A stretch of DNA of 64,000 nucleotides, taken from the NCBI GenBank assembly GCA_041650755.1, contig JBAZKN010000005.1:580-64579 (forward strand), written 5' to 3'. Below are positions 1-64,000 of this stretch, in pieces. This DNA comes from Patescibacteria group bacterium (GTDB lineage: Bacteria > Patescibacteriota > Patescibacteriia > UBA1558 > GWA2-36-10). A program made the position numbers and the translations under genes. The notes under the pieces are model-generated. The model worked only from the letters and a program-made list of their open reading frames with translations. It was not told where the DNA came from and did no database searches. Positions within the stretch are counted from its first letter, which is position 1, and each line of letters begins with the position of its first letter.

Positions 1-612
1 ACACAGAAATATTTTATTAATTATTTATTCAAAAATAGAATCATTAGTTTTAAAATAAGATTTTTGGGGGTCACTTGGTTTTTATTTTATAAAATTGGTT
101 TAGTTAGTGATTTATATAAACCCATGAATTTTCTGCTAAATTTTTTAAAGGGCTATAGTATAGAAAAATATAATAATTTTTTTGATGATTTTTTTCAGAA
201 ATGTATTGTTAAGAATATTTATAATGACGCAATCCTAAATATTAAAAAGGACATTAATGGGGGTGCAAGAGTTATTTTGATATCGACTAGTCTAGAACCA
301 ATTATAATAAGAATCGCAAAATATTTAAATGTAAAAGACGTTATATCTACCAAAATTTCATTTAATAATAGTATTTGTCGGGGTACTGTGAATGGAAAAA
401 TTATTGATGGAGTGGAAAAAGTTAATTTTTTAGTTGATTATATAAAAAAGTTGGGGTTGTCAAGGGATGTAATTTATACCAGTTTTTACTCCGATAGTTA
501 TAGAGATTTAGCATTGTTAAATTTTGTTGACGATCCGCATGTAGTTAATCCAGATAATCAATTATTAAGAATGGCCAAATTAAATAATTGGCCCGTCGTC
601 CATTTTAATTAA
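1..612 (+). CDS. HAD-superfamily hydrolase, probably 5'-truncated at the window edge (TTG at 64 is an alternative start)
   Basis: Frame is open from nt 1. C-terminal HAD motifs are present: Lys-containing motif III and 'YSDSYRD' (motif IV, DxxxD). The N-terminal DxD motif is absent, so the gene likely starts upstream. Confidence 0.4.
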   Translation, partial: TQKYFINYLFKNRIISFKIRFLGVTWFLFYKIGLVSDLYKPMNFLLNFLKGYSIEKYNNFFDDFFQKCIVKNIYNDAILNIKKDINGGARVILISTSLEPIIIRIAKYLNVKDVISTKISFNNSICRGTVNGKIIDGVEKVNFLVDYIKKLGLSRDVIYTSFYSDSYRDLALLNFVDDPHVVNPDNQLLRMAKLNNWPVVHFN

Positions 613-622
613 TTCTTATAAG

Positions 623-3436
623 ATGATGAATAGTTTTGCTTTCTCAAGTCTAATAACAGGAATATTGAGCCTGTTTTTGTCTGGTTTTGTATATTTTCGT
701 AGAGGTGGTTTTGCTTTAAATAGAATATGGTCATTTGTTAGTTTTGCTGTTGCGTTTTGGAGCCTTGGTCTTTTTGGTGTTACATTTTTTAGAGATTTTA
801 AATATGCCTATATATCACAGATTATTTTAGATATATCAGCGATATTCGTGCCAGTTTTATTCTTTGAATTTGTCGTCACATTAATAGATAAAAAAATATT
901 GTATAAAAGAATTTTAAAATTTAGTTATATATTTTCTTTATTACTGGCTATTTTAAGTATAACAAAATTTTTTAAAAAAGGCTTAAAGCACATATTCGAA
1001 TTTAGTTATTGGGTTGATCCAGGAGTACTGTATCCATTGTTTCCAATATTTTTTATGGTTTTAGCAGTTTTTGCCGTTATATTATTGTTTAAATATTCAA
1101 AAAGTAGTACTGGTGTTAAGCAGCAACAAATAAAATATGTTATTTATGCCGCCTTCATTGGTTTTGGTGGTGGTATTTTTAATTTTTTACCCCAATTTTC
1201 TAGGATATACCCCATTGGAAACTATCTGGTTGGATTTTATATTATCATGATCACATACGCCATCGTAAAATACCGACTCATGAACATTCGCTTAATTTTG
1301 ACTCGCAGTATACTGTATGCGATTTTGGTGGCGGTAGTCGCAAGTTTTTTCGCTTTATCCGTATTTTTCGTGGGCAATGTTCTGGGTGGCACTAGTCAGG
1401 CCAGTAAAATTTTCACCTATATTATAAACTCTTTCATTATTGTCATTTTTCTTGACCCGCTTAAGAGAATTTTTGCCAAGATTACTGACCGTATTTTCTA
1501 TAAAGATAGAGTAGATTATCAAAATATTCTGCAGCAAGCCAGTGCTATTGTTGCCAGGGAAATTGATTTGAAAAAATTATCGCATGCCTTATCGAGGTTG
1601 ATCGCCCAACAGCTGAAAATCAAAGAAGTCTATATTTTGATTGCCCAAGGCAATAGTTTTGAATTAATCTCCAGTCTAAAGAAACATCAAAAGTCATTAA
1701 GCCTGACAGCAGACTTTATCGGCTTAATCAAAGAGCGCAAAGATTTTTTGATAGTTGAAGAGCTGATCCGCACCCAGAGCGATATTGGCAGCAGTTCGCC
1801 ATATTACCAGGTTTTGGAAAAGTTTATCAAAGAAGCCGAGAGCCTGAAGATAGAGATGGTGGTGCCGATTTTTGATGATAATAATAATTTAAGCTCCATA
1901 TTTTTGTTCAGCTCTAAAAGTTCTGGCGATCTATACAATCAGGATGACATCAATTTTTTAAAGATTCTGGTGCCGCAGATAGCCACGGCTATTGCCAAAT
2001 CCAAGCTTTATGAAGAGGTTCAGGCTTTTAATCGTGAATTGCAGGCTAAGGTAGAGGCCAGAACCAAGAGTCTCAAAGAGGCCAATCAGAGTTTAGAGGA
2101 GAGAAATAAGTTTTTGACCACCATGCAGGTTATTACCGGTCATGTTACCCGCACTCTGGACATGAAGCAGGTCAATCAGATGATTGCCAATAGCATAGCC
2201 TTGGAGCTTGGCTATATCGGTGGCGTTTTGAGCTTTGTTGATGAGGAAAATCATATTTTGCGGATTGGGGCTTTGACGGAAAATGAAAATACCAAAGCAG
2301 TAGTCAAAGTATTGGGCCGTGATCCGCGCAATTTTGAGGCCCAGCTGAAGATGGATTATTCGCTGGGGTCGCAGACCGTTTTGTCCGGAAAGATAAATTT
2401 TTCCGATAAAATGTCCGATTTTTTCTCGCCGCCGGTGGAAAAGCCAATCATGGATCAGATCCAAAGGAATTTGGGCGTCAAGACCATTGTCGGTTTGCCA
2501 ATCTTTTCGGAAAATAAAATTATCGGCATCATCCACTTTTTATTGGCAGTCGAGCGGCGGCAGGTGTCAGCTATTGATATCGAGATGATGACTGCTCTGA
2601 CCAACCAAGTCGGCATTGTTTCCCGCAATCTGCGCTTGTACAATAATCTGCAGTCAGCCAATCTGGAGTTGCAGGAAGCCAATATGCGCTTGCGCGAGCT
2701 GGATAAAGCCAAGTCAGAGTTTTTGTCTATTGCCAGCCATCAATTGCGTACGCCTATTTCCGCTCTCAAAGGCTATTTATCCATGATGATAGACGGAGAC
2801 TTTGGGCCTATCCCTGACAAAATCAAGCAAGTCATCAAAGACTTGTTTGAAAGCGCGTCTCGCTTGGCTCGCTTGATCAATGTCTTTTTAAATGTTTCTC
2901 GGATTGAGTCTGGCCGCCTGAAGCTGGAAAAGCACCCCCTTCAAGTCAATGATTTGATTATTAGCGTTATCAAAGAACTTGGCAACCAAGCTGAACAAAA
3001 GAAATTAAAACTTAGCTATCAGGAGCCAAAAACTGTTTTACCCCTAGTCAATGCTGATAGTGATAAATTACGTGAAGTCATCTTGAATCTTATTGATAAT
3101 TCTATTAAATACACGCTAGAAGGATCTATTACAACTTCAGCTTATACCGATGAGCATGGCTTTCATTTTGTGGTCAAAGATACTGGTATTGGCATTGATC
3201 CGGAAGAAGCCAAAACTTTATTTAGAAAATTTGTGCGCGGCACAGGCGTGGCCCAGATTCATACTGGTGGCTCTGGCCTCGGCTTATTTATCGCCCAAAA
3301 AATCATCAAAGAACACGGCGGCCAGGTATGGGCCGAAAGTCAGGGTAAAGGCAAAGGAAGCACCTTTCAATTTGTCATTCCCATAAATGGGGGAGATAGT
3401 GCACCGGAAACCTTGCCCGCGCCAGCAGAAAAATAG
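623..3436 (+). CDS. Membrane sensor histidine kinase (multi-TM N-terminus, GAF-like middle, HisKA + HATPase_c)
   Basis: About 8 N-terminal hydrophobic helices. H-box 'SHQLRTPISALKGY'. N-box 'LIDNSIKYT'. G1 'DTGIGI'. G2 'GGSGLGLFIAQKII'. No response regulator is adjacent. Confidence 0.85.
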   Translation: MMNSFAFSSLITGILSLFLSGFVYFRRGGFALNRIWSFVSFAVAFWSLGLFGVTFFRDFKYAYISQIILDISAIFVPVLFFEFVVTLIDKKILYKRILKFSYIFSLLLAILSITKFFKKGLKHIFEFSYWVDPGVLYPLFPIFFMVLAVFAVILLFKYSKSSTGVKQQQIKYVIYAAFIGFGGGIFNFLPQFSRIYPIGNYLVGFYIIMITYAIVKYRLMNIRLILTRSILYAILVAVVASFFALSVFFVGNVLGGTSQASKIFTYIINSFIIVIFLDPLKRIFAKITDRIFYKDRVDYQNILQQASAIVAREIDLKKLSHALSRLIAQQLKIKEVYILIAQGNSFELISSLKKHQKSLSLTADFIGLIKERKDFLIVEELIRTQSDIGSSSPYYQVLEKFIKEAESLKIEMVVPIFDDNNNLSSIFLFSSKSSGDLYNQDDINFLKILVPQIATAIAKSKLYEEVQAFNRELQAKVEARTKSLKEANQSLEERNKFLTTMQVITGHVTRTLDMKQVNQMIANSIALELGYIGGVLSFVDEENHILRIGALTENENTKAVVKVLGRDPRNFEAQLKMDYSLGSQTVLSGKINFSDKMSDFFSPPVEKPIMDQIQRNLGVKTIVGLPIFSENKIIGIIHFLLAVERRQVSAIDIEMMTALTNQVGIVSRNLRLYNNLQSANLELQEANMRLRELDKAKSEFLSIASHQLRTPISALKGYLSMMIDGDFGPIPDKIKQVIKDLFESASRLARLINVFLNVSRIESGRLKLEKHPLQVNDLIISVIKELGNQAEQKKLKLSYQEPKTVLPLVNADSDKLREVILNLIDNSIKYTLEGSITTSAYTDEHGFHFVVKDTGIGIDPEEAKTLFRKFVRGTGVAQIHTGGSGLGLFIAQKIIKEHGGQVWAESQGKGKGSTFQFVIPINGGDSAPETLPAPAEK

Positions 3437-3507
3437 GCAGATTTGACTAAGACAAATGTTTTGGTATATTATGATAATTACTAAAGAAAAGTGATTTAAT
3501 AAAATTT

Positions 3508-3993
3508 ATGCCAAACAAGAAAAGCGACAAACAAGAAATTTTACAGGCAATCAGCGGCTTATCGGCAGCTGTATTTAATTTGACCAAAAAAGTCGATGAT
3601 TTATCGGTAAAATTAGATAAATTGACCGAACGGGTTGATGTCCTAACTGAGCGTGTCGATGTCCTAACTGAGCGTGTCGATGCTCTTACGGTAAGAGTTG
3701 AGAATCTAGAACAACAATATGAGGATATTTTATCAACTATCAATAATTTTGCCGATCAAGTGGAGCAAAGATTTTTGGCCATAGAAAAACGCTTAACTAT
3801 TTTAGAAACAAACTCTGTTACCAAAGATTATTTGGACCAAAAATTATTTGCTTTAAAAGGTGACATGATAGTTATGATGCGCCAGGAAAATACCAAGCTA
3901 GAGACCTTAGTAGAAGCTCTGCAAGAGCAGAGGAGTTTGTCTTTAGATAAAAGTAAAAGAGTATTGGCTTTAGAGCCGTTTCCTAAAATATAA
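3508..3993 (+). CDS. Coiled-coil hypothetical protein with perfect heptad tandem repeats (LTERVDV x3)
   Basis: A 21-nt unit 'gtcctaactgagcgtgtcgat' is repeated in tandem at 3640-3700. The protein is predicted alpha-helical. Confidence 0.5.
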   Translation: MPNKKSDKQEILQAISGLSAAVFNLTKKVDDLSVKLDKLTERVDVLTERVDVLTERVDALTVRVENLEQQYEDILSTINNFADQVEQRFLAIEKRLTILETNSVTKDYLDQKLFALKGDMIVMMRQENTKLETLVEALQEQRSLSLDKSKRVLALEPFPKI

Positions 3994-3996
3994 TGT

Positions 3997-4052
3997 TTTT
4001 TAACCAAGCCCCTCGCACTGCATCTACCTTTGGTAGGAAGGGCTGGGTTTTT
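3997..4052 (+). terminator. Rho-independent terminator-like hairpin followed by a T-run
   Basis: 'ccaagcccc...ggaagggctgggtttttt' has a GC stem followed by 6 T. Confidence 0.45.
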
Positions 4053-4093
4053 TGTTTGTGGATAAAATATTAGTCAGGCTCCCCTTAATATAC

Positions 4094-4122
4094 TTGACAT
4101 CTTTTTATGAGGGCGCTATATT
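4094..4122 (+). promoter_or_regulatory. Sigma70-like promoter for the RiPP-like precursor gene
   Basis: TTGACA (4094-4099), 17-nt spacer, TATATT (4117-4122). Flanked by direct repeats tttttatgagGGCGCtata / tttttatgagACGGCtata (4101-4120, 4146-4165). Confidence 0.45.
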
Positions 4123-4196
4123 TATATTATAAGTATAGACGGCTTATTTTTATGAGACGGCTATACAATGAACCTTAACACTAAGGAGGTGAACTC

Positions 4197-4388
4197 ATGC
4201 GCAAACTGAGGCGGATGAACTACTGGAGTGGATTAGCCGATCACAGGCATCCTCGCAGTGCTCAGGCGGTGTTGCGGCCATGCCTCGCGACAAGCAAGTC
4301 GAAGGGCGTTGCCAGTTCTTGCGGGCAAGGTGCCTGCAACTGCGGTGGTGGCTGCAACGGCGAATGTTCCACATCCTGTGAAGGGTGA
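4197..4388 (+). CDS. Cys-rich RiPP precursor peptide (SCIFF/ranthipeptide-like; 63 aa)
   Basis: Strong SD 'aaggaggtg' 6 nt upstream. Basic leader followed by C-terminal core 'SSCGQGACNCGGGCNGECSTSCEG' (6 Cys in 21 aa). GC is about 60% against a host of about 33%. Lies immediately upstream of a radical-SAM gene. Confidence 0.6.
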   Translation: MRKLRRMNYWSGLADHRHPRSAQAVLRPCLATSKSKGVASSCGQGACNCGGGCNGECSTSCEG

Positions 4389-4469
4389 CCAACGAGGCAA
4401 AGAGGGAGGAATATAAAAGTCAGTTATTTCTCCCTCTTACCCTTATCCTCAAATACCGGGAGGCAGAAA

Positions 4470-5489
4470 ATGTCTAGATCATTTGGATTACAGTGGCACC
4501 TAACCAACGATTGCGATCAGCGCTGTAAGCATTGTTACATCTGGCAAAAGCACGACAAGGAGGGGTTGACATCTACACCTACACTGGAACAGTGTCAGTC
4601 TATCATCGAGGACTTTTGTGCGTTCTGCGGGGAAATGGGAGTTATTCCTTATTTCTCCATAACCGGTGGTGACCCTTTGCTTTATCAACACATTTGGGAG
4701 GTGCTGGAAGTATTGCGTCGTAAGAGTATAAGTTTCACCATACTAGGCAATCCATTTCATCTGACCGACGACAGAGCTAAGTTGCTGAAGGACTTAGGTT
4801 GCGTCAGTTATCAGATGTCTTTGGACGGGCTTGAGAAAACACATGATTCTATGCGCAAGCCGGGATCGTTTCTGGCAACACTTGCAGCCTTGCCGCTGTT
4901 GCACGATGTTGGGATTAGAAGTATGATCATGTCAACAGCGTCCATGCTCAATTACCGCGAGCTTCCGGACGTTGCCAGGCTGTGTGTTGAGCATCATGTT
5001 GGCAACTTCGCATTTTCCCGGTACTGTCCGACACGGGGTGACACCGAGTTTAACATGTCACCACAGCTCTACCGTCAATTTTTGACGGAAATGTGGCAGG
5101 TTTTTAGCGAACTTGTTGATAGCGGTACCAACTTTGCTCTCAAGGATCACTTGTGGGTGCCCTACCTTTACGAGGAGGGGTTGTATCAGCTTGGTGAGGT
5201 TAAGGACCTTGTTCTCGACGGTTGCAACTGCGGCATTAGTCACATGACCTTACTGCCTAACGGCACGGTCTATGCGTGTCGTCGCTTTGAGAGCTTGGTC
5301 GGGAGTATTAAACAACGCAGTTTCAAGGAGATTTTTCTATCGCCAGAGATGGACACGTACCGCCAAATCGAGAATCTGTCTGGTTGTAAGGACTGTGTCT
5401 TGCTAAATTACTGCCGTGGTTGTCACGCAGTTTCCGCGGGCACAACTGGGGATTTTTTCAGCAAGGATCCTCAATGTTGGCGAGTTTAA
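4470..5489 (+). CDS. Radical SAM / SPASM-domain peptide-modifying enzyme (anSME-like, no N-terminal RRE)
   Basis: N-terminal CX3CX2C 'CDQRCKHC'. C-terminal Cys clusters 'CNCGISH...CRRF...CKDCVLLNYCRGCH' are typical of SPASM auxiliary Fe-S sites. High GC. Confidence 0.75.
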   Translation: MSRSFGLQWHLTNDCDQRCKHCYIWQKHDKEGLTSTPTLEQCQSIIEDFCAFCGEMGVIPYFSITGGDPLLYQHIWEVLEVLRRKSISFTILGNPFHLTDDRAKLLKDLGCVSYQMSLDGLEKTHDSMRKPGSFLATLAALPLLHDVGIRSMIMSTASMLNYRELPDVARLCVEHHVGNFAFSRYCPTRGDTEFNMSPQLYRQFLTEMWQVFSELVDSGTNFALKDHLWVPYLYEEGLYQLGEVKDLVLDGCNCGISHMTLLPNGTVYACRRFESLVGSIKQRSFKEIFLSPEMDTYRQIENLSGCKDCVLLNYCRGCHAVSAGTTGDFFSKDPQCWRV

Positions 5490-5493
5490 CTGA

Positions 5494-5528
5494 AATAGCG
5501 ATAGTAACTTCAAGAGTGCTATCGCTAT
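5494..5528 (+). terminator. Inverted repeat / hairpin downstream of the radical-SAM gene
   Basis: aatagcgatag ... ctatcgctatt forms an 11-bp perfect stem. Confidence 0.4.
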
Positions 5529-5567
5529 TATCTAAGTATAATTTCTATTATACTATATAATATAATT

Positions 5568-6191
5568 ATGAGTTATAATCAAATTTACAAAAAAAGATCA
5601 GTTTGGGGAGATGAGCCGAATATACTATTGCGGCAAATTTTTGAAAAATTGACGCCTAAAGACAAGTTTCTTGATTTAGGGTGCGGTCAAGGCAGAGATG
5701 TTTTATTTATGTTGGCCAAGGGATTCAGGGTGACCGGTGTTGATGCATCACCGGAATCTATAAATCATATAAAAAATTTAGTAAAGATAAATAGATTATC
5801 AACGGTAAATTTCGAGCTAGTTTGTGGCGACATTAGTAGCTACATTATAAAAGATGATATGTTTGACATTATTAATGCTTATAATTCTTTGCAATTTTTG
5901 TCCAAAAAGGATGCTTTCCGAGTATTAGAAAATATAAAGAACAATATCAAAAAAAATGGTTATATTATCATATCGGGTTTTACCATAGATGATCCGCTGT
6001 ACAAAAAAATTGGCAATGATAAACGCTGTTTTTTTGAACGAGGTGAGTTAAAAAAAATATTTTCCGAAGCAGATATTATTTTATATAACGAAGAAATTAT
6101 TAATGAAAATGGTCATGCGGGCAATCCAGAGCCGCACATACACGGAATTACAAGGATTATAGCACAAAAAAATATTGGATCAGATAGTTGA
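5568..6191 (+). CDS. Class I SAM-dependent methyltransferase (TehB-like)
   Basis: Motif I 'FLDLGCGQGRD'. Size matches a small-molecule or peptide methyltransferase. AT-rich, unlike the neighbouring RiPP genes. Confidence 0.6.
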   Translation: MSYNQIYKKRSVWGDEPNILLRQIFEKLTPKDKFLDLGCGQGRDVLFMLAKGFRVTGVDASPESINHIKNLVKINRLSTVNFELVCGDISSYIIKDDMFDIINAYNSLQFLSKKDAFRVLENIKNNIKKNGYIIISGFTIDDPLYKKIGNDKRCFFERGELKKIFSEADIILYNEEIINENGHAGNPEPHIHGITRIIAQKNIGSDS

Positions 6192-6245
6192 TTGTCTGCT
6201 AAATTGTAGAACCAGTTTTATTATCGATTTTTTTAAAATAAATAC

Positions 6246-6896
6246 ATGAAAAAATACCTTAGCTTAAAATCGGTGAAGGTTGATAAAAAGTTATCAGCAT
6301 TCCTAACTGCAACTAAGGAAGAGTTTGATAATTTTTATGATTTTAAGGCCACTGAACCACTGTTATTTTTTGTGCCCAGCCGACAAGATTTAGATTTGAT
6401 CATGGGGAAGAAAACTGAAAAATGGTTTGTTGGCGTGACTAAAAATAACGCTATCTTTATTTTGGACAAAAATATTTATGCCAAAGAATCAAATCATAAG
6501 GCAAAAAATTTTTGGTTAACACTCAAGCATGAATATAGTCATATTTACTACTCGCAAATGACCAATAGCCATTATCCTTGTTGGTTAAACGAGGGATTGG
6601 CCTGTTATCTGTCTGGTAAAAAATTAATTTTAAGCAAGGATTATAATAGCGCCCTGGATGTTTTTAATTATTTTGACAAGAGTGGTTCAAATGTATATAT
6701 GATAGGCCAATTTTGGGTTGAATTTTTAATTAAAAAATTTGGCAAGAAAAAACTTGTTAGGCTCATAAAAAGTTTAAATTTTGAAGCAAGAATAAGTGAA
6801 CGTCGATTTGCTAGTGAATTTTATAAAATATACGATTTTAGGTTTGATAAAAAATCTTTCACTAAAAAATTGGGAAAAAATAAAAATTTAATATAA
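6246..6896 (+). CDS. Hypothetical protein with an HExxH motif (possible zinc metallopeptidase)
   Basis: 'LKHEYSHIYY' matches HExxH. No other recognisable domain. Confidence 0.3.
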   Translation: MKKYLSLKSVKVDKKLSAFLTATKEEFDNFYDFKATEPLLFFVPSRQDLDLIMGKKTEKWFVGVTKNNAIFILDKNIYAKESNHKAKNFWLTLKHEYSHIYYSQMTNSHYPCWLNEGLACYLSGKKLILSKDYNSALDVFNYFDKSGSNVYMIGQFWVEFLIKKFGKKKLVRLIKSLNFEARISERRFASEFYKIYDFRFDKKSFTKKLGKNKNLI

Positions 6897-6934
6897 AAAA
6901 ACCAGGCATCCTTTAGTAATTAATTTTTAATAGG

Positions 6935-8062
6935 ATGCGAAAGAAAAGCGATTTGGAGGGCTGGCAATTGGCAGTCGTGGTTTTGCTACTGTTGATCCCT
7001 AGTTTTGGGACTTTAGCTAAAACAGCCAAGACTGTCACTAGCCAGACTAAGTACATTGATAAATACTATCAAGTAGATCAAAACGGCAAAACACAGGTCA
7101 ACATTTATTTGGGCGATGAGAAGATTGCCAGTCTAGATAGTGGGGGAAATTTCAGCTTCCCTATTGTTGATCATCTGGGCTCACCCACAATCATTACTGA
7201 TACCAAGGGCCAAATAGTGGCCACAAATGACTACAGAGCATTTGGTAGCTTACCTACCAGTACCAGTATGGCAGGGAGCAATCGGTATAAGTACACCGGC
7301 AAAGAGCTGGACGCGGAAAATAATTTGGAATATTTTGGCCAGCGCTATTATGATGCGATTTTGGGCAGATTTACTAGCATTGATCCAATGTTGCTCAAAA
7401 ATCCAAGCAAGTTTTTGGCTGATGTGCAAAGTTTAAATAGTTACGCCTATGCCAAGAATAACCCCATAACCTTTTTTGACCCCGTTGGCTTATTGACTAA
7501 GATTTACTTGGAGAAAAACAAAGATAAAGGCTGGTTTGAACCACGGTACGATCATGCTTTTATGGCTATTAACGGCAAAGTGTATAATTGGGAAAGTAAT
7601 GTGGGTCGAGAATATCATCAGCAGGATGGTCGTTGGTTGGGTGAAGACATGGACGTTGTCAATTGGACAAATTTTATGAACCGGGCAGATAACGCTAAAG
7701 CCGAATATGATATTTATACATTGGATACCAGCCGTAAGCAGGAAGAGGGGATGCAACGATATTGGCTCAATTTAGCTTGGGCTAACATGGCTGACCAGGG
7801 TGATTTGCGGACCATCTATAATAAATTTTTGCAGAGCACTGACGCAGTAGTTGAAGCGTTGCGGCGGGGCGGTGTAGTTAATCAGAATTTTAAAGTTGGT
7901 CGTCAGACCGCCAATCCGGAAAAATTGGGTTATGAGCTATGGTTTAAATATAATTTAGATAAAGAAAATAACCAGGCGAAAAATAAATATTATAATAATA
8001 TTCGTCCTAATAAATTTTTCGCGCCAGTTGTGGATCTCGCGACTTATAAATATCAACCTTAA
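6935..8062 (+). CDS. Small secreted RHS-repeat-associated core protein with a C-terminal toxin domain
   Basis: N-terminal signal/TM segment. 'YKYTGKELDAENNLEYFGQRYYDAILGRFTSIDP' and 'NSYAYAKNNPITFFDPVGLL' match the RHS core and DPxGL cleavage motif. About 190 aa of unique sequence follow it. Confidence 0.65.
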   Translation: MRKKSDLEGWQLAVVVLLLLIPSFGTLAKTAKTVTSQTKYIDKYYQVDQNGKTQVNIYLGDEKIASLDSGGNFSFPIVDHLGSPTIITDTKGQIVATNDYRAFGSLPTSTSMAGSNRYKYTGKELDAENNLEYFGQRYYDAILGRFTSIDPMLLKNPSKFLADVQSLNSYAYAKNNPITFFDPVGLLTKIYLEKNKDKGWFEPRYDHAFMAINGKVYNWESNVGREYHQQDGRWLGEDMDVVNWTNFMNRADNAKAEYDIYTLDTSRKQEEGMQRYWLNLAWANMADQGDLRTIYNKFLQSTDAVVEALRRGGVVNQNFKVGRQTANPEKLGYELWFKYNLDKENNQAKNKYYNNIRPNKFFAPVVDLATYKYQP

Positions 8063-8067
8063 TAAAT

Positions 8068-8940
8068 ATGAACAAGGGACAATTAAAAAATATATTAAGC
8101 AGTGATTATCAAGCTGAAAATTATGACAGCTTGAAGTTTTGGCAAAGCTACAGAACCTGGGCAATGATTGCCATGTTTATTTCTTTAGCAATTTCTGCTT
8201 GGGTATTTACTTATGACTTATGGATAGTTTTTTATCTATTGATACTTTATATTTTTTTAGCAATCTTGATAGTTCGTGGCTATAAATGGCCGCTAGTGGC
8301 CATGATGGTTGTTTGGCTTTTGGAAAAATATAATAATGATGGTTATTTGATAATAAAATTTTGGTCAGTGCCAATATTTTTGCTGATTGGCATTATTTTG
8401 TTCTGGTTGCTTTATGTTTCATTTAAGATTCAAGTCGCTCGCCGGCATAATAATGGGAAAAGTAGAAAACATTATTTAGTAGTGTTGATCGGCATTGCAC
8501 TAGTTTTACTGCTGTGGTATGGCTTGTCATGGGCGAAGTATTATGGATTTGGCCAGCCAAAATTTAATTTTGTTGTTCAGGAGCAGAATAACAAAACCAT
8601 TATTAGGGAAGAAGTATTTAATATTAAATTTCAGATCGATGCTAAGTGCCGTTTAGAATCAGATAATCTGGATCGGCAGGCGACTGCGGATCTATGGTCA
8701 GGTCAACTCTGGTGCCAAGGTTACGACGACTACGTTGATTTTTCCGTTGACCAAAATATTGATAGTAGCCATGGTCAGGATAAGCCGATAGGCACTCGAG
8801 CTTGGCTGTTTGATAAACCGGATGAATTTTGGGCCATAGATGTTTATGACAGTCAAAATAAATATCGTTTGTTGGTTGGTGGCTACAGCAATACGGATAA
8901 TATAAAAAATGATCTTGTCAGCAGTTTAATACAGGAATAA
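8068..8940 (+). CDS. Multi-TM membrane protein (candidate immunity protein for the upstream RHS toxin)
   Basis: 4-5 hydrophobic helices. Lies immediately downstream of the RHS-CT gene. Confidence 0.35.
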   Translation: MNKGQLKNILSSDYQAENYDSLKFWQSYRTWAMIAMFISLAISAWVFTYDLWIVFYLLILYIFLAILIVRGYKWPLVAMMVVWLLEKYNNDGYLIIKFWSVPIFLLIGIILFWLLYVSFKIQVARRHNNGKSRKHYLVVLIGIALVLLLWYGLSWAKYYGFGQPKFNFVVQEQNNKTIIREEVFNIKFQIDAKCRLESDNLDRQATADLWSGQLWCQGYDDYVDFSVDQNIDSSHGQDKPIGTRAWLFDKPDEFWAIDVYDSQNKYRLLVGGYSNTDNIKNDLVSSLIQE

Positions 8941-8967
8941 GATGTAATCATTATTAATTTTAATCAT

Positions 8968-11900
8968 ATGCCGAGTAAAAAATCTCTAAGTTTTCGCCCC
9001 ATTATTGGCTTAATGTTGGCGAGTTTGTTTTTATCAAATTTTTCGCTAATTTTAGCCAAAAAAGCTCAAGCGCAAGAATCAGAACCGGAAATTTCTAACC
9101 AAATAACGCCGGTTGATCCGATTATCCAGCCTGTGGATAACTCAAATGGGGAAATCATGGGTCTGCCGATAAAGGAAATAGCTAAACCAATACCCAGTCC
9201 GATATTTTTGGATCCAGTTGTCGAAGATCCGGTTTTGGATCCGATAATCGAGGAGCCGTCATTAGATCCGATTATTGAGCCGGGCGATCAGGCACCGATA
9301 AGCGATGATGGCGCAATAAGCAACGACACTGCTGAAGAAATGGACATGATGTCTGGCGAAGATGGTGTGGTTGATATGTATGGTAATCGAGATAATGTTG
9401 GCAAACAGCCAAAAGATAAGGTGGGCAGCTATAATATCGATGAATTGACCGGCTTATTTTCTTATTCTTATTCCCTGTCTATCCCCAAGGGTCGAACCAA
9501 TCTACAGCCAGATATCGCTCTGCAATACAATCATCGGCAGGTGAATATTGGCTCTATGGCAGGTTTTGGCTGGAGTCTGTATATGCCAAGTATCGAAAGA
9601 GACAACCGTACTGGTATTGATAATATATATAATGAGAAATATTTTATTTTAAACTTGGGCGGCAGCAGTCAATTGCAGCCGATAAGCGTGGATAGCAGCG
9701 GCTATGGCACCTATGGCAAGCTGGTTGATTCTAATTTCGCTAAAGTTGAATTTAGCAGTGAAAACAAGTGGATAGTCACTGATAGATTGGGCACAGCTTA
9801 TACCTTTGGCGCCGATATAAATGCTCGACAGGATAACCCCAATAACTCCACCCAGATTTATAAATGGATGCTTCAGGAAATCAGGGATACTAATGATAAT
9901 TTCGTAAGGTATGAATATTATAAAGATAGCGGGCAAATTTATCCCAAGAAAATATTTTACACCGGCTCAGGTGTGACCGACGGTATTTATGAAGTTGATT
10001 TTCAGCCCTTTGCTTCCGGTAGTTTGACGCAAAACAATATTGCCAACTCATCTTACCAAACGGGTTTTGAAGTTAAAACGCAATATTTATTGGATAGAAT
10101 TGAAATTAAAGTAGAGGGCCAGATAAAAACTGTTTATGATTTAGTGCAACATTTGAATGAAACCAGCAGCAAATATTTATTGCAATCAATAGTGCCTCAA
10201 TTTTATAATGGCGGCGCAGGATTTACCAAAGATCAGGTGGATTTTCAGTATTCATATCAAGCAACCACGTATTCAGCTACTAGTCAGTACGACCTGCCAA
10301 ATAATATGATTTTAGGTGCCGAGAGCCAACAGGGATATGGCAAACAGGATTACTTTTTAGATTTAAATAGTGATAGTTATACTGATTTTATTCGGGTCAG
10401 TTGTTCCAGTGGACAAGTCGATGTTGACGCTTGGCTCAACAATGGTCAAGGAGCGTGGGCAACTAGCACAGCCTTTGATTTGAGCACTAGTTTTAGCGGT
10501 AATTGCGGCGGCGTGTTTGGTGGTACGTATTATTCCTTGCCTCTTACTTTTGCCAATCTAAACGGCGATCATTTTATGGATATGGCTATGGATGATCGTT
10601 TTTATATCAATAGCGGCAGTGGTTGGCAACAGTCATCTAGCACTCTGCCGGTATCATTGACTCAAGTATCGCATGCCGGTTTACCACCCATGAATCTAGT
10701 AATTTTTCAAGACATGAATGCTGACGGCTATGATGATATTATTTATAATAACCATACCGACCTTACGGCCAACATAGATGTTTATTTGCGTAATATCGGT
10801 ACCGGCGGCTGGATTCTGGATAATGATTATCATAATTCAGTGACCATGGAATCTAGTGATTGTCTGGCTTATGGGGGTGATCCTTATGGTTTTGCCGATC
10901 TAAATAATGATGGTCTGGGTGATGTGTTTTATAAATATAGCTGTCAATATGGCGAGCATCATGAGCAAGGCGAAGGCATACTTTTTAATACCGGTAGTAG
11001 CTTTATTTCCGGTACGGTGAGTATGGACTTGCCAATTATGAGTTATTTTTTAGACATAGCCACTCCAGAGCAAACAGTAAATTATTTTAGCGATTTGGAT
11101 GGAGATGGCTTGAGTGATCGTGGTTATTATCACAAGGTTGAGGAAAACAGCACATGGTCTCAAGGAAATTTGTCTTTAATGGGTCAAACTGTGTTTGATA
11201 CGGGGGATATAGAAGATTATGGGGACTATTATAAATTATCTTTACCAGTGGCCATCGCTGATTTCAATGGCGATCAGGTGCAAGATATCATTCATTCCGG
11301 CGGCTCATTTGCCGATACATATTTTGGCAAAGGAGAAAAATTGGATATCATGCGAGAGATTGATAATCAATCTGGTTCTAAGATATATATTAGCTATGGT
11401 TTTTCCGCTCAAGAAAAAAATACCGATGGCAGCCTGGCTAATCCGGATTTGCCGTTTAATATGTATGTAGCCAGAGAAGTAGTCATCGATGATGGCGTCA
11501 ATAATTGGTCTGGCTACCAATATCAGTACGCCGCTGGTAAAACAATGGAAATTGCCAGCGAGAAATTGCGCGATGTATATGGTTTTGCCAAAGTTACCAA
11601 TCGGCAGGGTCAGGCTTTGCCGATTGATTTGGGGGATGGAAGTGACGGTGTTTATGTATCTACCGGCAATGATATCTGGGAAACAGACAAAAATTTTACT
11701 TCTATATTAATCAATGAGGGGCACACTGTAGTTGTAAAAAATGGTATTAAGATAAAAAATCAAGGAGTCGCCGTCATTAATGGCATTTTGTCTGCGCTTG
11801 GCCAAGGGTACCAATATGATGAATCTGGCCCTGGTCAAGGCGGCAGCGGCTTGCTTTGCGGCATATATAACGCGGCCGGCGGCGGCGGCGGTTCGTATGG

Positions 11901-14900
11901 CGGTTTGGGAACCGCCGGCCAGGAGCCAAGCGGCTGCTCCAATAAAGCTGGCCAGCCCGGACCAACTTATGGTTATGAAGATTTAAATATAATGTTTTTG
12001 GGGTCTAGCGGCGGCAATGGCGGCGATGTTGGCCGAGGCGGCGGCTATGGAGATGCTGGCGCCGGCGGCAATGGCGGCGGTATTATAATATTAAATTCTT
12101 TATCTTTAGAGCTTGGCATCAACGGCCAGATCAATGCCAATGGCCAAGATGGCGGTTCAGCTACTTTGGATAGCGGTCTTTGGTCTGGCGCCGGCGGCGG
12201 CGGCGGATCGGGCGGATCAATATATATTCAAACCATTGAAACAACTAGTATCGGAAGTGGCCAGGTAAAGGCCTTGGGTGGCCAGGGCGGCAATGAATAC
12301 CATTCAGTCGGTATGGAACCCTCTGGTAATGGCGGCGTGGGCGGCGATGGCCGCATTAGAATAGAGTCGTACAATGGCCAGATCAATGGATCATCCCAAC
12401 CAAATTATTTTTCTAATACTGAATTTATTCCGTCTGTGAGCAATATCTACAATGACATAAATTTACAGAAAATAGTAAATGATTATAACATCGCTTCAGA
12501 CGCGGGCCTGTATCTGCACGGCAAAGTAAAGTATAGCAGCCGTTATGACTGGCAGGATAATATGTTGGGCAAGAAAATTGTTCAATGGCAGACAGAGGAT
12601 CTGGGTCAGAACAGAAGGTTTGTTTATAGTGATCAAGATACCGATACTCAGATTCATTTATTGGAGGGTGGGCCTTTGCGTGAGTATGATGTCGACGCCA
12701 ACACAGTAGCGCTATACCATATGAATGGTATTGTTGGCACGCAAGATAAAAAAGATAATGCCCAGGGCAATGGCACTTATGATTTGGTAGAGGAGGGTTT
12801 TGGCAGCGCCAACGTAGATACTGGCTTTAATGGCCAGGCTAACGGCGCCTATAAAGGAGTTTCCACTAATACTAGAGCATATGCACCAGTATATGGTATT
12901 GGCGACGATGCTTTTACTTTGGAAATGTGGATCAAGTATAATGGCAGCGTTTTGACTATGCGGCCGTTTGGCAAGATTAATAATAGTAATCTCGGTTTTG
13001 TGGCCGAATATGATAATAATCAAAATTATATTTGGTTTTATTCTCAATCTGACAAATATACCTGGACAGTGCATTCAGCGCAAAACTCCATACATTTGGG
13101 TCAATGGCAACATTATGCTTTTGTGGTGGATACGCAGAACGCCTATATTTATATTGATGGCGATTTATCTGGCCAAGGCCCAGTGACATATAATGGCGGT
13201 GATGCAGTCAACGAAAAGTTGTATCTATTTTGCCATAAGGCAAATTGTAATGATGCCGGGCCATTTTCTATTGATGAATTGCGTATCTCTAATATAGCCA
13301 GAAATAGCCAGGAAATATTTGATTATTATCACAACACGCAGGAGCCATACTATGAAACTAGCGTCGCTTCGCAATATGAATATAATACTGATAATGGCAA
13401 TTTGCTGACTAAACATGATTTAGGTAAAGTAACGGTTAATTTAAATACCGGTCAAATCACCGATCAGCTTACTGGTGACGAAAAAGACACCAACTACGAA
13501 TATGCCCAAAATACCACCAAGCATATCCTGGCTGCCCCGAAGAATAAGGAAATCAGCAGCATTGCCGAAAGTAAAGATCAGGATTTATATTATGATAATT
13601 TACCTTTGGGCCAAGTAGAAAAAGTCAATCTTACCAAAGAAGATTATAAAACAGACGCGGTCGAAGTAAAACGAGTTTTCAACAGCTATGGTTTGGTCAG
13701 CGCCGAGATTGATCCAAAAAATGCCACCACCACCATCGTCTACGACAGCCCCAATCTTTATCCGGCTTCTGCGACCAATGCCTTGAATCAGGTGACTTTG
13801 ACTGACTACAATTTATTCAACGGCCAAGTAGCCAGCTCCACCGATCCCAATGGCTCAAGAACCGTAAATACATTTGACGCTTTTGGCCGCCTGGTCCTAA
13901 CGCAGATTTCCGATCCTGGCAATCCGACAACTTTGCTGACCAAGCAAGAAATAAGTTATCAAGACACGATTTTGCCTAGATACAAAGAAGTCAAAGATTA
14001 TTATACCGCCAGTCAATATCAGACTAGCAGGGAATACTATGATGGTCTTAATAGAGTGGTTCAGAAAAAATCCCAGACCGGAAATTCCGGCGAATATGCC
14101 ACAGTAGATATTAGCTATGATGCTCAAGGCAGAGTAGAGCGCCAGTCTTTGCCCTATATGACCAGCAGTTTGGCCTATAGCTCGGCAGATCTGTCCAAAC
14201 CAGCTAAAACCTATACTTATGATGCTCAAGACAGGATTTTGACCGAAACAACGCCGGTTGGCACAAGCAGCTATGAGTATGACGGCTTCATTACTGTTAT
14301 CACTGACGCCAATGGCCACGTCAAAGAATTGACCAAAGATGCCTATGGCAATTTAGTCCAAGTCAAAGAGCACAATGGCGCCAGTGTCTATACTACCAAC
14401 TACGAATATACATTGACAAACAAGCTCAAGAAAATCACGGACAGTGCTGGCAATATTCGCAACTTTAGCTATGATGCTCTGGACAATTTGACTTGGCAGG
14501 ACATGGTGCATAAGCCCAGTGTTGCAAATCCCGCCAAGATCCAATACACCTATGACAAAAATGGCAATGTCTTAACAGAAACATCTTTTAAGAACGATGC
14601 CATATCCTATACTTATGATAATTTAAACAGAGTCCTGAATGAAAAATTGTCCGGCGCTACTAAAATAAACTACACTTATGACAATGGCCAGTATAATAAA
14701 GGCAAGCTTATTTTCGCTGATTATGGCTTAGGCAATTCTAAGCGCTATAACTATGATATTTTGGGCCGCCTGACTACCGCCACCACTACCATTGCCAATG
14801 AGCCCTTTGTCTTAAAGTACGAGTACAATCTAGCCGGCGCTCTATCCAAAGTCACTTATCCAAACAATTGGCAAGTAGCTTACAGCTTCAATGATATCGG

Positions 14901-16722
14901 CCAAGTAAGCTCTATATCTCTGGACAAAGGCCAAGGCCCAATAAATATAGCCACCAATATCATTTACAACCAAAATGGCCAGATGACTCACCTGGAAAGG
15001 GACAATGACGCCATAACCGACTATACCTATGACCCCAATCAAGCCTTTAGACTGACCAGGATTCTGACTACTTCTGGCCAGGACACTCTGCAAGACCTCA
15101 ACTATACCTATGACGATGTAGGCAATATCTTGAACATAGTAGATAACGCCAATACTGATCTCAAGAAATCAGCTACCTACACCTACGATGACTTAAATAG
15201 GTTGCTTTCAGCTACAGTAAGCTACACCAACCACCCAGATAAAAACTACACCCAGACATTTACCTATGACAGTATTGGTAATATGACAGCAAACTCTGAT
15301 CTAGGTACAATGAACTATCTAAATAACAATCCTCATCAGCTCACCTCTGTAGGCTCAAGGAACTTTGTCTATGACAATGCCGGCAACCTTAATAGGGAAA
15401 TAGGCCTAAGAAAGTACTACTGGGACCATAGAAACAGACTAAAGAATACTTTTGATATAGCTTCAGAAGACAACACCTACTATCTCTATGACCATAATAA
15501 CCAAAGATTCATAAAATGGACTGAAGACTACCTCTACTACCCTCCAGATCCAGAAATACCCACTGAATCTCTATCTATTCCCGACAGAGGCCTGGATAAT
15601 CTAGATTCTACTGAAGAACTGACCCTAGACGGTGGCACAGGCTACTGGGCTTGGACTGTGGTATCACAGGATAAGTATGTTGATAAATACTTTGAGAAGA
15701 ACCTTAATAACCAGACTAAAACCCACCTATACCTCGATAATATTAAATTAGCTACTATAAATAATAATGGTAATCCAAACTACATACTATCTGACCACTT
15801 AAGCTCTTCAGATATTATTATAGACAGCTCTGGATCTATTATGGAGTCAACTGATTACAAACCTTTTGGTAGTATACAAGCTGAATATACTGTTACAGAC
15901 CCCATTTCAGACTACAAGTTTTCAGGGAAAGAGGTGGACGAGGAGAGTGCTTTACAATATTTTGGGGCAAGGTATAATGATAATCAGTTGGGGAGGTTTA
16001 TAACGATAGATCCATTACTCTTAGATTTGGAAGATAGTGAAAATTACAATAAGCAAATATTAGAACTATTTATAGATCCTCAACAACTGAACTCATACAG
16101 CTATGCCAGGAATAACCCAATTATTTACACTGATCCATCTGGTCAGTATGTAGAAACAGCCCTTGATTTGATTTCCCTAGCTTTATCTTATTACGATTAT
16201 CAACATAAAAAGAGTACCTGGAACATGGTATTTCTGGGGCTAGATATAGTAGGCGTTGCAGCTCCTTTGCCATCGTTAGGACTAGCAAAGAATGGATACA
16301 GAACATACAAAATAGCTGATTATTTCCATGGTATTGCCAAAAATGTTGATGATGTTATAAACTTAGGGGAGCTATTTGTTAAGAATGCAAATTTTAAGTT
16401 CACTCAAAGAGCCTGGTCTGCTGGTGAAGCTGGAAATGATGTAGCTAGTTTAGTCGGGCATTATTATAAACATGGAGCAGAAGTTGGGGCTAAGAATGTT
16501 GATGAGTATTATAGTATGGCTAATAGTTTAATCAATTCCGCAGATAATACAACCGTCTTCAAACTTGATGGTGTTTATGGCAAGGGTTATGTTGATTATT
16601 TTAATCCTACAACACGTGAGTTAGTCGGTTTAAATAAGAGTGGCCAAATAAGTTCCTATCAAATGGTCTATGATCAAGTAAAATTTGATAAGTTAAGCGA
16701 TGCTGTTAATAATTTAAGGTAA
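8968..16722 (+). CDS. Giant secreted RHS/YD-repeat polymorphic toxin, a fused Tc-toxin TcB/TcC-like protein (SpvB-N, FG-GAP-like propeller, Gly-rich beta-helix-like segment, LamG-like, YD repeats, RHS core, C-terminal toxin)
   Basis: Signal peptide. SpvB-like 'GFGWSLYMPSIERD' with 'LQPDIALQYNHRQ'. FG-GAP-like 'DLNGDHFMD / DMNADGYDD / DLNNDGLGD / DFNGDQVQD'. 'ELRISNIARN' is LamG-like. Many YD repeats (YTYDAQDRIL, YEYDGFITV, YTYDKNGNVL...). RHS core 'YKFSGKEVDEESALQYFGARYNDNQLGRFITIDP ... NSYSYARNNPIIYTDPSGQY'. A unique C-terminal domain of about 190 aa follows. Confidence 0.85.
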   Translation: MPSKKSLSFRPIIGLMLASLFLSNFSLILAKKAQAQESEPEISNQITPVDPIIQPVDNSNGEIMGLPIKEIAKPIPSPIFLDPVVEDPVLDPIIEEPSLDPIIEPGDQAPISDDGAISNDTAEEMDMMSGEDGVVDMYGNRDNVGKQPKDKVGSYNIDELTGLFSYSYSLSIPKGRTNLQPDIALQYNHRQVNIGSMAGFGWSLYMPSIERDNRTGIDNIYNEKYFILNLGGSSQLQPISVDSSGYGTYGKLVDSNFAKVEFSSENKWIVTDRLGTAYTFGADINARQDNPNNSTQIYKWMLQEIRDTNDNFVRYEYYKDSGQIYPKKIFYTGSGVTDGIYEVDFQPFASGSLTQNNIANSSYQTGFEVKTQYLLDRIEIKVEGQIKTVYDLVQHLNETSSKYLLQSIVPQFYNGGAGFTKDQVDFQYSYQATTYSATSQYDLPNNMILGAESQQGYGKQDYFLDLNSDSYTDFIRVSCSSGQVDVDAWLNNGQGAWATSTAFDLSTSFSGNCGGVFGGTYYSLPLTFANLNGDHFMDMAMDDRFYINSGSGWQQSSSTLPVSLTQVSHAGLPPMNLVIFQDMNADGYDDIIYNNHTDLTANIDVYLRNIGTGGWILDNDYHNSVTMESSDCLAYGGDPYGFADLNNDGLGDVFYKYSCQYGEHHEQGEGILFNTGSSFISGTVSMDLPIMSYFLDIATPEQTVNYFSDLDGDGLSDRGYYHKVEENSTWSQGNLSLMGQTVFDTGDIEDYGDYYKLSLPVAIADFNGDQVQDIIHSGGSFADTYFGKGEKLDIMREIDNQSGSKIYISYGFSAQEKNTDGSLANPDLPFNMYVAREVVIDDGVNNWSGYQYQYAAGKTMEIASEKLRDVYGFAKVTNRQGQALPIDLGDGSDGVYVSTGNDIWETDKNFTSILINEGHTVVVKNGIKIKNQGVAVINGILSALGQGYQYDESGPGQGGSGLLCGIYNAAGGGGGSYGGLGTAGQEPSGCSNKAGQPGPTYGYEDLNIMFLGSSGGNGGDVGRGGGYGDAGAGGNGGGIIILNSLSLELGINGQINANGQDGGSATLDSGLWSGAGGGGGSGGSIYIQTIETTSIGSGQVKALGGQGGNEYHSVGMEPSGNGGVGGDGRIRIESYNGQINGSSQPNYFSNTEFIPSVSNIYNDINLQKIVNDYNIASDAGLYLHGKVKYSSRYDWQDNMLGKKIVQWQTEDLGQNRRFVYSDQDTDTQIHLLEGGPLREYDVDANTVALYHMNGIVGTQDKKDNAQGNGTYDLVEEGFGSANVDTGFNGQANGAYKGVSTNTRAYAPVYGIGDDAFTLEMWIKYNGSVLTMRPFGKINNSNLGFVAEYDNNQNYIWFYSQSDKYTWTVHSAQNSIHLGQWQHYAFVVDTQNAYIYIDGDLSGQGPVTYNGGDAVNEKLYLFCHKANCNDAGPFSIDELRISNIARNSQEIFDYYHNTQEPYYETSVASQYEYNTDNGNLLTKHDLGKVTVNLNTGQITDQLTGDEKDTNYEYAQNTTKHILAAPKNKEISSIAESKDQDLYYDNLPLGQVEKVNLTKEDYKTDAVEVKRVFNSYGLVSAEIDPKNATTTIVYDSPNLYPASATNALNQVTLTDYNLFNGQVASSTDPNGSRTVNTFDAFGRLVLTQISDPGNPTTLLTKQEISYQDTILPRYKEVKDYYTASQYQTSREYYDGLNRVVQKKSQTGNSGEYATVDISYDAQGRVERQSLPYMTSSLAYSSADLSKPAKTYTYDAQDRILTETTPVGTSSYEYDGFITVITDANGHVKELTKDAYGNLVQVKEHNGASVYTTNYEYTLTNKLKKITDSAGNIRNFSYDALDNLTWQDMVHKPSVANPAKIQYTYDKNGNVLTETSFKNDAISYTYDNLNRVLNEKLSGATKINYTYDNGQYNKGKLIFADYGLGNSKRYNYDILGRLTTATTTIANEPFVLKYEYNLAGALSKVTYPNNWQVAYSFNDIGQVSSISLDKGQGPINIATNIIYNQNGQMTHLERDNDAITDYTYDPNQAFRLTRILTTSGQDTLQDLNYTYDDVGNILNIVDNANTDLKKSATYTYDDLNRLLSATVSYTNHPDKNYTQTFTYDSIGNMTANSDLGTMNYLNNNPHQLTSVGSRNFVYDNAGNLNREIGLRKYYWDHRNRLKNTFDIASEDNTYYLYDHNNQRFIKWTEDYLYYPPDPEIPTESLSIPDRGLDNLDSTEELTLDGGTGYWAWTVVSQDKYVDKYFEKNLNNQTKTHLYLDNIKLATINNNGNPNYILSDHLSSSDIIIDSSGSIMESTDYKPFGSIQAEYTVTDPISDYKFSGKEVDEESALQYFGARYNDNQLGRFITIDPLLLDLEDSENYNKQILELFIDPQQLNSYSYARNNPIIYTDPSGQYVETALDLISLALSYYDYQHKKSTWNMVFLGLDIVGVAAPLPSLGLAKNGYRTYKIADYFHGIAKNVDDVINLGELFVKNANFKFTQRAWSAGEAGNDVASLVGHYYKHGAEVGAKNVDEYYSMANSLINSADNTTVFKLDGVYGKGYVDYFNPTTRELVGLNKSGQISSYQMVYDQVKFDKLSDAVNNLR

Positions 16723-16726
16723 AATT

Positions 16727-17032
16727 ATGATAAAAGAAGACATTATTGAGAAGTATAAAGATTTTCGTCTTGGGTATCGTGATTATGAGAAAGATGACAA
16801 ATATGTGGGCGACTTCAAAAATTTTAATGTTGTAGTTAAATGGATTTTATTGATGCCAGAGAGGTATACAGATTTAACAAAAGAGGGGTTTATGTTTATT
16901 GACGAATATCATGGGATTGATAATATTTTGAAAAAAATTTTAGAGGACTATCCAGATTTTCCATTTGATGGAAACGATCCTAAAAAGTATATGAAAGAAG
17001 TGTTAACAAATGCTGTATCTGGAAAAAGATAA
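16727..17032 (+). CDS. Candidate immunity protein for the main RHS toxin
   Basis: Small acidic ORF 4 nt downstream of the RHS stop. The toxin/immunity arrangement is typical. Confidence 0.4.
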   Translation: MIKEDIIEKYKDFRLGYRDYEKDDKYVGDFKNFNVVVKWILLMPERYTDLTKEGFMFIDEYHGIDNILKKILEDYPDFPFDGNDPKKYMKEVLTNAVSGKR

Positions 17033-17039
17033 GGATATT

Positions 17040-17270
17040 AGCTTTTTTTATAAGCAAATATCGTGTAAGTAATTATCGCTAAAATAAATATCCTCGCCTA
17101 GCCAAGGTGAGCTAGAAATTTAGAGACGAGTCAGAGCGTTACGAAGTAAGCGACGCAATGTTTGAGCGCAGCGAGTTTTGCGTTGCTAGTGATGACGAGT
17201 CCTAAATTCTGTGAACCTTGGCTCAAGCGAGCGACTTTTTTGGCTACTTTTTTGGTCGTACAAAAAAGTA
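17040..17270. repeat. GC-rich palindromic intergenic element (MITE/REP-like)
   Basis: GC-rich block in an AT-rich background with nested inverted repeats (gcgacgcaa...ttgcgttgc; tacttttttg...caaaaaagta). Confidence 0.4.
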
Positions 17271-17276
17271 GCATAA

Positions 17277-18296
17277 GACAAATACATTGATAAGTACTTT
17301 GAGAAGAATCTGAATAACCAGACTAAGTCTCATATTTATTTGAATGATATAAAGATAGCTACGGTGAATAACAATAATGACCCATATTATATACTATCAG
17401 ATCATTTGAGTTCTAGCTCAATACTGACTGATAGTACTGGCACCACAGCTCAATTGTCAGATTACAAGCCATTTGGTAATATTAACTATGATAATGAGAT
17501 CATTGACTTAAAGAATGATTATAAGTTCACTGGACGGGAGTATGACGAAGAGACCAATATTCAGTATTTTGGAGCGAGGTATTATGATAACCAGTTGGGT
17601 AGATTTACGGCTATAGATCCGTTAATGATTGATATCTTAGATGCTAAGAAGTATAATAAGAATACTGATGAAATTTTAGCTAATCCCCAAGAATTAAATT
17701 CTTATTCTTATGTAGCCAATAATCCTGTGGTATATGTAGATCCAACAGGAGCCATCAAAGTGAATTATGATGATGCCACTGATGAGCAGAAAACTCAATT
17801 CAAAGAGGCGCTAGTTAAATTGCATGATTTGGTTCAAAATAATCAAGAGATACAGGATTATTTTAAATCATTTGATAAAGATATTGATATTGTTAAGATT
17901 TTGAGCAGTGACGAAAAATATGGTCCGGACGTATTTATAGGAGTGGATGATAACCCCGATAAACCGCTAGCTGGGTCATATAATGGAGATTGGTGGTTTA
18001 ATGATGTAAACATATATGATCTTGGATTAGAGGGTGATTCTGAGTCAATTGGTAGCACTTTAATTCACGAACTGAGCCACTGGGCTAATGATGCAGGTAG
18101 TTGGTTCGGTGATAAAAATCCAAATATAAGTGGATTTAAATCCTATGAACATTTTATGAGTCAGCAAAACTCCAAAGACCAGGGATTATCAGGTTATGAA
18201 AAGCAGCAACGATTTAATACATATTATAAGGTTATGAGTGATTGGGGAGGGCCTTATGGATATTTCGCTGAGGATATTCTATACGGTAAATATTAA
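17277..18296 (+). CDS. Orphan RHS C-terminal cassette 1 (no ATG; RHS core fragment plus HExxH metallopeptidase-like toxin tip)
   Basis: Frame is open from 17277 directly after a stop. About 75% nucleotide similarity to 15680-15860 of the main rhs. 'YKFTGREYDEETNIQYFGARYYDNQLGRFTAIDP ... VYVDPTGA'. Toxin region carries 'HELSHW'. Confidence 0.7.
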   Translation, partial: DKYIDKYFEKNLNNQTKSHIYLNDIKIATVNNNNDPYYILSDHLSSSSILTDSTGTTAQLSDYKPFGNINYDNEIIDLKNDYKFTGREYDEETNIQYFGARYYDNQLGRFTAIDPLMIDILDAKKYNKNTDEILANPQELNSYSYVANNPVVYVDPTGAIKVNYDDATDEQKTQFKEALVKLHDLVQNNQEIQDYFKSFDKDIDIVKILSSDEKYGPDVFIGVDDNPDKPLAGSYNGDWWFNDVNIYDLGLEGDSESIGSTLIHELSHWANDAGSWFGDKNPNISGFKSYEHFMSQQNSKDQGLSGYEKQQRFNTYYKVMSDWGGPYGYFAEDILYGKY

Positions 18297-18301
18297 AATA
18301 T

Positions 18302-18709
18302 ATGATTATGAATAAGAAAATTAATCTGATTTTAACAATTTTAATTGGTTTAGGACTTCTGCTTTTTGGTCTATCGCCCATGACTCCTTATACACCTTAC
18401 GTTCTGCTAGTATTATTGATTATTTTATTTACTTCTACCTTTAAGTTTCGTGAAAAGAAAATAATCAGTTCACTTTTCTATATCATGTTGGTGTTATCTG
18501 TATTATATATGATAATACCATTTAAGATCATAAATATAAACAATGCAGAAGATGTTAAATTATTTTTTGTAGGAGATGAAAAGGTTAAAATTTTACCTAT
18601 CGTAAATGCAGATTTGGAATATCTAGATAAGCGTCCACTGGAAGTTTACCCGGTTGGTGATGTTATTATTAGAATAGCCCCTCATTACGTAGTGCTTATA
18701 AGGAACTAA
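18302..18709 (+). CDS. Membrane protein, candidate immunity for orphan cassette 1
   Basis: 3 TM helices. Lies immediately downstream of the toxin tip. Confidence 0.4.
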   Translation: MIMNKKINLILTILIGLGLLLFGLSPMTPYTPYVLLVLLIILFTSTFKFREKKIISSLFYIMLVLSVLYMIIPFKIININNAEDVKLFFVGDEKVKILPIVNADLEYLDKRPLEVYPVGDVIIRIAPHYVVLIRN

Positions 18710-18716
18710 TAAATAC

Positions 18717-18745
18717 AAAAAACCGCCTTTCTGGCGGTTTTTTGA
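18717..18745 (+). terminator. Rho-independent terminator
   Basis: aaaaccgcc-tttct-ggcggtttttt. Confidence 0.6.
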
Positions 18746-18749
18746 TGTA

Positions 18750-19075
18750 GGTAAGCTGTTGGTAACTAGAGCCTTCGCAAGACCTCAAAAGTGAGCTAAG
18801 CTAAAGGTGGACTTTTAGTTCTTTTTTAGCTAAAATATAGTTAACAATTAAATAACATTGGCTTAACAGCCAAGCGCCTAAACTTAAGGATTTTCCTTGG
18901 GCATGGTGCAAAAACCTATAACAGTAAATGGCTCGTCGTCAGAGCACTGTTATAGGTCATGCCTCGAAAGGGGTATGGGTCTCCGTAAGGGGATCGCTGG
19001 CGGCGGGCTTTTTGCATCTCCGGCAGCCCTCTCACTTAGGTCGAAAGTGAGTCTAGGAATTAATTATTAATCAAA
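18750..19075. ncRNA. Candidate structured RNA or island-border element (unassigned)
   Basis: GC-rich. Nested perfect stems (ggcatgg...cctataacagt / actgttatagg...tcatgcc), GNRA-like 'cgaaagg' and 'tcgaaagtga' loops, no ORF. Confidence 0.25.
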
Positions 19076-19083
19076 ATAATTTT

Positions 19084-19578
19084 ATGGAAACAGGAAAAAA
19101 GAAAATGGGTTTTTTCAAAAAGATGTTAATTGGTGCGGGCGTTACACTTGTTGTTATCATCGTTATCGCTGCTTCAAGTGACAATGATAATGAAAATACT
19201 AATCAATCCAATCAGCAAGCAGCGACTACTAACCAACAACAAGGTCAGCAACCAGAACAATCTATAATAAAAGTTACCGCTGTTAAACTCAGTGAGGAAT
19301 ATGATACTAATAGCGTGGCCGCTGACGCAAAGTATAAGAATGAAATGGTAGAAGTCTCTGGTGTTATTGATAATATAGGTAAGGATATTATTGATACGCC
19401 GTATGTTACTTTATATGGCCCATCTAGTAGTTTATTTGGTATTCAGTGTATGTTTAATAAAGAAGACGAAGTTCAATTAGCGGCCTTATCAAAAGAACAA
19501 AACATTGTTCTTAGGGGTAAAGTGGAAGGAGAAATTATTGGCAATGTCATTGTTAGAGGTTGTAGCATAGTTAAATAG
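19084..19578 (+). CDS. Membrane-anchored hypothetical protein with a Q/N-rich linker and a small beta-rich domain
   Basis: N-terminal TM 'GAGVTLVVIIVIAAS', then a low-complexity NQ-rich stretch. Possibly an OB-fold-like domain. Confidence 0.3.
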   Translation: METGKKKMGFFKKMLIGAGVTLVVIIVIAASSDNDNENTNQSNQQAATTNQQQGQQPEQSIIKVTAVKLSEEYDTNSVAADAKYKNEMVEVSGVIDNIGKDIIDTPYVTLYGPSSSLFGIQCMFNKEDEVQLAALSKEQNIVLRGKVEGEIIGNVIVRGCSIVK

Positions 19579-19587
19579 CCACACTAA

Positions 19588-21033
19588 TTATCCCAACATA
19601 GTCAACCTTGGCATACTAAACTGATGCTCCAGTATCTTCATAATCAGCATAGAAAAAGCATCGGCTAGGTCATCGTGTTTTTCGACCCCAAAGTTAGTTA
19701 TTTCCTGTATAAGTTCTTCGGCTCCGTGACGAGGGAAAACTACATAACCTCGTTTAACAGAATTTGAAGCTATGGCTAATCGTGATCTCTTGTCTAAGCG
19801 TCCGAAATTAACTCCTTCTACTTGCATACAGTAATCATCTTGTAATTGGTGGATAAAAGCCCGTTGGTACCCAACGTCTTCTACATAAACATCAGGATAA
19901 TCTCCTTTACGTATACTATTAGCTAAACTTTTAACTGCTTGAATAGCGTCTGGGAAAGTCAGACGTTGGTTAATGGGATGGGGCAGAATATAGATTAGGG
20001 GACGTTCGTCAACAATATAAACTAAAGCCGCGACCATAGCTGTATAATCAGCTGTGGTCTTTTCAGAAATAGCTAAGTCAATACCAATAGCTGGGAAGAA
20101 AAAATGTTCTCGACTTTTAGGGATCTCATCATAGTAGCATAGCCACTCTGGATGAATCACTCTTTCCGAGTTAGAGATAATACGCAGTAAATACTCCCTA
20201 TACCAGGCTGTATCATTTCCCACTCGCTTTTTAAGATTTCCAATACTTTCGTTATCTGGATATTTCCCAGGCCAAGCACACTGGTTGTTGTCATCTAACA
20301 GAGGATAGGAACGATATATGCCTTTGAGATTATTATCTTTAATACCCTGTTGTAATCGCATTAACACTGAATCTTCGTGTAAAAGATTGCCCACTACAAT
20401 AATGCGAGTGTTTAAGTCTCCGGCTGGAATAACATCTCCTACCAGCCATTGATGAGTCTTGTCCCGACTTTCTTTGGTCTTTACAGATTCCAAATCTTCC
20501 ACATCATCGCAAATAATTAAATCTGGTCTATATTGCCCATGTCTTAAACCCCTAATACTTTGTTCAGTAGAAGCGGCTATGATCCTAGCGTCATATTTAG
20601 GGATAACTAGAGCATAAGAACCCCATTCATCAGCTTGCTCTTCAAAAGGTCCTAAGTCAGCTCTAAGTAGTTTATTTTGCTCTAATTCTCGTTTAAGGTT
20701 CATTAAGTGCTGCCTAGCCTGTCTTTGGGTCTGACTAAGCATAACCACAAACTTCTTTTTCTGTTGTCCTAGTATTGCCCAAATTGGGTATGACATATTC
20801 ATAATCGTGGATTTTCCGGATCCACGGAAGGCCACTATAACAGCCATAGGAATACTTTCGTCTTCGGTTATAGAAAATAATTCTTTATGAAATCTGGCCG
20901 TCTCGTGAGTCACATACTTGGCAAAGTAGAGATGGAAAAATAGTAAATGACTTTGTCTAGTGATGGCTGTCCGGACTTTCCGGTCTTGGTAGACTTGCCT
21001 CAGTAGTTGAGGCGTTAACATTGTTGGGTTCAT
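19588..21033 (-). CDS. Phage terminase large subunit-like ATPase/nuclease
   Basis: Walker A 'AFRGSGKST'. Walker B-like 'LIICDDVED'. Acidic residues in the C-terminal nuclease-like half. Size and order fit terS-terL. Confidence 0.55.
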   Translation of the reverse strand: MNPTMLTPQLLRQVYQDRKVRTAITRQSHLLFFHLYFAKYVTHETARFHKELFSITEDESIPMAVIVAFRGSGKSTIMNMSYPIWAILGQQKKKFVVMLSQTQRQARQHLMNLKRELEQNKLLRADLGPFEEQADEWGSYALVIPKYDARIIAASTEQSIRGLRHGQYRPDLIICDDVEDLESVKTKESRDKTHQWLVGDVIPAGDLNTRIIVVGNLLHEDSVLMRLQQGIKDNNLKGIYRSYPLLDDNNQCAWPGKYPDNESIGNLKKRVGNDTAWYREYLLRIISNSERVIHPEWLCYYDEIPKSREHFFFPAIGIDLAISEKTTADYTAMVAALVYIVDERPLIYILPHPINQRLTFPDAIQAVKSLANSIRKGDYPDVYVEDVGYQRAFIHQLQDDYCMQVEGVNFGRLDKRSRLAIASNSVKRGYVVFPRHGAEELIQEITNFGVEKHDDLADAFSMLIMKILEHQFSMPRLTMLG

Positions 21034-21439
21034 ATATTTGTTGTTCTTTCTCGTCAGAGTCAGCGTGCAAGGCGGCTAGTTTTAAGGCCTCGGTCACGAC
21101 TGCTTGTTGCTCTGGCGTTAATACCTGGTTAGATTCTTCAAGTTTGGCGGTTACTTGGAGTTTAGTGGTGTATTGCGGATGGTGATGTTTGAGCCACATA
21201 ATAATGGCTGTCAGATTACGATCTTTAATAGCGGTAATTAATTGGGACTCCGCCATGTCGTTTATGAGCAGTGATCCTTGTAGTATGGCCTGATCAGCTT
21301 CTTTGGCAAAAGATTCGTTGTCTTTACGCAGACGATAATAGGTCGCTCTACTGATGCCAGACTTTTCACACGCTATTTGCACTATAGGAGTTTTCTTGAG
21401 CTGTTCAATCAACTCATTTTTTTGTTGCTTACTTATCAT
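20957..21439 (-). CDS. HTH DNA-binding protein (possible terminase small subunit)
   Basis: 'IACEKSGISRATYYRLRK' helix-turn-helix. Overlaps the terL start. Confidence 0.4.
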   Translation of the reverse strand: MISKQQKNELIEQLKKTPIVQIACEKSGISRATYYRLRKDNESFAKEADQAILQGSLLINDMAESQLITAIKDRNLTAIIMWLKHHHPQYTTKLQVTAKLEESNQVLTPEQQAVVTEALKLAALHADSDEKEQQIYEPNNVNASTTEASLPRPESPDSHH

Positions 21440-22766
21440 GACCGTGTAATTTAATAGTTTTTTTACCAGTTAGTTTTTTCCAACGCTTTTTGATCACTTC
21501 TGTATAGACGGGGGATTTTTCCATGATATAGCATCTGCGCTTCATTTTGGTGGCCGCTATTAACGTTGAACCAGAGCCACCAAATGGCTCGACAATGAGG
21601 TCATCGCGCTTGGTAAGGACTTTGATATATGGAATAAGAATTTCTACTGGTTTGGTGCCGAAAATCACTCCTTGACCAGAGCTTTTCTCGTCCGAGGCCT
21701 TATAGTCAATAAAGTCAGTTGGGGCGTACTTCTTGCCTTTTTGATAGCCTTCCCAATGGGGTTTACCGGCTATGGCGTATAAGGCGGTTTCGTATTCATT
21801 TTGAAGTGGCGTTTCTTCTGTGGATAGATTTAGTTCTAAACTGTCTTTACTACTGCCCACCATAGCTATATCGTGTTTTGAGAAAAATTTATACTTAGCC
21901 GCAAAGCCCTGGGTTCTATTGGGTAGTCGCCAAACTATCATATTTTTAACCTTCCAATACTTTTCCATTTCTGCCCAAATAGTTCTAAGATTTTTCCAAT
22001 TCTCATAGACTATGATATGAAAATCATCTTTGGCTATTTTGGCAATATTTTTCATCCACAATTCAGTAAAATTATCAGGCAAACTATCTGTACCCAAATA
22101 CCGTCTATCTCGCTTATAGCCGAAGCCCTCGCTAGACTTATGTTTCTTTTTACCTTTTAAATAATTTAATATATAAGGTGGATCGGTTAGACACATGTCA
22201 GCACTAACACCATTCATTAATTTTAGCATGTCGGCCTCAATAGTGGAGTCACCACACATCAGGCGACTGCCATCTAACTCATAAACATCACCTTTTTTAG
22301 TTTGAATGTTTTTAATATCTAATTTAGCCAGTTCTTTTTGGAGGTCAAATTTTTCTGGTTCTATATCTATATCAAAGATATCATCCAGTTCTTCGCTGCT
22401 GAAACCAAGATTTACTAGGAACGACTCGTCAAATTCAGCTAGTAGCTTAAAGTCAAATTCACCAGTGTTTTTATTGAGCCTTAGATTAAGCTCTTTTTCT
22501 TTTTCTAGATTAGGAATATTGACATAGACTACTGGCACTGTCTTATATCCCAAATCTTTAGCTATTTTGAGTCTAAAATGACCGCCAATGACCACATTCT
22601 CCCGACCTTTGGCTGAATTGCAGATAATAGGGTCTACTAGTCCATATCTGTTAATGCTGTCTGTTAAGTCCTGGATAGCCTTTTGACTCCACTTCCTAGG
22701 GTTGTAGGAAGCGGGACTTAATACCTTAGGATCAAGGTATTGGATTTTGAGGTTGTTTTTGTCCAT
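21429..22766 (-). CDS. ParB-like nuclease domain fused to an N6-adenine/N4-cytosine DNA methyltransferase
   Basis: N-terminal ParB-N 'VVIGGHFRLKIAKDLGY'. Methyltransferase motif IV 'CLTDPPYILNY'. Motif I 'VEPFGGSGST'. Confidence 0.7.
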   Translation of the reverse strand: MDKNNLKIQYLDPKVLSPASYNPRKWSQKAIQDLTDSINRYGLVDPIICNSAKGRENVVIGGHFRLKIAKDLGYKTVPVVYVNIPNLEKEKELNLRLNKNTGEFDFKLLAEFDESFLVNLGFSSEELDDIFDIDIEPEKFDLQKELAKLDIKNIQTKKGDVYELDGSRLMCGDSTIEADMLKLMNGVSADMCLTDPPYILNYLKGKKKHKSSEGFGYKRDRRYLGTDSLPDNFTELWMKNIAKIAKDDFHIIVYENWKNLRTIWAEMEKYWKVKNMIVWRLPNRTQGFAAKYKFFSKHDIAMVGSSKDSLELNLSTEETPLQNEYETALYAIAGKPHWEGYQKGKKYAPTDFIDYKASDEKSSGQGVIFGTKPVEILIPYIKVLTKRDDLIVEPFGGSGSTLIAATKMKRRCYIMEKSPVYTEVIKKRWKKLTGKKTIKLHGHDK

Positions 22767-22793
22767 GGTTTTATTGGTTAATAATTAATCTTA

Positions 22794-23153
22794 TTATCGT
22801 TTTTTATCTAGAATTCCGGCTAGCTTAAGGAACATTTCAACGGCCTTTGGATTACCTTTAGTTGAGGCATTGCTATATAGCCCTCCGATGGCATCGGGAA
22901 CGCGATCTTTTACCCAAACACTTATTTCGCTTTGCACAAGTGGCCAGAATTGCACGTCTTTCGTCCAATCAGTTAAGGTGTCCTCACAGACTCCGATTTG
23001 TTTTGCAAATTCCTTTTGTGTTTCGGGATTACGAAACTTATAAGGCGTAGCAAACCATTTGGCAAATAGTATAAATTCAGATACCCGCTGAACCCCGGGC
23101 ACGACTTTTATAGAATCGGAGTCAATCGGAGCGAGGGTTTTGTTTTTAGTCAT
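22794..23153 (-). CDS. Small HTH-containing phage-like protein
   Basis: 'TQKEFAKQIGVCEDTLTDW'. Confidence 0.3.
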   Translation of the reverse strand: MTKNKTLAPIDSDSIKVVPGVQRVSEFILFAKWFATPYKFRNPETQKEFAKQIGVCEDTLTDWTKDVQFWPLVQSEISVWVKDRVPDAIGGLYSNASTKGNPKAVEMFLKLAGILDKKR

Positions 23154-23252
23154 AGCTTAGTAATTAGTTAAATGAAAAAAGAGCCATTATTATCATAGCT
23201 CTTTTTCAAATAGTCCATTCCGAGTTCCGCTCGAGTTCCGTTTTGTAATGTT

Positions 23253-24392
23253 TTAGCTTATCTTAGCAATTTTTCTTTTGCTTCTTTTTAAGTCATTTCG
23301 ATGGGCCTTTACACATGCGATTGATCCACATGTTATTTGCCATTTGTTGCGGGGCTTAAAATTACTCTTACAAATAGGGCATGTTTTATTAATAAATCCA
23401 GTTAAAACTTGCTTTACAGTTTCTTCTTTTTCAGTCAGAAAATATAAGAAAGCATTAATAATATAAATCATGTAATGCGTGTCCTCAAGACTAGCAATAT
23501 CATTGTCGTTTAGAGATTTAATATATGCTGTTTTAATTTTATTACTGCGAGCAGATTCGTTAATCAAGCTTTTTTTCGAAATAAATTCTCGCCAGTCATA
23601 TATAAATTCTTTGGTTAGTTTATACTTATCTAAGATTTTTTTTGCCCGTTCTTTAAAAATAGGGGATATATCAAAATCGTACTCCTGTCCCCATTCTATT
23701 TTTGAAGGTTTATGTCCATATGCCTCTCGGTATTGTGTATATTTTTCTCTTTTTTTCTTTTCAAATAATTTATGTATTTTTTCCATCTCATGGTATATCT
23801 CTAGAAATTTATATAAGTCAGCTATCCTTTTCTGGATGGACGCTATTATTTTTTTTCTATCAATATCATTTTTGTGTTCTTTAATCCATATCAAATATGG
23901 TAGAGCAATTTTTATGGCAAGTATTTGCTTTTTATCGTATAAAAATTCATATTGTTTTTTTATGGCACTAGCACTGGTGTAAAAATCAGAAAACTGTCTT
24001 TGCTTCCAGGCAAAAGATTTCTGTTGCGACGGCCACTCTACCATATTGTTATCAAAATAATAATCGAGCCAATGATCATTAAGTTTTCCGAGACTACCGA
24101 TGCAATAGTAATTTTTTCTGTCCAATTTTATAATTTTAAATTTGTCTAAATCCTTAGGGTGGATATAACGCCATTCATTTAGTCCGTTAAAAGAAGCATA
24201 TACTCTTTTAAACTCCACAACCCCTAAATATACTTTTAAGGCGGGGAAGACTAATTTATGCTTATGTAGCTCCTCTAGGGTATTTTTATCAATCTTAAGC
24301 CCGTTATCTTGGCAGTAGCCAACGAAAAAAGACATATGGATTAAACCCCCCTGATTGAGCGGCATTTGGGTTTTAAACTCTGTAGCTTCCAT
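23253..24392 (-). CDS. Hypothetical protein with a C-terminal Cys4 zinc-ribbon
   Basis: 'CPICKSNF...CGSIACVKAH'. No other motifs recognised. Confidence 0.3.
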   Translation of the reverse strand: MEATEFKTQMPLNQGGLIHMSFFVGYCQDNGLKIDKNTLEELHKHKLVFPALKVYLGVVEFKRVYASFNGLNEWRYIHPKDLDKFKIIKLDRKNYYCIGSLGKLNDHWLDYYFDNNMVEWPSQQKSFAWKQRQFSDFYTSASAIKKQYEFLYDKKQILAIKIALPYLIWIKEHKNDIDRKKIIASIQKRIADLYKFLEIYHEMEKIHKLFEKKKREKYTQYREAYGHKPSKIEWGQEYDFDISPIFKERAKKILDKYKLTKEFIYDWREFISKKSLINESARSNKIKTAYIKSLNDNDIASLEDTHYMIYIINAFLYFLTEKEETVKQVLTGFINKTCPICKSNFKPRNKWQITCGSIACVKAHRNDLKRSKRKIAKIS

Positions 24393-24458
24393 TTATTTAA
24401 CGTTTTTCTTAGTATTTTTTATTTTATTCGCAAATCCCTAATTTACGGGGTAGAGTAT

Positions 24459-24487
24459 TTGACAATCTTTGTATATTTGTATATAAT
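24459..24487 (+). promoter_or_regulatory. Consensus sigma70-like promoter upstream of the lexA-like gene
   Basis: TTGACA (24459-24464), 17 nt spacer, TATAAT (24482-24487). ATG lies at 24496. Confidence 0.5.
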
Positions 24488-24495
24488 ACTAGTGT

Positions 24496-25167
24496 ATGAA
24501 ATATACCAAAAAACCAACAAAAGGGCAACTGGAAGTACTGGATTTTATTCAGAAATATATAGAAAAGCACAATATTCCACCACTTATTGAGGACATAAAA
24601 TCAGCTTTTCAGTTTAAATCAACACGCTCTGTCACCCAATATCTAGATGCTTTAACCAGACAAGGGTACATAGAAAGGAATCGTAAACAAAAAAGAGGCA
24701 TACAGTTAGTTAATCATTATCAAGAACCAGGGCTAGACACTGTTTTAGTTCCTTTGCGTGGCACAGTTTCCTGTGGTCAGCCTAGTTTCTACGCTGATGA
24801 CAACATAGAGAATTTTTATTCAGTTGATAGCAGGTTATTGACCAGTAAAGTGAATAATTATTTTTTGGTGAGATCTTGCGGAAACTCCATGAACAGAGCG
24901 GGTATAGAAGATAATGATTTGGTGTTGGTAGAAAAAACTGATTATTTTGCAAACGGAGATAGGGTTGTAGCAGTTATTGATGGTCTGGCTACTATAAAGA
25001 ATTTTTCCAAGGGAGATTCTTCAATAGTGTTATACCCAGCTTCTTCTGATGATAAGCATAAGCCTTTAATAGTTAAAGACGATTTTAATCTGGTAGGTAG
25101 GGTAGTCGATATATTGCCAGATCCGGAATCTTTTAATGATATCAGGTATGAACCTGTAAACCAATAA
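24496..25167 (+). CDS. lexA: LexA-family repressor (winged-helix N-terminus + S24 peptidase C-terminus), either host LexA or a prophage CI-like repressor
   Basis: N-terminus 'QLEVLDFIQKYIEKHNIPPLIEDIKSAFQFKSTRSVTQYLDALTRQGYIER'. Catalytic Ser in 'CGNSM'. Lys in 'VVAVIDGLATIKNF'. Confidence 0.75.
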   Translation: MKYTKKPTKGQLEVLDFIQKYIEKHNIPPLIEDIKSAFQFKSTRSVTQYLDALTRQGYIERNRKQKRGIQLVNHYQEPGLDTVLVPLRGTVSCGQPSFYADDNIENFYSVDSRLLTSKVNNYFLVRSCGNSMNRAGIEDNDLVLVEKTDYFANGDRVVAVIDGLATIKNFSKGDSSIVLYPASSDDKHKPLIVKDDFNLVGRVVDILPDPESFNDIRYEPVNQ

Positions 25168-25181
25168 TTAATCAAGCAAGC

Positions 25182-25424
25182 ATGGCAAATTATCACGTAA
25201 CAAAAAACAAAGATATTGGCAAATGGCAGGCTAAGAAAGAAAAGGCCGATAGAGTCGCCGGCTTTTATGACACACAAGCGGAAGCCGAGGCAGCAGCGAA
25301 ACAATTTTCAGCTAATAGCGGCGGTGGTGAGGTAAGGATCCACAGCCCGAAAGGTCCAATTAGGGATAGTGATACAGTTCCACCAGGAAATGATCCTAAT
25401 CCGCCTAAAGACAGGAGATTTTAA
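25182..25424 (+). CDS. DUF2188 family protein
   Basis: 'YHVTKNKDIGKWQAKKEK...GFYDTQAEAEAAAKQ...GEVRIHSPKGPIRDSDTVPPGNDPNPPKD' matches the DUF2188 consensus pattern. Confidence 0.6.
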   Translation: MANYHVTKNKDIGKWQAKKEKADRVAGFYDTQAEAEAAAKQFSANSGGGEVRIHSPKGPIRDSDTVPPGNDPNPPKDRRF

Positions 25425-25428
25425 TCGT

Positions 25429-25857
25429 ATGGAAAAAAAATTAAAACATTTAGAATTCATACAAAACGTTATTAGCAGGATGGCTAATAACCTTTTTCTG
25501 TTGAAAGGATGGGTAGTTACTTTGGTAGCAGCACTTTTGGCTTTATTGGCATCAAATAATGCTGGTACCCAATTTATCTTTATAGCTCTAGTTCCAATTA
25601 TAATTTTCTGGCTTCTAGACGGCTATTTCTTGTCTCAAGAAAGAATGTATAGGGATCTATACAAGGATGTTGCCAAGAAGCAAGAGGATCAAATTGATTT
25701 CTCAATGGATGCTAGTAAATATAATACAGGTAGAAACAGATGGCTTAACTGCTTCTTTTCTAAAACACTGGTAATATTTTATGGTCTGCTTCTGCTATTA
25801 TTTTTAATAATTATTTACTACAATTTTGATATAAAAATTTCAATAAGTATAGGATAA
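25429..25857 (+). CDS. Small 2-3 TM membrane protein, candidate pore-forming/SLATT-like effector
   Basis: Amphipathic N-helix then TM1 'WVVTLVAALLALLAS', TM2 'FIFIALVPIIIFWLL', and a C-terminal hydrophobic helix. Start taken at ATG 25429, immediately after the DUF2188 stop. Confidence 0.35.
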   Translation: MEKKLKHLEFIQNVISRMANNLFLLKGWVVTLVAALLALLASNNAGTQFIFIALVPIIIFWLLDGYFLSQERMYRDLYKDVAKKQEDQIDFSMDASKYNTGRNRWLNCFFSKTLVIFYGLLLLLFLIIIYYNFDIKISISIG

Positions 25858-25861
25858 ACAT

Positions 25862-26422
25862 ATGTCAAGAAAAGTTTTTTACAGTTTTCATTATGAGCGG
25901 GACGCTTGGCGTGCTGGTCAGGTGCGAAACTTCAATTTACTCGCTGATGAGGATGAATATGGAATTATCGATTCAGTCGAGTGGGAAAAAATTAAGAAAA
26001 AAGGTGATGAGGCCGTAAAAAGTTGGATAAAAGATCAGCTTAAAAATACCTCTGTCACAGTTGTGTTGATTGGTGCAGAAACATCGGAAAGGCCATGGGT
26101 CAAATACGAAATTGAACAAAGCATAGAAAAAGGCAATGCTTTGTTGGGCGTTAGAATACACTCGGTTAAAACCCAGAAAAAAGAGACTGATTCTCCAGGA
26201 AAAAATCCTTTAGATTTGATTTCTCTAAAAAATGGTAAGCCTGCATCATCATTATACAAAACTCATGACTGGGTATCTGATGATGGTAGAAAGAATTTAG
26301 GTCAATGGGTTGAGGATGCATATAAAATTAGTGAATCTAAAACTAATTTAGGTACCCACGACACTAGCCCTACGCCAACCCCACGTAGCTTTACGCCTAA
26401 ATCACCCTGGTCTGTTTTATGA
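25862..26422 (+). CDS. TIR-like domain protein (DUF1863 / Thoeris ThsB-like)
   Basis: 'KVFYSFHYERDAWRAGQVRN' and 'NTSVTVVLIGAETSERPWVKYEIEQSIEKGNALLGVRIH ... GKNPLDLI' closely mirror the ThsB/DUF1863 TIR consensus, as far as it can be recalled. Confidence 0.6.
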   Translation: MSRKVFYSFHYERDAWRAGQVRNFNLLADEDEYGIIDSVEWEKIKKKGDEAVKSWIKDQLKNTSVTVVLIGAETSERPWVKYEIEQSIEKGNALLGVRIHSVKTQKKETDSPGKNPLDLISLKNGKPASSLYKTHDWVSDDGRKNLGQWVEDAYKISESKTNLGTHDTSPTPTPRSFTPKSPWSVL

Positions 26423-27105
26423 TATCAGATCAGGATAAGGATTGGTTAAGTAAATATTATCCTGGTTTGATAGTAAGCGGGAAAGAAATTTCTGGCGATA
26501 TTGAATTTGTAGCTAACTATAATAAAGACACTGACCAGTTTTCAATTTTGTATAATGGTACACCAGACTCCATTGATGGTTTAAAGTTAAGTGGTAAGTT
26601 TTCCGTTATTATTTCTGAGAGAACTAACAAAGCTTCTTCAGATCTTCCGGCACTGATTGTTAAAAATATAGATACAACTACGGATCGTCATTTTAATCAA
26701 ATGGACAAATCAGCTTGCCTTTGTAGTCCTTTAGAGGAGGGAGAGTATCTATTGCCAGAATTTAGTTTCAAGCTTTTTTTGGAAGAGCTGGTCATTCCAT
26801 TCTTGTATGGTCAAGTTTTTTATGATAAAAATGGTAAGTGGCCGTGGTCTGAATACTCACATGGTGCCGTTGGCATACTGGAATCATATTTAGATATATC
26901 CGATGCAAGTAAAGCCAGGGCTTCTATTGAAAAATTACGTTATGATACAAATTGGCCACGAGTTGAACAGGTATTAAAGCAAAAATCTTATATTAAAGGG
27001 CATACCCCTTGTTTTTGTCCAAAGGCTGATCAGATCAGGCGTTGCCATCCAAAGGCTTGGCAGGGTATTAATAAACTAAAGAATGATATAAAAGATTCAT
27101 ACTAG
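26419..27105 (+). CDS. Hypothetical protein, translationally coupled to the TIR gene (ATGA overlap)
   Basis: No recognisable motif. Cys/His pairs 'CLCSP' and 'CFCP...CHP'. Confidence 0.35.
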   Translation: MISDQDKDWLSKYYPGLIVSGKEISGDIEFVANYNKDTDQFSILYNGTPDSIDGLKLSGKFSVIISERTNKASSDLPALIVKNIDTTTDRHFNQMDKSACLCSPLEEGEYLLPEFSFKLFLEELVIPFLYGQVFYDKNGKWPWSEYSHGAVGILESYLDISDASKARASIEKLRYDTNWPRVEQVLKQKSYIKGHTPCFCPKADQIRRCHPKAWQGINKLKNDIKDSY

Positions 27106-27107
27106 AT

Positions 27108-27311
27108 ATGGGTAGGTATAGGGGAAAAAGTAGTTTTCATCGTAACTTAGGACATGATCTATATACAATAATATATTGTTCATTATTTTTTCTTTGTATA
27201 AAAATTTGGGGGGCAAATGTTATTTTAAGCAGCTGGCTTGTTTTGCTATGGCCTATAAGTTATTTCTTAGTAGGCTTTATATTAAGAAAAATAGGAGTTT
27301 GGAAGTATTAA
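27108..27311 (+). CDS. Small 2-TM membrane protein
   Basis: 67 aa with two hydrophobic helices. Confidence 0.3.
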   Translation: MGRYRGKSSFHRNLGHDLYTIIYCSLFFLCIKIWGANVILSSWLVLLWPISYFLVGFILRKIGVWKY

Positions 27312-27327
27312 TATATGCTCACAGAAT

Positions 27328-28293
27328 ATGTCATTAATATTGGGTATAAATCTTACAGATAGAATAATTTTAGCAACTGATAGTAAAGTTACTAAATCAG
27401 TTAATGGTAAACGAGAGGTAGTTGGCTATTGTACAAAATTAGTTCAGTATAATGATCGGGTTTTAAATGAAGATAAGGTTGTAAAAAATAGAAAGGATTT
27501 AGGTAACTTTATTTCCTGTATGTATGCTGGAAACAAAGATTTTTCTTTTTTTATACATCAAAAATTATCGGTTGCTTTTGAAAAGGGCGTATTATCTACA
27601 GACATCAATGTTTTACAGACACAAATTGATGATTTTTTTAAAAAAATTACTCCTGAATATGATGGAGTAAAAAAATGTCTTATGATATTTGCAGGCGTAT
27701 CATTGAGTGGTTCCATAAAGATATTTAGTTTTAAGCGTCTATCAGATTTAATAGGTCCCCAAGCTGGCCACGTAGAAGATCCTAATATAGTAGGGGCATT
27801 ACAATTTGCATCACAAGATTCAGATACTACTCCATTGATGAATAGAGAAAACAATTATTTTGTGCCGGATCAGAAATTATTTTCTTTTGAGATAGACGAA
27901 GATAGACATAAATTTGGCATAGGAAAAATTGGTGGTACTTATTCAGTTGTAGCTGGCGGGTCAACCACCATTGATGAGAATCTGGAAAACAAGATTCTAA
28001 AATATTTTTTAACCAAAAGGGATATTAAAGCCGAGGCTTCGGATATTATAAACTTTATTAGAAGTAATTTTTCCGATAGTATTGGTGGTGCAGTAGTATT
28101 AGGGTATATTGATACAAGGGGTATTCTGACCAATGTGAGTTATCAAGTTGATAGATCAGGAGAAATTAATGATAAAAACTGGTCCATAGAAATTAATGGT
28201 AAAGATTTTATAGCTTTAGATCCGGAAAGCAAAAGAATTGATTTATTAGAATATTTTTTTAATGGTTCAGGCGATAGCGATTGTTTGTTATAG
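27328..28293 (+). CDS. HslV/proteasome-beta-like Ntn-hydrolase-fold protein with a C-terminal extension
   Basis: The N-terminus 'MSLILGINLTDRIILATDSKVT...KLVQYNDRV...YAGNKDFSFF' parallels HslV '[21 protein letters not shown]...RRLYNDKV...FAGGTADAFTLF'. Residue 2 is Ser rather than Thr. Confidence 0.4.
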   Translation: MSLILGINLTDRIILATDSKVTKSVNGKREVVGYCTKLVQYNDRVLNEDKVVKNRKDLGNFISCMYAGNKDFSFFIHQKLSVAFEKGVLSTDINVLQTQIDDFFKKITPEYDGVKKCLMIFAGVSLSGSIKIFSFKRLSDLIGPQAGHVEDPNIVGALQFASQDSDTTPLMNRENNYFVPDQKLFSFEIDEDRHKFGIGKIGGTYSVVAGGSTTIDENLENKILKYFLTKRDIKAEASDIINFIRSNFSDSIGGAVVLGYIDTRGILTNVSYQVDRSGEINDKNWSIEINGKDFIALDPESKRIDLLEYFFNGSGDSDCLL

Positions 28294-29943
28294 GATTTTA
28301 TCCTCAATAAGAAAATCAATCTTGCTAACCTTACTCGGCTGATTTGGATCATTATAAGCTTTAAGTTTTATAGGAAGTGACCCATATAGGGTTATTTTTT
28401 TGTTTAGAAAAACTATCTTATCTATATAGTCCAGTAAAAACTCTCTTTTAGTATTAAAGTTGGTAGCTTGCTCAAATCTTGTTTTAGCTACTTCATAGAA
28501 TTGTTTGACGCTTGTTTCTATTACTTGCTTCTTGTGTAGTCTAGGCATTTTATTTATAAGCTGATTTTTTTGTGTTTTTAGATTATCTATTTCTTTTTCA
28601 CACAGGGAGCAATTTTTGGAATATAAGGTTCTAGTAATTTTGCTCTTGGCGTAATCATCTAGATATTGTTTTTTATCTTTGGTAATTTTTAATATACTAT
28701 TTTCAATATCGCTGATTTCATTTTCTACTTTTTCATGAGTTAAGCCATTTTTAGTTTTCATGTAGTCAGTACAAAGTAGTAATCTGTCAGGATCAAGTAG
28801 CGTGTCTTTAATCATTTTAAAAACACATTTTTCTATTTTTGGTGCTGATACCTCGGGATTTTTACACAAGTATTTATCCATTTTCTTAGAGTGCATCCTG
28901 TTTTTTACCTTTAGCCCACAGTGATAGGCAACTTTGTAAGTTATTTTAGAAGATCCATCTACTAGTTTATATTTATAATATCTCTGATAGGGTATATAGT
29001 TTCTACCGCAATTACCACATCGTATTAATCCAGATAGTAATTGTTCTTCTGATTTTTTCTTATAGACCTTTTTATTTTTGTCCAGTCTCTTTTGGACTTT
29101 ATCAAATAAGCCTTTGGAAATAATAGCTGGAACTTTGACGGCAATCCACTCTGATTTGTCTTTTTCTATTCTTTTGCCATATTTAATTTTATAAATAGAC
29201 TTCTCAGGTTTTTTCTCATATTTAGTTTTATTAAAATATTTTATGCCATAGTAGGTGGTATTGGTCAGTATGTGCCTTAATTTTTCGGTATCCCATAATT
29301 TTAAACCTAAATGAGTTTTAATACCTTTTTCTTCTAAATATACAATTAGTTGTTTCCAGCTTATTCCCTTAGCATATTGCTCATATATGTATTTAACTAT
29401 TTTAGCTTCATCCTTGTTGATTATCATTTTAGCCGGAGTTTTGTTTGTGCGTTTGATATAAGTATAGCCAAACATATTAGCACCACTGTTTAATACCTGA
29501 CCTTGTTTTAGTTTATGGATTTTACCTCTTAGGCTTCTTTCAATTATTTTGGCACGCTCCAGTTCAGAAACCGCACCCAGAACCGTTAAAGCAAATTTGT
29601 TCTCTGGATTATGGACATAATCCTTGCCGTTTATAATAATCTGCTTTTTGTATTTTAGAATCTCAGCAATGATAATTGTCTGGTAAGTTACTTCTCTGGC
29701 AATTCGGTCAGTATTTAAAAAATAAATCGTATCAAATAAATCGCTTTTTAAGTCATCTCTTAACTTATTCATTCCTGGTCTATCCAACTGTGCACCAGAG
29801 TATCCGTCGTCAATATACTCTTTGATTAAAACGTCATTATTTTCTTTTATTTGTTTTTTAAGCTCAGCGATTTGGCTCTCTATGGTTCTTTCTTTTTCCT
29901 GCAGAGCCGAACTAACTCGGGCGTATAGTACTGCTTTTTTCAT
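28288..29943 (-). CDS. Large serine recombinase (resolvase/invertase N-domain + recombinase + zinc-ribbon)
   Basis: 'KKAVLYARVSSALQ' catalytic Ser. Cys-rich zinc ribbon 'CGNCGRNY...YHCG'. C-terminal coiled-coil. Confidence 0.8.
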   Translation of the reverse strand: MKKAVLYARVSSALQEKERTIESQIAELKKQIKENNDVLIKEYIDDGYSGAQLDRPGMNKLRDDLKSDLFDTIYFLNTDRIAREVTYQTIIIAEILKYKKQIIINGKDYVHNPENKFALTVLGAVSELERAKIIERSLRGKIHKLKQGQVLNSGANMFGYTYIKRTNKTPAKMIINKDEAKIVKYIYEQYAKGISWKQLIVYLEEKGIKTHLGLKLWDTEKLRHILTNTTYYGIKYFNKTKYEKKPEKSIYKIKYGKRIEKDKSEWIAVKVPAIISKGLFDKVQKRLDKNKKVYKKKSEEQLLSGLIRCGNCGRNYIPYQRYYKYKLVDGSSKITYKVAYHCGLKVKNRMHSKKMDKYLCKNPEVSAPKIEKCVFKMIKDTLLDPDRLLLCTDYMKTKNGLTHEKVENEISDIENSILKITKDKKQYLDDYAKSKITRTLYSKNCSLCEKEIDNLKTQKNQLINKMPRLHKKQVIETSVKQFYEVAKTRFEQATNFNTKREFLLDYIDKIVFLNKKITLYGSLPIKLKAYNDPNQPSKVSKIDFLIEDKIL

Positions 29944-31621
29944 AGCTTAGTTTATTATATTCTTTATTAGTTATTTGCTTATTATCTAATAATCCATCTT
30001 TTTTATCTTGTCGTTGTAGTTTCTTAAGGGCTTGTAGTCTATTTATCTTATTGGTTATTACAAAAGCTAGTTTAGTATTTTTAATAGTCACAAAGCCGTA
30101 TAGTTTTATTTCATCAACACCTTTGTTATGGATATATTCTATTTTAGAGACGTATCTTTGTAAGAAATCTTTTGTTTTTAATTTAGAAAAATCAGCTTTA
30201 GCATGGTTGGAATAACTCAGCACACTATTTCCTATTTCTTGAGGATTATTAAAAACTGGCATCGATTGTGCCAGTTCTTTGTTTGTTTTTTCCAGTGATT
30301 GTATGTTTTTGTCATAACCATTAACTTTTTCTACATAGGTTTCTCTTTCCAGATCTCCTAAGGAGTATAGATCAACAATTCTTTGCTTTTGTTTTTGGAT
30401 AGATTTTATCTGGGTTTTGATTTGTTTGATTTCTTTTTCAACTTTAGCTTGGTTAACAGCATTGCTTTTGGAAAAATAATCCATACAGTTTTTTAGTTTA
30501 TCGGGATCAAAGACATATTTTTCAATCATCTTGAATATTTGCGGTTCTAATATTTTACTGTTAATTTCCCGGTTGTGGGCTTTATATAAACTACCGCCGC
30601 ATTTATATATTGTTCTTTGATAAATTTTTGTTTCTTTTTTCCTATATACTTTATAACACCTATGATAAGCAAAACATCTTTTATGACATACGCCGCAAAA
30701 AACTATATTGGATAAGGGCTGAGTGTTTTTAGCGTTGCGGTAGCACTCCAAATTATATTTAATTTTACTCTGCACTTTATCAAATAAATCTTTATCAATA
30801 ATTTGCGGAATCTTGATGCCAATCCAAGTTGACCTGTCTGTTGGCACTCGTCGTATAGTTTTACTTCTACCCTCAAGCCGATTTAAAGCATTGGTGTCAG
30901 TTGTAGTATTAAAATATCTTATACCAGTGTATGTTTCGTTATCTAACATTATTCTTATATGATACCAAGTCCATTTTCTACCTCGACGAGGTGGAATATT
31001 TTTTTCTTTTATCTTTTTAACTATTTCTCTGAAACTTATATTACCCTGGGCATAAAGTTTAAAAATATAGTTAACAACCTTAGCTTCTTTAGGATTGATT
31101 TCATATGAAGGAAAGGACTTATCACTTTTGGGAATATAATTGTAGCCATAAATGTTGCATCCGTGTGATAGTAGTTGCCCTTGCTTTAATCTATATTGCC
31201 TGCCTCGCATACTACGTTCTAGTATTTTAGTTTTTTCCAGCTCGGCTACAGCCCCAAGCACCGTTAAAGTAAACTTGTTCTCGGGGTTATGAATATAGTC
31301 CTCGCCGTTAATAATAATCTGTTTCTTATGCCGCAGAATTTCCCCGATGATGATATTTTGGTAAGTGACATCTCGGGCGATTCTGTCAGCGTTATGGAAA
31401 TAGATGCTATCAAATTTATTAGTTTTAATATCTTCCCGTAATTTATCCATCCCAGGTCTACTGAGCATAGCTCCGCTGTAGCCGTCATCTACATATTCTT
31501 TTACTAGAATATTGCCGACTTTTTTGATCTGCTTTTTGAGCTCGTCTACCTGACTTTCTATAGTTCTTTCCTTTTCTTGCAGGCTTGAGCTTACCCTAGC
31601 GTATAATACTGCTTTTTTCAT
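29912..31621 (-). CDS. Large serine recombinase (second tandem copy)
   Basis: 'KKAVLYARVSSSLQ' and 'CGVCHKRCFAYHRC...YKCG'. About 45% identity to its neighbour. Confidence 0.8.
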   Translation of the reverse strand: MKKAVLYARVSSSLQEKERTIESQVDELKKQIKKVGNILVKEYVDDGYSGAMLSRPGMDKLREDIKTNKFDSIYFHNADRIARDVTYQNIIIGEILRHKKQIIINGEDYIHNPENKFTLTVLGAVAELEKTKILERSMRGRQYRLKQGQLLSHGCNIYGYNYIPKSDKSFPSYEINPKEAKVVNYIFKLYAQGNISFREIVKKIKEKNIPPRRGRKWTWYHIRIMLDNETYTGIRYFNTTTDTNALNRLEGRSKTIRRVPTDRSTWIGIKIPQIIDKDLFDKVQSKIKYNLECYRNAKNTQPLSNIVFCGVCHKRCFAYHRCYKVYRKKETKIYQRTIYKCGGSLYKAHNREINSKILEPQIFKMIEKYVFDPDKLKNCMDYFSKSNAVNQAKVEKEIKQIKTQIKSIQKQKQRIVDLYSLGDLERETYVEKVNGYDKNIQSLEKTNKELAQSMPVFNNPQEIGNSVLSYSNHAKADFSKLKTKDFLQRYVSKIEYIHNKGVDEIKLYGFVTIKNTKLAFVITNKINRLQALKKLQRQDKKDGLLDNKQITNKEYNKLSYEKSSTIRPS

Positions 31622-31771
31622 AGTTTTTTGCTATACTTAGCTTATTACGAGGGGATGATACCGCAGGGGTGGATAAAGTCCAACTTATAATTGGTAAAGC
31701 CATATTAGACAATGAACGTCCAAGTCAGTCAAGTTTTGGAAAAACCGTAGTTCTTTTACAAATCTAAGAAA

Positions 31772-32650
31772 ATGAGACAGTCCCAAAACCCTTTTATACT
31801 GTCTCATTTGTCTCATTTTGGTGGAGCGAGTGTCGTGCAAGCAACCTTCACTGGACAGGAGTATGACGAAGAAAATGCACTTCAGTATTATGGGGCTAGG
31901 TATATGGATAATGAGACGGCGAGGTTTGCTAGTATTGACCCCATCATCATAAAAGTAGATTCTGTAAGTAAAGTTTTGAGCGATCCTCAGGCTTTAAATA
32001 GCTATGCCTATTCTAGGAATAACCCAATTATTCTGGTAGATAAGGATGGTAATTTTTATGTGCCATTTTTATCAAATTATATAAATAAAGTGGTTGGTGG
32101 TGCTATAGGTAGATGGATAGTAAATAATCCGAAACAATCAGCTGAAATTGGTTTAGGTTTTGTTCCAGTAGCCGGAGAAGCCAATGATTTAACAGAAACT
32201 ATTAGAGGCAGAGAAACTATCACTGGTAAAGAACTTAGCACCAATGAGAGACTGGTAACCGGTGGAGCAACATTGTTACCTTTTGTTGGAGGTAAGGTTG
32301 CTAGAGAGATGTTAAATAAGAGTGATGAGATTGTTACTTTATATCATGGGACGGGGCATTTTTTTACAGATATAGGTAATGAAGGATTTAAAAATGGAAA
32401 ACTTTGGTTAACTAATTCGTCGGCTTTAGCAGAACATTATTCTGATAATTGGTTGGGAGAAAATTTAGACAAAGGAGTTGTTAGGGTCATGTTGCCGAAA
32501 AGTATTTATGAAAGATTTATAAAAAACGGGAGTTTAATTATAGATAATAAAAATATTGATTCTGATAAATTTTGGAGTGGACTTAATATTAATGAATTAA
32601 AAACAACTTCAGAAGAGGTTATTAATACAATTAATAAATATATACAATAA
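31772..32650 (+). CDS. Orphan RHS C-terminal cassette 2 (short RHS-core remnant + toxin tip)
   Basis: 'FTGQEYDEENALQYYGARYMDNETARFASIDP ... NSYAYSRNNPIILVDKDGN' followed by a unique domain of about 200 aa. Confidence 0.6.
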   Translation: MRQSQNPFILSHLSHFGGASVVQATFTGQEYDEENALQYYGARYMDNETARFASIDPIIIKVDSVSKVLSDPQALNSYAYSRNNPIILVDKDGNFYVPFLSNYINKVVGGAIGRWIVNNPKQSAEIGLGFVPVAGEANDLTETIRGRETITGKELSTNERLVTGGATLLPFVGGKVAREMLNKSDEIVTLYHGTGHFFTDIGNEGFKNGKLWLTNSSALAEHYSDNWLGENLDKGVVRVMLPKSIYERFIKNGSLIIDNKNIDSDKFWSGLNINELKTTSEEVINTINKYIQ

Positions 32651-32651
32651 T

Positions 32652-33092
32652 ATGGACAAAACAGTATTTAAAGATAGATTTCGACGGGCAATAAAAAAAA
32701 CTATTGAATTAGCACAGAAATATGTAAAAGAAAAAATTCCCAAAGATTTTATTATTGATTTGTCGAGGATAGATAGTAAGGATACACATAAGTCTAAGTA
32801 TGAAGGTCGTTATGAGGATTTAGAAAAGGTGATCGAAAAGTTATATCAAGATGGTAGTGTGCCCAGGTGGGTTGATTTAAATGTTAAGACTGTGGAAAAC
32901 GACCTGTCGATTATTAGGTGTGAATATAGTAATATTTTTTTTAATGATGAGAGTAATCTTTTACATGAGGATGAGGGAGTGCCACCATTTCATATATTAA
33001 GTCCACATATACCACCCAGTCATTTCGATTTTGATAAAAATAAAGTTAAAGAGGGTAAATTTAGTATTAAAGATATTCCAAAGGAAGATTAG
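32652..33092 (+). CDS. Candidate immunity protein for cassette 2
   Basis: Starts 2 nt after the toxin stop. Confidence 0.4.
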   Translation: MDKTVFKDRFRRAIKKTIELAQKYVKEKIPKDFIIDLSRIDSKDTHKSKYEGRYEDLEKVIEKLYQDGSVPRWVDLNVKTVENDLSIIRCEYSNIFFNDESNLLHEDEGVPPFHILSPHIPPSHFDFDKNKVKEGKFSIKDIPKED

Positions 33093-33113
33093 TTTTATTT
33101 TGTTAGTAAATAA

Positions 33114-34640
33114 AAATCAGCTACCTATACCTACGATGACTTAAATAGGTTGCTTTCAGCTACAGTAAGCTATATTAATCATCCAGACAAAAACTACACC
33201 CAAACCTTTATTTACGACTCTATTGGTAATATGACCTCAAACTCTGATCTGGGTACAATGAACTATCTAAATAACAATCCTCATCAGCTCACCTCTGTAG
33301 GCTCAAGAAACTTTGTCTATGACAATGCCGGCAACCTTAATAGGGAAATAGGCCTAAGAAAGTACTACTGGGATCATAGAAATAGGCTAAAAAACACCTA
33401 TGATATAGCTTCAGAAAACAATACTTACTATCTCTATGACCATAATAACCAAAGATTCATCAAATGGACTGAAGACTATCTCTACTACCCTCCTGATCCA
33501 GAAGAGCCAACAGAAAGCATAGCAACCAGAGATCTACCTAGTATATCTGAAGAAAGTCTTAGCCAAGAAACCCTTGCTTTAGATGGCACGGGCTACTGGG
33601 CTTGGACTGTGGTTAGTCAAGACAAGTATGTTGATAAGTATTACGAGAAGAATCTCAATAATCAAACCAAGTCTCATGTCTTCCTAAATGGCATTAAAAT
33701 TGCTACAATTAATAATAATGATAATCCCTATTATATTATCAGTGATCATTTAAATTCTAGCAATTTGCTCACTACCCCTACTGGTACTATAGCTGAAGTG
33801 GAGGATTATAAGCCATACGGTACTACTAATTACCAGAATACTATTCAGGATTTATCTGATAATTATGGTTTCACCTCAAAAGAAAAAGATCCTGAAAGTA
33901 ATCTGCAATACTATGGGGCAAGGTATATGGATAATGAGATTGGGAGGTTTACCAGTATAGACCCATTATTGGTAAAGCTTCATAATCCCCAAGAAGTTAG
34001 CAGAATCACAGAGAAAGATTTAAGAATATTGTTAGCTGATCCTCAAAAGTTGAATAGTTATAGTTATGCCTATAACAATCCAATGATAATGAATGACCCA
34101 ACAGGCGAGGGTCCAGTTATAGTATTAATTGTAGTTGGTGTTGTTGAGTTAGTTTTCTCTGCTTGGGATGCCTTAGATACTAGTAATGCTTTATTTGGAG
34201 AAAATGTTAGTACAGGAGATAAAGTAGAATCTGGCGGGTATCTAGTAGCAGGGTTGGCACTTCCAGGTGGAGGTTATGGTCATGTTGATGAGGGTGTCTC
34301 TGCATTGAAAGCGGTCGATAAAACAGTTAGTAAATCTATTAATAATGCTGTAAATAAAATTGGTAATACTATATCTGATCATCTTACTAAGACCGATTAT
34401 GCAGGATTTATCAGAGATTTGAGTAAGGCGCCAGTTTGGAGTGATAATTTGAGAAGAAATTTTGACCATTATGATGAAGTGATGTCTGCATATAAAGGTT
34501 TGCAAAATAACGTGTCAAAGCTCACAAGATATTTAGATAATTATAATTTAGATAAAAAGACAGTTGATACTATAAATAAAGCCATTGATACAGCCAAAAG
34601 CCATATAGACAGAATAGATAATATATTAAGATCACATTAG
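33114..34640 (+). CDS. Orphan RHS C-terminal cassette 3 (no ATG; long RHS homology arm + TM-containing toxin tip)
   Basis: Frame is open from 33114. 33121-33420 is nearly identical at DNA level to 15181-15480 of the main rhs. 'YMDNEIGRFTSIDP...NDPTGEG', then TM 'PVIVLIVVGVVELVF'. Confidence 0.7.
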   Translation, partial: KSATYTYDDLNRLLSATVSYINHPDKNYTQTFIYDSIGNMTSNSDLGTMNYLNNNPHQLTSVGSRNFVYDNAGNLNREIGLRKYYWDHRNRLKNTYDIASENNTYYLYDHNNQRFIKWTEDYLYYPPDPEEPTESIATRDLPSISEESLSQETLALDGTGYWAWTVVSQDKYVDKYYEKNLNNQTKSHVFLNGIKIATINNNDNPYYIISDHLNSSNLLTTPTGTIAEVEDYKPYGTTNYQNTIQDLSDNYGFTSKEKDPESNLQYYGARYMDNEIGRFTSIDPLLVKLHNPQEVSRITEKDLRILLADPQKLNSYSYAYNNPMIMNDPTGEGPVIVLIVVGVVELVFSAWDALDTSNALFGENVSTGDKVESGGYLVAGLALPGGGYGHVDEGVSALKAVDKTVSKSINNAVNKIGNTISDHLTKTDYAGFIRDLSKAPVWSDNLRRNFDHYDEVMSAYKGLQNNVSKLTRYLDNYNLDKKTVDTINKAIDTAKSHIDRIDNILRSH

Positions 34641-34641
34641 T

Positions 34642-35082
34642 ATGATAAATTTAGAAAAGTCATTAAATGAATTAGAAGGCCATATTAACTCTAGCGATCC
34701 TAATGATGCACTTGTTAAAAAAGTGGAAGAAATTAGGAAAAAGAGATTAAAGGATTTAACAGTAGAAGATTTAGCTTTGTTGTTAAGACAGAAAATTAGT
34801 TTGGAGTTTGTAGTGCCATTATGTTTAAACAAATTGGATAAGGACATACTAATTGAAATGGAACGTAGTGGACTTCGCCTGCTGCCAACCTTATTGAAAA
34901 TCGAAAAAGATTTTTGGTCTGTTAATCAAGATTTGTATAATCAAACGGCTGATTTAATGAATGGTAAAATGGATGAAATTATGAACCCAGAAATGGATAA
35001 TCCAGTGGAGCTAGATAGTTATATATCTGATCAGTTGCCAGAGATTTTGAAGTCATATCAAAATTTTAGAGATTTAGAATAA
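34642..35082 (+). CDS. Candidate immunity protein for cassette 3
   Basis: Starts 2 nt after the toxin stop. Acidic helical protein. Confidence 0.4.
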   Translation: MINLEKSLNELEGHINSSDPNDALVKKVEEIRKKRLKDLTVEDLALLLRQKISLEFVVPLCLNKLDKDILIEMERSGLRLLPTLLKIEKDFWSVNQDLYNQTADLMNGKMDEIMNPEMDNPVELDSYISDQLPEILKSYQNFRDLE

Positions 35083-35186
35083 TAAATATACCTTCACTGG
35101 ACAAATAATTTCCCAACAATAAGACAGCACAACTACCTATTATAAATCATCTATACTCCGAGCCTATAAAATTTTCATAATAATTT

Positions 35187-35340
35187 GCCCCTCGACTTCG
35201 CCCTCTCGACTTCGCTCGAGGACTCCGTTCGGGGCATTCTCCTCGTCTAATATATTATAATTGGTTGAAGCTCCTCATGATGAATGAGGAGCTGAAACCA
35301 TGAGCGAGGAGTCCCAAATAGGGACGACGAGTCGAATGGG
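35187..35340. repeat. GC-rich MITE-like element (inverted copy of the element at 63116-63275)
   Basis: 'ctcgacttcgctcgaggactccgttcggggc' and 'ctcctcatgatgaatgaggagctgaaaccatgagcgaggagtc' are the reverse complement of 63140-63250, with the AT-rich centre replaced. Confidence 0.55.
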
Positions 35341-36623
35341 ATCATAGAAATAGGCTAAAAAACACCTATGATATAGCTTCAGAAGACAACACCTACTATC
35401 TCTATGACCATAATAATCAGAGGTTTATTAAATGGACTGAAGACTATCTCTATTATCCTCCTGATCCAGAAGAGCCAACAGAAAACATAGCAACCAGAGA
35501 TCTGCCCAGTATATCTGAAGAAAGCCTTAGCCAAGAACCCCTTGCTTTAGATGGTGCTGGCTACTGGGCTTGGACTGTGGTATCACAAGATAAGTATGTT
35601 GATAAATACTTTGAGAAGAATTTGAATAACCAGACTAAAACCCACCTATACCTCGATAATATTAAATTAGCTACTATAAATAATAATGGTAATCCAAACT
35701 ACATACTATCTGACCATCTAAGCTCTTCAGATATTATTATAGACAGCTCTGGATCTATTATGGAGTCAACTGATTACAAACCTTTTGGCAGTATACAAGC
35801 TGAATATACTGTTACAGACCCTATTTCAGACTACAAGTTTTCAGGGAAAGAGGTCGATGAAGAGAGTGCTTTACAATATTTTGGGGCAAGGTATAATGAT
35901 AATCAGTTGGGGAGGTTTGTAAGTATCGATCCAGCTACACTATCTATAAGTGATGAAAAAGAGTTTAAAGACAAGTATAATCGTAGTGTAGAGTCCCATT
36001 TATCTGATCCACAAAACTTGAATTCTTATTCTTACGTTGCTAATAATCCTTTAAAGAATACAGATCCAGATGGGGAAATAGTAGAGACCGTAGTAGACGT
36101 GGGTTTTGTTACTTATGATACTGGAAATACTTTATATAAAGGAGGCCAGTTTGTGGGTTCATTATTTTCTGGTGACTTTCAAAAAGTATCAGGTGCTTCA
36201 AATGCTTTTTTGGGGTCATTTGTTGATTTGAGTGTTGATGCTGGAGCTACGTTAATACCATTTGTGCCGGCTGGGTTAACTAGGGTTGATGATGCTGCTA
36301 AACTTGTTAATAAAGCCAAAGATTTTGATGCATTGGCCCAGCAGAGTAAAATGTTGAAAGGAATAGAGAACAGCAAGGCCATCAACACAATTAAAGCCGT
36401 ATTTAAGCCAAGTGACACAATCCCTGGCGGTACAATAGGTGCATTAAGGAATGAAATAATGACCGGTAATAAGACGAAAGACATATTTCACACTGAAAAG
36501 GCCAAAAATGTTATCAGTAATATAAGAAATGTTTTTAAGAGCGAAAATTTAAACAAAGTAGAATCAAGCCGTCTAAACAGTATTAGTAATAGCCTTCAAT
36601 CATTAATTAAACACATTAAATAA
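35322..36623 (+). CDS. Orphan RHS C-terminal cassette 4 (no ATG; RHS homology arm + toxin tip)
   Basis: Frame is open from 35322, inside the MITE end. 35341-35900 is nearly identical to 15421-15980 of the main rhs. 'GRFVSIDP...NTDPDGEIVE' followed by a unique C-terminus. Confidence 0.7.
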   Translation, partial: GRRVEWDHRNRLKNTYDIASEDNTYYLYDHNNQRFIKWTEDYLYYPPDPEEPTENIATRDLPSISEESLSQEPLALDGAGYWAWTVVSQDKYVDKYFEKNLNNQTKTHLYLDNIKLATINNNGNPNYILSDHLSSSDIIIDSSGSIMESTDYKPFGSIQAEYTVTDPISDYKFSGKEVDEESALQYFGARYNDNQLGRFVSIDPATLSISDEKEFKDKYNRSVESHLSDPQNLNSYSYVANNPLKNTDPDGEIVETVVDVGFVTYDTGNTLYKGGQFVGSLFSGDFQKVSGASNAFLGSFVDLSVDAGATLIPFVPAGLTRVDDAAKLVNKAKDFDALAQQSKMLKGIENSKAINTIKAVFKPSDTIPGGTIGALRNEIMTGNKTKDIFHTEKAKNVISNIRNVFKSENLNKVESSRLNSISNSLQSLIKHIK

Positions 36624-36633
36624 CAAATATTTT

Positions 36634-36951
36634 ATGAAATTATTTACGGTAACCACTACATTTTCGGACTTTACTTTTGCAGTAGAGCAATACGAAGTTA
36701 ATTCGCCAGAAGAAGCGGTTGAAAAGCATTTTAAAGAAGCGGGATGTTTTAGTGATTACAATAGAGATGAAATAGTAGCAATTATAATGAAAAGACTGGA
36801 GGAAAAAAACGCCCTTGTACACGCAAAAGGCCCAAGAGGTGTATGGCAGATTAATACAGGGGCAGAATTTTTAGATTTTGAGGGAGATCTTGAATCAATA
36901 TACGGTGGCTTAGTTATACAAACAGATCCACACGGGCCTAGATGGTCTTAA
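36634..36951 (+). CDS. Candidate immunity protein for cassette 4
   Basis: Small ORF 10 nt downstream of the toxin. Confidence 0.35.
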   Translation: MKLFTVTTTFSDFTFAVEQYEVNSPEEAVEKHFKEAGCFSDYNRDEIVAIIMKRLEEKNALVHAKGPRGVWQINTGAEFLDFEGDLESIYGGLVIQTDPHGPRWS

Positions 36952-36991
36952 ATAGTGAAAAGCCGATAATATGGAAATAGAAAATTAATTT

Positions 36992-37417
36992 ATGAAATTA
37001 ACTTATGAAAATGTATTTGCAGAGTTAAAGACTTCTATTCCAGAGCTTTATAAACATCCAGATTATGATGAAATATCCCCTGATTATAGTGGTAATCTAC
37101 CATATGTTGTGTTTAGCTATCTACAAATGTTTTATAAGGAATCTTTTAATAATGGAGATATTGAAACTGTTAAAAAAATTGCCGACTTCCTTGAAAGGGT
37201 TAGCTCGGTCGAAGATAATGATCTAAGGAGTTTATTAATGTTTGGTTTTATGGAAGTGCTATATGGTAACTATGATGATTTTGATAAAGATATGTTGGAT
37301 TATTTTGGAGAGAAAACCAAACAGGTTTTAATTGACACAGTGGAGCATAATTCTAAAATAGGCATGGAGGATAGGAATAAAGTATATAAGCTATTTGGTG
37401 ATAAACTAAAGAAATAG
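36992..37417 (+). CDS. Hypothetical acidic protein (second possible immunity-type gene)
   Basis: Position within the cassette. No motifs. Confidence 0.3.
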   Translation: MKLTYENVFAELKTSIPELYKHPDYDEISPDYSGNLPYVVFSYLQMFYKESFNNGDIETVKKIADFLERVSSVEDNDLRSLLMFGFMEVLYGNYDDFDKDMLDYFGEKTKQVLIDTVEHNSKIGMEDRNKVYKLFGDKLKK

Positions 37418-37611
37418 TTAAAGAGCCGTCTACATAGCGGCTTTTTGATAAACAATCTCCGAGCCTATAAAATTTTCATAATAATTTGCTAATGAGGTTG
37501 AGCGTTTTGCTTCAGCAAAATATTTAAGAAGAGAATAGTCCTAGCTTTAGAAAAATCAGTATACTCGACCATTTTTTTGCGAAATTTGGATTATTTTGTT
37601 AGTATTAAACC

Positions 37612-38346
37612 ATGAGTAACTACAATTTTTGGAATCGTTGGCAACATAAAACCAGAATAGAAAAAATAGCCATCCAACAAGTCATCAAAACCAGAAGGCT
37701 TGTGAGGAAGGCTGTGCCAGCCAAGGGGCTGGTAGCTATTTATATTAAGGGCAGTTTTGTCAGGCGGGAGATGACCCCGGTCAGTGATGTTGACATGGTG
37801 CCAATAGTTACAGCCAATAGTTATGAAGGACAAGTTTTTGAGCTGAATGATAAAGATATTAGTCCGGTAATGATAATACCCCTGTCCTTGTGGGAGCTCA
37901 AACATAATCGTTTATTTTCCCAAACAGATATAACGCCTGACACTAGGGCTCTACCCGATATTTTTTTAAAGAAATTAGATCAATATAAATTAATCTACGG
38001 TCGGCCGCTTGATCCAAATAAATTTCCTATTAGATCCGATAAAGTTTTGTTGCGGTCAGCTATCCAGAAAATAAAAAAAGCATATATTCCGGCCTATCTT
38101 TCTGGTAAGATTGGCTTGGCTACTTTAGCCAAAGAGTTTTTTTGGCTTGTGGAGCTAGAACAAAATATTCAAGGCCAGAAAGTACAGCATTCCTTTAGTG
38201 GTATCATGAAGGCTGTATCAGACAAAGAACACCTTGTCCACAAAGCTTATTATCTAAAAAATAGTTCTCGCTTAAGTAAACTGGTAAAGCAAAAATTTAT
38301 ATATCAGTTAAAAAAATATTTACAAAACTTAGAGAAATCGTCATAA
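37612..38346 (+). CDS. Nucleotidyltransferase-domain protein (Pol-beta superfamily; ANT/KNTase-like)
   Basis: 'GSFVRREMTPVSDVDMV' matches the G[SG]...[DE]hD[hv] nucleotidyltransferase motif. Confidence 0.45.
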   Translation: MSNYNFWNRWQHKTRIEKIAIQQVIKTRRLVRKAVPAKGLVAIYIKGSFVRREMTPVSDVDMVPIVTANSYEGQVFELNDKDISPVMIIPLSLWELKHNRLFSQTDITPDTRALPDIFLKKLDQYKLIYGRPLDPNKFPIRSDKVLLRSAIQKIKKAYIPAYLSGKIGLATLAKEFFWLVELEQNIQGQKVQHSFSGIMKAVSDKEHLVHKAYYLKNSSRLSKLVKQKFIYQLKKYLQNLEKSS

Positions 38347-38458
38347 TTTGGTGACACAAAAAAGTAGCATAAAACTCTTTTAATTTAATACAAAAAATGT
38401 TATAATACCTCTACCTTCAAGAGGTTTTTTGAGTGTTTATTTTTAAATTATAGTATAT

Positions 38459-38830
38459 ATGAAAGTTGGGCATTCGGCCGTTATCTATGTCATTATTTTT
38501 GTAGTTTTAGCCGGTTTTTTCTTCTTGTTTTATGATAAAGGCAGTTCCCAGAATAAAATTTTACTCCAGACCCTGTCTTGCCAGTCAGACAAAATTGATA
38601 AAAGCGTGCTTGATTTAGATGGCCGCACCAGCCTGATAGGCGCGTTTATTAGCTTCAAGCAGGTGCCCATCAGTCAGGATACCAGACAGCATTTGGCCAA
38701 ATTAGACATAAAAATAGACGAAAATAGCTGGATTTTTGACTATGCACGGGCAGAAATTCCTACCCGCAGTCTTTGCGGTTTAGTCAAAGACGATAATATC
38801 ATCTCGGTCTTTATACCGAAATTAAATTAA
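38459..38830 (+). CDS. Membrane-anchored hypothetical protein
   Basis: N-terminal TM helix. Confidence 0.3.
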   Translation: MKVGHSAVIYVIIFVVLAGFFFLFYDKGSSQNKILLQTLSCQSDKIDKSVLDLDGRTSLIGAFISFKQVPISQDTRQHLAKLDIKIDENSWIFDYARAEIPTRSLCGLVKDDNIISVFIPKLN

Positions 38831-38833
38831 AGT

Positions 38834-39994
38834 ATGCAATTAAAAAAAATCCAAGACATTGACGAATTTGACTCGCAGAGAGTTTTGTTGCGTCTGGATC
38901 TAAATGTGCCCATCAAGAATGGCCAGGTAGCCAAAGGAGGAGAAGAGCGCTTGTTGAGATCTTTGCCGACTATAAAATATTTGCGCGCTCAAGGAGCTAA
39001 AATTATAATTGTGGCTCACCTGGGCAGGCCGGAGGGCAGGACGGTCAGAAAATATTCTTTGCGTCCGGTAGCCAATAAATTGAGCAAGATGCTGCGCGCT
39101 CCGGTGGAGTTTTGGCCGGGCAACATCTCAAAATATTATTCCGCTAGCCGTCGACTGTCAGCCGGCCAAGTAGTGATGCTGGAAAATATCCGTTTCCAAC
39201 CCAAAGAACAGAAGAATTGCAAAAAATTAGCCAAGCGCCTCAGCCAATTGGCTGATATCTATGTCAATGATGCTTTTGGCAATATTCATCGCCTTGACAG
39301 CTCCATGCATGCCATCACTTATTTTCTGCCCAGCTATGCCGGATTTTTGCTGCAGGATGAAGTAAAATATTTATCCGAAGTTTTGGCTACTCGCGATGGC
39401 CTGATGGTCATCTTGGGTGGCGCCAAAGTATCTACCAAGATTGATCTGATCAAAAAATTTGTACAGATTGCCGATCGCATACTGATGGGCGGCGCCATAG
39501 CCAATACTCTACTAGCGGCCAGGGGTCTGCATGTGGGCCATTCGGTCTATGATACTGATATGGTAGATAGCGCCAAGTATTTATTATTCAAAAAAGTGAT
39601 TTTACCACAAGATCTAGTGGTCTGCAACACTTTGAATAGCAAGCAGTGCCGGACAGTGCCGGTCGATAAGGTGGCCGATAAAGATGTGATTGTCGACTTG
39701 GGGCCCCAGACCATCAAGTATTACCTGGGGATTTTGAAAAAGGCCAAGCTGATAGTTTGGAATGGGCCGCTGGGTTATTTTGAAAATTCCAAGGGTGCCC
39801 GGGCTTCAGAGATATTACTGAAGTCAATCCACAAATTGCCCGGCAAGACTATTGTAGGTGGCGGTGAGACTGTAGAGCTGGTCAATCGCCTGAAAATAAA
39901 AAATAAATTTACTTTTGTTTCCACTGGCGGCGGTGCCATGCTGGCTTTTTTGCAGGGCGATAAGCTGCCGGTTTTGGAACGACTTATCATTTAG
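38834..39994 (+). CDS. pgk: Phosphoglycerate kinase
   Basis: 'VLLRLDLNVPI', 'IIIVAHLGRP', C-terminal 'STGGGA'. Confidence 0.9.
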   Translation: MQLKKIQDIDEFDSQRVLLRLDLNVPIKNGQVAKGGEERLLRSLPTIKYLRAQGAKIIIVAHLGRPEGRTVRKYSLRPVANKLSKMLRAPVEFWPGNISKYYSASRRLSAGQVVMLENIRFQPKEQKNCKKLAKRLSQLADIYVNDAFGNIHRLDSSMHAITYFLPSYAGFLLQDEVKYLSEVLATRDGLMVILGGAKVSTKIDLIKKFVQIADRILMGGAIANTLLAARGLHVGHSVYDTDMVDSAKYLLFKKVILPQDLVVCNTLNSKQCRTVPVDKVADKDVIVDLGPQTIKYYLGILKKAKLIVWNGPLGYFENSKGARASEILLKSIHKLPGKTIVGGGETVELVNRLKIKNKFTFVSTGGGAMLAFLQGDKLPVLERLII

Positions 39995-40036
39995 CAACTT
40001 TTGACTTTATAAGCTTCTAACTTTGTACTGAATATC

Positions 40037-41314
40037 ATGCCATTGAAAATAAAAAAAATTAGCGCCTTGGAGATTCTGGATTCGCGTGGCAATCCAACTG
40101 TCGAAGTGACCGTGACTTTAAACAACGGTCTGGTGGGCGTGTCGGCTGTGCCATCAGGCGCTTCTACCGGGCGCTGGGAAGCCTTTGAATTGCGCGATAA
40201 TGATCAGTCTCGTTATAATGGCCAGGGAGTGCTCAAGGCCGTGCAAAACGTAAATACAGTTATTAATCAGGCTTTAACTGGCCTGGATGTCAACGAACAA
40301 GCAAAAATTGACCAACTGATGATCAAGCTGGACGGCACGAAAAATAAAAGCAAATTAGGGGCCAATGCTATTTTGGGAGTGTCCTTGGCTTGCGCTATCA
40401 GCGCTGCTAAAGCCAATAATTTGCAGCTCTTCCAATATTTGCGCCAATTATATGACAATAAGATAAAAGAGTATAAATTGCCTACGCCAGTGGTCAATGT
40501 GATCAATGGCGGCAAGCACGGCAGCACCAATATAAACATCCAGGAATTTTGGCTGGTGCCCATTAAAGCTAAGACTTTTGCCGAAAAGTTGAGGCAGGCC
40601 AGCGAGGTTTTTCATAATTTAGGTGCGTGTCTGCAGGAAGTGGGCTTGGATACTGATTTGGGCAACGAAGGCGGCTACTCTCCGGAAGTAAAATCCCATA
40701 GCCAAATTTTTGAGTTGCTGATGCAGGCCATTGCCAAAACTAAATTGGTGGCAGATCAGGACATGGTCTTGGGTATCGATGCTGGCGCTTCTGTTTTTTA
40801 TGACAGCGCCAAGGAGCTATATAGCTTGCCTTTGGAGGGCGGCCTATTTAGCGCCGAGGAGCTGATGGATTTTTATCTGCATTGGATGAGCATCTATCCC
40901 ATACATTTTTTAGAAGACCCTTTTGATCAAGAGGATTGGAATGCCTGGCAGCAATTTACTGTCGATGATTATGTCAGAAATAATGAGATCAGGGTGATTG
41001 GCGATGATTTGTTTGTCACCAATGTAAAGCGTCTGGAAAAAGGGGCGTCTTTGGGTGCAGCAAATACTATCCTCATAAAGCCCAATCAAATAGGCACCTT
41101 GTCAGAAACTTTGGCTACTATACGCTATGCTCAAAAGCACAAGTATCAGGTGATGGTCTCTCATCGCAGCGGTGAAACCGAGGATACTACTATTGCCGAT
41201 TTGGCGGTGGCTGTCAATGCTGATTATATCAAGATCGGCTCGACTGCCAGGGGCGAGCGGATAGTAAAATATAATCGTTTGCTGAATATTGAAGACAGAT
41301 TAAAACATTATTAA
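40037..41314 (+). CDS. eno: Enolase
   Basis: 'ILDSRGNPTVEV', 'SHRSGETEDTTIADLAVA', 'IKPNQIGTLSET'. Confidence 0.95.
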   Translation: MPLKIKKISALEILDSRGNPTVEVTVTLNNGLVGVSAVPSGASTGRWEAFELRDNDQSRYNGQGVLKAVQNVNTVINQALTGLDVNEQAKIDQLMIKLDGTKNKSKLGANAILGVSLACAISAAKANNLQLFQYLRQLYDNKIKEYKLPTPVVNVINGGKHGSTNINIQEFWLVPIKAKTFAEKLRQASEVFHNLGACLQEVGLDTDLGNEGGYSPEVKSHSQIFELLMQAIAKTKLVADQDMVLGIDAGASVFYDSAKELYSLPLEGGLFSAEELMDFYLHWMSIYPIHFLEDPFDQEDWNAWQQFTVDDYVRNNEIRVIGDDLFVTNVKRLEKGASLGAANTILIKPNQIGTLSETLATIRYAQKHKYQVMVSHRSGETEDTTIADLAVAVNADYIKIGSTARGERIVKYNRLLNIEDRLKHY

Positions 41315-41320
41315 TTTTTT

Positions 41321-42901
41321 ATGCCAAAATTTCATCTTGATATTAGTAAGGATAATTTACCAATTGTGCTGGTTATTTTGGATGGCTGGGGCTTGAACCG
41401 CGAGGTGACTGGCAATGCCATAGCGCTAGCCAAAACGCCGGTGATCAACAATTTATATAAAAAATATCCCAATATAAAATTGCACGCCTCAGGCAAATCA
41501 GTGGGCCTGCCTTTGCATCAGCCGGGCAACTCCGAAGCGGGGCATATGAATATTGGTGCTGGTCGTTTGGTGGAGCAGGATGCGGTTTTGATATCGCGCT
41601 CTATCAACAATGGCACTTTTTTCAAAAATCCGGCCTGGTTGCAGGTAGCCAAGCACGTTGCCAAACATCAATCAAACATTCATTTGATGGGACTTTTGTC
41701 GGATGTTTCTAGTCCGCATTCGGATATGGATCATCTTTTATCCTTGATTAATTTTTTTACGCGCAAGAGCAAGCGGCCGATTTATTTGCATTTATTTACC
41801 GATGGCCGCGACAGCCCGCGTTTTGCTGCCCTAAAAATTTTGGCTCATTACCAAAAGATATTCAATAACGACCGTCTGCACATTGCTAGCATTATGGGCC
41901 GTTTTTATTCCATGGATCGCAAAAAAGCCTGGGAGCGTACCCAAGCCGCCTATGAGGCCATGGTTTCGGGTAAGGGTTTGACTGCTGAATCTGCTGAATC
42001 TGCTGTCAGCCAAGCCTATAATCGCGGCGAGAGTGATGAGTTTATCAAACCCACGGTGATCATGGAAAATCATAAGCCAATAGGTCTCATCGGTGATCAG
42101 GACGCGGTGGTGTTTTTTAACCTGCGGTCAGACAGAGCCAGGCAATTGTCCAAGGCTTTTGTCCAGCCGGATTTTAATAAAAAAAATCCCGGCTCTTTTA
42201 AGCGTAGCAAGTGGCCAAAGAATTTACTCTTTGTCGCTTTGACCGATTTTGGGCCAGACCTTGATAGCATCATGACTGCTTATCCAGGCATTGATATAAA
42301 CGATACTTTAGTGATGGCCTTGCACGATTTTCGCCAGCTGTATATTGCCGAAACAGAAAAATATGCCCATGTCACTTATTTTTTCAATGGCGGCTACGAC
42401 CATGCTTTGGTTGGTGAAAAAAGGGTCAATATTCCTTCGGTGCTGGTTGACTCTTATGACCAGCAGCCGGCCATGTCGGCCAAAGAAATCACTAAGTATG
42501 TTATTAAGGCCCTGAAAAATAAGGCTTATGACTTTATCGCTATCAACTTTGCCAACCCAGATATGGTGGGGCATACCGGTAATTTGCAGGCCGGCATCAA
42601 AGCAGTGGAAACGGTTGATCAATCTTTGGGTGAAATAGTTAAAGAAGTCGGCAAACAGCACGGCACGGTTGTCATTACTGCCGATCATGGCAATGTCGAA
42701 GAAATGATAAATCTAAAAACTGGCGAAGTTGATACTGAGCACTCTAGCAATCTAGTGCCTTTAATCATTGTCAATGATCATGTTAAATTTAAATTAAAAG
42801 ACAGCGGCAGTTTGTCGAATATTGCTCCGACGATTTTGGATATCATGCAGGTTTACCAGCCTGAAGGTATGACTGCCAAATCATTAATTGTTAAAAAATA
42901 A
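41321..42901 (+). CDS. gpmI: 2,3-bisphosphoglycerate-independent phosphoglycerate mutase (paralog 1)
   Basis: 'LVILDGWG', 'HVTYFFNGG', 'NFANPDMVGHTG', 'TADHGN'. Confidence 0.85.
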   Translation: MPKFHLDISKDNLPIVLVILDGWGLNREVTGNAIALAKTPVINNLYKKYPNIKLHASGKSVGLPLHQPGNSEAGHMNIGAGRLVEQDAVLISRSINNGTFFKNPAWLQVAKHVAKHQSNIHLMGLLSDVSSPHSDMDHLLSLINFFTRKSKRPIYLHLFTDGRDSPRFAALKILAHYQKIFNNDRLHIASIMGRFYSMDRKKAWERTQAAYEAMVSGKGLTAESAESAVSQAYNRGESDEFIKPTVIMENHKPIGLIGDQDAVVFFNLRSDRARQLSKAFVQPDFNKKNPGSFKRSKWPKNLLFVALTDFGPDLDSIMTAYPGIDINDTLVMALHDFRQLYIAETEKYAHVTYFFNGGYDHALVGEKRVNIPSVLVDSYDQQPAMSAKEITKYVIKALKNKAYDFIAINFANPDMVGHTGNLQAGIKAVETVDQSLGEIVKEVGKQHGTVVITADHGNVEEMINLKTGEVDTEHSSNLVPLIIVNDHVKFKLKDSGSLSNIAPTILDIMQVYQPEGMTAKSLIVKK

Positions 42902-42920
42902 AAATTAAATTTCTAACGGA

Positions 42921-44498
42921 ATGAATAGACCCAGACCAGTAGTTTTGATTATTTTAGATGGTTTTGGTATTGCTCCCCCCAGCCGCGCTAATGCTATATC
43001 TTTGGCTAAAACTCCAAATTTTGATAAATACTCAAATCATTATCCGCTCATGCCGATTGCGGCGGCTGGCGAAGCAGTGGGTTTGTCTTGGGGTGAGATG
43101 GGCAACTCGCAGGTCGGCCACTTGTCTTTGGGGTCTGGCCTTATTCCTTATCAAAATTTACCGCGCATCAACAAAGCGATTACCGATGGCAGCTTTTTTA
43201 AGAATGAGGCTTTTTTGGCAGCCATCAAGCACGCTAAAGACAAAAATAGCGCTTTGCATCTGATTGGCCTAGTCAGTTCGGGCGGTGTGCACAGCTACAA
43301 TGAGCATTTATACGCTTTGATTGAATTGGCTCATCAGCATAAAGTCAGTCGTGTTTGCATACATGCTTTTTTGGATGGTCGCGATACTTTGTATAATAGC
43401 GGTTTGAATTTTATCATCAAATTGCAGGAAAAGCTGGTCAGTGTCGGCACCGGAGTGATCGCCACCATTAGCGGCCGCTTTTGGGCTATGGACAGGGACA
43501 ATCGCTGGGACAGGATAGCCAAAGCTTATGCAGCCATGGTTGATGGCCAGAGTGATGAGCTGGCTAGTGATCCGGCGATTGCTATCCAAAAATCTTATGC
43601 GCAAAATATTTATGATGAGCAATTAGTGCCGACAGTGATTATTGATGACTTGGGTAAGCCCAAGGGAAAGATTAGCGACGGTGATGCTGTGATATTTTTT
43701 AATTTTCGTTCTGATCGGGCCAGACAGTTGACCGAGGCTTTGACTGTGCCGGGTTTTGAGAAATTTTCTCGAACATATTTCAAAAATTTATCGATGGTCA
43801 CCATGACCGAATATGAAAAGGACTTGCCGGTTAAGGTAGCTTTTCCGCCCCTGACCATTGACACGCCTTTGGCGCGGGTGATTTCTGAAGCCGGACTCAA
43901 GCAGTTGCACATTGCTGAAACGGAAAAGTATGCCCATGTCACTTATTTTTTTAATGGTGGCCAAGAGCAGATCTACCCCGGAGAAGACAGGATTTTAGTG
44001 CCGTCGCCGCAAGTTGCTTCATACGATCAAAAACCTGATATGTCAGCCAGAGAGATTACCAGCAAAGTCAGCCAGGCCATCAAAGAGGGCAAATATGATT
44101 TTATTGTGATAAATTTTGCCAATCCAGATATGGTGGCCCATACCGGCAATATTCAGGCTACGGTGCAAGCCATTGAAACCCTTGATCAATTGGCCGGGGA
44201 GATAGTGGATACCACCTTGTCTTATGAGGGCGTGGTTTTGATCACTGCCGATCATGGCAATGCCGAAGGTTTGTTTGATCTGCAGACTGGCGAGATAGAC
44301 AAAGAACACAGCAGCAATCCTGTGCCTCTGTTTATCGTCGGTAAAGATTTTACCGGTAAAAGCGTTTTGGCCGGCATGACCAGCACTGATTTGAGCCGCA
44401 TCACTCCAGTGGGAGTGCTGGCCGATGTGGCGCCGACTATTTTAAAAATTATGGGTCTCAAAAAGCCGCCCCAGATGACGGGCAGCCCATTGATATAA
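42921..44498 (+). CDS. gpmI: 2,3-bisphosphoglycerate-independent phosphoglycerate mutase (paralog 2, tandem duplicate)
   Basis: 'LIILDGFG', 'HVTYFFNGG', 'NFANPDMVAHTG', 'TADHGN'. Confidence 0.85.
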   Translation: MNRPRPVVLIILDGFGIAPPSRANAISLAKTPNFDKYSNHYPLMPIAAAGEAVGLSWGEMGNSQVGHLSLGSGLIPYQNLPRINKAITDGSFFKNEAFLAAIKHAKDKNSALHLIGLVSSGGVHSYNEHLYALIELAHQHKVSRVCIHAFLDGRDTLYNSGLNFIIKLQEKLVSVGTGVIATISGRFWAMDRDNRWDRIAKAYAAMVDGQSDELASDPAIAIQKSYAQNIYDEQLVPTVIIDDLGKPKGKISDGDAVIFFNFRSDRARQLTEALTVPGFEKFSRTYFKNLSMVTMTEYEKDLPVKVAFPPLTIDTPLARVISEAGLKQLHIAETEKYAHVTYFFNGGQEQIYPGEDRILVPSPQVASYDQKPDMSAREITSKVSQAIKEGKYDFIVINFANPDMVAHTGNIQATVQAIETLDQLAGEIVDTTLSYEGVVLITADHGNAEGLFDLQTGEIDKEHSSNPVPLFIVGKDFTGKSVLAGMTSTDLSRITPVGVLADVAPTILKIMGLKKPPQMTGSPLI

Positions 44499-44509
44499 TT
44501 TTGCAGGAT

Positions 44510-44995
44510 TTATTTTGGCCAAACTTGGATTAGTATTATAGTCACCACTAGACCAAGCAGGATACCGACTATCACTTCGCTATTTTTATGGCCAAAACGT
44601 TCTTCTAGGACCGGATAATGATATTCTCTCTCATCGGGCAATTCTTTGATCAGCTGATTGATCAATCGGCTGTTTTTGCCGATCTGCCATCTGATGCCGG
44701 TGGCATCGCGGATGATCAGCAGAGCAAGAACCAGAGCCAGGGCAAAGGCCGGGGAATTTAATCCCTGATAATAGGCCATGCAATAAACCAAAGAAGTCAC
44801 AGTAGCCGCATGTGAAGATGGCATGCCGCCATAGCTTAGGATAGAAAACCAGGTAAAACGGCCGCGAAATATTTCTAGCAGCACTTTGACTATTTGATTG
44901 ACAAACATGACCACCAAAGGGATGAGAAATAGTTGATACATATTGATTTTTATTATAAACTTTAATCTGTGGAATGCTAGTTTGTTTTGATCCAC
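44510..44995 (-). CDS. Divergent PAP2/acid-phosphatase-like membrane protein (DUF212/YuiD-like)
   Basis: 'GGMPSSHAATVTSL' PSGH-type motif. 3-4 TM helices. The true start may be the internal Met (MYQLF...). Confidence 0.55.
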   Translation of the reverse strand: MDQNKLAFHRLKFIIKINMYQLFLIPLVVMFVNQIVKVLLEIFRGRFTWFSILSYGGMPSSHAATVTSLVYCMAYYQGLNSPAFALALVLALLIIRDATGIRWQIGKNSRLINQLIKELPDEREYHYPVLEERFGHKNSEVIVGILLGLVVTIILIQVWPK

Positions 44996-45028
44996 AGGTA
45001 AATTATAGCAAACTTAGGGCAAAAAACA

Positions 45029-45781
45029 ATGAATCCGATACAAATAATTATTTTGGGCGCTGTTCAAGGCATTACCGAGTGGCTGCCGATATCCAGCGAT
45101 GGGCATCTAGTGGTTTTAGAAAAAATCATGCGTTTGGCAGTGACCGTATCTTTTGATGTCTTTTTGCATCTGGGAAGTTTGTTGGTGATTTTAATTTTTT
45201 TCCGCCAGCCGCTGGTGGAGTTTCTAAAACATCTTTTTGGCCGACCGAGTCAGTGGCCTATTGAGAGAAACAGGTGGTGGCTATATTTATTGATTAGCAC
45301 AGTAGTGACCGGCATTTTGGGCTTGTCATTTTATCCTTATATTGAAAACTTTCGAACTATTGGTTTTGCTGCTAATGGATTTTTATTCACTAGTCTGTTT
45401 TTATTGGCTACTCGCTGGTCAAAGTCAGGCCGCTCAATCGGCTACCCAGAGGCATTTGTACTAGGTTTGGTGCAGGGTTTGGCTGTTTTGCCCGGAGTTT
45501 CACGCAGTGGCTTAGTTTTATCTCTGGCTTTATTGCTGGGTGCCAAGAAAGAAGATGCTTTTGATTATACTTTTTTCTTGGCTGTGCCGGCTATTATAGC
45601 CGCTTTTGTTTTGGCCGTTAAAGATCTCGCCTGGCAGCCGATATACTTGCTTGGTTTATTGATGACAATAATTGTCGGTTTGCTGGCTCTGTTTTTGCTA
45701 AGAAATATTGTGCAGCGCGATAAACTTTATTGGTTCTGCATATATACTTTTGTTTTAGCCATGGTTTTAAAATTATTATAA
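45029..45781 (+). CDS. uppP: Undecaprenyl-diphosphatase
   Basis: 'ILGAVQGITEWLPISSDGHL', 'PGVSRSG'. Confidence 0.9.
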   Translation: MNPIQIIILGAVQGITEWLPISSDGHLVVLEKIMRLAVTVSFDVFLHLGSLLVILIFFRQPLVEFLKHLFGRPSQWPIERNRWWLYLLISTVVTGILGLSFYPYIENFRTIGFAANGFLFTSLFLLATRWSKSGRSIGYPEAFVLGLVQGLAVLPGVSRSGLVLSLALLLGAKKEDAFDYTFFLAVPAIIAAFVLAVKDLAWQPIYLLGLLMTIIVGLLALFLLRNIVQRDKLYWFCIYTFVLAMVLKLL

Positions 45782-45788
45782 ATTTTTT

Positions 45789-46787
45789 ATGAAAACTTGG
45801 CGAAGAATATTTTTCTTTATTGTGCTGCTGGGTATTATCTTGATTGGCGGGTTTGCCTATGGCTTGTTTAGCGGCAATGATAAAGCGGCTCAAAATCTTG
45901 TCATCAGTAGCGGCCAGGGAGTCAACCAAGTGAGCGCTGACCTTAAGGCAGTCGGTTTAATAAAAAGCAAGCTGGTTTTTGAAACTTGGCTGTGGCTTTT
46001 GCATTCAGAAAATAGAGTGGTAGCCGGAGCTTATAATCTGCCGGCCGATATCTCTATTTACCGTCTGGTGAATCTGATTACTTCTCTGCCGGTCAATCAG
46101 CAGCAGTCAATACTTTTGCCCGAGGGCTTGGATCGCCAAATGATTGCCGATATTTTGGATAAAAAAGGCTTGTCGGGCGATGATTTTTTATCGGTGACTA
46201 AAAAAATTGCCGACTGGCAGCTGGCCTATGATTTTTTGGCTGATGCCCCCAAAAACGCTACTTTAGAGGGCTATATTTTTCCTGATACTTATTTTGTGGA
46301 TAATTATACTACCATTATAGATTTTATCGACAAAACTTTGAATAATTTTGATAAAAAATTGACAGCCGGCCTGCGCCAAGAAATAAAAAACCAACGCAAA
46401 ACTATTTTTGCAGTAGTTACCCTAGCCTCTATTATTGAAAGGGAAGTGCCGAATGACCAAGATAAAAAAATGATTGCCGATATTTTTTTGAAGCGCCTGA
46501 AAATCGGCATGGCCCTGCAATCTGATGCCACGATCAATTTTATTACCGGCAAAGGCTTGGTCCAGCCCACGGCCAAAGATCTGGCAGTTGATTCACCCTA
46601 CAATACGTATAAAAATCCAGGGCTGCCGCCCGGACCGATTTCTAACCCGGGGATAAAGAGCATAGAGGCAGTCTTATATCCGACTGATAATCCTTATTAT
46701 TATTTTTTGACTACCAAAGAGGGGAAAGTGATTTATAGTAAGACTTATCAGGAACACTTGAAGAATAAGGCGAAGTATTTGGATTAG
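45789..46787 (+). CDS. mltG: Endolytic murein transglycosylase MltG (YceG-like)
   Basis: N-terminal TM. 'GYIFPDTY', 'LASIIEREV'. C-terminal 'YNTYKNPGLPPGPISNPG'. Confidence 0.85.
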   Translation: MKTWRRIFFFIVLLGIILIGGFAYGLFSGNDKAAQNLVISSGQGVNQVSADLKAVGLIKSKLVFETWLWLLHSENRVVAGAYNLPADISIYRLVNLITSLPVNQQQSILLPEGLDRQMIADILDKKGLSGDDFLSVTKKIADWQLAYDFLADAPKNATLEGYIFPDTYFVDNYTTIIDFIDKTLNNFDKKLTAGLRQEIKNQRKTIFAVVTLASIIEREVPNDQDKKMIADIFLKRLKIGMALQSDATINFITGKGLVQPTAKDLAVDSPYNTYKNPGLPPGPISNPGIKSIEAVLYPTDNPYYYFLTTKEGKVIYSKTYQEHLKNKAKYLD

Positions 46788-46790
46788 GAC

Positions 46791-46958
46791 TTTTTATGTC
46801 GGCGATACCTCCGGCGACATAGAGGCGGGTAAATATGCCGGCGTAAAGACTATTGGCATTAGTTGTGGTTTTCAGGATAAAGTCATTTTAGCTGGTTCTA
46901 AGCCTGATCATCTTATTGATGATATTAGAGAGATTAAAGATATAATAAACAATATATA
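46791..46958 (+). pseudogene. Remnant of a HAD phosphatase C-terminus (frameshifted fragment, no start)
   Basis: Translates 'FYVGDTSGDIEAGKYAGVKTIGI' (HAD motif IV). A 1-nt frameshift near 46860 follows, then 'SCGFQDKVILAGSKPDHLIDDIREIKDIINNI*'. Confidence 0.45.
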
Positions 46959-47164
46959 AAAAAATTATATAATGATTGTTTATAATTTTTTGTAATAAAA
47001 TAGGGGACTCGGTTGAGCCCCCCTTGCCCTGAGGTAGGGGTGCAAATTGCACTACTATTAAACATAACACAATATCATATTTTTTTAATTTTGTCAATAG
47101 TTTAATAAAATAAATATTTGACAACTTTTATTTTTTCCTTTATAATATCTACACAATTAATTTT

Positions 47165-47322
47165 AAATAACCGTAGACAGTGGGTTTTTTGGCTAATATT
47201 GGCCCCAATTAGACATAAGTGTCTAACGGGGTAAACCAAAATATAAATCCTACCGAGGTACAAAATACTTTTATTTAGTGTTTTAATGTCTGCGGTTGAT
47301 CGCAGATTTTTTAATAAAAAAC
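47165..47322 (+). promoter_or_regulatory. Putative rplJ (L10) leader / autoregulatory attenuator
   Basis: Structured 5' region directly upstream of rplJ. Ends in hairpin 'gtctgcggttgatcgcagat' plus a T6 run. Confidence 0.35.
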
Positions 47323-47323
47323 T

Positions 47324-47848
47324 ATGCCAAAGAATAAGCAACAAAAAGCCGAGATCTTAAAGAAAATTGAGGAAAAATTAAGCAAAAGTAAGACTATTGT
47401 TTTCAGTACTGACCAGGGTTTGAATGTCAAAGCTGTTCAGACTTTGCGCCAGCAATTAAAGCAAGAGGGCGCAGAATATTTGGTAGCCAAAAAGACTTTG
47501 GTCAAAAAAGCCACTAAAGATTTATTGGCTCCGGAAAAATTAGATGAGATTGAAGGTTCGGTTGGCTTAGTCTTGTCTTATGATGACGAAGTTACTGGTG
47601 CCAAGATTTTACACAAATTCGTCAAAGGCAACGAAAAGCTGGATATTGTCGGCGGTGTTTTGGAAAATAAATTTATCGATCGAGCCATGGTGCAGCGTTT
47701 GGCTATCTTGCCCGGACGCAATGAATTGCTGGCCAAGTTGCTGGGCTCTATCAAGTCGCCGATTAGCGGTTTGGTCGGAGTTTTGAGCGGCAATACCAGA
47801 AAATTGGTCTACGCCTTGAGCGCCATCAGGGATAAAAAAGCAAGTTAA
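47324..47848 (+). CDS. rplJ: 50S ribosomal protein L10
   Basis: Sequence and position upstream of rplL. Confidence 0.9.
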   Translation: MPKNKQQKAEILKKIEEKLSKSKTIVFSTDQGLNVKAVQTLRQQLKQEGAEYLVAKKTLVKKATKDLLAPEKLDEIEGSVGLVLSYDDEVTGAKILHKFVKGNEKLDIVGGVLENKFIDRAMVQRLAILPGRNELLAKLLGSIKSPISGLVGVLSGNTRKLVYALSAIRDKKAS

Positions 47849-47892
47849 TATTACATAACAAGCATTGATTAATTATTAATAATCATATAATT

Positions 47893-48297
47893 ATGTCAGA
47901 AGAAAAAAAGAATGTGACTGTACCCGCCAAATTCAAGGGTATTGTCGAAGAGATTGAAAAGATGTCAGTCTTGGATTTATCCGAATTAGTCTCAATTTTG
48001 GAGGAAAAATTCGGCGTTTCCGCAGCTGCCCCAGTAATGATAGGTGCCGTCGCAGGCGCTGCTCCAGCTGAAGCTGCTGAGGAGAAAACTTCTTTCGGCG
48101 TTGAATTGACCAGTGCTGGCAGCAACAAGATCGGCGTCATCAAAGTCATCCGCGAGATCACGCAGCTTGGCCTCAAAGAAGCCAAAGACTTAGTTGATGG
48201 TGCACCTAAGATGGTCAAGGAAGGTGTGGCCAAAGAAGAGGCTGAAAAAATCAAAGCCCAGCTTACTGAAGCAGGCGCTACTGTCACCTTGAAATAA
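47893..48297 (+). CDS. rplL: 50S ribosomal protein L7/L12
   Basis: '[19 protein letters not shown]', Ala-rich hinge, '[13 protein letters not shown]'. Confidence 0.95.
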
Positions 48298-48339
48298 TTT
48301 TTTTTAAGAACAAAAAATCCAACCACTACAGCGAGGCTG

Positions 48340-48485
48340 GATTTTTTGATTGGATTTTGAGCCGCCCGCTGGCCTATTGCCATAGTGTCATTGCGAGCGA
48401 AGCGAAGCAATCCACAAACTTATAGATTGCTTTGTCTCCCTCGACTACGCTCGGGATCCTCGCAATGACAACCGGGCCAGCGGGC
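48340..48485. repeat. Large nested palindromic GC-rich element (MITE-like / complex terminator)
   Basis: Outer inverted repeat 'ccgcccgctggcc...ggcccagcgggcgg' and inner inverted repeat 'gtcattgcgag...ctcgcaatgac'. Confidence 0.5.
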
Positions 48486-48490
48486 GGTAT

Positions 48491-50581
48491 TTATTGATTA
48501 ATCGCTAAGAGATATAGATGCTGGCCGTTTAAGAGGTAGATGGCTTTTTCGGCCGGATCGATAGTCAAATCTAAGAGATTATCGAATTTTGGCGAAGTAT
48601 ATTGATCTTTAATATTGCCGTCTTTATTTAAGATAATGACGCGTTTGTTTTGCGGATCAATAATATACAAGAATTTTGAGTCCCGAAAAGTTTGGATAGT
48701 GGCACCTTTGCCAATCTGCGGTCTGGGCATTTGATAGGTAAATTTTTCTTCTGCTCCTTTGGTAAATTTTTTGATAATTCCCTGATTGTCGATACTATAT
48801 ATACTGCCGTCAATGGCAAAGCTATTTACATCTCGGACATCGCTGTCGCCTTTGAGCCATTTCTGGCCATTAGTAAAGCTGTTATTTACCCCCGGATATT
48901 TGAAAAATTGATTGGCCTGAGTGTCCAAAACATAAAGATTGTCGCTATAAATATTAAGGTCTTGGACAGAATTATTGCCGGCGGATTTGGCAAAAGCAAA
49001 AGCGTCCATAGTTTTGTTTTGGATATTGAAGATAAAATATTTTTCATTGTTTCCCAAAATTAGATTTGGTTTATTTGGCCAATCAGCCAGTAGTTTGCCT
49101 TCATTGAAATCAGCCATTGGCTCTACTGACTGGTTTTTGACTTGATATAATTTTTGTTGATCCAAAATATAAAATTGACCTTGTTTTTGGGCGATTTGGC
49201 GGGGCGAAGCTAGATTAGCCAGACTAGCCAGCTCGACTGGCTCAGGCACTTCATGTATGCGTCGGATGGTATTGAGCTGGTGAGCCACCTTGTCTTTGAT
49301 GGCGTCAATTTCTGCCTGTTGGCGCGGCGAGCTGACATTCAGGTTTTGCAGGCTGTTTTCAATTTCTAAGATTAGGCTCTCGGCCGCCATTTGGTCATTG
49401 TAGATCATTTTGCTTTCTGCCTCGGCAAATTTGGCATTGATAGTTTGAATCAACTCTTGATAAACCTGACTTTTTTTATCAAGAGATTTTTTCTGCGTCA
49501 AAATAACCAGGCTTTGCATAAAAATCAGCACGGTGATCACTAGGCCCACCAAGGCTATTTTTTTGGCCAAATTCAATCTTTGCCACCAGTTATAGCGTTC
49601 ATCAATTTTGCTTTTGACCGTATTGATGGCCTGGTCTTCTTTTTCTTGCCGGAAACGTCCGGAGAAGATGAATAAAACGGTGTTTTTGATCTGTCGATAA
49701 ATCCAAGCCAACATTTGCCAGATTGATTTGAAAAATATGGCGATCAGACTGAAGAAATTTTTGCCGCCCCTAAACCAGCGATTGCGCTTGATCACGCCAA
49801 GGTCAAGGACAGTTTTAGTGTGAGTTTGGCCCATGATATCAGCCGGGCTGGAAACGATATTGCCGCTTTCGGCTCCCACCTCTGATCCTTCAGGGCTTAG
49901 TCGCATTTGTTCGGGCCGGAGCTCGATATCGGTACTGGATGGGTTTTTTATAAACAGGGAATTAAAAGTGACAAAATCAGGCACGGTTTCTAGGAGTGAG
50001 CCGATCTTATTGGTGGCTGACATTGGGGTGTAGCGGCGGATCAATTGCTTGATTTTTTCTTTGGCAATATAGTCAAACAAGGAATTGGTTGAGACAATCA
50101 GAGCATCGCCTTCTTCCAAGCGACCGCTGACTACATCAGCAAAAGCCTTGGCTGGGTTAAAACTGGTATTTTTTTTGGTGATAGGCAAATATTGGGCCTT
50201 GGTTATCAGCCAGGCATTGATATTGCCAATAGTGGAGATAAATACTTGATCCTGATAAAAAATGCCCACGGCCATATCCAGGGTATAAAGCCAATTGCGC
50301 AGGCGGCTCAAAGAGCTTAGCTCGGGCAGAGATTGGTTTAGCTGCCGCAGGATTTCTTCCAAGACCGTTTCCGGGTCCGGGTTGTTGGTAGAGGCAAAAT
50401 GATTGGCTGCTCGGTTGACCAGTTCGTCCAGCAAAGGCTGTTGATCTATTTTGTTTTTGGGAACTTCGAGAATGATAAAAAGCTGGCCGCATTCATTTTG
50501 GTCACTTAGATAGTTGGTAGACAATTCTCGGCCGTTTAAAGAGTCGTGGCGGAATAATTTATGGTGCTGCAAAATAGGCAT
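48491..50581 (-). CDS. Large membrane protein with a possible PP2C-like N-terminal domain and a C-terminal beta-rich domain
   Basis: Central TM helices. The N-terminus weakly resembles PP2C/SpoIIE. Function unknown. Confidence 0.3.
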   Translation of the reverse strand: MPILQHHKLFRHDSLNGRELSTNYLSDQNECGQLFIILEVPKNKIDQQPLLDELVNRAANHFASTNNPDPETVLEEILRQLNQSLPELSSLSRLRNWLYTLDMAVGIFYQDQVFISTIGNINAWLITKAQYLPITKKNTSFNPAKAFADVVSGRLEEGDALIVSTNSLFDYIAKEKIKQLIRRYTPMSATNKIGSLLETVPDFVTFNSLFIKNPSSTDIELRPEQMRLSPEGSEVGAESGNIVSSPADIMGQTHTKTVLDLGVIKRNRWFRGGKNFFSLIAIFFKSIWQMLAWIYRQIKNTVLFIFSGRFRQEKEDQAINTVKSKIDERYNWWQRLNLAKKIALVGLVITVLIFMQSLVILTQKKSLDKKSQVYQELIQTINAKFAEAESKMIYNDQMAAESLILEIENSLQNLNVSSPRQQAEIDAIKDKVAHQLNTIRRIHEVPEPVELASLANLASPRQIAQKQGQFYILDQQKLYQVKNQSVEPMADFNEGKLLADWPNKPNLILGNNEKYFIFNIQNKTMDAFAFAKSAGNNSVQDLNIYSDNLYVLDTQANQFFKYPGVNNSFTNGQKWLKGDSDVRDVNSFAIDGSIYSIDNQGIIKKFTKGAEEKFTYQMPRPQIGKGATIQTFRDSKFLYIIDPQNKRVIILNKDGNIKDQYTSPKFDNLLDLTIDPAEKAIYLLNGQHLYLLAINQ

Positions 50582-50652
50582 TTTACATTTATAACAAATA
50601 ATATTATACTATATTTAGCTATTTTAGTAAATAAAATCCATAATTAATTTCT

Positions 50653-51291
50653 ATGCTTGAACAAATTTTTGGTTCAGCTGCCCGCACGGAGATTTTGAAG
50701 TTTTTTTGCGTCCATGCCCAGGAAAAAGTTTTTATCCGAGAATTAGCCAGACGCCTTAATTTACAGCTCAATTCTATCCGCCGGGAGCTTGATAATCTGG
50801 AGGATTTTGGTTTACTCAAATCAGCCGAGGATAATGGCAAAAAATTCTATTTTGCCAATCAGGATTTCCCCTTATTTTTGGAAGTGAAAAATTTGGTTCT
50901 CAAGGCCATCACATTGGAGGAAATGTTTTTGGCTGATAAAATGTCTAAAGTGTCCGGATTGAAATTGCTGATTTTTACCGGTTTGCTTACCAAAGCCCCG
51001 ACTTTGACAGATATCCTGATAGTCGGTAAGATCAGGAAAAGGGATTTTGACAAGTATTTGCGAAAAATAGCAGCCGGCTTAAGCCATGAGTTGCGCTTTA
51101 CTTTTTTAAGCACCGAAGATTATCTATATCGTTTGTCAATAGTTGATAAATTTATCTATGATATTTGGGCGCACAACAAGATAGTAGTGGTTGATAAGAT
51201 TTCCAAAGAACAGGAAAAAAGAAGGGCCAAGGATTTTGGCCTGAAGCACTTCAAGGAAGAGGCCGGAGCGGAAAAACCAAGGAAAAATTAA
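50653..51291 (+). CDS. Hypothetical protein with an N-terminal winged-helix-like region
   Basis: 'FIRELARRLNLQLNSIRRELDNLEDFGLL'. Confidence 0.3.
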   Translation: MLEQIFGSAARTEILKFFCVHAQEKVFIRELARRLNLQLNSIRRELDNLEDFGLLKSAEDNGKKFYFANQDFPLFLEVKNLVLKAITLEEMFLADKMSKVSGLKLLIFTGLLTKAPTLTDILIVGKIRKRDFDKYLRKIAAGLSHELRFTFLSTEDYLYRLSIVDKFIYDIWAHNKIVVVDKISKEQEKRRAKDFGLKHFKEEAGAEKPRKN

Positions 51292-51302
51292 TTAATTATT
51301 TT

Positions 51303-51671
51303 ATGACCGATATTATACATCCAGATTTTAGAGCCAAAAAAATTATTAAAGTAGAAAAAGTGTCCGGGTCAGGCGAGGGAGGACAGCCCAAAAAGGAAAA
51401 ACAGTTGTCTGAGCGTGATTTTTTGACAGCTGATGAGATGAGGGCTTATTTGGCAGATAATAGCCAGGGTATTGATTTTCAAGCGCTATTGTCTTTGAAG
51501 GTTGATAGAATCTCCGTAGCTGAGGCCAGAAAAAAAATAATAGATTGGTTTGATCGTGATTTGATAGATGAGTTGTTGGCGGCTAGGCAAAAATGGCCAG
51601 AAGAGCCGGTCAAATTCCGCGCCCTTTATGAAGAGATTCTGTTCCGGATAGAGACTAAGCCAGCAGAATAA
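51303..51671 (+). CDS. Hypothetical protein
   Basis: ORF only. Confidence 0.25.
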   Translation: MTDIIHPDFRAKKIIKVEKVSGSGEGGQPKKEKQLSERDFLTADEMRAYLADNSQGIDFQALLSLKVDRISVAEARKKIIDWFDRDLIDELLAARQKWPEEPVKFRALYEEILFRIETKPAE

Positions 51672-51676
51672 ATATT

Positions 51677-52105
51677 ATGCTAGTTATTCTCAATATTTTA
51701 AATAGGCGTTCAGCCCAATGGTTGTTGGTCCGGCAGGATAAGATTGTTGCCCAAGTTAATTTCATTTTATCGACTGATCAGGACAAGTTGCTTTTTACTT
51801 TAGATAAATTATTGAAAAAAAATAAAATTTCCCTAGCTAAAGTCAAGGGTTTATTTTTATTGGTGCATGAAACCAGTTTAACGCAGATAAAATTATTTAC
51901 GGCTACCATAAATACTTTGGCTTGGTATCACAGTCTGCCAGTCATGGCCGATTGGCATTATTTGGGCAAAATAGAGGATGATCTCAAAAAAATAACAGCC
52001 AGTTTTAAAAAAGTGAAAAAATTCAAACCACTGGTAGTTACCTATCAGCGTCCGCCAGACATTACTATCAGTAAAAAAAGGCCAAAATTTACTATTCACA
52101 GATAA
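51677..52105 (+). CDS. Hypothetical protein
   Basis: ORF only. Confidence 0.25.
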   Translation: MLVILNILNRRSAQWLLVRQDKIVAQVNFILSTDQDKLLFTLDKLLKKNKISLAKVKGLFLLVHETSLTQIKLFTATINTLAWYHSLPVMADWHYLGKIEDDLKKITASFKKVKKFKPLVVTYQRPPDITISKKRPKFTIHR

Positions 52106-52134
52106 TAGACCATAAAAAACCATTTAAATCACGT

Positions 52135-52349
52135 TGTGGATAAGTGGTTTTTTGTTATTTAACAAAAAAGTGGCAAACATGGTCTAATATATGGCGGCTT
52201 GCATCAAGCATGCTATTTTTTAGTAATGTCGTGTGGATAAGTTAAGCTTTATTTTTATTGACATTTTGTGAGCTGGTGGGGTATAATGTATTAAGAAAGT
52301 AAAATTGTGGTAAAAAGTGGGGAATTATTAACACCACCTGTGGATAAGT
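52135..52349 (+). promoter_or_regulatory. Three identical 11-mers TGTGGATAAGT (perfect DnaA-box complement TGTGGATAA) upstream of mraZ
   Basis: 52135-52145, 52232-52242, 52339-52349. TTATCCACA is the DnaA box consensus. Confidence 0.45.
52258..52287 (+). promoter_or_regulatory. Consensus promoter of the mraZ / division-cell-wall operon
   Basis: TTGACA (52258-52263), 18 nt spacer, TATAAT (52282-52287). Confidence 0.45.
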
Positions 52350-52356
52350 ATAGTTT

Positions 52357-52788
52357 ATGTTTATTGGTGAGTACAAATATAATCTAGACGACAAAAATCG
52401 TTTGGCTATTCCTAGCAAATTTCGTCAACAGTTTGCTGGCGGAGCAGTGATTACCAAGGGCTTGGATAATTGTCTGTTTATTTATACTGCTAAAGAGTGG
52501 CAGAAGTTAGTTGAGAAGCTAGCCAATTTACCTATTAGTCAAGCTAAATCCAGAGCTTTTTCCCGTTTGATGCTGGCAGGAGCCATGGACGCGTCTCTAG
52601 ACAGGCAAGGCAGGATTATTTTGCCTGATTATTTGAAAGATTTTGCTAGTTTGAATAAACAAGTAGTAGTAGCTGGTTTATACAACCGTTTAGAGGTTTG
52701 GGATGATAAGTTATGGACTAAATATCAAAGATTATCAGAAAAAGACACTAATCAGATGGCCGAAGGTTTGGTTGACTTAGGTATTTAA
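52357..52788 (+). CDS. mraZ: Transcriptional regulator MraZ
   Basis: 'LDDKNRLAIPSKFR' and a second 'DRQGRIILP' half-domain. Confidence 0.85.
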   Translation: MFIGEYKYNLDDKNRLAIPSKFRQQFAGGAVITKGLDNCLFIYTAKEWQKLVEKLANLPISQAKSRAFSRLMLAGAMDASLDRQGRIILPDYLKDFASLNKQVVVAGLYNRLEVWDDKLWTKYQRLSEKDTNQMAEGLVDLGI

Positions 52789-52789
52789 T

Positions 52790-53788
52790 ATGGCCGTCTA
52801 TAGCCATCAAAGCGTTTTGGTCAAAGAATTGATTCAGTTTTTGCGGCCAAAACCCGGGCAGCACTATGTTGATTGTACTCTGGGAGGTGGGGGACACACG
52901 GAAGCTATTTTGCAGCTTACTAGTCCCAAGGGCAAGGTTTTGGCTTTTGAGCTGGACGAAAGAGCCATAGCCGCTGCTAAAAAAAGATTAAATAAATATT
53001 CCCATAGATTAGAGATAATTCGAGATTCTTACGCACATTTACAGACAACCATAGAAAAAAGACGGCCCCAGTGGCCGAAAATTTCCGGCGTGATTTTGGA
53101 CTTGGGTCTTTCCTCTGATCAGCTAGAGCAAGCGCAACGAGGATTTTCTTTTCAAGAGGACAGCCCTCTAGATATGCGCTTTGATACCAGACAGACTTTG
53201 ACCGCCAGCGACATTGTTTTGACTTGGCCGGAAGAAAAAATTCGAGCAATATTGCGCGAGTATGGTGAAGAAGTTCAGGCAAAACGCCTAGCCAAAGGCA
53301 TTGTTCTTTGGCGCGACAATTTAATCTCTGCCAGGGGATCATCATCTTCTGGACAAAAACAAAAACAAAAGATTGTCAGAACTTCCATGCTTGTCTCCAC
53401 CATACTCGCCATATTGAATATCAAAACGGCTGATTTAAAAAAATATAGACGGCATCCAGCCACTAAAGTTTTCCAAGCTTTGCGCATTGCCGTCAATCAA
53501 GAATTAGAAAATTTACAAGCAATTTTGCCACAAGCAATTGATATCTTGGCTCCGGGCGGGCAGCTGGCGGTGATCAGCTTCCATTCCCTAGAAGACAGAA
53601 TTGTCAAAAAGTTTTTTCAGGGCCAGACTAAAAAATGTGTCTGCCCGCCCGACTCACCCATTTGCGTTTGTGGCGCCAAAGCTCGTTTGCAGATTATGAC
53701 CAAAAAGCCGATTCGCCCCAGCTGGGTAGAGATAGCTTCAAACCCCAGGAGCCGCAGTGCTTTATTGCGGGTAGCCAAAAAGCTATAG
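52790..53788 (+). CDS. rsmH: 16S rRNA (cytosine1402-N4)-methyltransferase
   Basis: 'HQSVLVKE', 'YVDCTLGGGGH', 'DLGLSSDQL'. Confidence 0.85.
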   Translation: MAVYSHQSVLVKELIQFLRPKPGQHYVDCTLGGGGHTEAILQLTSPKGKVLAFELDERAIAAAKKRLNKYSHRLEIIRDSYAHLQTTIEKRRPQWPKISGVILDLGLSSDQLEQAQRGFSFQEDSPLDMRFDTRQTLTASDIVLTWPEEKIRAILREYGEEVQAKRLAKGIVLWRDNLISARGSSSSGQKQKQKIVRTSMLVSTILAILNIKTADLKKYRRHPATKVFQALRIAVNQELENLQAILPQAIDILAPGGQLAVISFHSLEDRIVKKFFQGQTKKCVCPPDSPICVCGAKARLQIMTKKPIRPSWVEIASNPRSRSALLRVAKKL

Positions 53789-53826
53789 TCAATTTTTTAA
53801 ATAAAAACAAAAATAAAAATTCTTTT

Positions 53827-54147
53827 ATGTTTAAATCAAAAAAATTATCTACTATGTGGTCGCAAATCAAGAGGCATAATACTTTGTGGGCAGTGTTGAT
53901 AGTTGTTTTTTGGATGTTTGGTTTGGCTTTGAGCAATTTTGCCAATAATCAAAATTTGGAGCGCTCCGAGCTGAACAGGAATGTGCGCTTAGCCGAAGAT
54001 CAATCCAGGATTTTGGATGCCCAGGTGAGCGAATTGCAGGCCATGGACAGGATAGAGACCGAGAGCCAGAGGCTAAACTTGGTCAAGGTGGATAGCCGCG
54101 ACATCATTTATCTCAAAATCAGTGATGACAAAGTGGCTTTAAAATAA
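53827..54147 (+). CDS. ftsL: FtsL-like cell-division protein (TM + coiled coil)
   Basis: Single TM 'AVLIVVFWMFGLAL'. Position between rsmH and ftsI. The 53635 upstream extension overlaps rsmH and is rejected. Confidence 0.5.
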   Translation: MFKSKKLSTMWSQIKRHNTLWAVLIVVFWMFGLALSNFANNQNLERSELNRNVRLAEDQSRILDAQVSELQAMDRIETESQRLNLVKVDSRDIIYLKISDDKVALK

Positions 54148-54171
54148 CCCTATTAAACTGGTAGAAGTATT

Positions 54172-55980
54172 ATGAACTTAGGTCGTTGGCATCACAATCA
54201 GACTACCAATACCAGAATTAATACCCTGCAAAGGGTTATTTTTTTCTTTGTGCTGATAATCATTGGCCGTTTGTTTTATTTGCAGATTATCCAGAACAAA
54301 CAGTACGTCAAACTTGGCGCAGAACAGCGGGCCATTGAACAAGAGGTCAAGCCGGAAAGAGGCAGGATTTTGGCTCTGACCGATGCTTCAACTTCGGACC
54401 AACTGTATCCCTTGGCTGTCAATCGCGTGTATTATGAGGTGGCTTTGGATCCAGCCAAAATTACCCGACCACAGAATATTACTGATATCGTGGCGCCGAT
54501 TTTGGGCATAGATGCCCAATTGGTTTTAGATAAATCCAATCAAACGGACAAGCGCTATGAAGTTTTGGCTAAAGCGGTGACCGAAGAAAAAGTTGCGGCT
54601 ATAAAAAATAAACTGGAAATATTACTGGCGGATGTCAATAAAAATAGAGCCAAGAAAGATGTTTTGACTCGCCTTGAGGACTTGGGAGTGATTTTTACTA
54701 AAAATGTTCTGCGCTATTATCCTGATAAAGAAGTCGGTGCTCATGTTTTGGGATTTTTGGGCTATGATGAGCAGGGCTTAAATCGGGTAGGTAAATACGG
54801 CTTGGAAGGATACTTTGATAAGGATTTATCTGGTCAGATAGGTATGATTATAGGCGAAAAAGATGTGTCGGGAATTTTACTGACAGCTGGGCAAGCAGAA
54901 GATGTTGTCAATGGTGCAGATGTTGTTTTGACCATTGATCATACAGTCCAATACAAGGCTTGTAAAATGCTGGAAAAAGCAGTGTTGAAAAATATGGCTG
55001 ACAATGGCACCTTGATTATCATGGAAAGCAACACCGGCGCCATTCGTGCCATGTGTAATTATCCCAGCTTTGATCCCAATGAGTATAATAAAGTTGATTC
55101 AATTGACGTATACAATAATATAGCTGTTTATCAGGCTTATGAGCCGGGTTCAGTGATGAAAGCGGTTGCTATGGCTATAGCTGTTGATCAGGGAAAAGTA
55201 AGCCCCAACACAGCTTATGAAGACAAGGGTGAGGTGAAGTTTGCCGGCGGGCAGGTGATCCGTAATGCCGGCGATAAAATTTATGGCTGGTCGGACATGA
55301 AGAAGGTTTTGACTTATTCTATCAATACCGGCATTATTTTTGCCACCCAAGATGTGCCCAATAAAGTTTTTGCAGAATATATGGAGAATTTTGGCTTTGG
55401 TAAATTAACAGGCCTTTCTATCAGTCAGGAGATGGGCGGTGATATCAGTTCTTTGTCTAAGAGAGGCGATATCTTCAAAGCTACTGCTTCTTATGGCCAG
55501 GGCATCACAGCTACACCCTTGCAGATGCTTAATGCTATCAATGTGATTGCCAACCGGGGAAATTTGATGCAGCCATATATTATCAATGAAATCAGATACA
55601 ATGATAAAGTTTTGCAGAAAACCGAACCGAAAATTTTACATCGGGGCGTGATTTCGGCCAATACTGCTTCGCAAGTTTCAGCTATGATGGTCAATGTGGT
55701 TGATGGCGAGCATGCGGTTGCGGCTCGGGTGCCGGGTTATTATGTGGCCGGAAAATCCGGTACAGCCCAGGTAGCCAATTCGCAGACTGGTAAATACGAT
55801 AACAGCAGAACTATCCATAGTTTTATCGGCTTTGCCCCTCAGGATAATCCGAAGTTCACCATGCTGGTAAAACTTGACAATCCTAAAACTGCACAATATT
55901 CTGAAGGCACGGCCATTCCCTTATTTGGCGAAATCGCCAAATTCTTGTTAGAATATTATCAGGTGCCGCCTAGCCGTTAA
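54172..55980 (+). CDS. ftsI: Penicillin-binding protein 2 / FtsI transpeptidase
   Basis: N-terminal TM. 'SVMK' (SxxK), 'SIN' (SxN), 'KSGT' (KTG). Confidence 0.85.
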   Translation: MNLGRWHHNQTTNTRINTLQRVIFFFVLIIIGRLFYLQIIQNKQYVKLGAEQRAIEQEVKPERGRILALTDASTSDQLYPLAVNRVYYEVALDPAKITRPQNITDIVAPILGIDAQLVLDKSNQTDKRYEVLAKAVTEEKVAAIKNKLEILLADVNKNRAKKDVLTRLEDLGVIFTKNVLRYYPDKEVGAHVLGFLGYDEQGLNRVGKYGLEGYFDKDLSGQIGMIIGEKDVSGILLTAGQAEDVVNGADVVLTIDHTVQYKACKMLEKAVLKNMADNGTLIIMESNTGAIRAMCNYPSFDPNEYNKVDSIDVYNNIAVYQAYEPGSVMKAVAMAIAVDQGKVSPNTAYEDKGEVKFAGGQVIRNAGDKIYGWSDMKKVLTYSINTGIIFATQDVPNKVFAEYMENFGFGKLTGLSISQEMGGDISSLSKRGDIFKATASYGQGITATPLQMLNAINVIANRGNLMQPYIINEIRYNDKVLQKTEPKILHRGVISANTASQVSAMMVNVVDGEHAVAARVPGYYVAGKSGTAQVANSQTGKYDNSRTIHSFIGFAPQDNPKFTMLVKLDNPKTAQYSEGTAIPLFGEIAKFLLEYYQVPPSR

Positions 55981-55990
55981 AGCCTATATT

Positions 55991-57268
55991 ATGAAGCGAA
56001 TTTTCCAATCAATTTTATTCTTTTTTATCAAATTACCGGCCCAAGCCACGCTGCGTAAATATCATCCGCAGATTGTAGCTATTACCGGTAGTGTTGGCAA
56101 AACTTCCGCTAAAGAAGCGATTTTTTGCGTTTTGGGCAGCAAATATTCGGTGCGCCGGTCTTTAAAGAATTATAATAATGAGTTAGGTTTGCCCATGACA
56201 ATCTTGGGCCAGGATAAAACAGCCGGGAAGAATATTTTCAAGTGGCTGGGGATTTTTATTGCAGCTATAAAAAATTTATTGTTTAGCGATAAAAATTATC
56301 CGCAAATTTTGATTTTGGAAATGGGTGCTGATCGGCCAAATAATATAAAATATCTGACGAAAATTGCCCGGCCGAATTTGGCAGTGATCACTACTATTGG
56401 TCAAAGCCACATCCAATACTTTGGTAGCGAAGCCAATATTGCCAAAGAGAAAGCCACTATTTTTGTTCGTTTGCATAAAGATGAGTGGGCTATATTAAAT
56501 TATGATGATAGCAGATTGCGCGAGCTTGTGTCCGGCTTAAAGTGCAAAGTTTTGACTTTTGGCCAAGAGCAGGGCAGTGATGTGCAGATCAGCCAGGTAC
56601 ATCTGACCAAAAAAGAAAATAGCATTGGCACGACTTTTAAGCTGCATTATGGCGGGGCTGATGTACCTATTTTCTTGCCCAATGTCTTGGGTGCACAGCA
56701 TGCTCAAGCGGCAGCTACAGCGGCAGCCGTAGGCTTGGCTTGGGGGCTTAATTTGGTCGAGATTAGCCAGGCTTTGCAGGGATATAAGCCAGCTGCCGGC
56801 CGAACCAATTTGATAGCTGGCGTCAAAAATACTTGGATTATCGATGATACTTATAATGCTTCACCGCAATCAGCCAAAGTCGCCCTGGATATATTAAAGG
56901 ACTTTCCCCAAGCCCAGCGTAAGATAGCTATATTTGGTGATATGTTGGAGTTGGGTAGCTTTACAGAAATTGGCCATCAAAAAGTAGGCGAGTGGGTAGC
57001 GCAGCTGGGTATTGATTATTTATTCGTGGTTGGTGAAAAGTCTCGCGATATAGCCAGAGGCGCCAAGGCTGCCGGTATGCTTGACGATCGGATATATCAT
57101 TTTCCCAAAACCATTGAGGCAGGCATATTTTTACAAGAAAGATTGAAGTCCGGCGATGTTATTTTGATCAAAGGTTCCCGCGGCAGTAGAATGGAGCAGG
57201 TAGTGTATGAAATTATGGCTAGGCCATGGGAAGCTGATGATTTACTAGTCGGACCAATTAGCCGCTAG
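55991..57268 (+). CDS. murF: UDP-N-acetylmuramoyl-tripeptide--D-alanyl-D-alanine ligase
   Basis: 'ITGSVGKTSAKE' P-loop. Mur ligase middle and C-terminal regions. Confidence 0.85.
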   Translation: MKRIFQSILFFFIKLPAQATLRKYHPQIVAITGSVGKTSAKEAIFCVLGSKYSVRRSLKNYNNELGLPMTILGQDKTAGKNIFKWLGIFIAAIKNLLFSDKNYPQILILEMGADRPNNIKYLTKIARPNLAVITTIGQSHIQYFGSEANIAKEKATIFVRLHKDEWAILNYDDSRLRELVSGLKCKVLTFGQEQGSDVQISQVHLTKKENSIGTTFKLHYGGADVPIFLPNVLGAQHAQAAATAAAVGLAWGLNLVEISQALQGYKPAAGRTNLIAGVKNTWIIDDTYNASPQSAKVALDILKDFPQAQRKIAIFGDMLELGSFTEIGHQKVGEWVAQLGIDYLFVVGEKSRDIARGAKAAGMLDDRIYHFPKTIEAGIFLQERLKSGDVILIKGSRGSRMEQVVYEIMARPWEADDLLVGPISR

Positions 57269-57299
57269 CTAGATTGACATAAGTCTATAATTTTGGTAG

Positions 57300-57420
57300 A
57301 AATATTTAAGTTTTGGCCCTATTGTCTAACGGTTACCTACCTGCCCTGCCTACCGGCAGGCAGGGGACACTAGGTTTTCCCGCCTTCGCTAAAGCTTCGG
57401 CGGGCAGGCATCCTTTCTTG
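57300..57420 (+). pseudogene. tRNA-Glu-like fragment interrupted by a palindromic insertion
   Basis: 'ggccctattgtctaacggtta' and 'ggacactaggtt' match the 5' half of the downstream tRNA-Glu. They are separated by 'cctgccctgcctaccggcaggcagg'. Confidence 0.3.
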
Positions 57421-57447
57421 TAAAAGCTATTTTCTTTTGGTTATTAT

Positions 57448-57522
57448 GGCCTCTTCGTCTAGCGGTTAGGACACTAGGTTCTCATCCTAGTAACAGGGGT
57501 TCGATTCCCCTAGAGGTCACCA
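57448..57522 (+). tRNA. tRNA-Glu (anticodon CTC)
   Basis: Cloverleaf read by eye: acceptor ggcctct/agaggtc, D-loop tagcggtta, anticodon loop ttCTCat, T-loop ttcgatt, CCA end. Confidence 0.85.
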
Positions 57523-57652
57523 AAAGAAAATAGCTTTGCGAGTTAAGGGTTTTTACACTCCGAAGCCCGAAGGGCGTAGGATGGGCGATTCCCTGCTGTG
57601 CCCCGCGAAGTCCCGTGGAGCGGGACGGAGTGGGGTGGGGTCACCATTTTAG

Positions 57653-57729
57653 GGGTGCATAGCTCAGTTGGTTAGAGCGTTGCGTTCACATCGCAAAGGT
57701 CCCTGGTTCGAGTCCAGGTGTACCCACCA
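57653..57729 (+). tRNA. tRNA-Val (anticodon CAC)
   Basis: Acceptor gggtgca/tgtaccc, D-loop agttggtta, anticodon loop ttCACat, T-loop ttcgagt, CCA end. Confidence 0.8.
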
Positions 57730-57732
57730 TTC

Positions 57733-57840
57733 GATTCCCCTGCACCATGCGGTGCAGGGTCGCTCGTGGTCTTCGACCATTCGATAGTTAATTTATGCTA
57801 CGAAGTCGAGGGGTATTCGCCGCAAGATCACTGTTACAAG
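57733..57840. repeat. tRNA T-arm fragment (ttcgattcccct) plus a perfect hairpin cctgcaccatgcggtgcagg (related copy at 59365-59388)
   Basis: Duplicate of tRNA-Glu positions 57499-57510. The hairpin motif recurs downstream of the GT39 gene. Confidence 0.4.
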
Positions 57841-57867
57841 TCAGTGGTTTTTTGATATAATATAATC

Positions 57868-59349
57868 ATGAAAATATTAAATAAAATTTGGGCTGTCTGC
57901 AAAACAGAAAAGTTTCTTTTATTTGCTTTGTTTGTTTTAGTTTTCCTTTCTCGAGTTTTTTATCTGGGCACTAGTTTGTGGCATGACGATGCTTTTAATT
58001 TTGTTGATAAAGCCATTAATTTAGCAATCAATGGCCAGTATATCAGTGCTCACTCCAGCGGCTATCCTTTGTGGCTATTGATTTTAGCTTTGGGCCTCAA
58101 AATCGGGCACCACTTGACTGGTCAGTGGATGCTAGTTTTTATACCAAATTTTATTGTGGTGATTTTTGGCTCGTTGTTAGTCTTTCCGATTTTTATTTTA
58201 GCCAAAAGGCTGTTAGCTAATTATTATTATGCATTTTTGGCTACAATCGTAGTTTTACTTAATCCAGTCATTTGGCGCTGGAGCACGGTAGCTATGAGCG
58301 ATATTCCGGCTTTATTTTTTGCCCTGCTAGCTATTGTTTATTTTTTATATTATTTAGATAAAACCAAAAGCAGGGATTTGTTTTTTTCCAACCTTTGGCT
58401 TTTTATGGCCATGATGATCCGGCCGCAGTATGGTTTGCTGTTTTTGATATTTTTGATATTTTCGTTGATAAATTTTAAATTTGATATAAAAAGAATATTG
58501 CCCGTAGGTTTGTCCTGGGTGCTGGCGGTACTTGGGCTGGTCATTGGCTACGCGGCCTTTAATGATTGGCATTGGTTTTATTTTGGTAATACCTATGGTT
58601 CTTTTTTCCCTAATGCCGGGGAAGTTTTGACCACTCTACTCATCTTATCAAAAAGCATCGGTTTGTTTTGGGTAATTTTATTTTTGCTTGGCGCTTTTTA
58701 TTTATTTAAAAAAGACCGCCGTCATTTTTATTATTACAATTTGCTTTGGCTAATATCCGGCCTGTATCTGGCATCAACTTTTAGATTAAGGCATTTTGAT
58801 ATTGAGCGCTACGGATTATTGGTGACAATTTTTTTGCTGCTGATTGCCAGCTATGTTTTAAAAATAAACAAATTTACCAGAGCCGCTTTTTTGGCGGCGG
58901 CGGTGATTTCCTGCTTGATTTTGTGGCGGGGCCTAGTGTTGCCGGTAAATTTTTATAATGTTTATTTGCATGATGCTAATTTTTTTAAGGATTATAAACT
59001 AAAGGCCCAACAGCTGGCTGAGCAGAGGCTAGAGGACGGTGACCTGTCTAATTATCAGGATTTGGCTACTATTTTGAGGGATCAAGATGTAGTTTTTCAT
59101 ATTGGTATTGATTGGTCCATGCCAAAATTATTGTTGGCCGGAGCGCATTTGCCCCAGCATCCGACTTTAGTGCCCATTGATGATGAAAATCAATTAAAAC
59201 AAGCCCTAGAAAAATATAAGGGCCACCGTTTGTATTTATTGCGCGGAGTTTATGAAATGTATGAAGCTATGCCAGAGAGCAAAGATAGGCCAGTGGCTGA
59301 TGTGATACTTTATGGTCGATCTAGAATACATGTTTTGAGTAATAAATAA
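57868..59349 (+). CDS. GT-C superfamily membrane glycosyltransferase (GT39/ArnT/PMT-like)
   Basis: About 11 TM helices. 'WHDDAFNF' acidic motif in the first periplasmic loop. Confidence 0.55.
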   Translation: MKILNKIWAVCKTEKFLLFALFVLVFLSRVFYLGTSLWHDDAFNFVDKAINLAINGQYISAHSSGYPLWLLILALGLKIGHHLTGQWMLVFIPNFIVVIFGSLLVFPIFILAKRLLANYYYAFLATIVVLLNPVIWRWSTVAMSDIPALFFALLAIVYFLYYLDKTKSRDLFFSNLWLFMAMMIRPQYGLLFLIFLIFSLINFKFDIKRILPVGLSWVLAVLGLVIGYAAFNDWHWFYFGNTYGSFFPNAGEVLTTLLILSKSIGLFWVILFLLGAFYLFKKDRRHFYYYNLLWLISGLYLASTFRLRHFDIERYGLLVTIFLLLIASYVLKINKFTRAAFLAAAVISCLILWRGLVLPVNFYNVYLHDANFFKDYKLKAQQLAEQRLEDGDLSNYQDLATILRDQDVVFHIGIDWSMPKLLLAGAHLPQHPTLVPIDDENQLKQALEKYKGHRLYLLRGVYEMYEAMPESKDRPVADVILYGRSRIHVLSNK

Positions 59350-59415
59350 TTTTTATAAAAAGAAAACCGCCCCGCACCATACGGTGCAGGACGGCACTTG
59401 TCCGCGAATGCTAGT

Positions 59416-59814
59416 CTAGTTCCTATGCCAGACGTGGGTAGGCACCCACCCCAGCTCCTTGAGGCCGTAGTCACTATCCTCCATGATCGGTTCAGCGATC
59501 CTGACGCCTACCAGACGACGATCCTGGCTACTCGGGTTGAGATGCCGAGCAGCCACGCTGTCGATCAAGGCGTCCACGCTTTCGGGAGTGACAGTGAAGG
59601 ATGCCCAGGCCGGCGAGTCAACGTTCTGGGGATCGAAAGCCCAGTAAAACGTGACGTGCCGGAAGTGGACGTCAGGGAGCCTGGCATCCAGCTCTTCCTG
59701 TGTCGCCTGGAAGGGCGACATGGTGATCAGGTGAGGCTGGTAGTAGACGGTATTGTGGCCGCAACCAGCACTCAAGCCGATCAGAGCTAGGAGAGATATC
59801 GCAATGATCTTCAT
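59416..59814 (-). CDS. Lipoprotein of unknown function in a high-GC islet
   Basis: Signal peptide plus lipobox 'LSAGC'. RBS AAAGGA. Local GC is about 55% against a host of about 33%. Confidence 0.5.
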   Translation of the reverse strand: MKIIAISLLALIGLSAGCGHNTVYYQPHLITMSPFQATQEELDARLPDVHFRHVTFYWAFDPQNVDSPAWASFTVTPESVDALIDSVAARHLNPSSQDRRLVGVRIAEPIMEDSDYGLKELGWVPTHVWHRN

Positions 59815-60032
59815 TGAGAATCCTTTCTGTGCTAAGGTCCTTCTTTTGCATTCTGTTTTTTGTGCTTTCGCACATTCCAGGGAACATTTGCCTTGCGGCA
59901 GTTTACAATTAATATTATATCATATATAGTATATTTTGTCAAGAATAGTAAAAATCAACCTTTTATTATTGACATTAAGTCTTTTTTTTGTTAATATTGA
60001 ACGCGTATTTTAAGAAGCAATAAAATTAATCT

Positions 60033-60350
60033 ATGTTAGCAGTAATAAAAACTGGTGGTAAACAATACTTAGTCAAAAAAGATGATGTTTTGAAAATAGA
60101 AAAACTGGCCGTGGAAAAAGGCGCCAGCCTAGTTTTTGATAAAGTTTTATTATTAGTCGATGAAAAAGGCGCCGTTACTTTGGGCAAGCCATATTTAGAC
60201 AAGGTTAGTGTTGAGGCTACTTGTGTTCGTAATTTTAAAACTAAAAAAATAGACGTTTTGAAATATAAAAACAAAACTCGCTATCGCAAGCGCTATGGCC
60301 ATCGCCAACAGCAAACTGAAGTCAAAATAACGAAAATCAATTCTAAATAA
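60033..60350 (+). CDS. rplU: 50S ribosomal protein L21
   Basis: 'LAVIKTGGKQYLV'. Confidence 0.9.
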   Translation: MLAVIKTGGKQYLVKKDDVLKIEKLAVEKGASLVFDKVLLLVDEKGAVTLGKPYLDKVSVEATCVRNFKTKKIDVLKYKNKTRYRKRYGHRQQQTEVKITKINSK

Positions 60351-60380
60351 AAAAATGGGCTCGCTAGTTGAGTCCATTTT
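60351..60380. terminator. Bidirectional terminator hairpin between rplU and recR
   Basis: aaaaatgggctc-gctagtt-gagtccatttt. Confidence 0.5.
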
Positions 60381-60975
60381 ATAATTTTTTTCTATTTTCT
60401 AGGGCCGAGCTTAAAGTCACTTCATCGGTGTATTCAATGTTGGCCCCCATGGGTATGCCGCGAGCCAATTGGCTGACTGTGACCGGATAATTTTTTAATA
60501 TTTTGGTAAGGTAAAGGCTGGTTGCTTCGCCTTCGAGGCTTTGATCCAAAGCCAGGATGACTTCTTTGATGGGGTCTTTATTGAGGCGGTTTTCCAATTC
60601 TTTGATTTTTAGTTTATCGGGCGTAATGCCGTCAATCGGGCTGAGCAAGCCGTTGAGCAGATGATAAGTGCCATTGTAGTGGTTGGTTTTTTCTATGGCT
60701 TCAATATCTTGGTGATGAGCGATTATGCAAACTGTGCCTTGATCTCTTTTTTGGTCTTGGCAGATATTACATAGTTCGTTGTCGCTAAGATTGAAACAAC
60801 GCGGACAAAAATGAACTTTCTGGTAAGCCTCATTCAGGCTATCAGCAAAATTTTTGAGATCCTCGCGGCGCTGGAGCAAATCAAAAGCTAGCCGGAGCGA
60901 AGTTTTTGGGCCAATGCCCGGCAGTTTGTCAAATTCGGCTACCAGCCGTGCTATGAAGTCAGGTAAGCGTTGCAT
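60379..60975 (-). CDS. recR: Recombination protein RecR
   Basis: C4 zinc finger 'CPRCFNLSDNELCNICQD'. Toprim region 'VCIIAHHQD'. Confidence 0.9.
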   Translation of the reverse strand: MQRLPDFIARLVAEFDKLPGIGPKTSLRLAFDLLQRREDLKNFADSLNEAYQKVHFCPRCFNLSDNELCNICQDQKRDQGTVCIIAHHQDIEAIEKTNHYNGTYHLLNGLLSPIDGITPDKLKIKELENRLNKDPIKEVILALDQSLEGEATSLYLTKILKNYPVTVSQLARGIPMGANIEYTDEVTLSSALENRKKL

Positions 60976-61268
60976 TATTTAAGACCAGGTAAATTTAAGT
61001 CACCGCGTTGTTGCATGGTCATGGCCATCTTGCGCTGTACTTTTTTGATAACATCAGCAATGGCTTCTTTGGTCAGTTTTTCCAGCTCAGCCTTGTGATC
61101 GTGAGATAAATATTCTCTTTTGATTTCCAATTCTTTTACTTCTTGGTTTCCATCCATGGTGATTTTGACGGCTTTATTTTCAGCCGTGACATTTTCTTTT
61201 GCCAAAACACCTTTGAGATCATTGGCTTGTTTGCGCAAATCATTGAATTGCTTGAGCTTGTTGAACAT
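60975..61268 (-). CDS. ybaB: Nucleoid-associated protein YbaB/EbfC
   Basis: Size, 'MFNKLKQFNDLRKQANDLK', and synteny with recR. Confidence 0.8.
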   Translation of the reverse strand: MFNKLKQFNDLRKQANDLKGVLAKENVTAENKAVKITMDGNQEVKELEIKREYLSHDHKAELEKLTKEAIADVIKKVQRKMAMTMQQRGDLNLPGLK

Positions 61269-61397
61269 AAAATTTAGTTTAAGATTAAAAAGTTATGAAA
61301 GTATTATACCTGTGTTTTGTTTAAATCTCAAGATAAGGCTTAATTATTTGATCAAGGTTTATACTTGTTAACTTTTTGCTTTATAATTTTGAACTAA

Positions 61398-62852
61398 TTA
61401 AGGTATATTTTGCCAGCCGCCGGCTATAGGGAAATCTTCCGTGGAGAGTGGTGATTCTAGTGAGCTCTCAGATTCTGTGATGGGCGGTGGAGTCAGGCTG
61501 CCGGCCGCTCTATCAGTATCTAGATTTTTGAAAGTCACTTTATTTTCGTCAAAGAACAGGCGTACTAGGCCGGTGGGTCCATTGCGGTGCTTATCAATAT
61601 GGATTTCCGCCACGTGTTTTTCTTCCTCCGGGCACTCGCCGCGGGTTTTATCTTTGACGCGGCGGTAGATGAACATTACAATATCAGCATCTTGTTCTAT
61701 GGATCCGGATTCACGCAAATCAGCCAGCTTTGGTATGGCCGGAGAGCGGCTTTCTACGGCCCGTGATAATTGGGAAAGAGCCAGCACCGGTATATCCAGT
61801 TCACGAGCGATTTGTTTTAGGCCGCGAGAAATTTCGGATATTTCTTGGACACGGTTTTCTTGGCGGCCGCCATTGTCCATTAGTTGCAGATAATCAACCA
61901 CTAGAAAGCCAAGGTTATGCTCCATTTTTAGGCGCCTAGCTTTGGTGCGTATTTCCATGACATTGGCGTTGGGCGAGTCATCGATAAAGATTGGCGCTTC
62001 TGATAATACGCCCATAGCTCTGCCAATGCGCGGGAAGTCATCATCTTCTTCTTTGTCAGATAGCTTGCCGGTGCGCATGCGCCACAAGTCAACTTCTGCT
62101 TCAGCGGCCAGTAATTTATCGACCAGCTGTTCTTTGGACATTTCCAGAGAAAACAAGCCGACTGGCACCTTAGCTTTGACGGCAATGCTGCGCACCAGAT
62201 CAAGGGCTAGAGTGGTTTTGCCGATAGACGGACGGGCAGCCAAAATGATTAAATCAGAATTTTGCAAGCCTGACAGTAAGCGGTCTAAACCAATGAAGTT
62301 GGTGGGTATGCCCCGAGTGCCTTGGCCGCCCTGCTTGTGCAATTCATCGATACGGTTGAAAGCCTCACCCAAAATATTTTTGATAGGAATAAAGTTGCGC
62401 TTGAGAGACTCCTGGGAAATAGCAAATAGTTTTTGCTCGGCTTTATCCAATAATTTATCAACATCTTCGTCTTCAGCAAAGCTGAATTCACTGATTTCTG
62501 CGGCAGCTTGCTCTAGTTTGCGCAGGGTAGCTTTTTTGTGGATGATATTGCCATAGTTGACCACATGGGCGGAGTTTGGTACGGCCGCTGTCAGCTCGGC
62601 TAGATACGCTTTGCCACCGACAGCTTCTAGTTGTTTTTTATCATGCAGGCGGTTGCTGACCGACAAGATATCGATTGGCTCATGATTTTCAAACAAATCC
62701 AAAATTGCTCGATAAATCATAGAGTGAGCATCTTTGTAAAAATCGCTAGCCCTTAGGGTGTCAGCTACTTTAATAACGGCTTCTTTGTCAATTAATAAAG
62801 CACCCAAAATACTGGCTTCAGCTTCTAAATTGTGCGGAGGAACTTTAGGCAT
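61398..62852 (-). CDS. dnaB: Replicative DNA helicase DnaB
   Basis: 'PHNLEAEASILGALL', Walker A 'ARPSIGKTT', 'LVVDYLQLM'. Confidence 0.9.
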   Translation of the reverse strand: MPKVPPHNLEAEASILGALLIDKEAVIKVADTLRASDFYKDAHSMIYRAILDLFENHEPIDILSVSNRLHDKKQLEAVGGKAYLAELTAAVPNSAHVVNYGNIIHKKATLRKLEQAAAEISEFSFAEDEDVDKLLDKAEQKLFAISQESLKRNFIPIKNILGEAFNRIDELHKQGGQGTRGIPTNFIGLDRLLSGLQNSDLIILAARPSIGKTTLALDLVRSIAVKAKVPVGLFSLEMSKEQLVDKLLAAEAEVDLWRMRTGKLSDKEEDDDFPRIGRAMGVLSEAPIFIDDSPNANVMEIRTKARRLKMEHNLGFLVVDYLQLMDNGGRQENRVQEISEISRGLKQIARELDIPVLALSQLSRAVESRSPAIPKLADLRESGSIEQDADIVMFIYRRVKDKTRGECPEEEKHVAEIHIDKHRNGPTGLVRLFFDENKVTFKNLDTDRAAGSLTPPPITESESSLESPLSTEDFPIAGGWQNIP

Positions 62853-62988
62853 GGGTCTGGTTTATTGGTAGAGTTAGCTTAACCTATTTTAAGGCTTTTT
62901 TCAAGGTAAAAATATAGACAGTTTATGCCCAAGTTATGAGCAAATTCAGCGAAATTATCTGGTCATTTACATACACACTTCCACTTTA

Positions 62989-63017
62989 TTGACAGTTTAT
63001 AAAATATTGGGTATAAT
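62989..63017 (+). promoter_or_regulatory. Consensus promoter for tRNA-Lys
   Basis: TTGACA (62989-62994), 17 nt spacer, TATAAT (63012-63017). Confidence 0.5.
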
Positions 63018-63038
63018 TTTCCCGTATTTTTACATTTT

Positions 63039-63115
63039 GCGCCTATAGCTCAGCCCGGTAGAGCAGTTGCCTTTTAAGCAAACGGTCCTAGGTTCGAATC
63101 CTAGTGGGCGCACCA
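63039..63115 (+). tRNA. tRNA-Lys (anticodon TTT)
   Basis: Acceptor gcgccta/tgggcgc, D-loop agcccggta, anticodon loop cTTTTaa, T-loop ttcgaat, CCA end. Confidence 0.8.
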
Positions 63116-63275
63116 CTCGACTCGTCGTCGTTTTACTACTCCTCGCTCGTGGTTTCAGTTCCTCACTTTGTTCGGAACCTCAACCATCATTCATGCAAGA
63201 CGAGGCGAGTGTCCCGGACAGAGTCCTCGAGCGAAGTCGAGAGGGCGTAGCCGAGGGACATTCGAGTCATAAGGC
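63116..63275. repeat. GC-rich MITE-like element abutting the tRNA-Lys 3' end (inverted copy of 35187-35340)
   Basis: Shared blocks: 'cgactcgtcgtc..actcctcgctcgtggtttcag' and 'gagtcctcgagcgaagtcgagagggcg'. Confidence 0.55.
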
Positions 63276-63412
63276 ACGAGATATTGCATAGTTAATAAGT
63301 TCAACCCATTTTGGTTGTTTTTTTATTTGACCGAAATTTTAATTTATGGTAAAAACTAGACAAATTGTTCCTGTCAAAAGGTCTGCCAAACCCTTTAGAA
63401 AGGGGGTGTGCC

Positions 63413-63994
63413 ATGCTGCTGGCATTAGATTGCGATGGAGTGATGACCGATATCATGGAGCTCAGGTCACGGGTTCTACTGATCAAGTATAAGATCTGCA
63501 TAGAGCCCCGTCTGTGCAACCGACAGCATCTCATTGGTCAGGGCATCTTGCCCGAAACAGCCTATGAAGAGTTCTGCCAGACAGTATATCATGATCCGAA
63601 GTATGGCCATCTCCTGCGTTTGGCAGGTGGCGCTGCTTTTCACGTTGCGCGGCTTCAGTCAATGGGCCATGCAATCAAGATTGCTACCCGTCGGTCAAAC
63701 ACCGGTCTAGTAATCGTCCGCAGCTTGTTTGACCGCTACAACCTGTCTATCCCCATGCAGTCTGTACCGCGTGGCCAGAGCAAGGCTGAAGCCATTGCCG
63801 GCGCTTACGCTTATGTTGACGATGATAGGCGTGAGCTGGACATGCTTCTGGATGACGGGGTTTTGCCCACGCAGACCAGGCTGTATCTCTGGCGTCACAA
63901 CTACAATCAGGCGGCTAGCCTAGTTGGTTTGACTGGCGAAGTTCGGTCTTTTGCTGAGTATGCTCAGCTGGTCACTTCGTGGCAGCGCGAGTGA
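63413..63994 (+). CDS. HAD-like hydrolase in a high-GC islet
   Basis: HAD motif I 'LALDCDGVMTD'. Motif IV 'YVDDD'. GC is about 55%. RBS 'agggggtg' before ATG 63413. Confidence 0.5.
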   Translation: MLLALDCDGVMTDIMELRSRVLLIKYKICIEPRLCNRQHLIGQGILPETAYEEFCQTVYHDPKYGHLLRLAGGAAFHVARLQSMGHAIKIATRRSNTGLVIVRSLFDRYNLSIPMQSVPRGQSKAEAIAGAYAYVDDDRRELDMLLDDGVLPTQTRLYLWRHNYNQAASLVGLTGEVRSFAEYAQLVTSWQRE

Positions 63995-64000
63995 GAGCGT

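What the first reader, a model, noticed from the sequence alone, without database searches (positions are those of the whole stretch)
24459..28293. Candidate undescribed TIR-centred defence operon (DUF2188 - TM protein - ThsB-like TIR - unknown - 2TM - HslV/proteasome-like) under a LexA-type repressor
Six co-oriented genes (25182-28293) are packed with 0-5 nt gaps or overlaps (ATGA coupling at 26419). They lie immediately downstream of a lexA-family repressor gene that has a consensus promoter. The 186-aa protein looks like a Thoeris ThsB / DUF1863 TIR domain, with matches 'VFYSFHYE', 'NTSVTVVLIGAETSERPWVKYEIEQSIEKGNALLG' and 'GKNPLDLI'. None of the usual Thoeris partners (SIR2-SLOG or Macro ThsA) is present. 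Instead the TIR gene is flanked by a small 2-3 TM protein that resembles membrane-disrupting effectors such as SLATT. It is also flanked by an unknown 228-aa protein, a 67-aa 2TM peptide, and a 321-aa protein whose N-terminus parallels HslV/proteasome beta subunits (Ntn-hydrolase fold, with Ser instead of the catalytic Thr). That gene combination does not match any well-described defence system. The operon sits on a phage/satellite-like island, which is a typical defence hotspot. Placement under a LexA-like repressor suggests SOS- or induction-coupled expression.
Basis: partly seen in the sequence, partly recalled or inferred. Interest (0 to 1): 0.85.

Follow-up and report, generated by a model that had tools for sequence, protein, structure and literature searches.

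The report
E2-regulated TIR defence cassette, LexA-controlled
This stretch of a Patescibacteria mobile element carries a probable anti-phage system: a TIR signalling enzyme, a small membrane killer protein, a ubiquitin-E2-like regulator that recognises a tag on the TIR's tail, and a LexA-type repressor. The two genes after it, one of them proteasome-like, are separate cargo.

Summary
All the genes exist as described, and so does a perfect TTGACA-17-TATAAT promoter. The "six-gene system" reading is only partly right.

- **Conserved unit (24459-27105).** It comprises a LexA-like S24 repressor, DUF2188 (PADLOC PDC-S16), a 3-TM protein (PDC-M50A), a ThsB-type TIR (PDC-M50B/ThsB) and the "unknown 228-aa" protein.
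- **What sits upstream of this E2 elsewhere.** In 26 genome loci the E2 follows a ThsB TIR (16), a CD-NTase (7) or a metallo-beta-lactamase-fold protein (1).
- **Shared tail.** Every one of these partners ends in the same tail, [FL]xPxxP[WH]. In the window it reads RSFTPKSPWSVL.
- **Tail tracks E2.** 44 of 45 TM-linked TIRs from metagenomes have neither tail nor E2. The 45th has both.
- **The 67-aa and 321-aa genes are separate.** They never accompany the E2 or TIR elsewhere.

Verdict: a new variant of a known kind, namely a Thoeris-like system with E2-only regulation. Function is inferred, not tested.

The parts
24459..24487 (+). Sigma-70-type promoter TTGACA-17-TATAAT for the operon. The -10 box ends 8 nt before the lexA-like ATG, so the leader is very short or absent. 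The spacer holds a direct repeat, TTGTATAT x2.
   Evidence: 12/12 consensus match, the best site in 24000-28700. Sequence read. Any operator role for the repeat is inference only.
24496..25167 (+). LexA-like autocleavable repressor: winged-helix DNA-binding domain plus S24 peptidase. Putative cleavage site Cys93-Gly94, with Ser131 and Lys168 as the catalytic dyad.
   Evidence: - TIGR00498 lexA, 146 bits, above the 110.95 cutoff.
- Pfam LexA_DNA_bind 4e-15 and Peptidase_S24 6e-20.
- Residue positions.
- Same-strand LexA-like genes head related cassettes in L016, L019, L025, L026, L028, L030, L031, L033, L039 and L096.
25182..25424 (+). DUF2188 protein (PADLOC single-gene candidate PDC-S16). It probably travels with the repressor as part of the regulatory head of the operon.
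   Evidence: - Pfam DUF2188 7.7e-18 and PADLOC PDC-S16 1.2e-18.
- It directly follows the LexA-like gene in L016 (74% identity) and L033 (58%), even though L016 has a different downstream enzyme.
- DUF2188 genes after CapP/CapH regulators are reported in 10.1101/2022.04.27.489752.
25429..25857 (+). 142-aa three-TM protein, the candidate TIR-signal-activated membrane effector (PADLOC PDC-M50A). It has a conserved N-terminal KHLEFIQxxIxRMAxNxFLLKGW and a cytosolic loop FWxLDxYxLxxER...LY...IDFSM.
   Evidence: - PDC-M50A 7.4e-52 and phrog_19896 2e-47.
- No SLATT hit; only a weak DUF3278 hit below cutoff.
- Alignment A4 and hydropathy.
In the best 80, most loci with enough flanking sequence have an adjacent ThsB/TIR_2 gene.
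25862..26422 (+). ThsB-type TIR protein, the predicted producer of an NAD+-derived signal. The TIR domain spans residues 1-157 with Glu83 at the catalytic position, followed by a low-complexity linker and a C-terminal tag.
   Evidence: - Pfam ThsB_TIR 1.5e-26; PADLOC ThsB1 8e-64 and PDC-M50B 7.5e-61.
- 48%, 45% and 41% identity to the TIR domains of published type III, type I and type XI Thoeris ThsBs.
- Alignment.
26390..26410 (+). C-terminal tag F177-T-P-K-S-P-W183 of the TIR protein, the proposed docking or processing site for the E2.
   Evidence: - The motif [FL]xPxxP[WH] ends all 16 genome-locus TIRs, all 7 CD-NTases and the 1 MBL-fold protein encoded directly upstream of this E2 family.
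- It is absent from 44 of 45 TM-linked TIRs that have no E2. The one with the tag (L096) has an E2.
- It is absent from the second TIR of the ThsA-type loci.
26419..27105 (+). E2 (ubiquitin-conjugating-fold) protein of the CBASS 'type II short' kind. It has no E1 or JAB domain. Invariant residues are Arg90-His91, Cys100 and Cys102, plus a C-terminal Cys198/Cys200/Cys209/His210 cluster.
   Evidence: - PADLOC E2 models, 9e-30 to 2e-13; no Pfam hit.
- Family alignment A1.
- AF2 model, pLDDT 75.6.
27108..27311 (+). 67-aa two-TM peptide. It is adjacent cargo and not part of the conserved cassette, though it may pair with the next gene.
   Evidence: - No family hit.
- No homologue in any E2 or TM locus.
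- L001 has a 124-aa TM protein before its 321-aa homologue that ends KWIGFWRY, compared with RKIGVWKY here.
27328..28293 (+). 321-aa orphan protein with a proteasome-beta/HslV-like (Ntn-hydrolase) N-terminal half and a C-terminal extension of unknown function. It is a separate cargo gene.
   Evidence: - Only 7 close homologues and 76 representatives in 1.84 billion proteins.
- Invariant Asp18, Lys37, Gly68 and Gly123, with an N-terminus of M-[TS]-L-I.
- 12 of 53 family members hit Pfam Proteasome. The best, P0162, scores 31 bits against a cutoff of 22.4.
- The profile-vs-PDB search gives weak hits, mostly proteasome beta subunits aligned from Thr1.
- Its homologues sit in unrelated neighbourhoods.

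Best explanation
Positions 24459-27105 hold one operon that encodes a Thoeris-like abortive-infection system with two regulatory layers. It is carried in the cargo slot of a Patescibacteria mobile element.

1. **Transcription.** The LexA-like repressor gene is the first gene of the operon, behind a consensus promoter. This is shown. It probably controls that promoter and is inactivated by RecA-stimulated self-cleavage at Cys93-Gly94, which would tie expression to DNA damage or phage replication. That step is inferred. DUF2188 travels with the repressor as an accessory of unknown role.
2. **Signalling.** The ThsB TIR, with Glu83 at the catalytic position, senses infection and converts NAD+ into an ADP-ribose-derived signal. 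This is inferred from 41-48% identity to validated ThsBs. It is also supported by the same TIR-E2 pair being found with a canonical ThsA SIR2-SLOG effector in other genomes.
3. **Killing.** The signal activates the 142-aa three-TM protein, which oligomerises and breaches the membrane. This is inferred from its near-obligate adjacency to TIR genes of several clades.
4. **Post-translational control.** The E2 binds the TIR's C-terminal F-x-P-x-S-P-W tag. Acting without an E1, it uses His91 and Cys100/Cys102 to process and covalently capture the TIR, holding it inactive or priming it, or to conjugate it. This would parallel how the Serratia E2 handles CdnG. The step is inferred from the strict tag-E2 co-occurrence and from the same tag on CD-NTases.

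The 67-aa and 321-aa genes downstream are independent cargo that may be co-transcribed.
For: - **Gene identities:**
- **Same five-gene order:** LexA-DUF2188-TM-TIR-E2 recurs in L033. LexA-TM-TIR-E2 is found in L025, L026, L028 and L096. TM-TIR-E2 without LexA is found in L011, L020, L021, L032 and L036.
- **Effector swapping:** the TIR(60% identity)-E2(52%) pair is followed by a second TIR and ThsA SIR2-STALD in L007/L008, L012, L014, L015 and L017. The TIR is therefore a signal maker with exchangeable effectors.
- **Same E2 family in CBASS:** the E2 (41-55% identity) closes bona fide CBASS operons, SAVED-nuclease or patatin plus CD-NTase.
- **Tag-E2 link:** 25 of 25 upstream enzymes carry the tag, against 0 of 44 TM-linked TIRs without an E2.
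- **E2 fold and catalytic-type residues:**
- **Mechanistic precedent:** in E2-CBASS the cGAS C-terminal tail is threaded into the E2 pocket. Cys101 and His87 cleave after the C-terminal Gly and form thioester and isopeptide links, which inhibit cGAS until poly-cGASylation (10.1101/2022.05.25.493364; PMC12948482).
- **TM family tied to TIRs:**
- **Promoter:**
- **Regulatory precedent:** DNA-damage-responsive regulators, sometimes with DUF2188, head immune operons (10.1101/2022.04.27.489752).
Against: - Nothing was tested functionally. There is no defence phenotype, no signal molecule and no E2-TIR adduct.
- PDC-M50 is only a PADLOC candidate. I found no paper that names it.
- The TM protein has no recognisable ligand-binding domain.
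- The tag differs from the Serratia CdnG C-terminus, which is a structured alpha/beta motif ending in Gly. The Gly often found before the Phe is Ser in the window and Pro, Val or Ile in some other loci. The chemistry may therefore differ.
- No conserved operator was found across LexA-headed loci.
- In Patescibacteria loci the LexA-like gene always abuts the same terminase/ParB-methylase backbone. It could be the element's own immunity repressor rather than a cassette-specific regulator. In that case SOS might switch the operon off rather than on.
Confidence: 0.65

Rival explanations
1. All six or seven genes, including the 67-aa peptide and the proteasome-like 321-aa protein, form a single undescribed TIR-centred system. 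An extreme version pairs the E2 with the proteasome-like protease as a minimal conjugation-degradation pair.
For: - The genes are co-oriented with gaps of 2 and 16 nt. No convincing terminator lies between 27105 and 27328, so co-transcription is likely.
- An E2 next to a proteasome-like protein is suggestive.
Against: - No homologue of either gene occurs in the 26 E2 genome loci or the 80 TM loci.
- tblastn finds no TIR, E2, TM or LexA homologue in four of the places carrying a 321-aa homologue, L001-L004.
- L037 and L038 were checked only from their called genes and by blastp of the two genes flanking the homologue, with no match.
- What follows the E2 differs in every related locus: HEPN, unknown genes or opposite-strand genes.
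- L002 has the same element backbone (ParB-methylase 70% identical) and the 321-aa gene, but different cargo in between.
Confidence: 0.07
2. The LexA-like protein is the mobile element's own CI-type immunity repressor, transcribed divergently from the element's terminase/ParB-methylase genes. The defence genes simply ride on the repressor transcript, as rexAB ride behind cI in phage lambda. They would then be expressed in the quiescent state rather than induced by SOS.
For: - The repressor diverges from a minus-strand block: a 379-aa protein, an HTH protein, ParB-methylase, a small-terminase-like HTH and a TerL-like protein.
- The same backbone (TerL 49-55% identity) abuts the LexA-like gene in L016, L025, L028 and L033, with different cargo in L016.
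- TM-TIR-E2 cassettes in Acidobacteriota lack LexA.
Against: - A same-strand S24 repressor also heads the SAVED-CD-NTase-E2 operon of a Chitinophagaceae MAG that lacks this backbone.
- The one backbone locus without an E2 cassette (L002) has no LexA-like gene.
- L024 has an HTH plus M78 peptidase pair at the same position, a known immune-operon regulator type.
- The two readings are not mutually exclusive.
Confidence: 0.2
3. The TIR is not a signal generator but the toxic NADase effector itself. The TM protein would be a sensor or anchor, and the E2 an antitoxin-like inhibitor.
For: - TIR domains act as NAD+-depleting effectors in CBASS, Pycsar and pAgo systems (10.64898/2025.12.03.692087).
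- Covalent E2 linkage inhibits the partner enzyme in E2-CBASS.
Against: - The same tagged TIR-E2 pair sits with a canonical ThsA SIR2-SLOG effector, which needs a TIR-made signal.
- The TIR is 41-48% identical to ThsBs shown to make signals.
- The other tagged partners of this E2 are signal synthases, namely CD-NTases.
- The TM protein pairs with several different TIR clades, as expected for an effector.
Confidence: 0.08

Closest known systems
PADLOC candidate system PDC-M50 (A = small TM protein, B = ThsB-like TIR), with PDC-S16 (DUF2188)
   Same: The window TM protein and TIR hit PDC-M50A (7e-52) and PDC-M50B (7.5e-61) and are adjacent and co-oriented. The DUF2188 gene hits PDC-S16.
   Different: - PDC-M50 as modelled has two genes. 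Here, and in about 10 related loci, an E2 and often a LexA-like repressor are added, and the TIR carries a C-terminal tag.
- 44 of 45 ordinary TM-TIR loci lack both the tag and the E2.
- PDC-M50 is an unvalidated candidate, and no paper in the searchable library names it.
Thoeris TIR-signalling defence systems (types I-XI; Yirmiya et al., bioRxiv 10.64898/2025.12.03.692087), including the reported Thoeris operons with Cap2+Cap3
   Same: - A ThsB-family TIR sits next to a putative effector.
- Membrane effectors are known: type II Macro-TM, type VII SLATT, type X ion channel.
- Some Thoeris operons have borrowed CBASS ubiquitin-like ancillary genes, and their TIRs have a C-terminal tail for conjugation.
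   Different: - The effector here is a 142-aa 3-TM protein with no Macro, SLOG or SLATT domain.
- The ancillary protein is an E2 alone, with no E1 domain and no JAB/Cap3.
- The tail is an FxPxSPW tag rather than the Cap2-type Gly tail.
- I could not establish whether the paper's untested '3TM' class is this family.
E2-CBASS (type II 'short' CBASS; Serratia marcescens CdnG-E2, PDB 8hsb)
   Same: - An E1-independent E2 is encoded directly after the signal-making enzyme.
- It has an E2 fold with conserved His and two Cys residues.
- The partner has a special C-terminal extension.
- Members of this very E2 family close genuine SAVED/patatin + CD-NTase operons.
   Different: - The window has no CD-NTase. 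The partner is a TIR.
- This E2 subfamily is about 230 aa against about 160 aa. It has an extra C-terminal Cys2-Cys-His cluster, and no sequence-level hit to any PDB chain.
- The partner tail is a disordered linker plus a short tag, not an alpha-helix/beta-sheet motif ending in Gly.
DNA-damage-responsive regulators of immune operons (CapH/CapP, CapW, CapK/CapS) and lambda cI-rexAB
   Same: - A stress-cleavable repressor is encoded at the head of an abortive-infection operon.
- DUF2188 genes are known to follow CapP/CapH.
- L024 has an HTH+M78 pair where others have LexA.
   Different: - Here the regulator is a single-chain LexA/S24 self-cleaving repressor on the same strand as the operon and as its first gene.
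- I found no report of LexA-type regulators for Thoeris or CBASS in the searched papers.
Proteasome beta-subunit / HslV / Anbu / BPH Ntn-hydrolases (for the 321-aa protein only)
   Same: - The N-terminus is M-[ST]-L-I, with Asp18 and Lys37 at positions equivalent to Thr1/Asp17/Lys33.
- There are transitive Pfam Proteasome hits.
   Different: - There is no direct Pfam, NCBIfam or PADLOC hit for the window protein.
- It has an extra C-terminal part (about residues 200-321; boundary judged from the length of proteasome beta subunits, not measured).
- The family is very rare: 76 representatives.
- No HslU-like ATPase or alpha-subunit partner is present.
- The structure model has low confidence (pLDDT 48).

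Membership tests
Thoeris (TIR-signalling anti-phage system) | ThsB-type TIR protein with the catalytic glutamate | tested here: met
   Pfam ThsB_TIR 1.5e-26 and PADLOC ThsB 8e-64. Glu83 in WVKYEI aligns with the Glu of WVRYEI in B. cereus ThsB. That this Glu is the catalytic residue is from my knowledge of the family.
Thoeris (TIR-signalling anti-phage system) | Adjacent effector with a recognised signal-binding domain (SLOG, Macro, or another validated ThsA-L type) | tested here: not met
   The TM protein has no Pfam domain above cutoff: no SLOG, Macro or SLATT. Only the conserved adjacency to TIR genes is met.
Thoeris (TIR-signalling anti-phage system) | TIR makes an ADPR-derived signal on infection that activates the effector, giving phage protection | not testable with these tools
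   Needs phage challenge and LC-MS.
PADLOC PDC-M50 | Adjacent genes matching the PDC-M50A and PDC-M50B models | tested here: met
   7.4e-52 and 7.5e-61, genes 4 nt apart on the same strand.
E2-CBASS (type II short CBASS) | CD-NTase (oligonucleotide cyclase) gene in the operon | tested here: not met
   No cyclase or SMODS hit for any of the seven window proteins. Related loci with the same E2 family do have one.
E2-CBASS (type II short CBASS) | Stand-alone E2-fold protein with a catalytic Cys/His, and no E1 or JAB | tested here: met
E2-CBASS (type II short CBASS) | Covalent linkage of the E2 to the C-terminus of the signal synthase | not testable with these tools
   Only indirect support: strict co-occurrence of the C-terminal tag and the E2.
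Cap2/Cap3-type (E1E2/JAB) ancillary module | E1 (ThiF-like) domain fused to the E2, plus a JAB peptidase | tested here: not met
   The protein is 228 aa, with E2 models covering residues 59-223. There is no ThiF or JAB hit anywhere in 24459-28293.
LexA / S24 self-cleaving repressors | N-terminal LexA-type DNA-binding domain plus an S24 domain with a Ser-Lys dyad and an Ala/Cys-Gly cleavage site | tested here: met
   TIGR00498 above cutoff and both Pfam domains. Cys93-Gly94, Ser131 and Lys168 located. UmuD also uses Cys-Gly (my knowledge).
LexA / S24 self-cleaving repressors | Binds an operator in its own promoter, with RecA*-stimulated cleavage | tested here: inconclusive
   No inverted-repeat operator was found, and there is no motif shared with related loci. 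Cleavage is not testable here.
SLATT membrane effectors | Match to a SLATT profile | tested here: not met
   No SLATT family at E<=1 in Pfam, and no CBASS 2TM or SLATT effector model in PADLOC.
Proteasome beta / HslV Ntn-hydrolases (321-aa protein) | N-terminal Thr/Ser nucleophile exposed after Met removal, with the Asp17 and Lys33 equivalents | tested here: met
   The family N-terminus is M-[TS]-L-I. Asp18 and Lys37 are invariant in 53 sequences. The profile-PDB alignment starts at proteasome Thr1.
Proteasome beta / HslV Ntn-hydrolases (321-aa protein) | Significant profile match or a confident alpha-beta-beta-alpha fold | tested here: inconclusive
   - No direct hit for the window protein.
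- 12 of 53 relatives hit PF00227, one above cutoff.
- PDB profile E-values are 0.4-2.5.

The most novel reading that the evidence does not exclude
This roughly 230-aa, E1-independent E2 family, together with the short C-terminal tag [G]F-x-P-x-[SA]-P-W, forms a portable plug-in regulator. The tag has been grafted onto at least three unrelated classes of immune enzyme: CD-NTases, ThsB TIRs, and a metallo-beta-lactamase-fold enzyme paired with a membrane protein (L016). If so, E2-only control is not a CBASS peculiarity but a general post-translational switch for nucleotide-signal immunity. The MBL-fold partner could mark a still unknown signalling system. In Patescibacteria these cassettes are wired to an SOS-type repressor on a family of terminase-encoding mobile elements.
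Probability: 0.5. Interest if true: 0.72.

Novelty: new variant of a known kind. Interest (0 to 1): 0.58.

Why it matters
- **Extends E2-only control beyond CBASS.** If the E2 acts on the TIR through the shared tag, the E2-only ('ubiquitin-imitating') control known from CBASS also applies to Thoeris-type TIR signalling.
- **Gives a testable recognition element.** A seven-residue tag found on three enzyme classes can be moved, deleted or mutated.
- **Adds a regulator type.** A LexA-type repressor joins the known DNA-damage-responsive regulators of abortive-infection operons.
- **Documents defence cargo in Patescibacteria.** These tiny-genome episymbionts have little-studied immunity. Here the cargo sits on a recurring mobile element.
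- **Flags a rare protein family.** The 321-aa protein belongs to a rare proteasome-beta-like family that lives in defence-island-like neighbourhoods.

Tried and rejected
- **SLATT identity of the TM protein.** No Pfam SLATT hit at E<=1. There is only a DUF3278 hit below cutoff.
- **Functional link between the E2/TIR and the 67-aa/321-aa genes.** Rejected by reciprocal absence in related loci.
- **Sequence-level PDB match for the E2.** None meaningful. Fold comparison was needed.
- **Direct family hit for the 321-aa protein.** None in Pfam, NCBIfam, PHROGs or PADLOC. The 7-sequence profile against the PDB gave nothing. The AF2 model was poor at pLDDT 48. The assignment rests on the wider family.
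- **Phage origin.** Neither the E2 family nor the 321-aa family was found in IMG/VR viral contigs.
- **Shared LexA operator.** No perfect 6-bp inverted repeat in any of the nine upstream regions examined. A looser scan of the window region found one 12-nt, 83%-complementary arm pair 58 nt apart. I saw no motif common to the loci.
- **Minus-strand 'LexA' hits near some TM-TIR loci** (L054, L063, L069, L100, L110). Where checked (L054, L063, L110) they lie inside 505-542-aa proteins; in L100 the hit lies in a 214-aa ORF. None of them was counted as a LexA-like regulator.
- **Equivalence with the '3TM' effector class of Yirmiya et al.** Their listed 3TM-linked TIRs give only weak hits to my TM loci, and the stored supplementary table is truncated. 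This is unresolved.
- **Literature.** No paper found for 'PDC-M50' or for E2-CBASS together with Thoeris. Burroughs & Aravind 2020 is not in the searchable library, so prior mention of E2-TIR neighbourhoods there cannot be excluded.

Full report
**What is in the sequence.** Seven co-oriented ORFs lie on the + strand between 24496 and 28293.

| Gene | Coordinates | Length |
|---|---|---|
| LexA-like | 24496-25167 | 223 aa |
| DUF2188 | 25182-25424 | 80 aa |
| TM protein | 25429-25857 | 142 aa |
| TIR | 25862-26422 | 186 aa |
| "Unknown" protein | 26419-27105 | 228 aa |
| Small peptide | 27108-27311 | 67 aa |
| Last gene | 27328-28293 | 321 aa |

- A GGAG 11 nt upstream favours the ATG at 25429 for the TM gene over the GTG at 25369.
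- The gaps are 14, 4, 4, -4, 2 and 16 nt.
- A perfect TTGACA-17-TATAAT promoter lies at 24459-24487, 8 nt before the first ATG.
- The cluster ends convergently against two large serine recombinase genes.
- The exact protein look-up places the window in a Patescibacteria MAG contig of 249,924 bp.

**Gene identities.**
- The first gene passes NCBI's lexA equivalog cutoff, 146 bits against 111, and has both LexA Pfam domains. It has Cys93-Gly94, Ser131 and Lys168.
- The second is DUF2188, which is PADLOC PDC-S16.
- The TM protein is PADLOC PDC-M50A at 7e-52. It has three hydrophobic segments and no SLATT match.
- The TIR matches ThsB_TIR at 1.5e-26, PADLOC ThsB at 8e-64 and PDC-M50B at 7.5e-61. 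Glu83 sits at the catalytic position.
- The "unknown" 228-aa protein has no Pfam hit but matches seven PADLOC CBASS-type E2 or E1-E2 models, with E-values from 9e-30 to 3e-9.
  - The family alignment has invariant Arg90-His91, Cys100 and Cys102. It also has a C-terminal Cys198/Cys200/Cys209/His210 cluster that I read as a zinc site.

**Which genes belong together.** The E2 family has 306 detectable relatives of about 232 aa. I examined its neighbourhoods in 26 species-level genome loci and in several metagenome loci.

| Gene directly upstream of the E2 | Genome loci |
|---|---|
| ThsB TIR, 53-65% identical to the window's | 16 |
| CD-NTase | 7 |
| Metallo-beta-lactamase-fold protein | 1 (L016) |
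| Unknown, at a contig edge | 2 |

- Among the TIR loci, nine have the window's TM protein upstream. These are L011, L020, L021, L025, L026, L028, L032, L033 and L036.
- L033 (Paceibacterota) repeats the full order LexA-DUF2188-TM-TIR-E2.
- Four genome loci (L012, L014, L015, L017) and the metagenome loci L007/L008 instead have TIR-E2 followed by a second TIR and a canonical ThsA SIR2-SLOG. L013, L018 and L022 show the second TIR but no ThsA hit.
- The CD-NTase loci are ordinary E2-type CBASS operons with SAVED-nuclease or patatin effectors.
- No locus contains a homologue of the 67-aa or 321-aa genes.

**The tag.**
- All 16 genome-locus TIRs, the window TIR, all 7 CD-NTases and the MBL-fold protein end with a variable low-complexity linker followed by the same short motif. 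It is typically G-F-x-P-[RKH]-[SA]-P-W-(C). In the window it reads R-S-F-T-P-K-S-P-W-S-V-L.
- As a control I anchored a search on the TM protein instead. In the best 80, most loci with enough flanking sequence have an adjacent TIR of one of several clades.
- Of 45 complete TM-adjacent TIRs, 44 stop right after the TIR domain, lack the motif and have no E2. The single exception, L096, has GGFTPRSPW and an E2.
- The second TIR of the ThsA-type loci also lacks the motif.
- Tag and E2 therefore co-occur strictly, whatever enzyme carries the tag.

**Mechanism proposed.** Published work on Serratia E2-CBASS shows how a related E2 works.
- Cys101 and His87 trim the tail after its C-terminal Gly and form interconvertible thioester and isopeptide links.
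- The E2-linked enzyme is inhibited, and poly-cGASylation activates it (10.1101/2022.05.25.493364; PMC12948482).

I infer that the window E2 handles the ThsB tail in a comparable, E1-independent way. The tail here is a short linear tag rather than a structured motif, and the Gly is not invariant, so the chemistry may differ.

The TIR is best read as a signal generator, for three reasons.
- It is 41-48% identical to validated ThsBs.
- The same TIR-E2 pair works with ThsA effectors elsewhere.
- The E2's other partners are signal synthases.

The 3-TM protein is then the effector, by its near-obligate linkage to TIRs.

**Regulation.**
- Same-strand LexA-like genes head the cassette in the window and in L016, L019, L025, L026, L028, L030, L031, L033, L039 and L096. 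Those tabulated are only about 30-41% identical to the window's; L019 and L031 are closer to L009's S24 repressor.
- L024 has an HTH plus M78 peptidase pair at that position.
- DUF2188 follows LexA in three loci, including L016, where the downstream enzyme differs. This fits the earlier report of DUF2188 behind CapP/CapH regulators.
- I found no shared operator.
- One caveat applies. In Patescibacteria the LexA-like gene always abuts a conserved minus-strand backbone of TerL-like, small-terminase-like HTH and ParB-methylase genes. It may double as, or simply be, the element's immunity repressor, with the defence genes riding on its transcript as rexAB do behind lambda cI. Whether SOS turns the operon on or off is therefore open.

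**The last two genes.**
- The 321-aa protein has only 7 close homologues and 76 representatives in 1.84 billion proteins.
- Its relatives sit next to unrelated genes: MmeI-type R-M, an AAA_13 ATPase, DUF3644 and an ORC/CDC6-like gene.
- L002 shares the window's element backbone (ParB-methylase 70% identical) but has different cargo before the 321-aa gene.
  - The family begins M-[TS]-L-I, with invariant Asp18 and Lys37.
  - 12 of 53 members hit Pfam Proteasome, one above the gathering cutoff.
  - Weak PDB profile hits are mostly proteasome beta subunits aligned from Thr1.
- The 67-aa peptide may pair with the 321-aa gene. L001 has a TM protein with a similar C-terminus before its homologue.
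- The function of both genes is unknown.

**Comparison with what is known, and novelty.**
- TM+TIR is PADLOC candidate PDC-M50, and DUF2188 is PDC-S16.
- Thoeris now has 11 validated and about 18 putative effector types. Operons with Cap2+Cap3, or with Cap9-11, have been noted (10.64898/2025.12.03.692087).
- I found no description of the following points:
  - an E2-only Thoeris;
  - this tag;
  - the tag's presence on three enzyme classes;
  - LexA-type control of such cassettes.
- Coverage of the literature is incomplete. Burroughs & Aravind 2020 is not searchable.
- The locus fails membership of E2-CBASS because it has no CD-NTase. It fails the Cap2/Cap3 type because it has no E1 or JAB. It meets only the TIR half of the Thoeris definition.
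- I rate it a new variant of a known kind. Everything functional is inference from sequence, structure prediction and gene neighbourhoods.

Noticed in passing
L016:4489-7678 (Patescibacteria UBA6220, DISC01000006.1): The order here is a LexA-like gene, DUF2188, a 197-aa membrane protein, a 345-aa metallo-beta-lactamase-fold protein and the same E2 family. The MBL-fold protein ends ...KPFSPKSPWCSL. It is a third enzyme class carrying the E2 tag, and possibly an undescribed signalling system.
   Followed up: partly
L024:3942-7702 (Zambryskibacteria); also L019, L030, L031: E2-type CBASS operons (SAVED effector + CD-NTase + this E2) are headed either by a LexA-like S24 repressor (L019, L030, L031) or, in L024, by a small ORF (111 aa, not examined) plus an M78 metallopeptidase (HEARH) pair that resembles CapH/CapP.
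   Followed up: partly
window 19588-24392 (- strand) and 28288-31621 (- strand): The element backbone consists of a TerL-like 481-aa protein, a small-terminase-like HTH, a ParB-N6/N4 methylase, an HTH protein, a 379-aa protein with a C-terminal Cys cluster, and two tandem overlapping large serine recombinases. The TerL/HTH/ParB-methylase block recurs next to the cassettes of L016, L025, L028 and L033, and next to the 321-aa gene in L002. This points to one family of Patescibacteria mobile elements with a variable cargo slot.
   Followed up: partly
window 24459-24498: The -10 box ends 8 nt before the lexA-like ATG, so the mRNA is leaderless or nearly so. The promoter spacer contains the direct repeat TTGTATAT twice. 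Related loci (L026, L033) also have TTGCAA-17-TATACT promoters about 12 nt before the ATG.
   Followed up: partly
window 26419-27105, residues 193-211: The E2 family has an invariant KGHTxCFC-x8-RCHP cluster at its C-terminus. It looks like a SEC-C-type zinc knuckle. It is absent from the 159-aa Serratia E2 and is modelled with low confidence (pLDDT <50).
   Followed up: no
L003:1558-6496, L004, L001:227-8324, L038:131-3624: Relatives of the proteasome-like 321-aa protein sit beside an 825-aa AAA_13/SMC_N ATPase plus a 486-aa unknown (L003/L004), a DUF5677 protein, an MmeI-type R-M and a T5orf172 helicase (L001), or an ORC/CDC6-like protein (L038). These are defence-island-like neighbourhoods with no constant partner.
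   Followed up: partly
window 8968-16722 and 17340-18296: There is a 2584-aa ORF, followed by a 318-aa ORF with a weak teneurin YD-shell match, just upstream of the low-GC island. This could be a toxin-delivery or surface protein locus.
   Followed up: no
window 16000-38000: GC content is 31-36% here against 41-47% in the flanks. This is consistent with horizontally acquired DNA. No tRNA lies next to the island; the nearest are at 57448-63115.
   Followed up: partly

Follow-up and report, generated by a model that had tools for sequence, protein, structure and literature searches.

A probable stand-alone Ntn hydrolase of the proteasome-beta/HslV branch encoded on a prophage-like island of a Patescibacteria contig

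The gene at positions 27328 to 28293 of the window (the whole stretch of 64,000 nucleotides that was analysed) probably encodes a divergent, stand-alone Ntn hydrolase of the proteasome-beta/HslV branch, which belongs to a rare, almost wholly metagenomic family and forms independent accessory cargo. The family constitutes a CPR- and metagenome-restricted addition to the orphan proteasome homologs, the functions of which are almost all obscure, and the analysis corrects the view of this gene as part of the neighbouring TIR-E2 system.

Gene, protein family, and annotated features

The ORF is real and conserved. It is complete (321 aa plus stop, ATG start, beginning MSLILGINLTDRIILATDSKVT), and its start is fixed, as there is no room for an in-frame start further upstream. 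Homologs of the encoded protein showed 41-67% identity, and residue 1 was aligned with residue 1 in nearly all of them. The window protein falls into a subfamily of 14 members within a wider family of 62, which also includes a sister subfamily of ~350 aa, and the overall identity across the 62-sequence alignment is only ~20%. The family is rare and almost purely metagenomic; no relatives were found among viral contigs, annotated phages, or plasmids. The features of the gene are as follows.

27328..28293, + strand: complete ORF of a predicted proteasome-like Ntn hydrolase (homologs, AF2 model, Foldseek matches to proteasome/Anbu)
27331..27333, + strand: Ser2 (codon TCA), predicted N-terminal nucleophile and Thr1 equivalent (family column, alignments to beta2 and HslV)
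27379..27381, + strand: Asp18, predicted Asp17 equivalent (invariant in 62/62, aligned to Asp17)
27436..27438, + strand: Lys37, predicted Lys33 equivalent (invariant in 62/62, aligned to Lys33)
27454..27507, + strand: insertion of ~17 residues, residues 43-60 (gap in the hhalign alignments, pLDDT ~80)
27526..27531, + strand: Ala67-Gly68, predicted equivalent of the Gly47 oxyanion hole (G68 invariant, A67 in 57/62, AG of beta2/HslV)
27718..27864, + strand: insertion of ~49 residues, mostly helical, residues 131-179 (DSSP of the AF2 model)
27955..27963, + strand: Gly210-Gly211-Ser212, directly before helix H3 (family columns, equivalence suggested by position)
28072..28095, + strand: S249-D-S-I-G-G-A-V256, after helix H4 (family columns, equivalence suggested by position)
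28150..28290, + strand: C-terminal extension, residues ~275-321 (AF2 model, beyond the proteasome-matching region)
28282..28290, + strand: C-terminal tripeptide Cys-Leu-Leu, the window copy of a family-wide ending (family C-terminus counts)

Distant sequence relationship to proteasome beta subunits and HslV

Searched alone, the window protein showed no significant match in Pfam, NCBIfam, PHROGs, PADLOC, or PDB sequences; a match to DEPDC5_CTD (E 0.033) was discarded as noise. Among the 62 family members, 27 matched Pfam PF00227 at E <= 1 (best E 6.5e-9), with identical register in all nine matches starting at the N-terminus, and no other family was matched by more than two members. The gathering score of PF00227 (22.4 bits) was passed by one member only (P0073, 36.1 bits), and the window protein's own subfamily yielded a single match in 14 members (E 0.006), the window protein itself having none. 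In an hmmsearch of the family profile against the PDB, 30 of the 32 matches were proteasome beta chains, and these started at the mature Thr1. Moreover, hhalign aligned the 62-sequence profile with Escherichia coli HslV (E 1.6e-4) and, in the same register, with the beta subunit of T. acidophilum (E 6.7e-5 to 9.9e-5), at probabilities of only 50-64%. The profile of the 14-member subfamily gave no significant alignment with archaeal beta (hhalign, E 0.15), and a 7-sequence profile had no match in the PDB. As the profile of its own subfamily was not significant, the sequence link of the window protein to proteasome beta is transitive, running via distant members.

The N-terminal likeness to HslV/20S beta that had been noticed in the original prediction is thus above the level of chance when judged with the whole family (hhalign E 6.7e-5 to 1.6e-4), and the register proposed there was borne out, with M1-S2 falling on M-T, D18 on Asp17, K37 on Lys33, and A67-G68 on the AG of Gly45/47. 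Its comparison of KLVQYNDRV with RRLYNDKV fared less well, in that the shared 'YND' occupies non-conserved positions and is probably coincidental, K37 being the conserved residue of that segment.

Predicted fold and added segments

An AlphaFold2 model built with the 62-sequence alignment reached a pLDDT of 92.2 and a pTM of 0.91, and only this alignment gave a confident model, the one from 7 sequences being unusable (pLDDT 47.7). In a Foldseek search of the PDB, the top 50 matches were without exception 20S alpha/beta subunits or Anbu (probability 1.00), with E down to 1e-4 and TM(target) up to 0.66 over ~280 columns. The TM normalised to the query was low (0.3-0.45) because the insertions make up about one-third of the protein. 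Furthermore, the best matches in a BFVD structure search were phage proteasome-beta/HslV-like proteins. The order of elements in the model (six beta strands, H1, H2, further beta strands, H3, H4, and two beta strands) is that of the proteasome, with H1 and H2 at residues 70-85 and 93-110 and H3 at residues 217-226. Residues 1 to ~275 are therefore predicted from the model to adopt the alpha-beta-beta-alpha proteasome (Ntn) fold, and the proteasome-beta/HslV-like sandwich that had been anticipated from the letters is present in the AF2 model and agrees with the Foldseek and BFVD results.

The additions to this core were placed differently from the original prediction, which had assigned 140 aa to a C-terminal extension. 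According to AF2 and Foldseek, the Ntn fold runs to about residue 275, and the additional residues are divided between two insertions (43-60 and 131-179) and a C-terminal extension of ~45 aa. The first insertion separates the equivalents of Lys33 and Gly47, consists for the most part of loop with a single short helix, and is 12 residues shorter in the members P0006 and P0007. The second falls within the second beta-sheet segment, flanked by the strand that follows H2 and by those that precede H3; DSSP assigned E132-134, H135-142, H152-158, and E167-169 to it, between E116-130 and E180-190, and the sister subfamily of ~350 aa is greatly extended in this region. The C-terminal extension is located beyond the region matching proteasome subunits of 190-245 aa (Foldseek) and comprises, in the AF2 model, a helix and three short strands together with a putatively docked tail (E286-290, E293-297, E303-305, H306-311, and E319-320).

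The very end of the protein is conserved across the family as [A/L/C]-[E/D/Q]-[L/I]-COOH, the last residue being L or I in 52/62 members as against a background of 18%, the position before it E, D, or Q in 30/62, and the third residue from the end A, L, or C in 43/62. Conjugation of this C-terminus by the neighbouring E2-like protein was considered and rejected, as the two genes do not co-occur.

No AAA+ unfoldase, including HslU, was detected in the 64-kb window, where the ORFs with a Walker-A motif are a terminase, DnaB, and motif coincidences; the absence of HslU noted earlier was thus confirmed. A double ring as in HslV or BPH, i.e., a compartmentalised protease working alone like BPH or with an unlinked housekeeping AAA+ unfoldase, is suggested by the nearest relatives in structure (20S beta, Anbu, and HslV-like phage proteins), all of which form rings or helices, and by the size of the contig (at least 250 kb; 249,924), of which 64 kb were inspected, so that a partner may be unlinked. 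This arrangement is quite unlikely, however, given that the core, compact in HslV/BPH, here bears a 49-residue insertion and a C-terminal extension, that insertions of such a kind can, as Fuchs et al. argue, block ring or double-ring assembly (PMC8665760), and that an AAA+ unfoldase gene was found near the homologs in none of 19 loci, the sole AAA_13/PDC-S06 neighbour being an ABC/SMC-type ATPase rather than an unfoldase.

Catalytic residues and putative mechanism

The catalytic set Thr/Ser1-Asp17-Lys33-Gly47 appears to be intact in the 27328..28293 protein, as judged from the alignments. In the family profile, T/S2, D18, K37, and G68 correspond to Thr1, Asp17, Lys33, and Gly47 of mature proteasome beta2, and in the HslV alignment K37 falls on Lys33 and A67-G68 on the AG (Gly45). 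S2 of the window protein was aligned with the mature Thr1 of beta2 and T2 of HslV, in accordance with the Ser that had been read at the nucleophile position; across the family this column contains T in 47 members, S in nine, and a gap in six (56 members with an aligned N-terminus). The nucleophile position directly follows the initiator Met, and no propeptide is present. Two further segments can be related to the proteasome by their places alongside the helices: Gly210-Gly211-Ser212, beside H3, may be the positional counterpart of Gly128-Ser129-Gly130 (G211 kept in 60/62; position 212 S in 25, A in 10, and T in eight), and S249-V256, beside H4, that of Asp166-x-x-Ser169-Gly170 (G253 in 61/62, G254 in 57/62, I/V252 in 62/62, S/T251 in 44/62, and D250 in 16/62). 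The putative counterparts of Ser129, Asp166, and Ser169 are thus conserved only in part across the family.

This weak conservation of the Ser129/Asp166 equivalents, together with the alpha subunits found alongside beta subunits among the Foldseek matches, would suit a catalytically dead scaffold that resembles proteasome alpha subunits and keeps the fold for binding only. Such a role is highly improbable, considering that little or no variation is seen in the T/S2 directly following Met, in D18, in K37, or in G68 despite an overall identity of ~20%, and that the protein has no N-terminal extension, whereas alpha subunits have one.

An active enzyme of the proteasome-beta/HslV branch is the preferred reading. 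Methionine aminopeptidase tolerates Ser and Thr as second residues and would therefore be expected to remove Met1 and leave a free Ser1. The hydroxyl of Ser1 may then attack an amide bond, as in the 20S proteasome, with a proton relay formed by the alpha-amine of Ser1 itself and Lys37/Asp18, and with the backbone of Gly68 providing the oxyanion hole. The two insertions (residues 43-60 and the helical one of 49 residues) and the C-terminal extension may change the surfaces through which HslV and the 20S proteasome assemble into rings. With such altered surfaces and no AAA+ partner, the enzyme would most likely be a substrate-selective peptidase or amidase that works on its own rather than a gated degradation chamber.

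Relationship to known proteasome homologs

The 27328..28293 protein is of a known kind, namely an orphan proteasome-like homolog, and many such relatives are on record. In 2021, Fuchs, Alva and Lupas reported 22 subfamilies of orphan proteasome-like proteins that have neither an AAA+ partner nor an informative context and that show Thr1/Ser1 directly after Met, insertions, and C-terminal extensions (PMC8665760). The missing unfoldase is therefore normal for proteins of this type, and the stand-alone status, which had been called unusual, was overstated. With the orphan homologs (PHI, PMI-1 to 6, RPC, DAH, and others) the target family has in common the fold, the Thr1/Ser1-Asp17-Lys33-Gly47 set, the absence of a propeptide, the insertions and C-terminal extensions, the absence of an AAA+ partner, and an uninformative gene context (PMC8665760); both are also rare and patchily distributed, and some members lie on phage-derived DNA. 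Compared by description with the named subfamilies, the target lacks the H3/H4 insertion of PMI-2 to 6, keeps H2, unlike PPH/RPC, has a short 'pore loop' from H2 to S6, and carries its main insertion deeper in the second sheet segment. Its members come almost exclusively from metagenomes, and nr may therefore not have contained the family in 2021.

HslV (ClpQ) resembles the target in its Met-Thr/Ser start, in an N-terminal register that is shared as far as Lys33 and the Gly45 AG, and in its bacterial origin. It is, however, compact (~176 aa, compared with 321 aa and three added segments in the target), and the target differs in having Ser for Thr, no adjacent hslU, no AAA+ gene in 64 kb, and no match to PF00227. 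The 20S beta subunits and Anbu gave the best structural matches, and the best profile matches were aligned from the mature Thr1, but the target has neither a propeptide nor an alpha partner, and sequence identity is 10-15%. Moreover, in place of the long H5 coiled coil of the Anbu type, the target has a small beta-rich C-terminal extension.

Connectase is a protein ligase of archaea that is confined to methanogens and has MtrA as its substrate. It sets a precedent in that orphan proteasome homologs can hide new chemistry, in this case that of a specific protein ligase. By analogy, the target could be a sequence-specific transpeptidase or ligase whose acyl-enzyme on Ser1 is resolved by an amine instead of water. 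Like Connectase (DUF2121), it is a stand-alone proteasome homolog, possibly of high substrate specificity, with no unfoldase and a conserved catalytic set; its insertion between the Lys33 and Gly47 equivalents coincides in position with the lid insertion of Connectase (PMC8665760), and the conserved free C-terminus could serve in a ligation or recognition step. On the other hand, DUF2121 was matched by none of the 62 members, no Connectase structure was present in the top 50 Foldseek matches, and no candidate substrate was linked to the protein. The architectures differ as well, since Connectase lacks H1/H2 and has a two-helix lid between S3 and S4 (PMC8665760), whereas H1/H2 are present in the AF2 model of the target and its ~17-residue insertion is mostly loop. 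Taken together, these observations make ligase activity an unlikely alternative to the self-contained peptidase or amidase.

Genomic context and possible role

The 27328..28293 gene is the last of a same-strand array on a prophage-like island of ~12 kb, and is surrounded by genes for terminase large and small subunits, a ParB-methyltransferase, a CI-like repressor, and two serine integrases. Five + strand genes from 25369 to 28293 are tightly spaced (a 4-bp overlap between TIR and E2, 2 bp from E2 to a 67-aa ORF, and 16 bp from this ORF to the target); a perfect sigma-70 promoter was located upstream of the array at 24459-24487, and no convincing terminator was found before the target gene, including between the array genes. 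The target is thus probably co-transcribed with the CI/LexA-like repressor and the TIR-E2 immune module. As upstream membrane ORFs, the 67-aa ORF of the window and a 124-aa hydrophobic ORF in locus L001 were compared and showed no similarity.

The original prediction had placed the gene in a putative immune operon, as an effector or processing protease, and the same strand, the tight spacing, the lack of a terminator, the single strong promoter at 24459, and the matches of neighbouring genes to the defence models PDC-M50A, PDC-M50B/ThsB, and E2 all favour a reading of the five genes as one PDC-M50-like TIR-E2 system. The distribution of the two families argues against membership. The E2-like family (>306 proteins) greatly exceeds the target family in size, and in five loci with E2 homologs (L017-L021), the E2-like gene follows a ThsB-type TIR gene in the order small gene-TIR-E2 and is succeeded by unrelated genes, with an Ntn protein in none of the five. 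Conversely, a TIR or E2 neighbour was absent from all 18 other loci with target homologs, and all-against-all BLAST of the neighbours revealed no universal partner gene over the 19 target-family loci. It is therefore very unlikely that the target is the protease of this module, which recurs without it; the target would instead be independent accessory cargo of the island and no component of the TIR-E2 module.

Among the genes of the homolog loci are integrases, HEPN_AbiV, a reverse transcriptase, PDC-S06, PDC-S19, and an MmeI-like RM system, and from this context a role of the 27328..28293 gene in phage/host conflict is plausible. Such a role is not general, because one distant homolog is located among housekeeping genes. 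Literature searches on phage defence turned up nothing relevant that involves a protein of the proteasome-like or Ntn type. The repeated siting on integrative elements beside defence genes renders the role testable, and the conserved catalytic set, the insertion at the Connectase lid site, and the conserved free C-terminus offer handles for experiment. As a speculative and rather improbable extension, the family might represent an undescribed proteasome-like branch that works as a single-gene mobile-element conflict factor, i.e., a lid-gated sequence-specific peptidase or a Connectase-like transpeptidase. The [A/L/C]-E-[L/I]-COOH tail would then serve as a switch for autoinhibition or assembly by docking in the active-site cleft of the same molecule or of a neighbour, and its release upon phage infection would allow cleavage or ligation of a specific target from phage or host.

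A description of the TIR-E2 system was not found in a literature search. The TIR-E2 system is a more widespread feature of the locus than the 27328..28293 gene.

A rare family of proteasome-like proteins

The gene at 27328-28293 (+) is an ATG-initiated ORF encoding 321 aa with the N-terminus MSLILGINLTDRIILATDSKVT, and it has no upstream in-frame start, since ORFs were listed from the earliest start codon following a stop. The window copy, from a Patescibacteria MAG, carries the annotation 'hypothetical protein', and as a single sequence it matched nothing significantly in Pfam, NCBIfam, PHROGs, PADLOC, or the PDB sequence set. A word-indexed search of 5.8 billion proteins recovered only 6 relatives besides itself (41-67% identity, all about 300-326 aa), indicating that the gene is real and conserved, yet rare. 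The family was widened by an exhaustive HMMER search with a 7-sequence profile, which yielded 76 cluster representatives at E <= 1e-3, including 28 with E <= 1e-10; in nearly every one, the first residue fell on that of the query. Because the family consists almost entirely of unnamed proteins from metagenome assemblies, it may have escaped notice in nr in 2021; no relative turned up among annotated phages, plasmids, or IMG/VR contigs. Contig Ga0208872_1000033 (143.6 kb) carried two paralogs (loci L022 and L026) about 80 kb apart, one of which adjoins a reverse-transcriptase gene.

Fold and architecture

The AlphaFold2 model reached a pLDDT of 47.7 with the 7-sequence alignment, and 92.2 (pTM 0.91; five models all >= 90.9) with a 62-sequence alignment of the widened family.

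Elements of the AlphaFold2 model (residues)
3-8, 13-18, 20-25, 28-34, 38-42, 61-69: six N-terminal strands
43-60: insertion (a), about 17 residues, between K37 and G68
70-85, 93-110: H1 and H2
116-130: strand
131-179: insertion (b), about 49 residues, mostly helical (E132-134, H135-142, H152-158, E167-169)
180-190, 195-202, 206-211: strands
217-226, 233-247: H3 and H4
256-261, 267-270: strands
286-320: in the C-terminal extension (c), about 45 residues, beta-rich (E286-290, E293-297, E303-305, H306-311, tail E319-320)

Foldseek returned 44 PDB matches at E <= 1e-3, and its top 50 were all 20S proteasome alpha/beta subunits or Anbu (probability 0.99-1.00), with a target-normalised TM of up to 0.66 over about 280 aligned columns. 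In the BFVD collection, the best matches were phage proteins of the 'proteasome beta type-2' and HslV-like kinds. The predicted structure therefore contains the alpha-beta-beta-alpha Ntn sandwich on which the original prediction hinged. The roughly 145 residues beyond HslV size, predicted to form one 140-aa C-terminal extension, are instead split over two internal insertions and a C-terminal extension of about 45 residues. Insertion (a) is 12 residues shorter in the family proteins P0006 and P0007, and Connectase, PMI-5, and PMI-6 bear insertions at the same site (PMC8665760). Insertion (b) is larger in the sister subfamily of ~350-aa proteins.

Sequence link to proteasome beta and HslV

A Pfam scan of each family member revealed that 27 of 62 matched PF00227 (Proteasome) at E <= 1 (best 6.5e-9), and no other Pfam family was matched by more than two. 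The PF00227 gathering score (22.4 bits) was exceeded by one protein, P0073 (36.1 bits), with six others within about 3 bits, and all nine matches starting at the N-terminus placed protein residue 4 on profile position 7. Against PDB sequences, the family profile gave 32 matches at E <= 1, 30 of them proteasome beta subunits (best E 0.0097), in an alignment beginning at the mature Thr1: 'TLIlGlNLSDRiyLaADTrvT...KI...isvavAG' on 'TTIVGVKFNNGVVIAADTRST...KL...IWCAAAG'. The same profile was aligned by hhalign with T. acidophilum beta (E 9.9e-5; the beta sequence used is 98% identical to database protein P0205), E. coli HslV (E 1.6e-4), and a profile built from 22 genuine archaeal beta subunits (E 6.7e-5). 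All these comparisons shared one register, with T/S2 on Thr1, D18 on Asp/Glu17, K37 on Lys33, and A67-G68 on the AG of Gly47/45; the hhalign probabilities were 50-64%, and the matches covered the N-terminal half alone. The profile of the window's own 14-member subfamily showed no significant similarity to archaeal beta. The sequence link is real, but weak and transitive, and the strong link to the proteasome fold is that of the modelled structure. Together, the fold and the profile alignments bear out the recognition of a proteasome/HslV-like Ntn hydrolase from raw sequence.

Conserved residues and C-terminus

In the 62-sequence alignment (mean column identity 26%), D18, K37, G68, and G123 were invariant, and N8, L9, A67, K131, F185, G211, G253, and G254 were at least 90% conserved. 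Ser at the nucleophile position, as originally predicted, held up: S2 aligns to the mature Thr1, and 47 members have Thr at position 2, against 9 with Ser and 6 with a gap, the N-termini of these 6 resembling mis-called starts. The Ser codon in the window (TCA) is a single base away from the Thr codon ACA. The family also retained GGS at 210-212 and S-D-S-I-G-G-A-V at 249-256, which by position may correspond to the proteasome G128-S129-G130 and D166-x-x-S169-G170, respectively, equivalences drawn from position next to H3/H4 and not from a tool alignment. Judging from T/S2, D18, K37, and G68, the catalytic machinery is predicted to be intact. Moreover, the free C-terminus was conserved family-wide as [A/L/C]-[E/D/Q]-[L/I]-COOH (28282-28290 in the window): the last residue was Leu/Ile in 52/62 members versus an 18% background, position -2 was E/D/Q in 30/62, and position -3 was A/L/C in 43/62. 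This tail forms a docked strand in the AlphaFold2 model, with high confidence. Of the protein's features, this C-terminal motif and the insertion at the Connectase lid site offer the best leads.

Comparison with known homologs and proposed mechanism

Fuchs, Alva and Lupas (2021) reported 22 previously undescribed subfamilies of proteasome-like proteins with Thr1/Ser1-Asp17-Lys33-Gly47, no propeptide, insertions at defined sites, and C-terminal extra domains, but without an AAA+ partner or informative context, and forecast many further ones (PMC8665760). The present family fits these orphan subfamilies in kind. Its architecture differs from several published descriptions: PMI-2 to 6 have an H3/H4 insertion, which it lacks; unlike PPH/RPC, it has H2; unlike Connectase, it has H1/H2; and HslV/BPH/AAH/CPH are compact, whereas it is not. 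It is a new, or at least unannotated, member of this known kind of protein.

With the fold, the conserved catalytic set, a nucleophile directly after Met, and no linked AAA+ gene observed, a mechanism can be proposed from established proteasome chemistry. Methionine aminopeptidase would take off Met1, since Ser and Thr are permissive. Ser1 O-gamma would then attack an amide carbonyl; the free alpha-amine together with Lys37/Asp18 would relay the proton, and the Gly68 NH would serve as the oxyanion hole. Both Thr1 and Ser1 occur in the proteasome-like superfamily, Ser being an accepted alternative nucleophile (PMC8665760). The acyl-enzyme could be resolved either by water, as in a hydrolase, or by an amine, as in a Connectase-like ligase. 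The lid-site insertion, helical insertion, and C-terminal extension would weigh against a gated ring protease and in favour of a self-contained, substrate-selective peptidase or amidase.

Genomic neighbourhood

Features around the proteasome-like gene
within 19588-24392 (-): terminase large subunit (phrog_38, E 2e-75), small-terminase-like proteins, ParB-DNA methyltransferase fusion; upstream
24459-24487 (+): sigma-70 consensus promoter (12/12, TTGACA-17-TATAAT), 9 bp upstream of the repressor gene
24496-25167 (+): LexA/CI-like S24 repressor, heading the same-strand array
25182-25424 (+): DUF2188 / PDC-S16 (PDC, defence-gene models)
25369-25857 (+): PDC-M50A membrane protein
25862-26422 (+): ThsB-type TIR (PDC-M50B)
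26419-27105 (+): E2-like protein (PADLOC 'E2' models, E 9e-30)
27108-27311 (+): 67-aa hydrophobic ORF, 2 bp from the E2-like gene and 16 bp from the proteasome-like gene
27328-28293 (+): proteasome-like gene, last of the array
within 28288-31621 (-): two tandem overlapping large serine integrases (phrog_95); downstream, convergent

The stretch preceding the proteasome-like gene held no convincing terminator, and its co-transcription with the array is plausible. The 67-aa ORF probably encodes two transmembrane helices and matched no family; at homolog locus L001, the equivalent place is taken by a 124-aa hydrophobic ORF that is unrelated to it. Terminase and integrase genes surround the gene and ordinary chromosomal genes (enolase, two iPGM genes, PBP, Mur ligase, DnaB) lie beyond; it is therefore on a prophage-like or satellite-like island of about 12 kb, with no tRNA at the borders. 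No AAA+ unfoldase was found in the 64-kb window, where Walker-A ORFs were the terminase, DnaB, or motif coincidences. The predicted lack of an HslU partner is thereby confirmed, but it is typical of orphan proteasome homologs (22 subfamilies, PMC8665760) rather than unusual.

The TIR-E2 module and homolog loci

The E2-like protein had >306 relatives at about 50% identity. At five loci of two E2 relatives (L017-L021), the E2-like gene overlapped the 3' end of a ThsB_TIR gene in 5/5, in some with a small gene upstream of the pair, and in 3/5 (L019-L021) the pair lay beside a canonical Thoeris pair (ThsB + SIR2-STALD ThsA). A proteasome-like gene never followed the E2-like gene at these five loci, and no CD-NTase, E1, or JAB occurred near the TIR-E2 pair, either there or at 25369-27105 in the window. 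A limited literature search found no description of the TIR-E2 pairing.

Exact look-up, together with scans of 185,579 species genomes (3 loci) and of metagenomes (12 loci), supplied the loci of proteasome-like homologs. Their neighbours varied by locus: a PDC-S06 AAA_13 ATPase; PDC-S19/DUF3644 and PDC-S32; DUF5677, a T5orf172-ResIII protein, and MmeI-like RM; HEPN_AbiV with a serine recombinase; a reverse transcriptase; two tyrosine integrases; and, for a distant member, plain housekeeping genes (CTP synthase, NUDIX). An all-against-all comparison of neighbours over 19 loci gave no universal partner gene. The loci compared thus do not support the proteasome-like gene as part of the TIR-E2 immune module, contrary to its predicted place in an immune operon. 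It would travel as accessory cargo on integrative elements, in many cases next to defence genes, and genomic context makes a conflict-related role plausible.

The sole feature recurring in three independent loci was a small, divergently transcribed ORF (81-90 aa) 50-66 bp upstream of the proteasome-like gene:
L008, 7692-7937 (-)
L009, 6856-7116 (-)
L026, 5663-5935 (-)
It shows 46-48% identity between loci and a C-terminal C.C.V.IEVF. It is limited to one sub-clade, whose proteasome-like proteins share about 41% identity with that of the window, and neither the window nor any other locus has it. The ORF could encode a regulator or partner specific to that clade.

Other features of the window

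Two tandem paralogous cofactor-independent phosphoglycerate mutase genes (iPGM_N + Metalloenzyme) directly follow enolase at 41321-44498 (+). One ORF at 8968-16722 (+) encodes 2584 aa, and the ORF at 17340-18296 matched a giant phage-family protein, phrog_10385, in that protein's C-terminal portion. Furthermore, three ORFs at 31772-36623 (+) carry an Rhs-core-like motif ('LQYYGARYMDNE..RF.SIDP' in two, the variant 'LQYFGARYNDNQLGRFVSIDP' in the third) followed by divergent C-terminal tails, with small ORFs (32652-33092, 34642-35082) behind the first two; judged from the translations alone, this region resembles a series of polymorphic-toxin tips accompanied by immunity genes.
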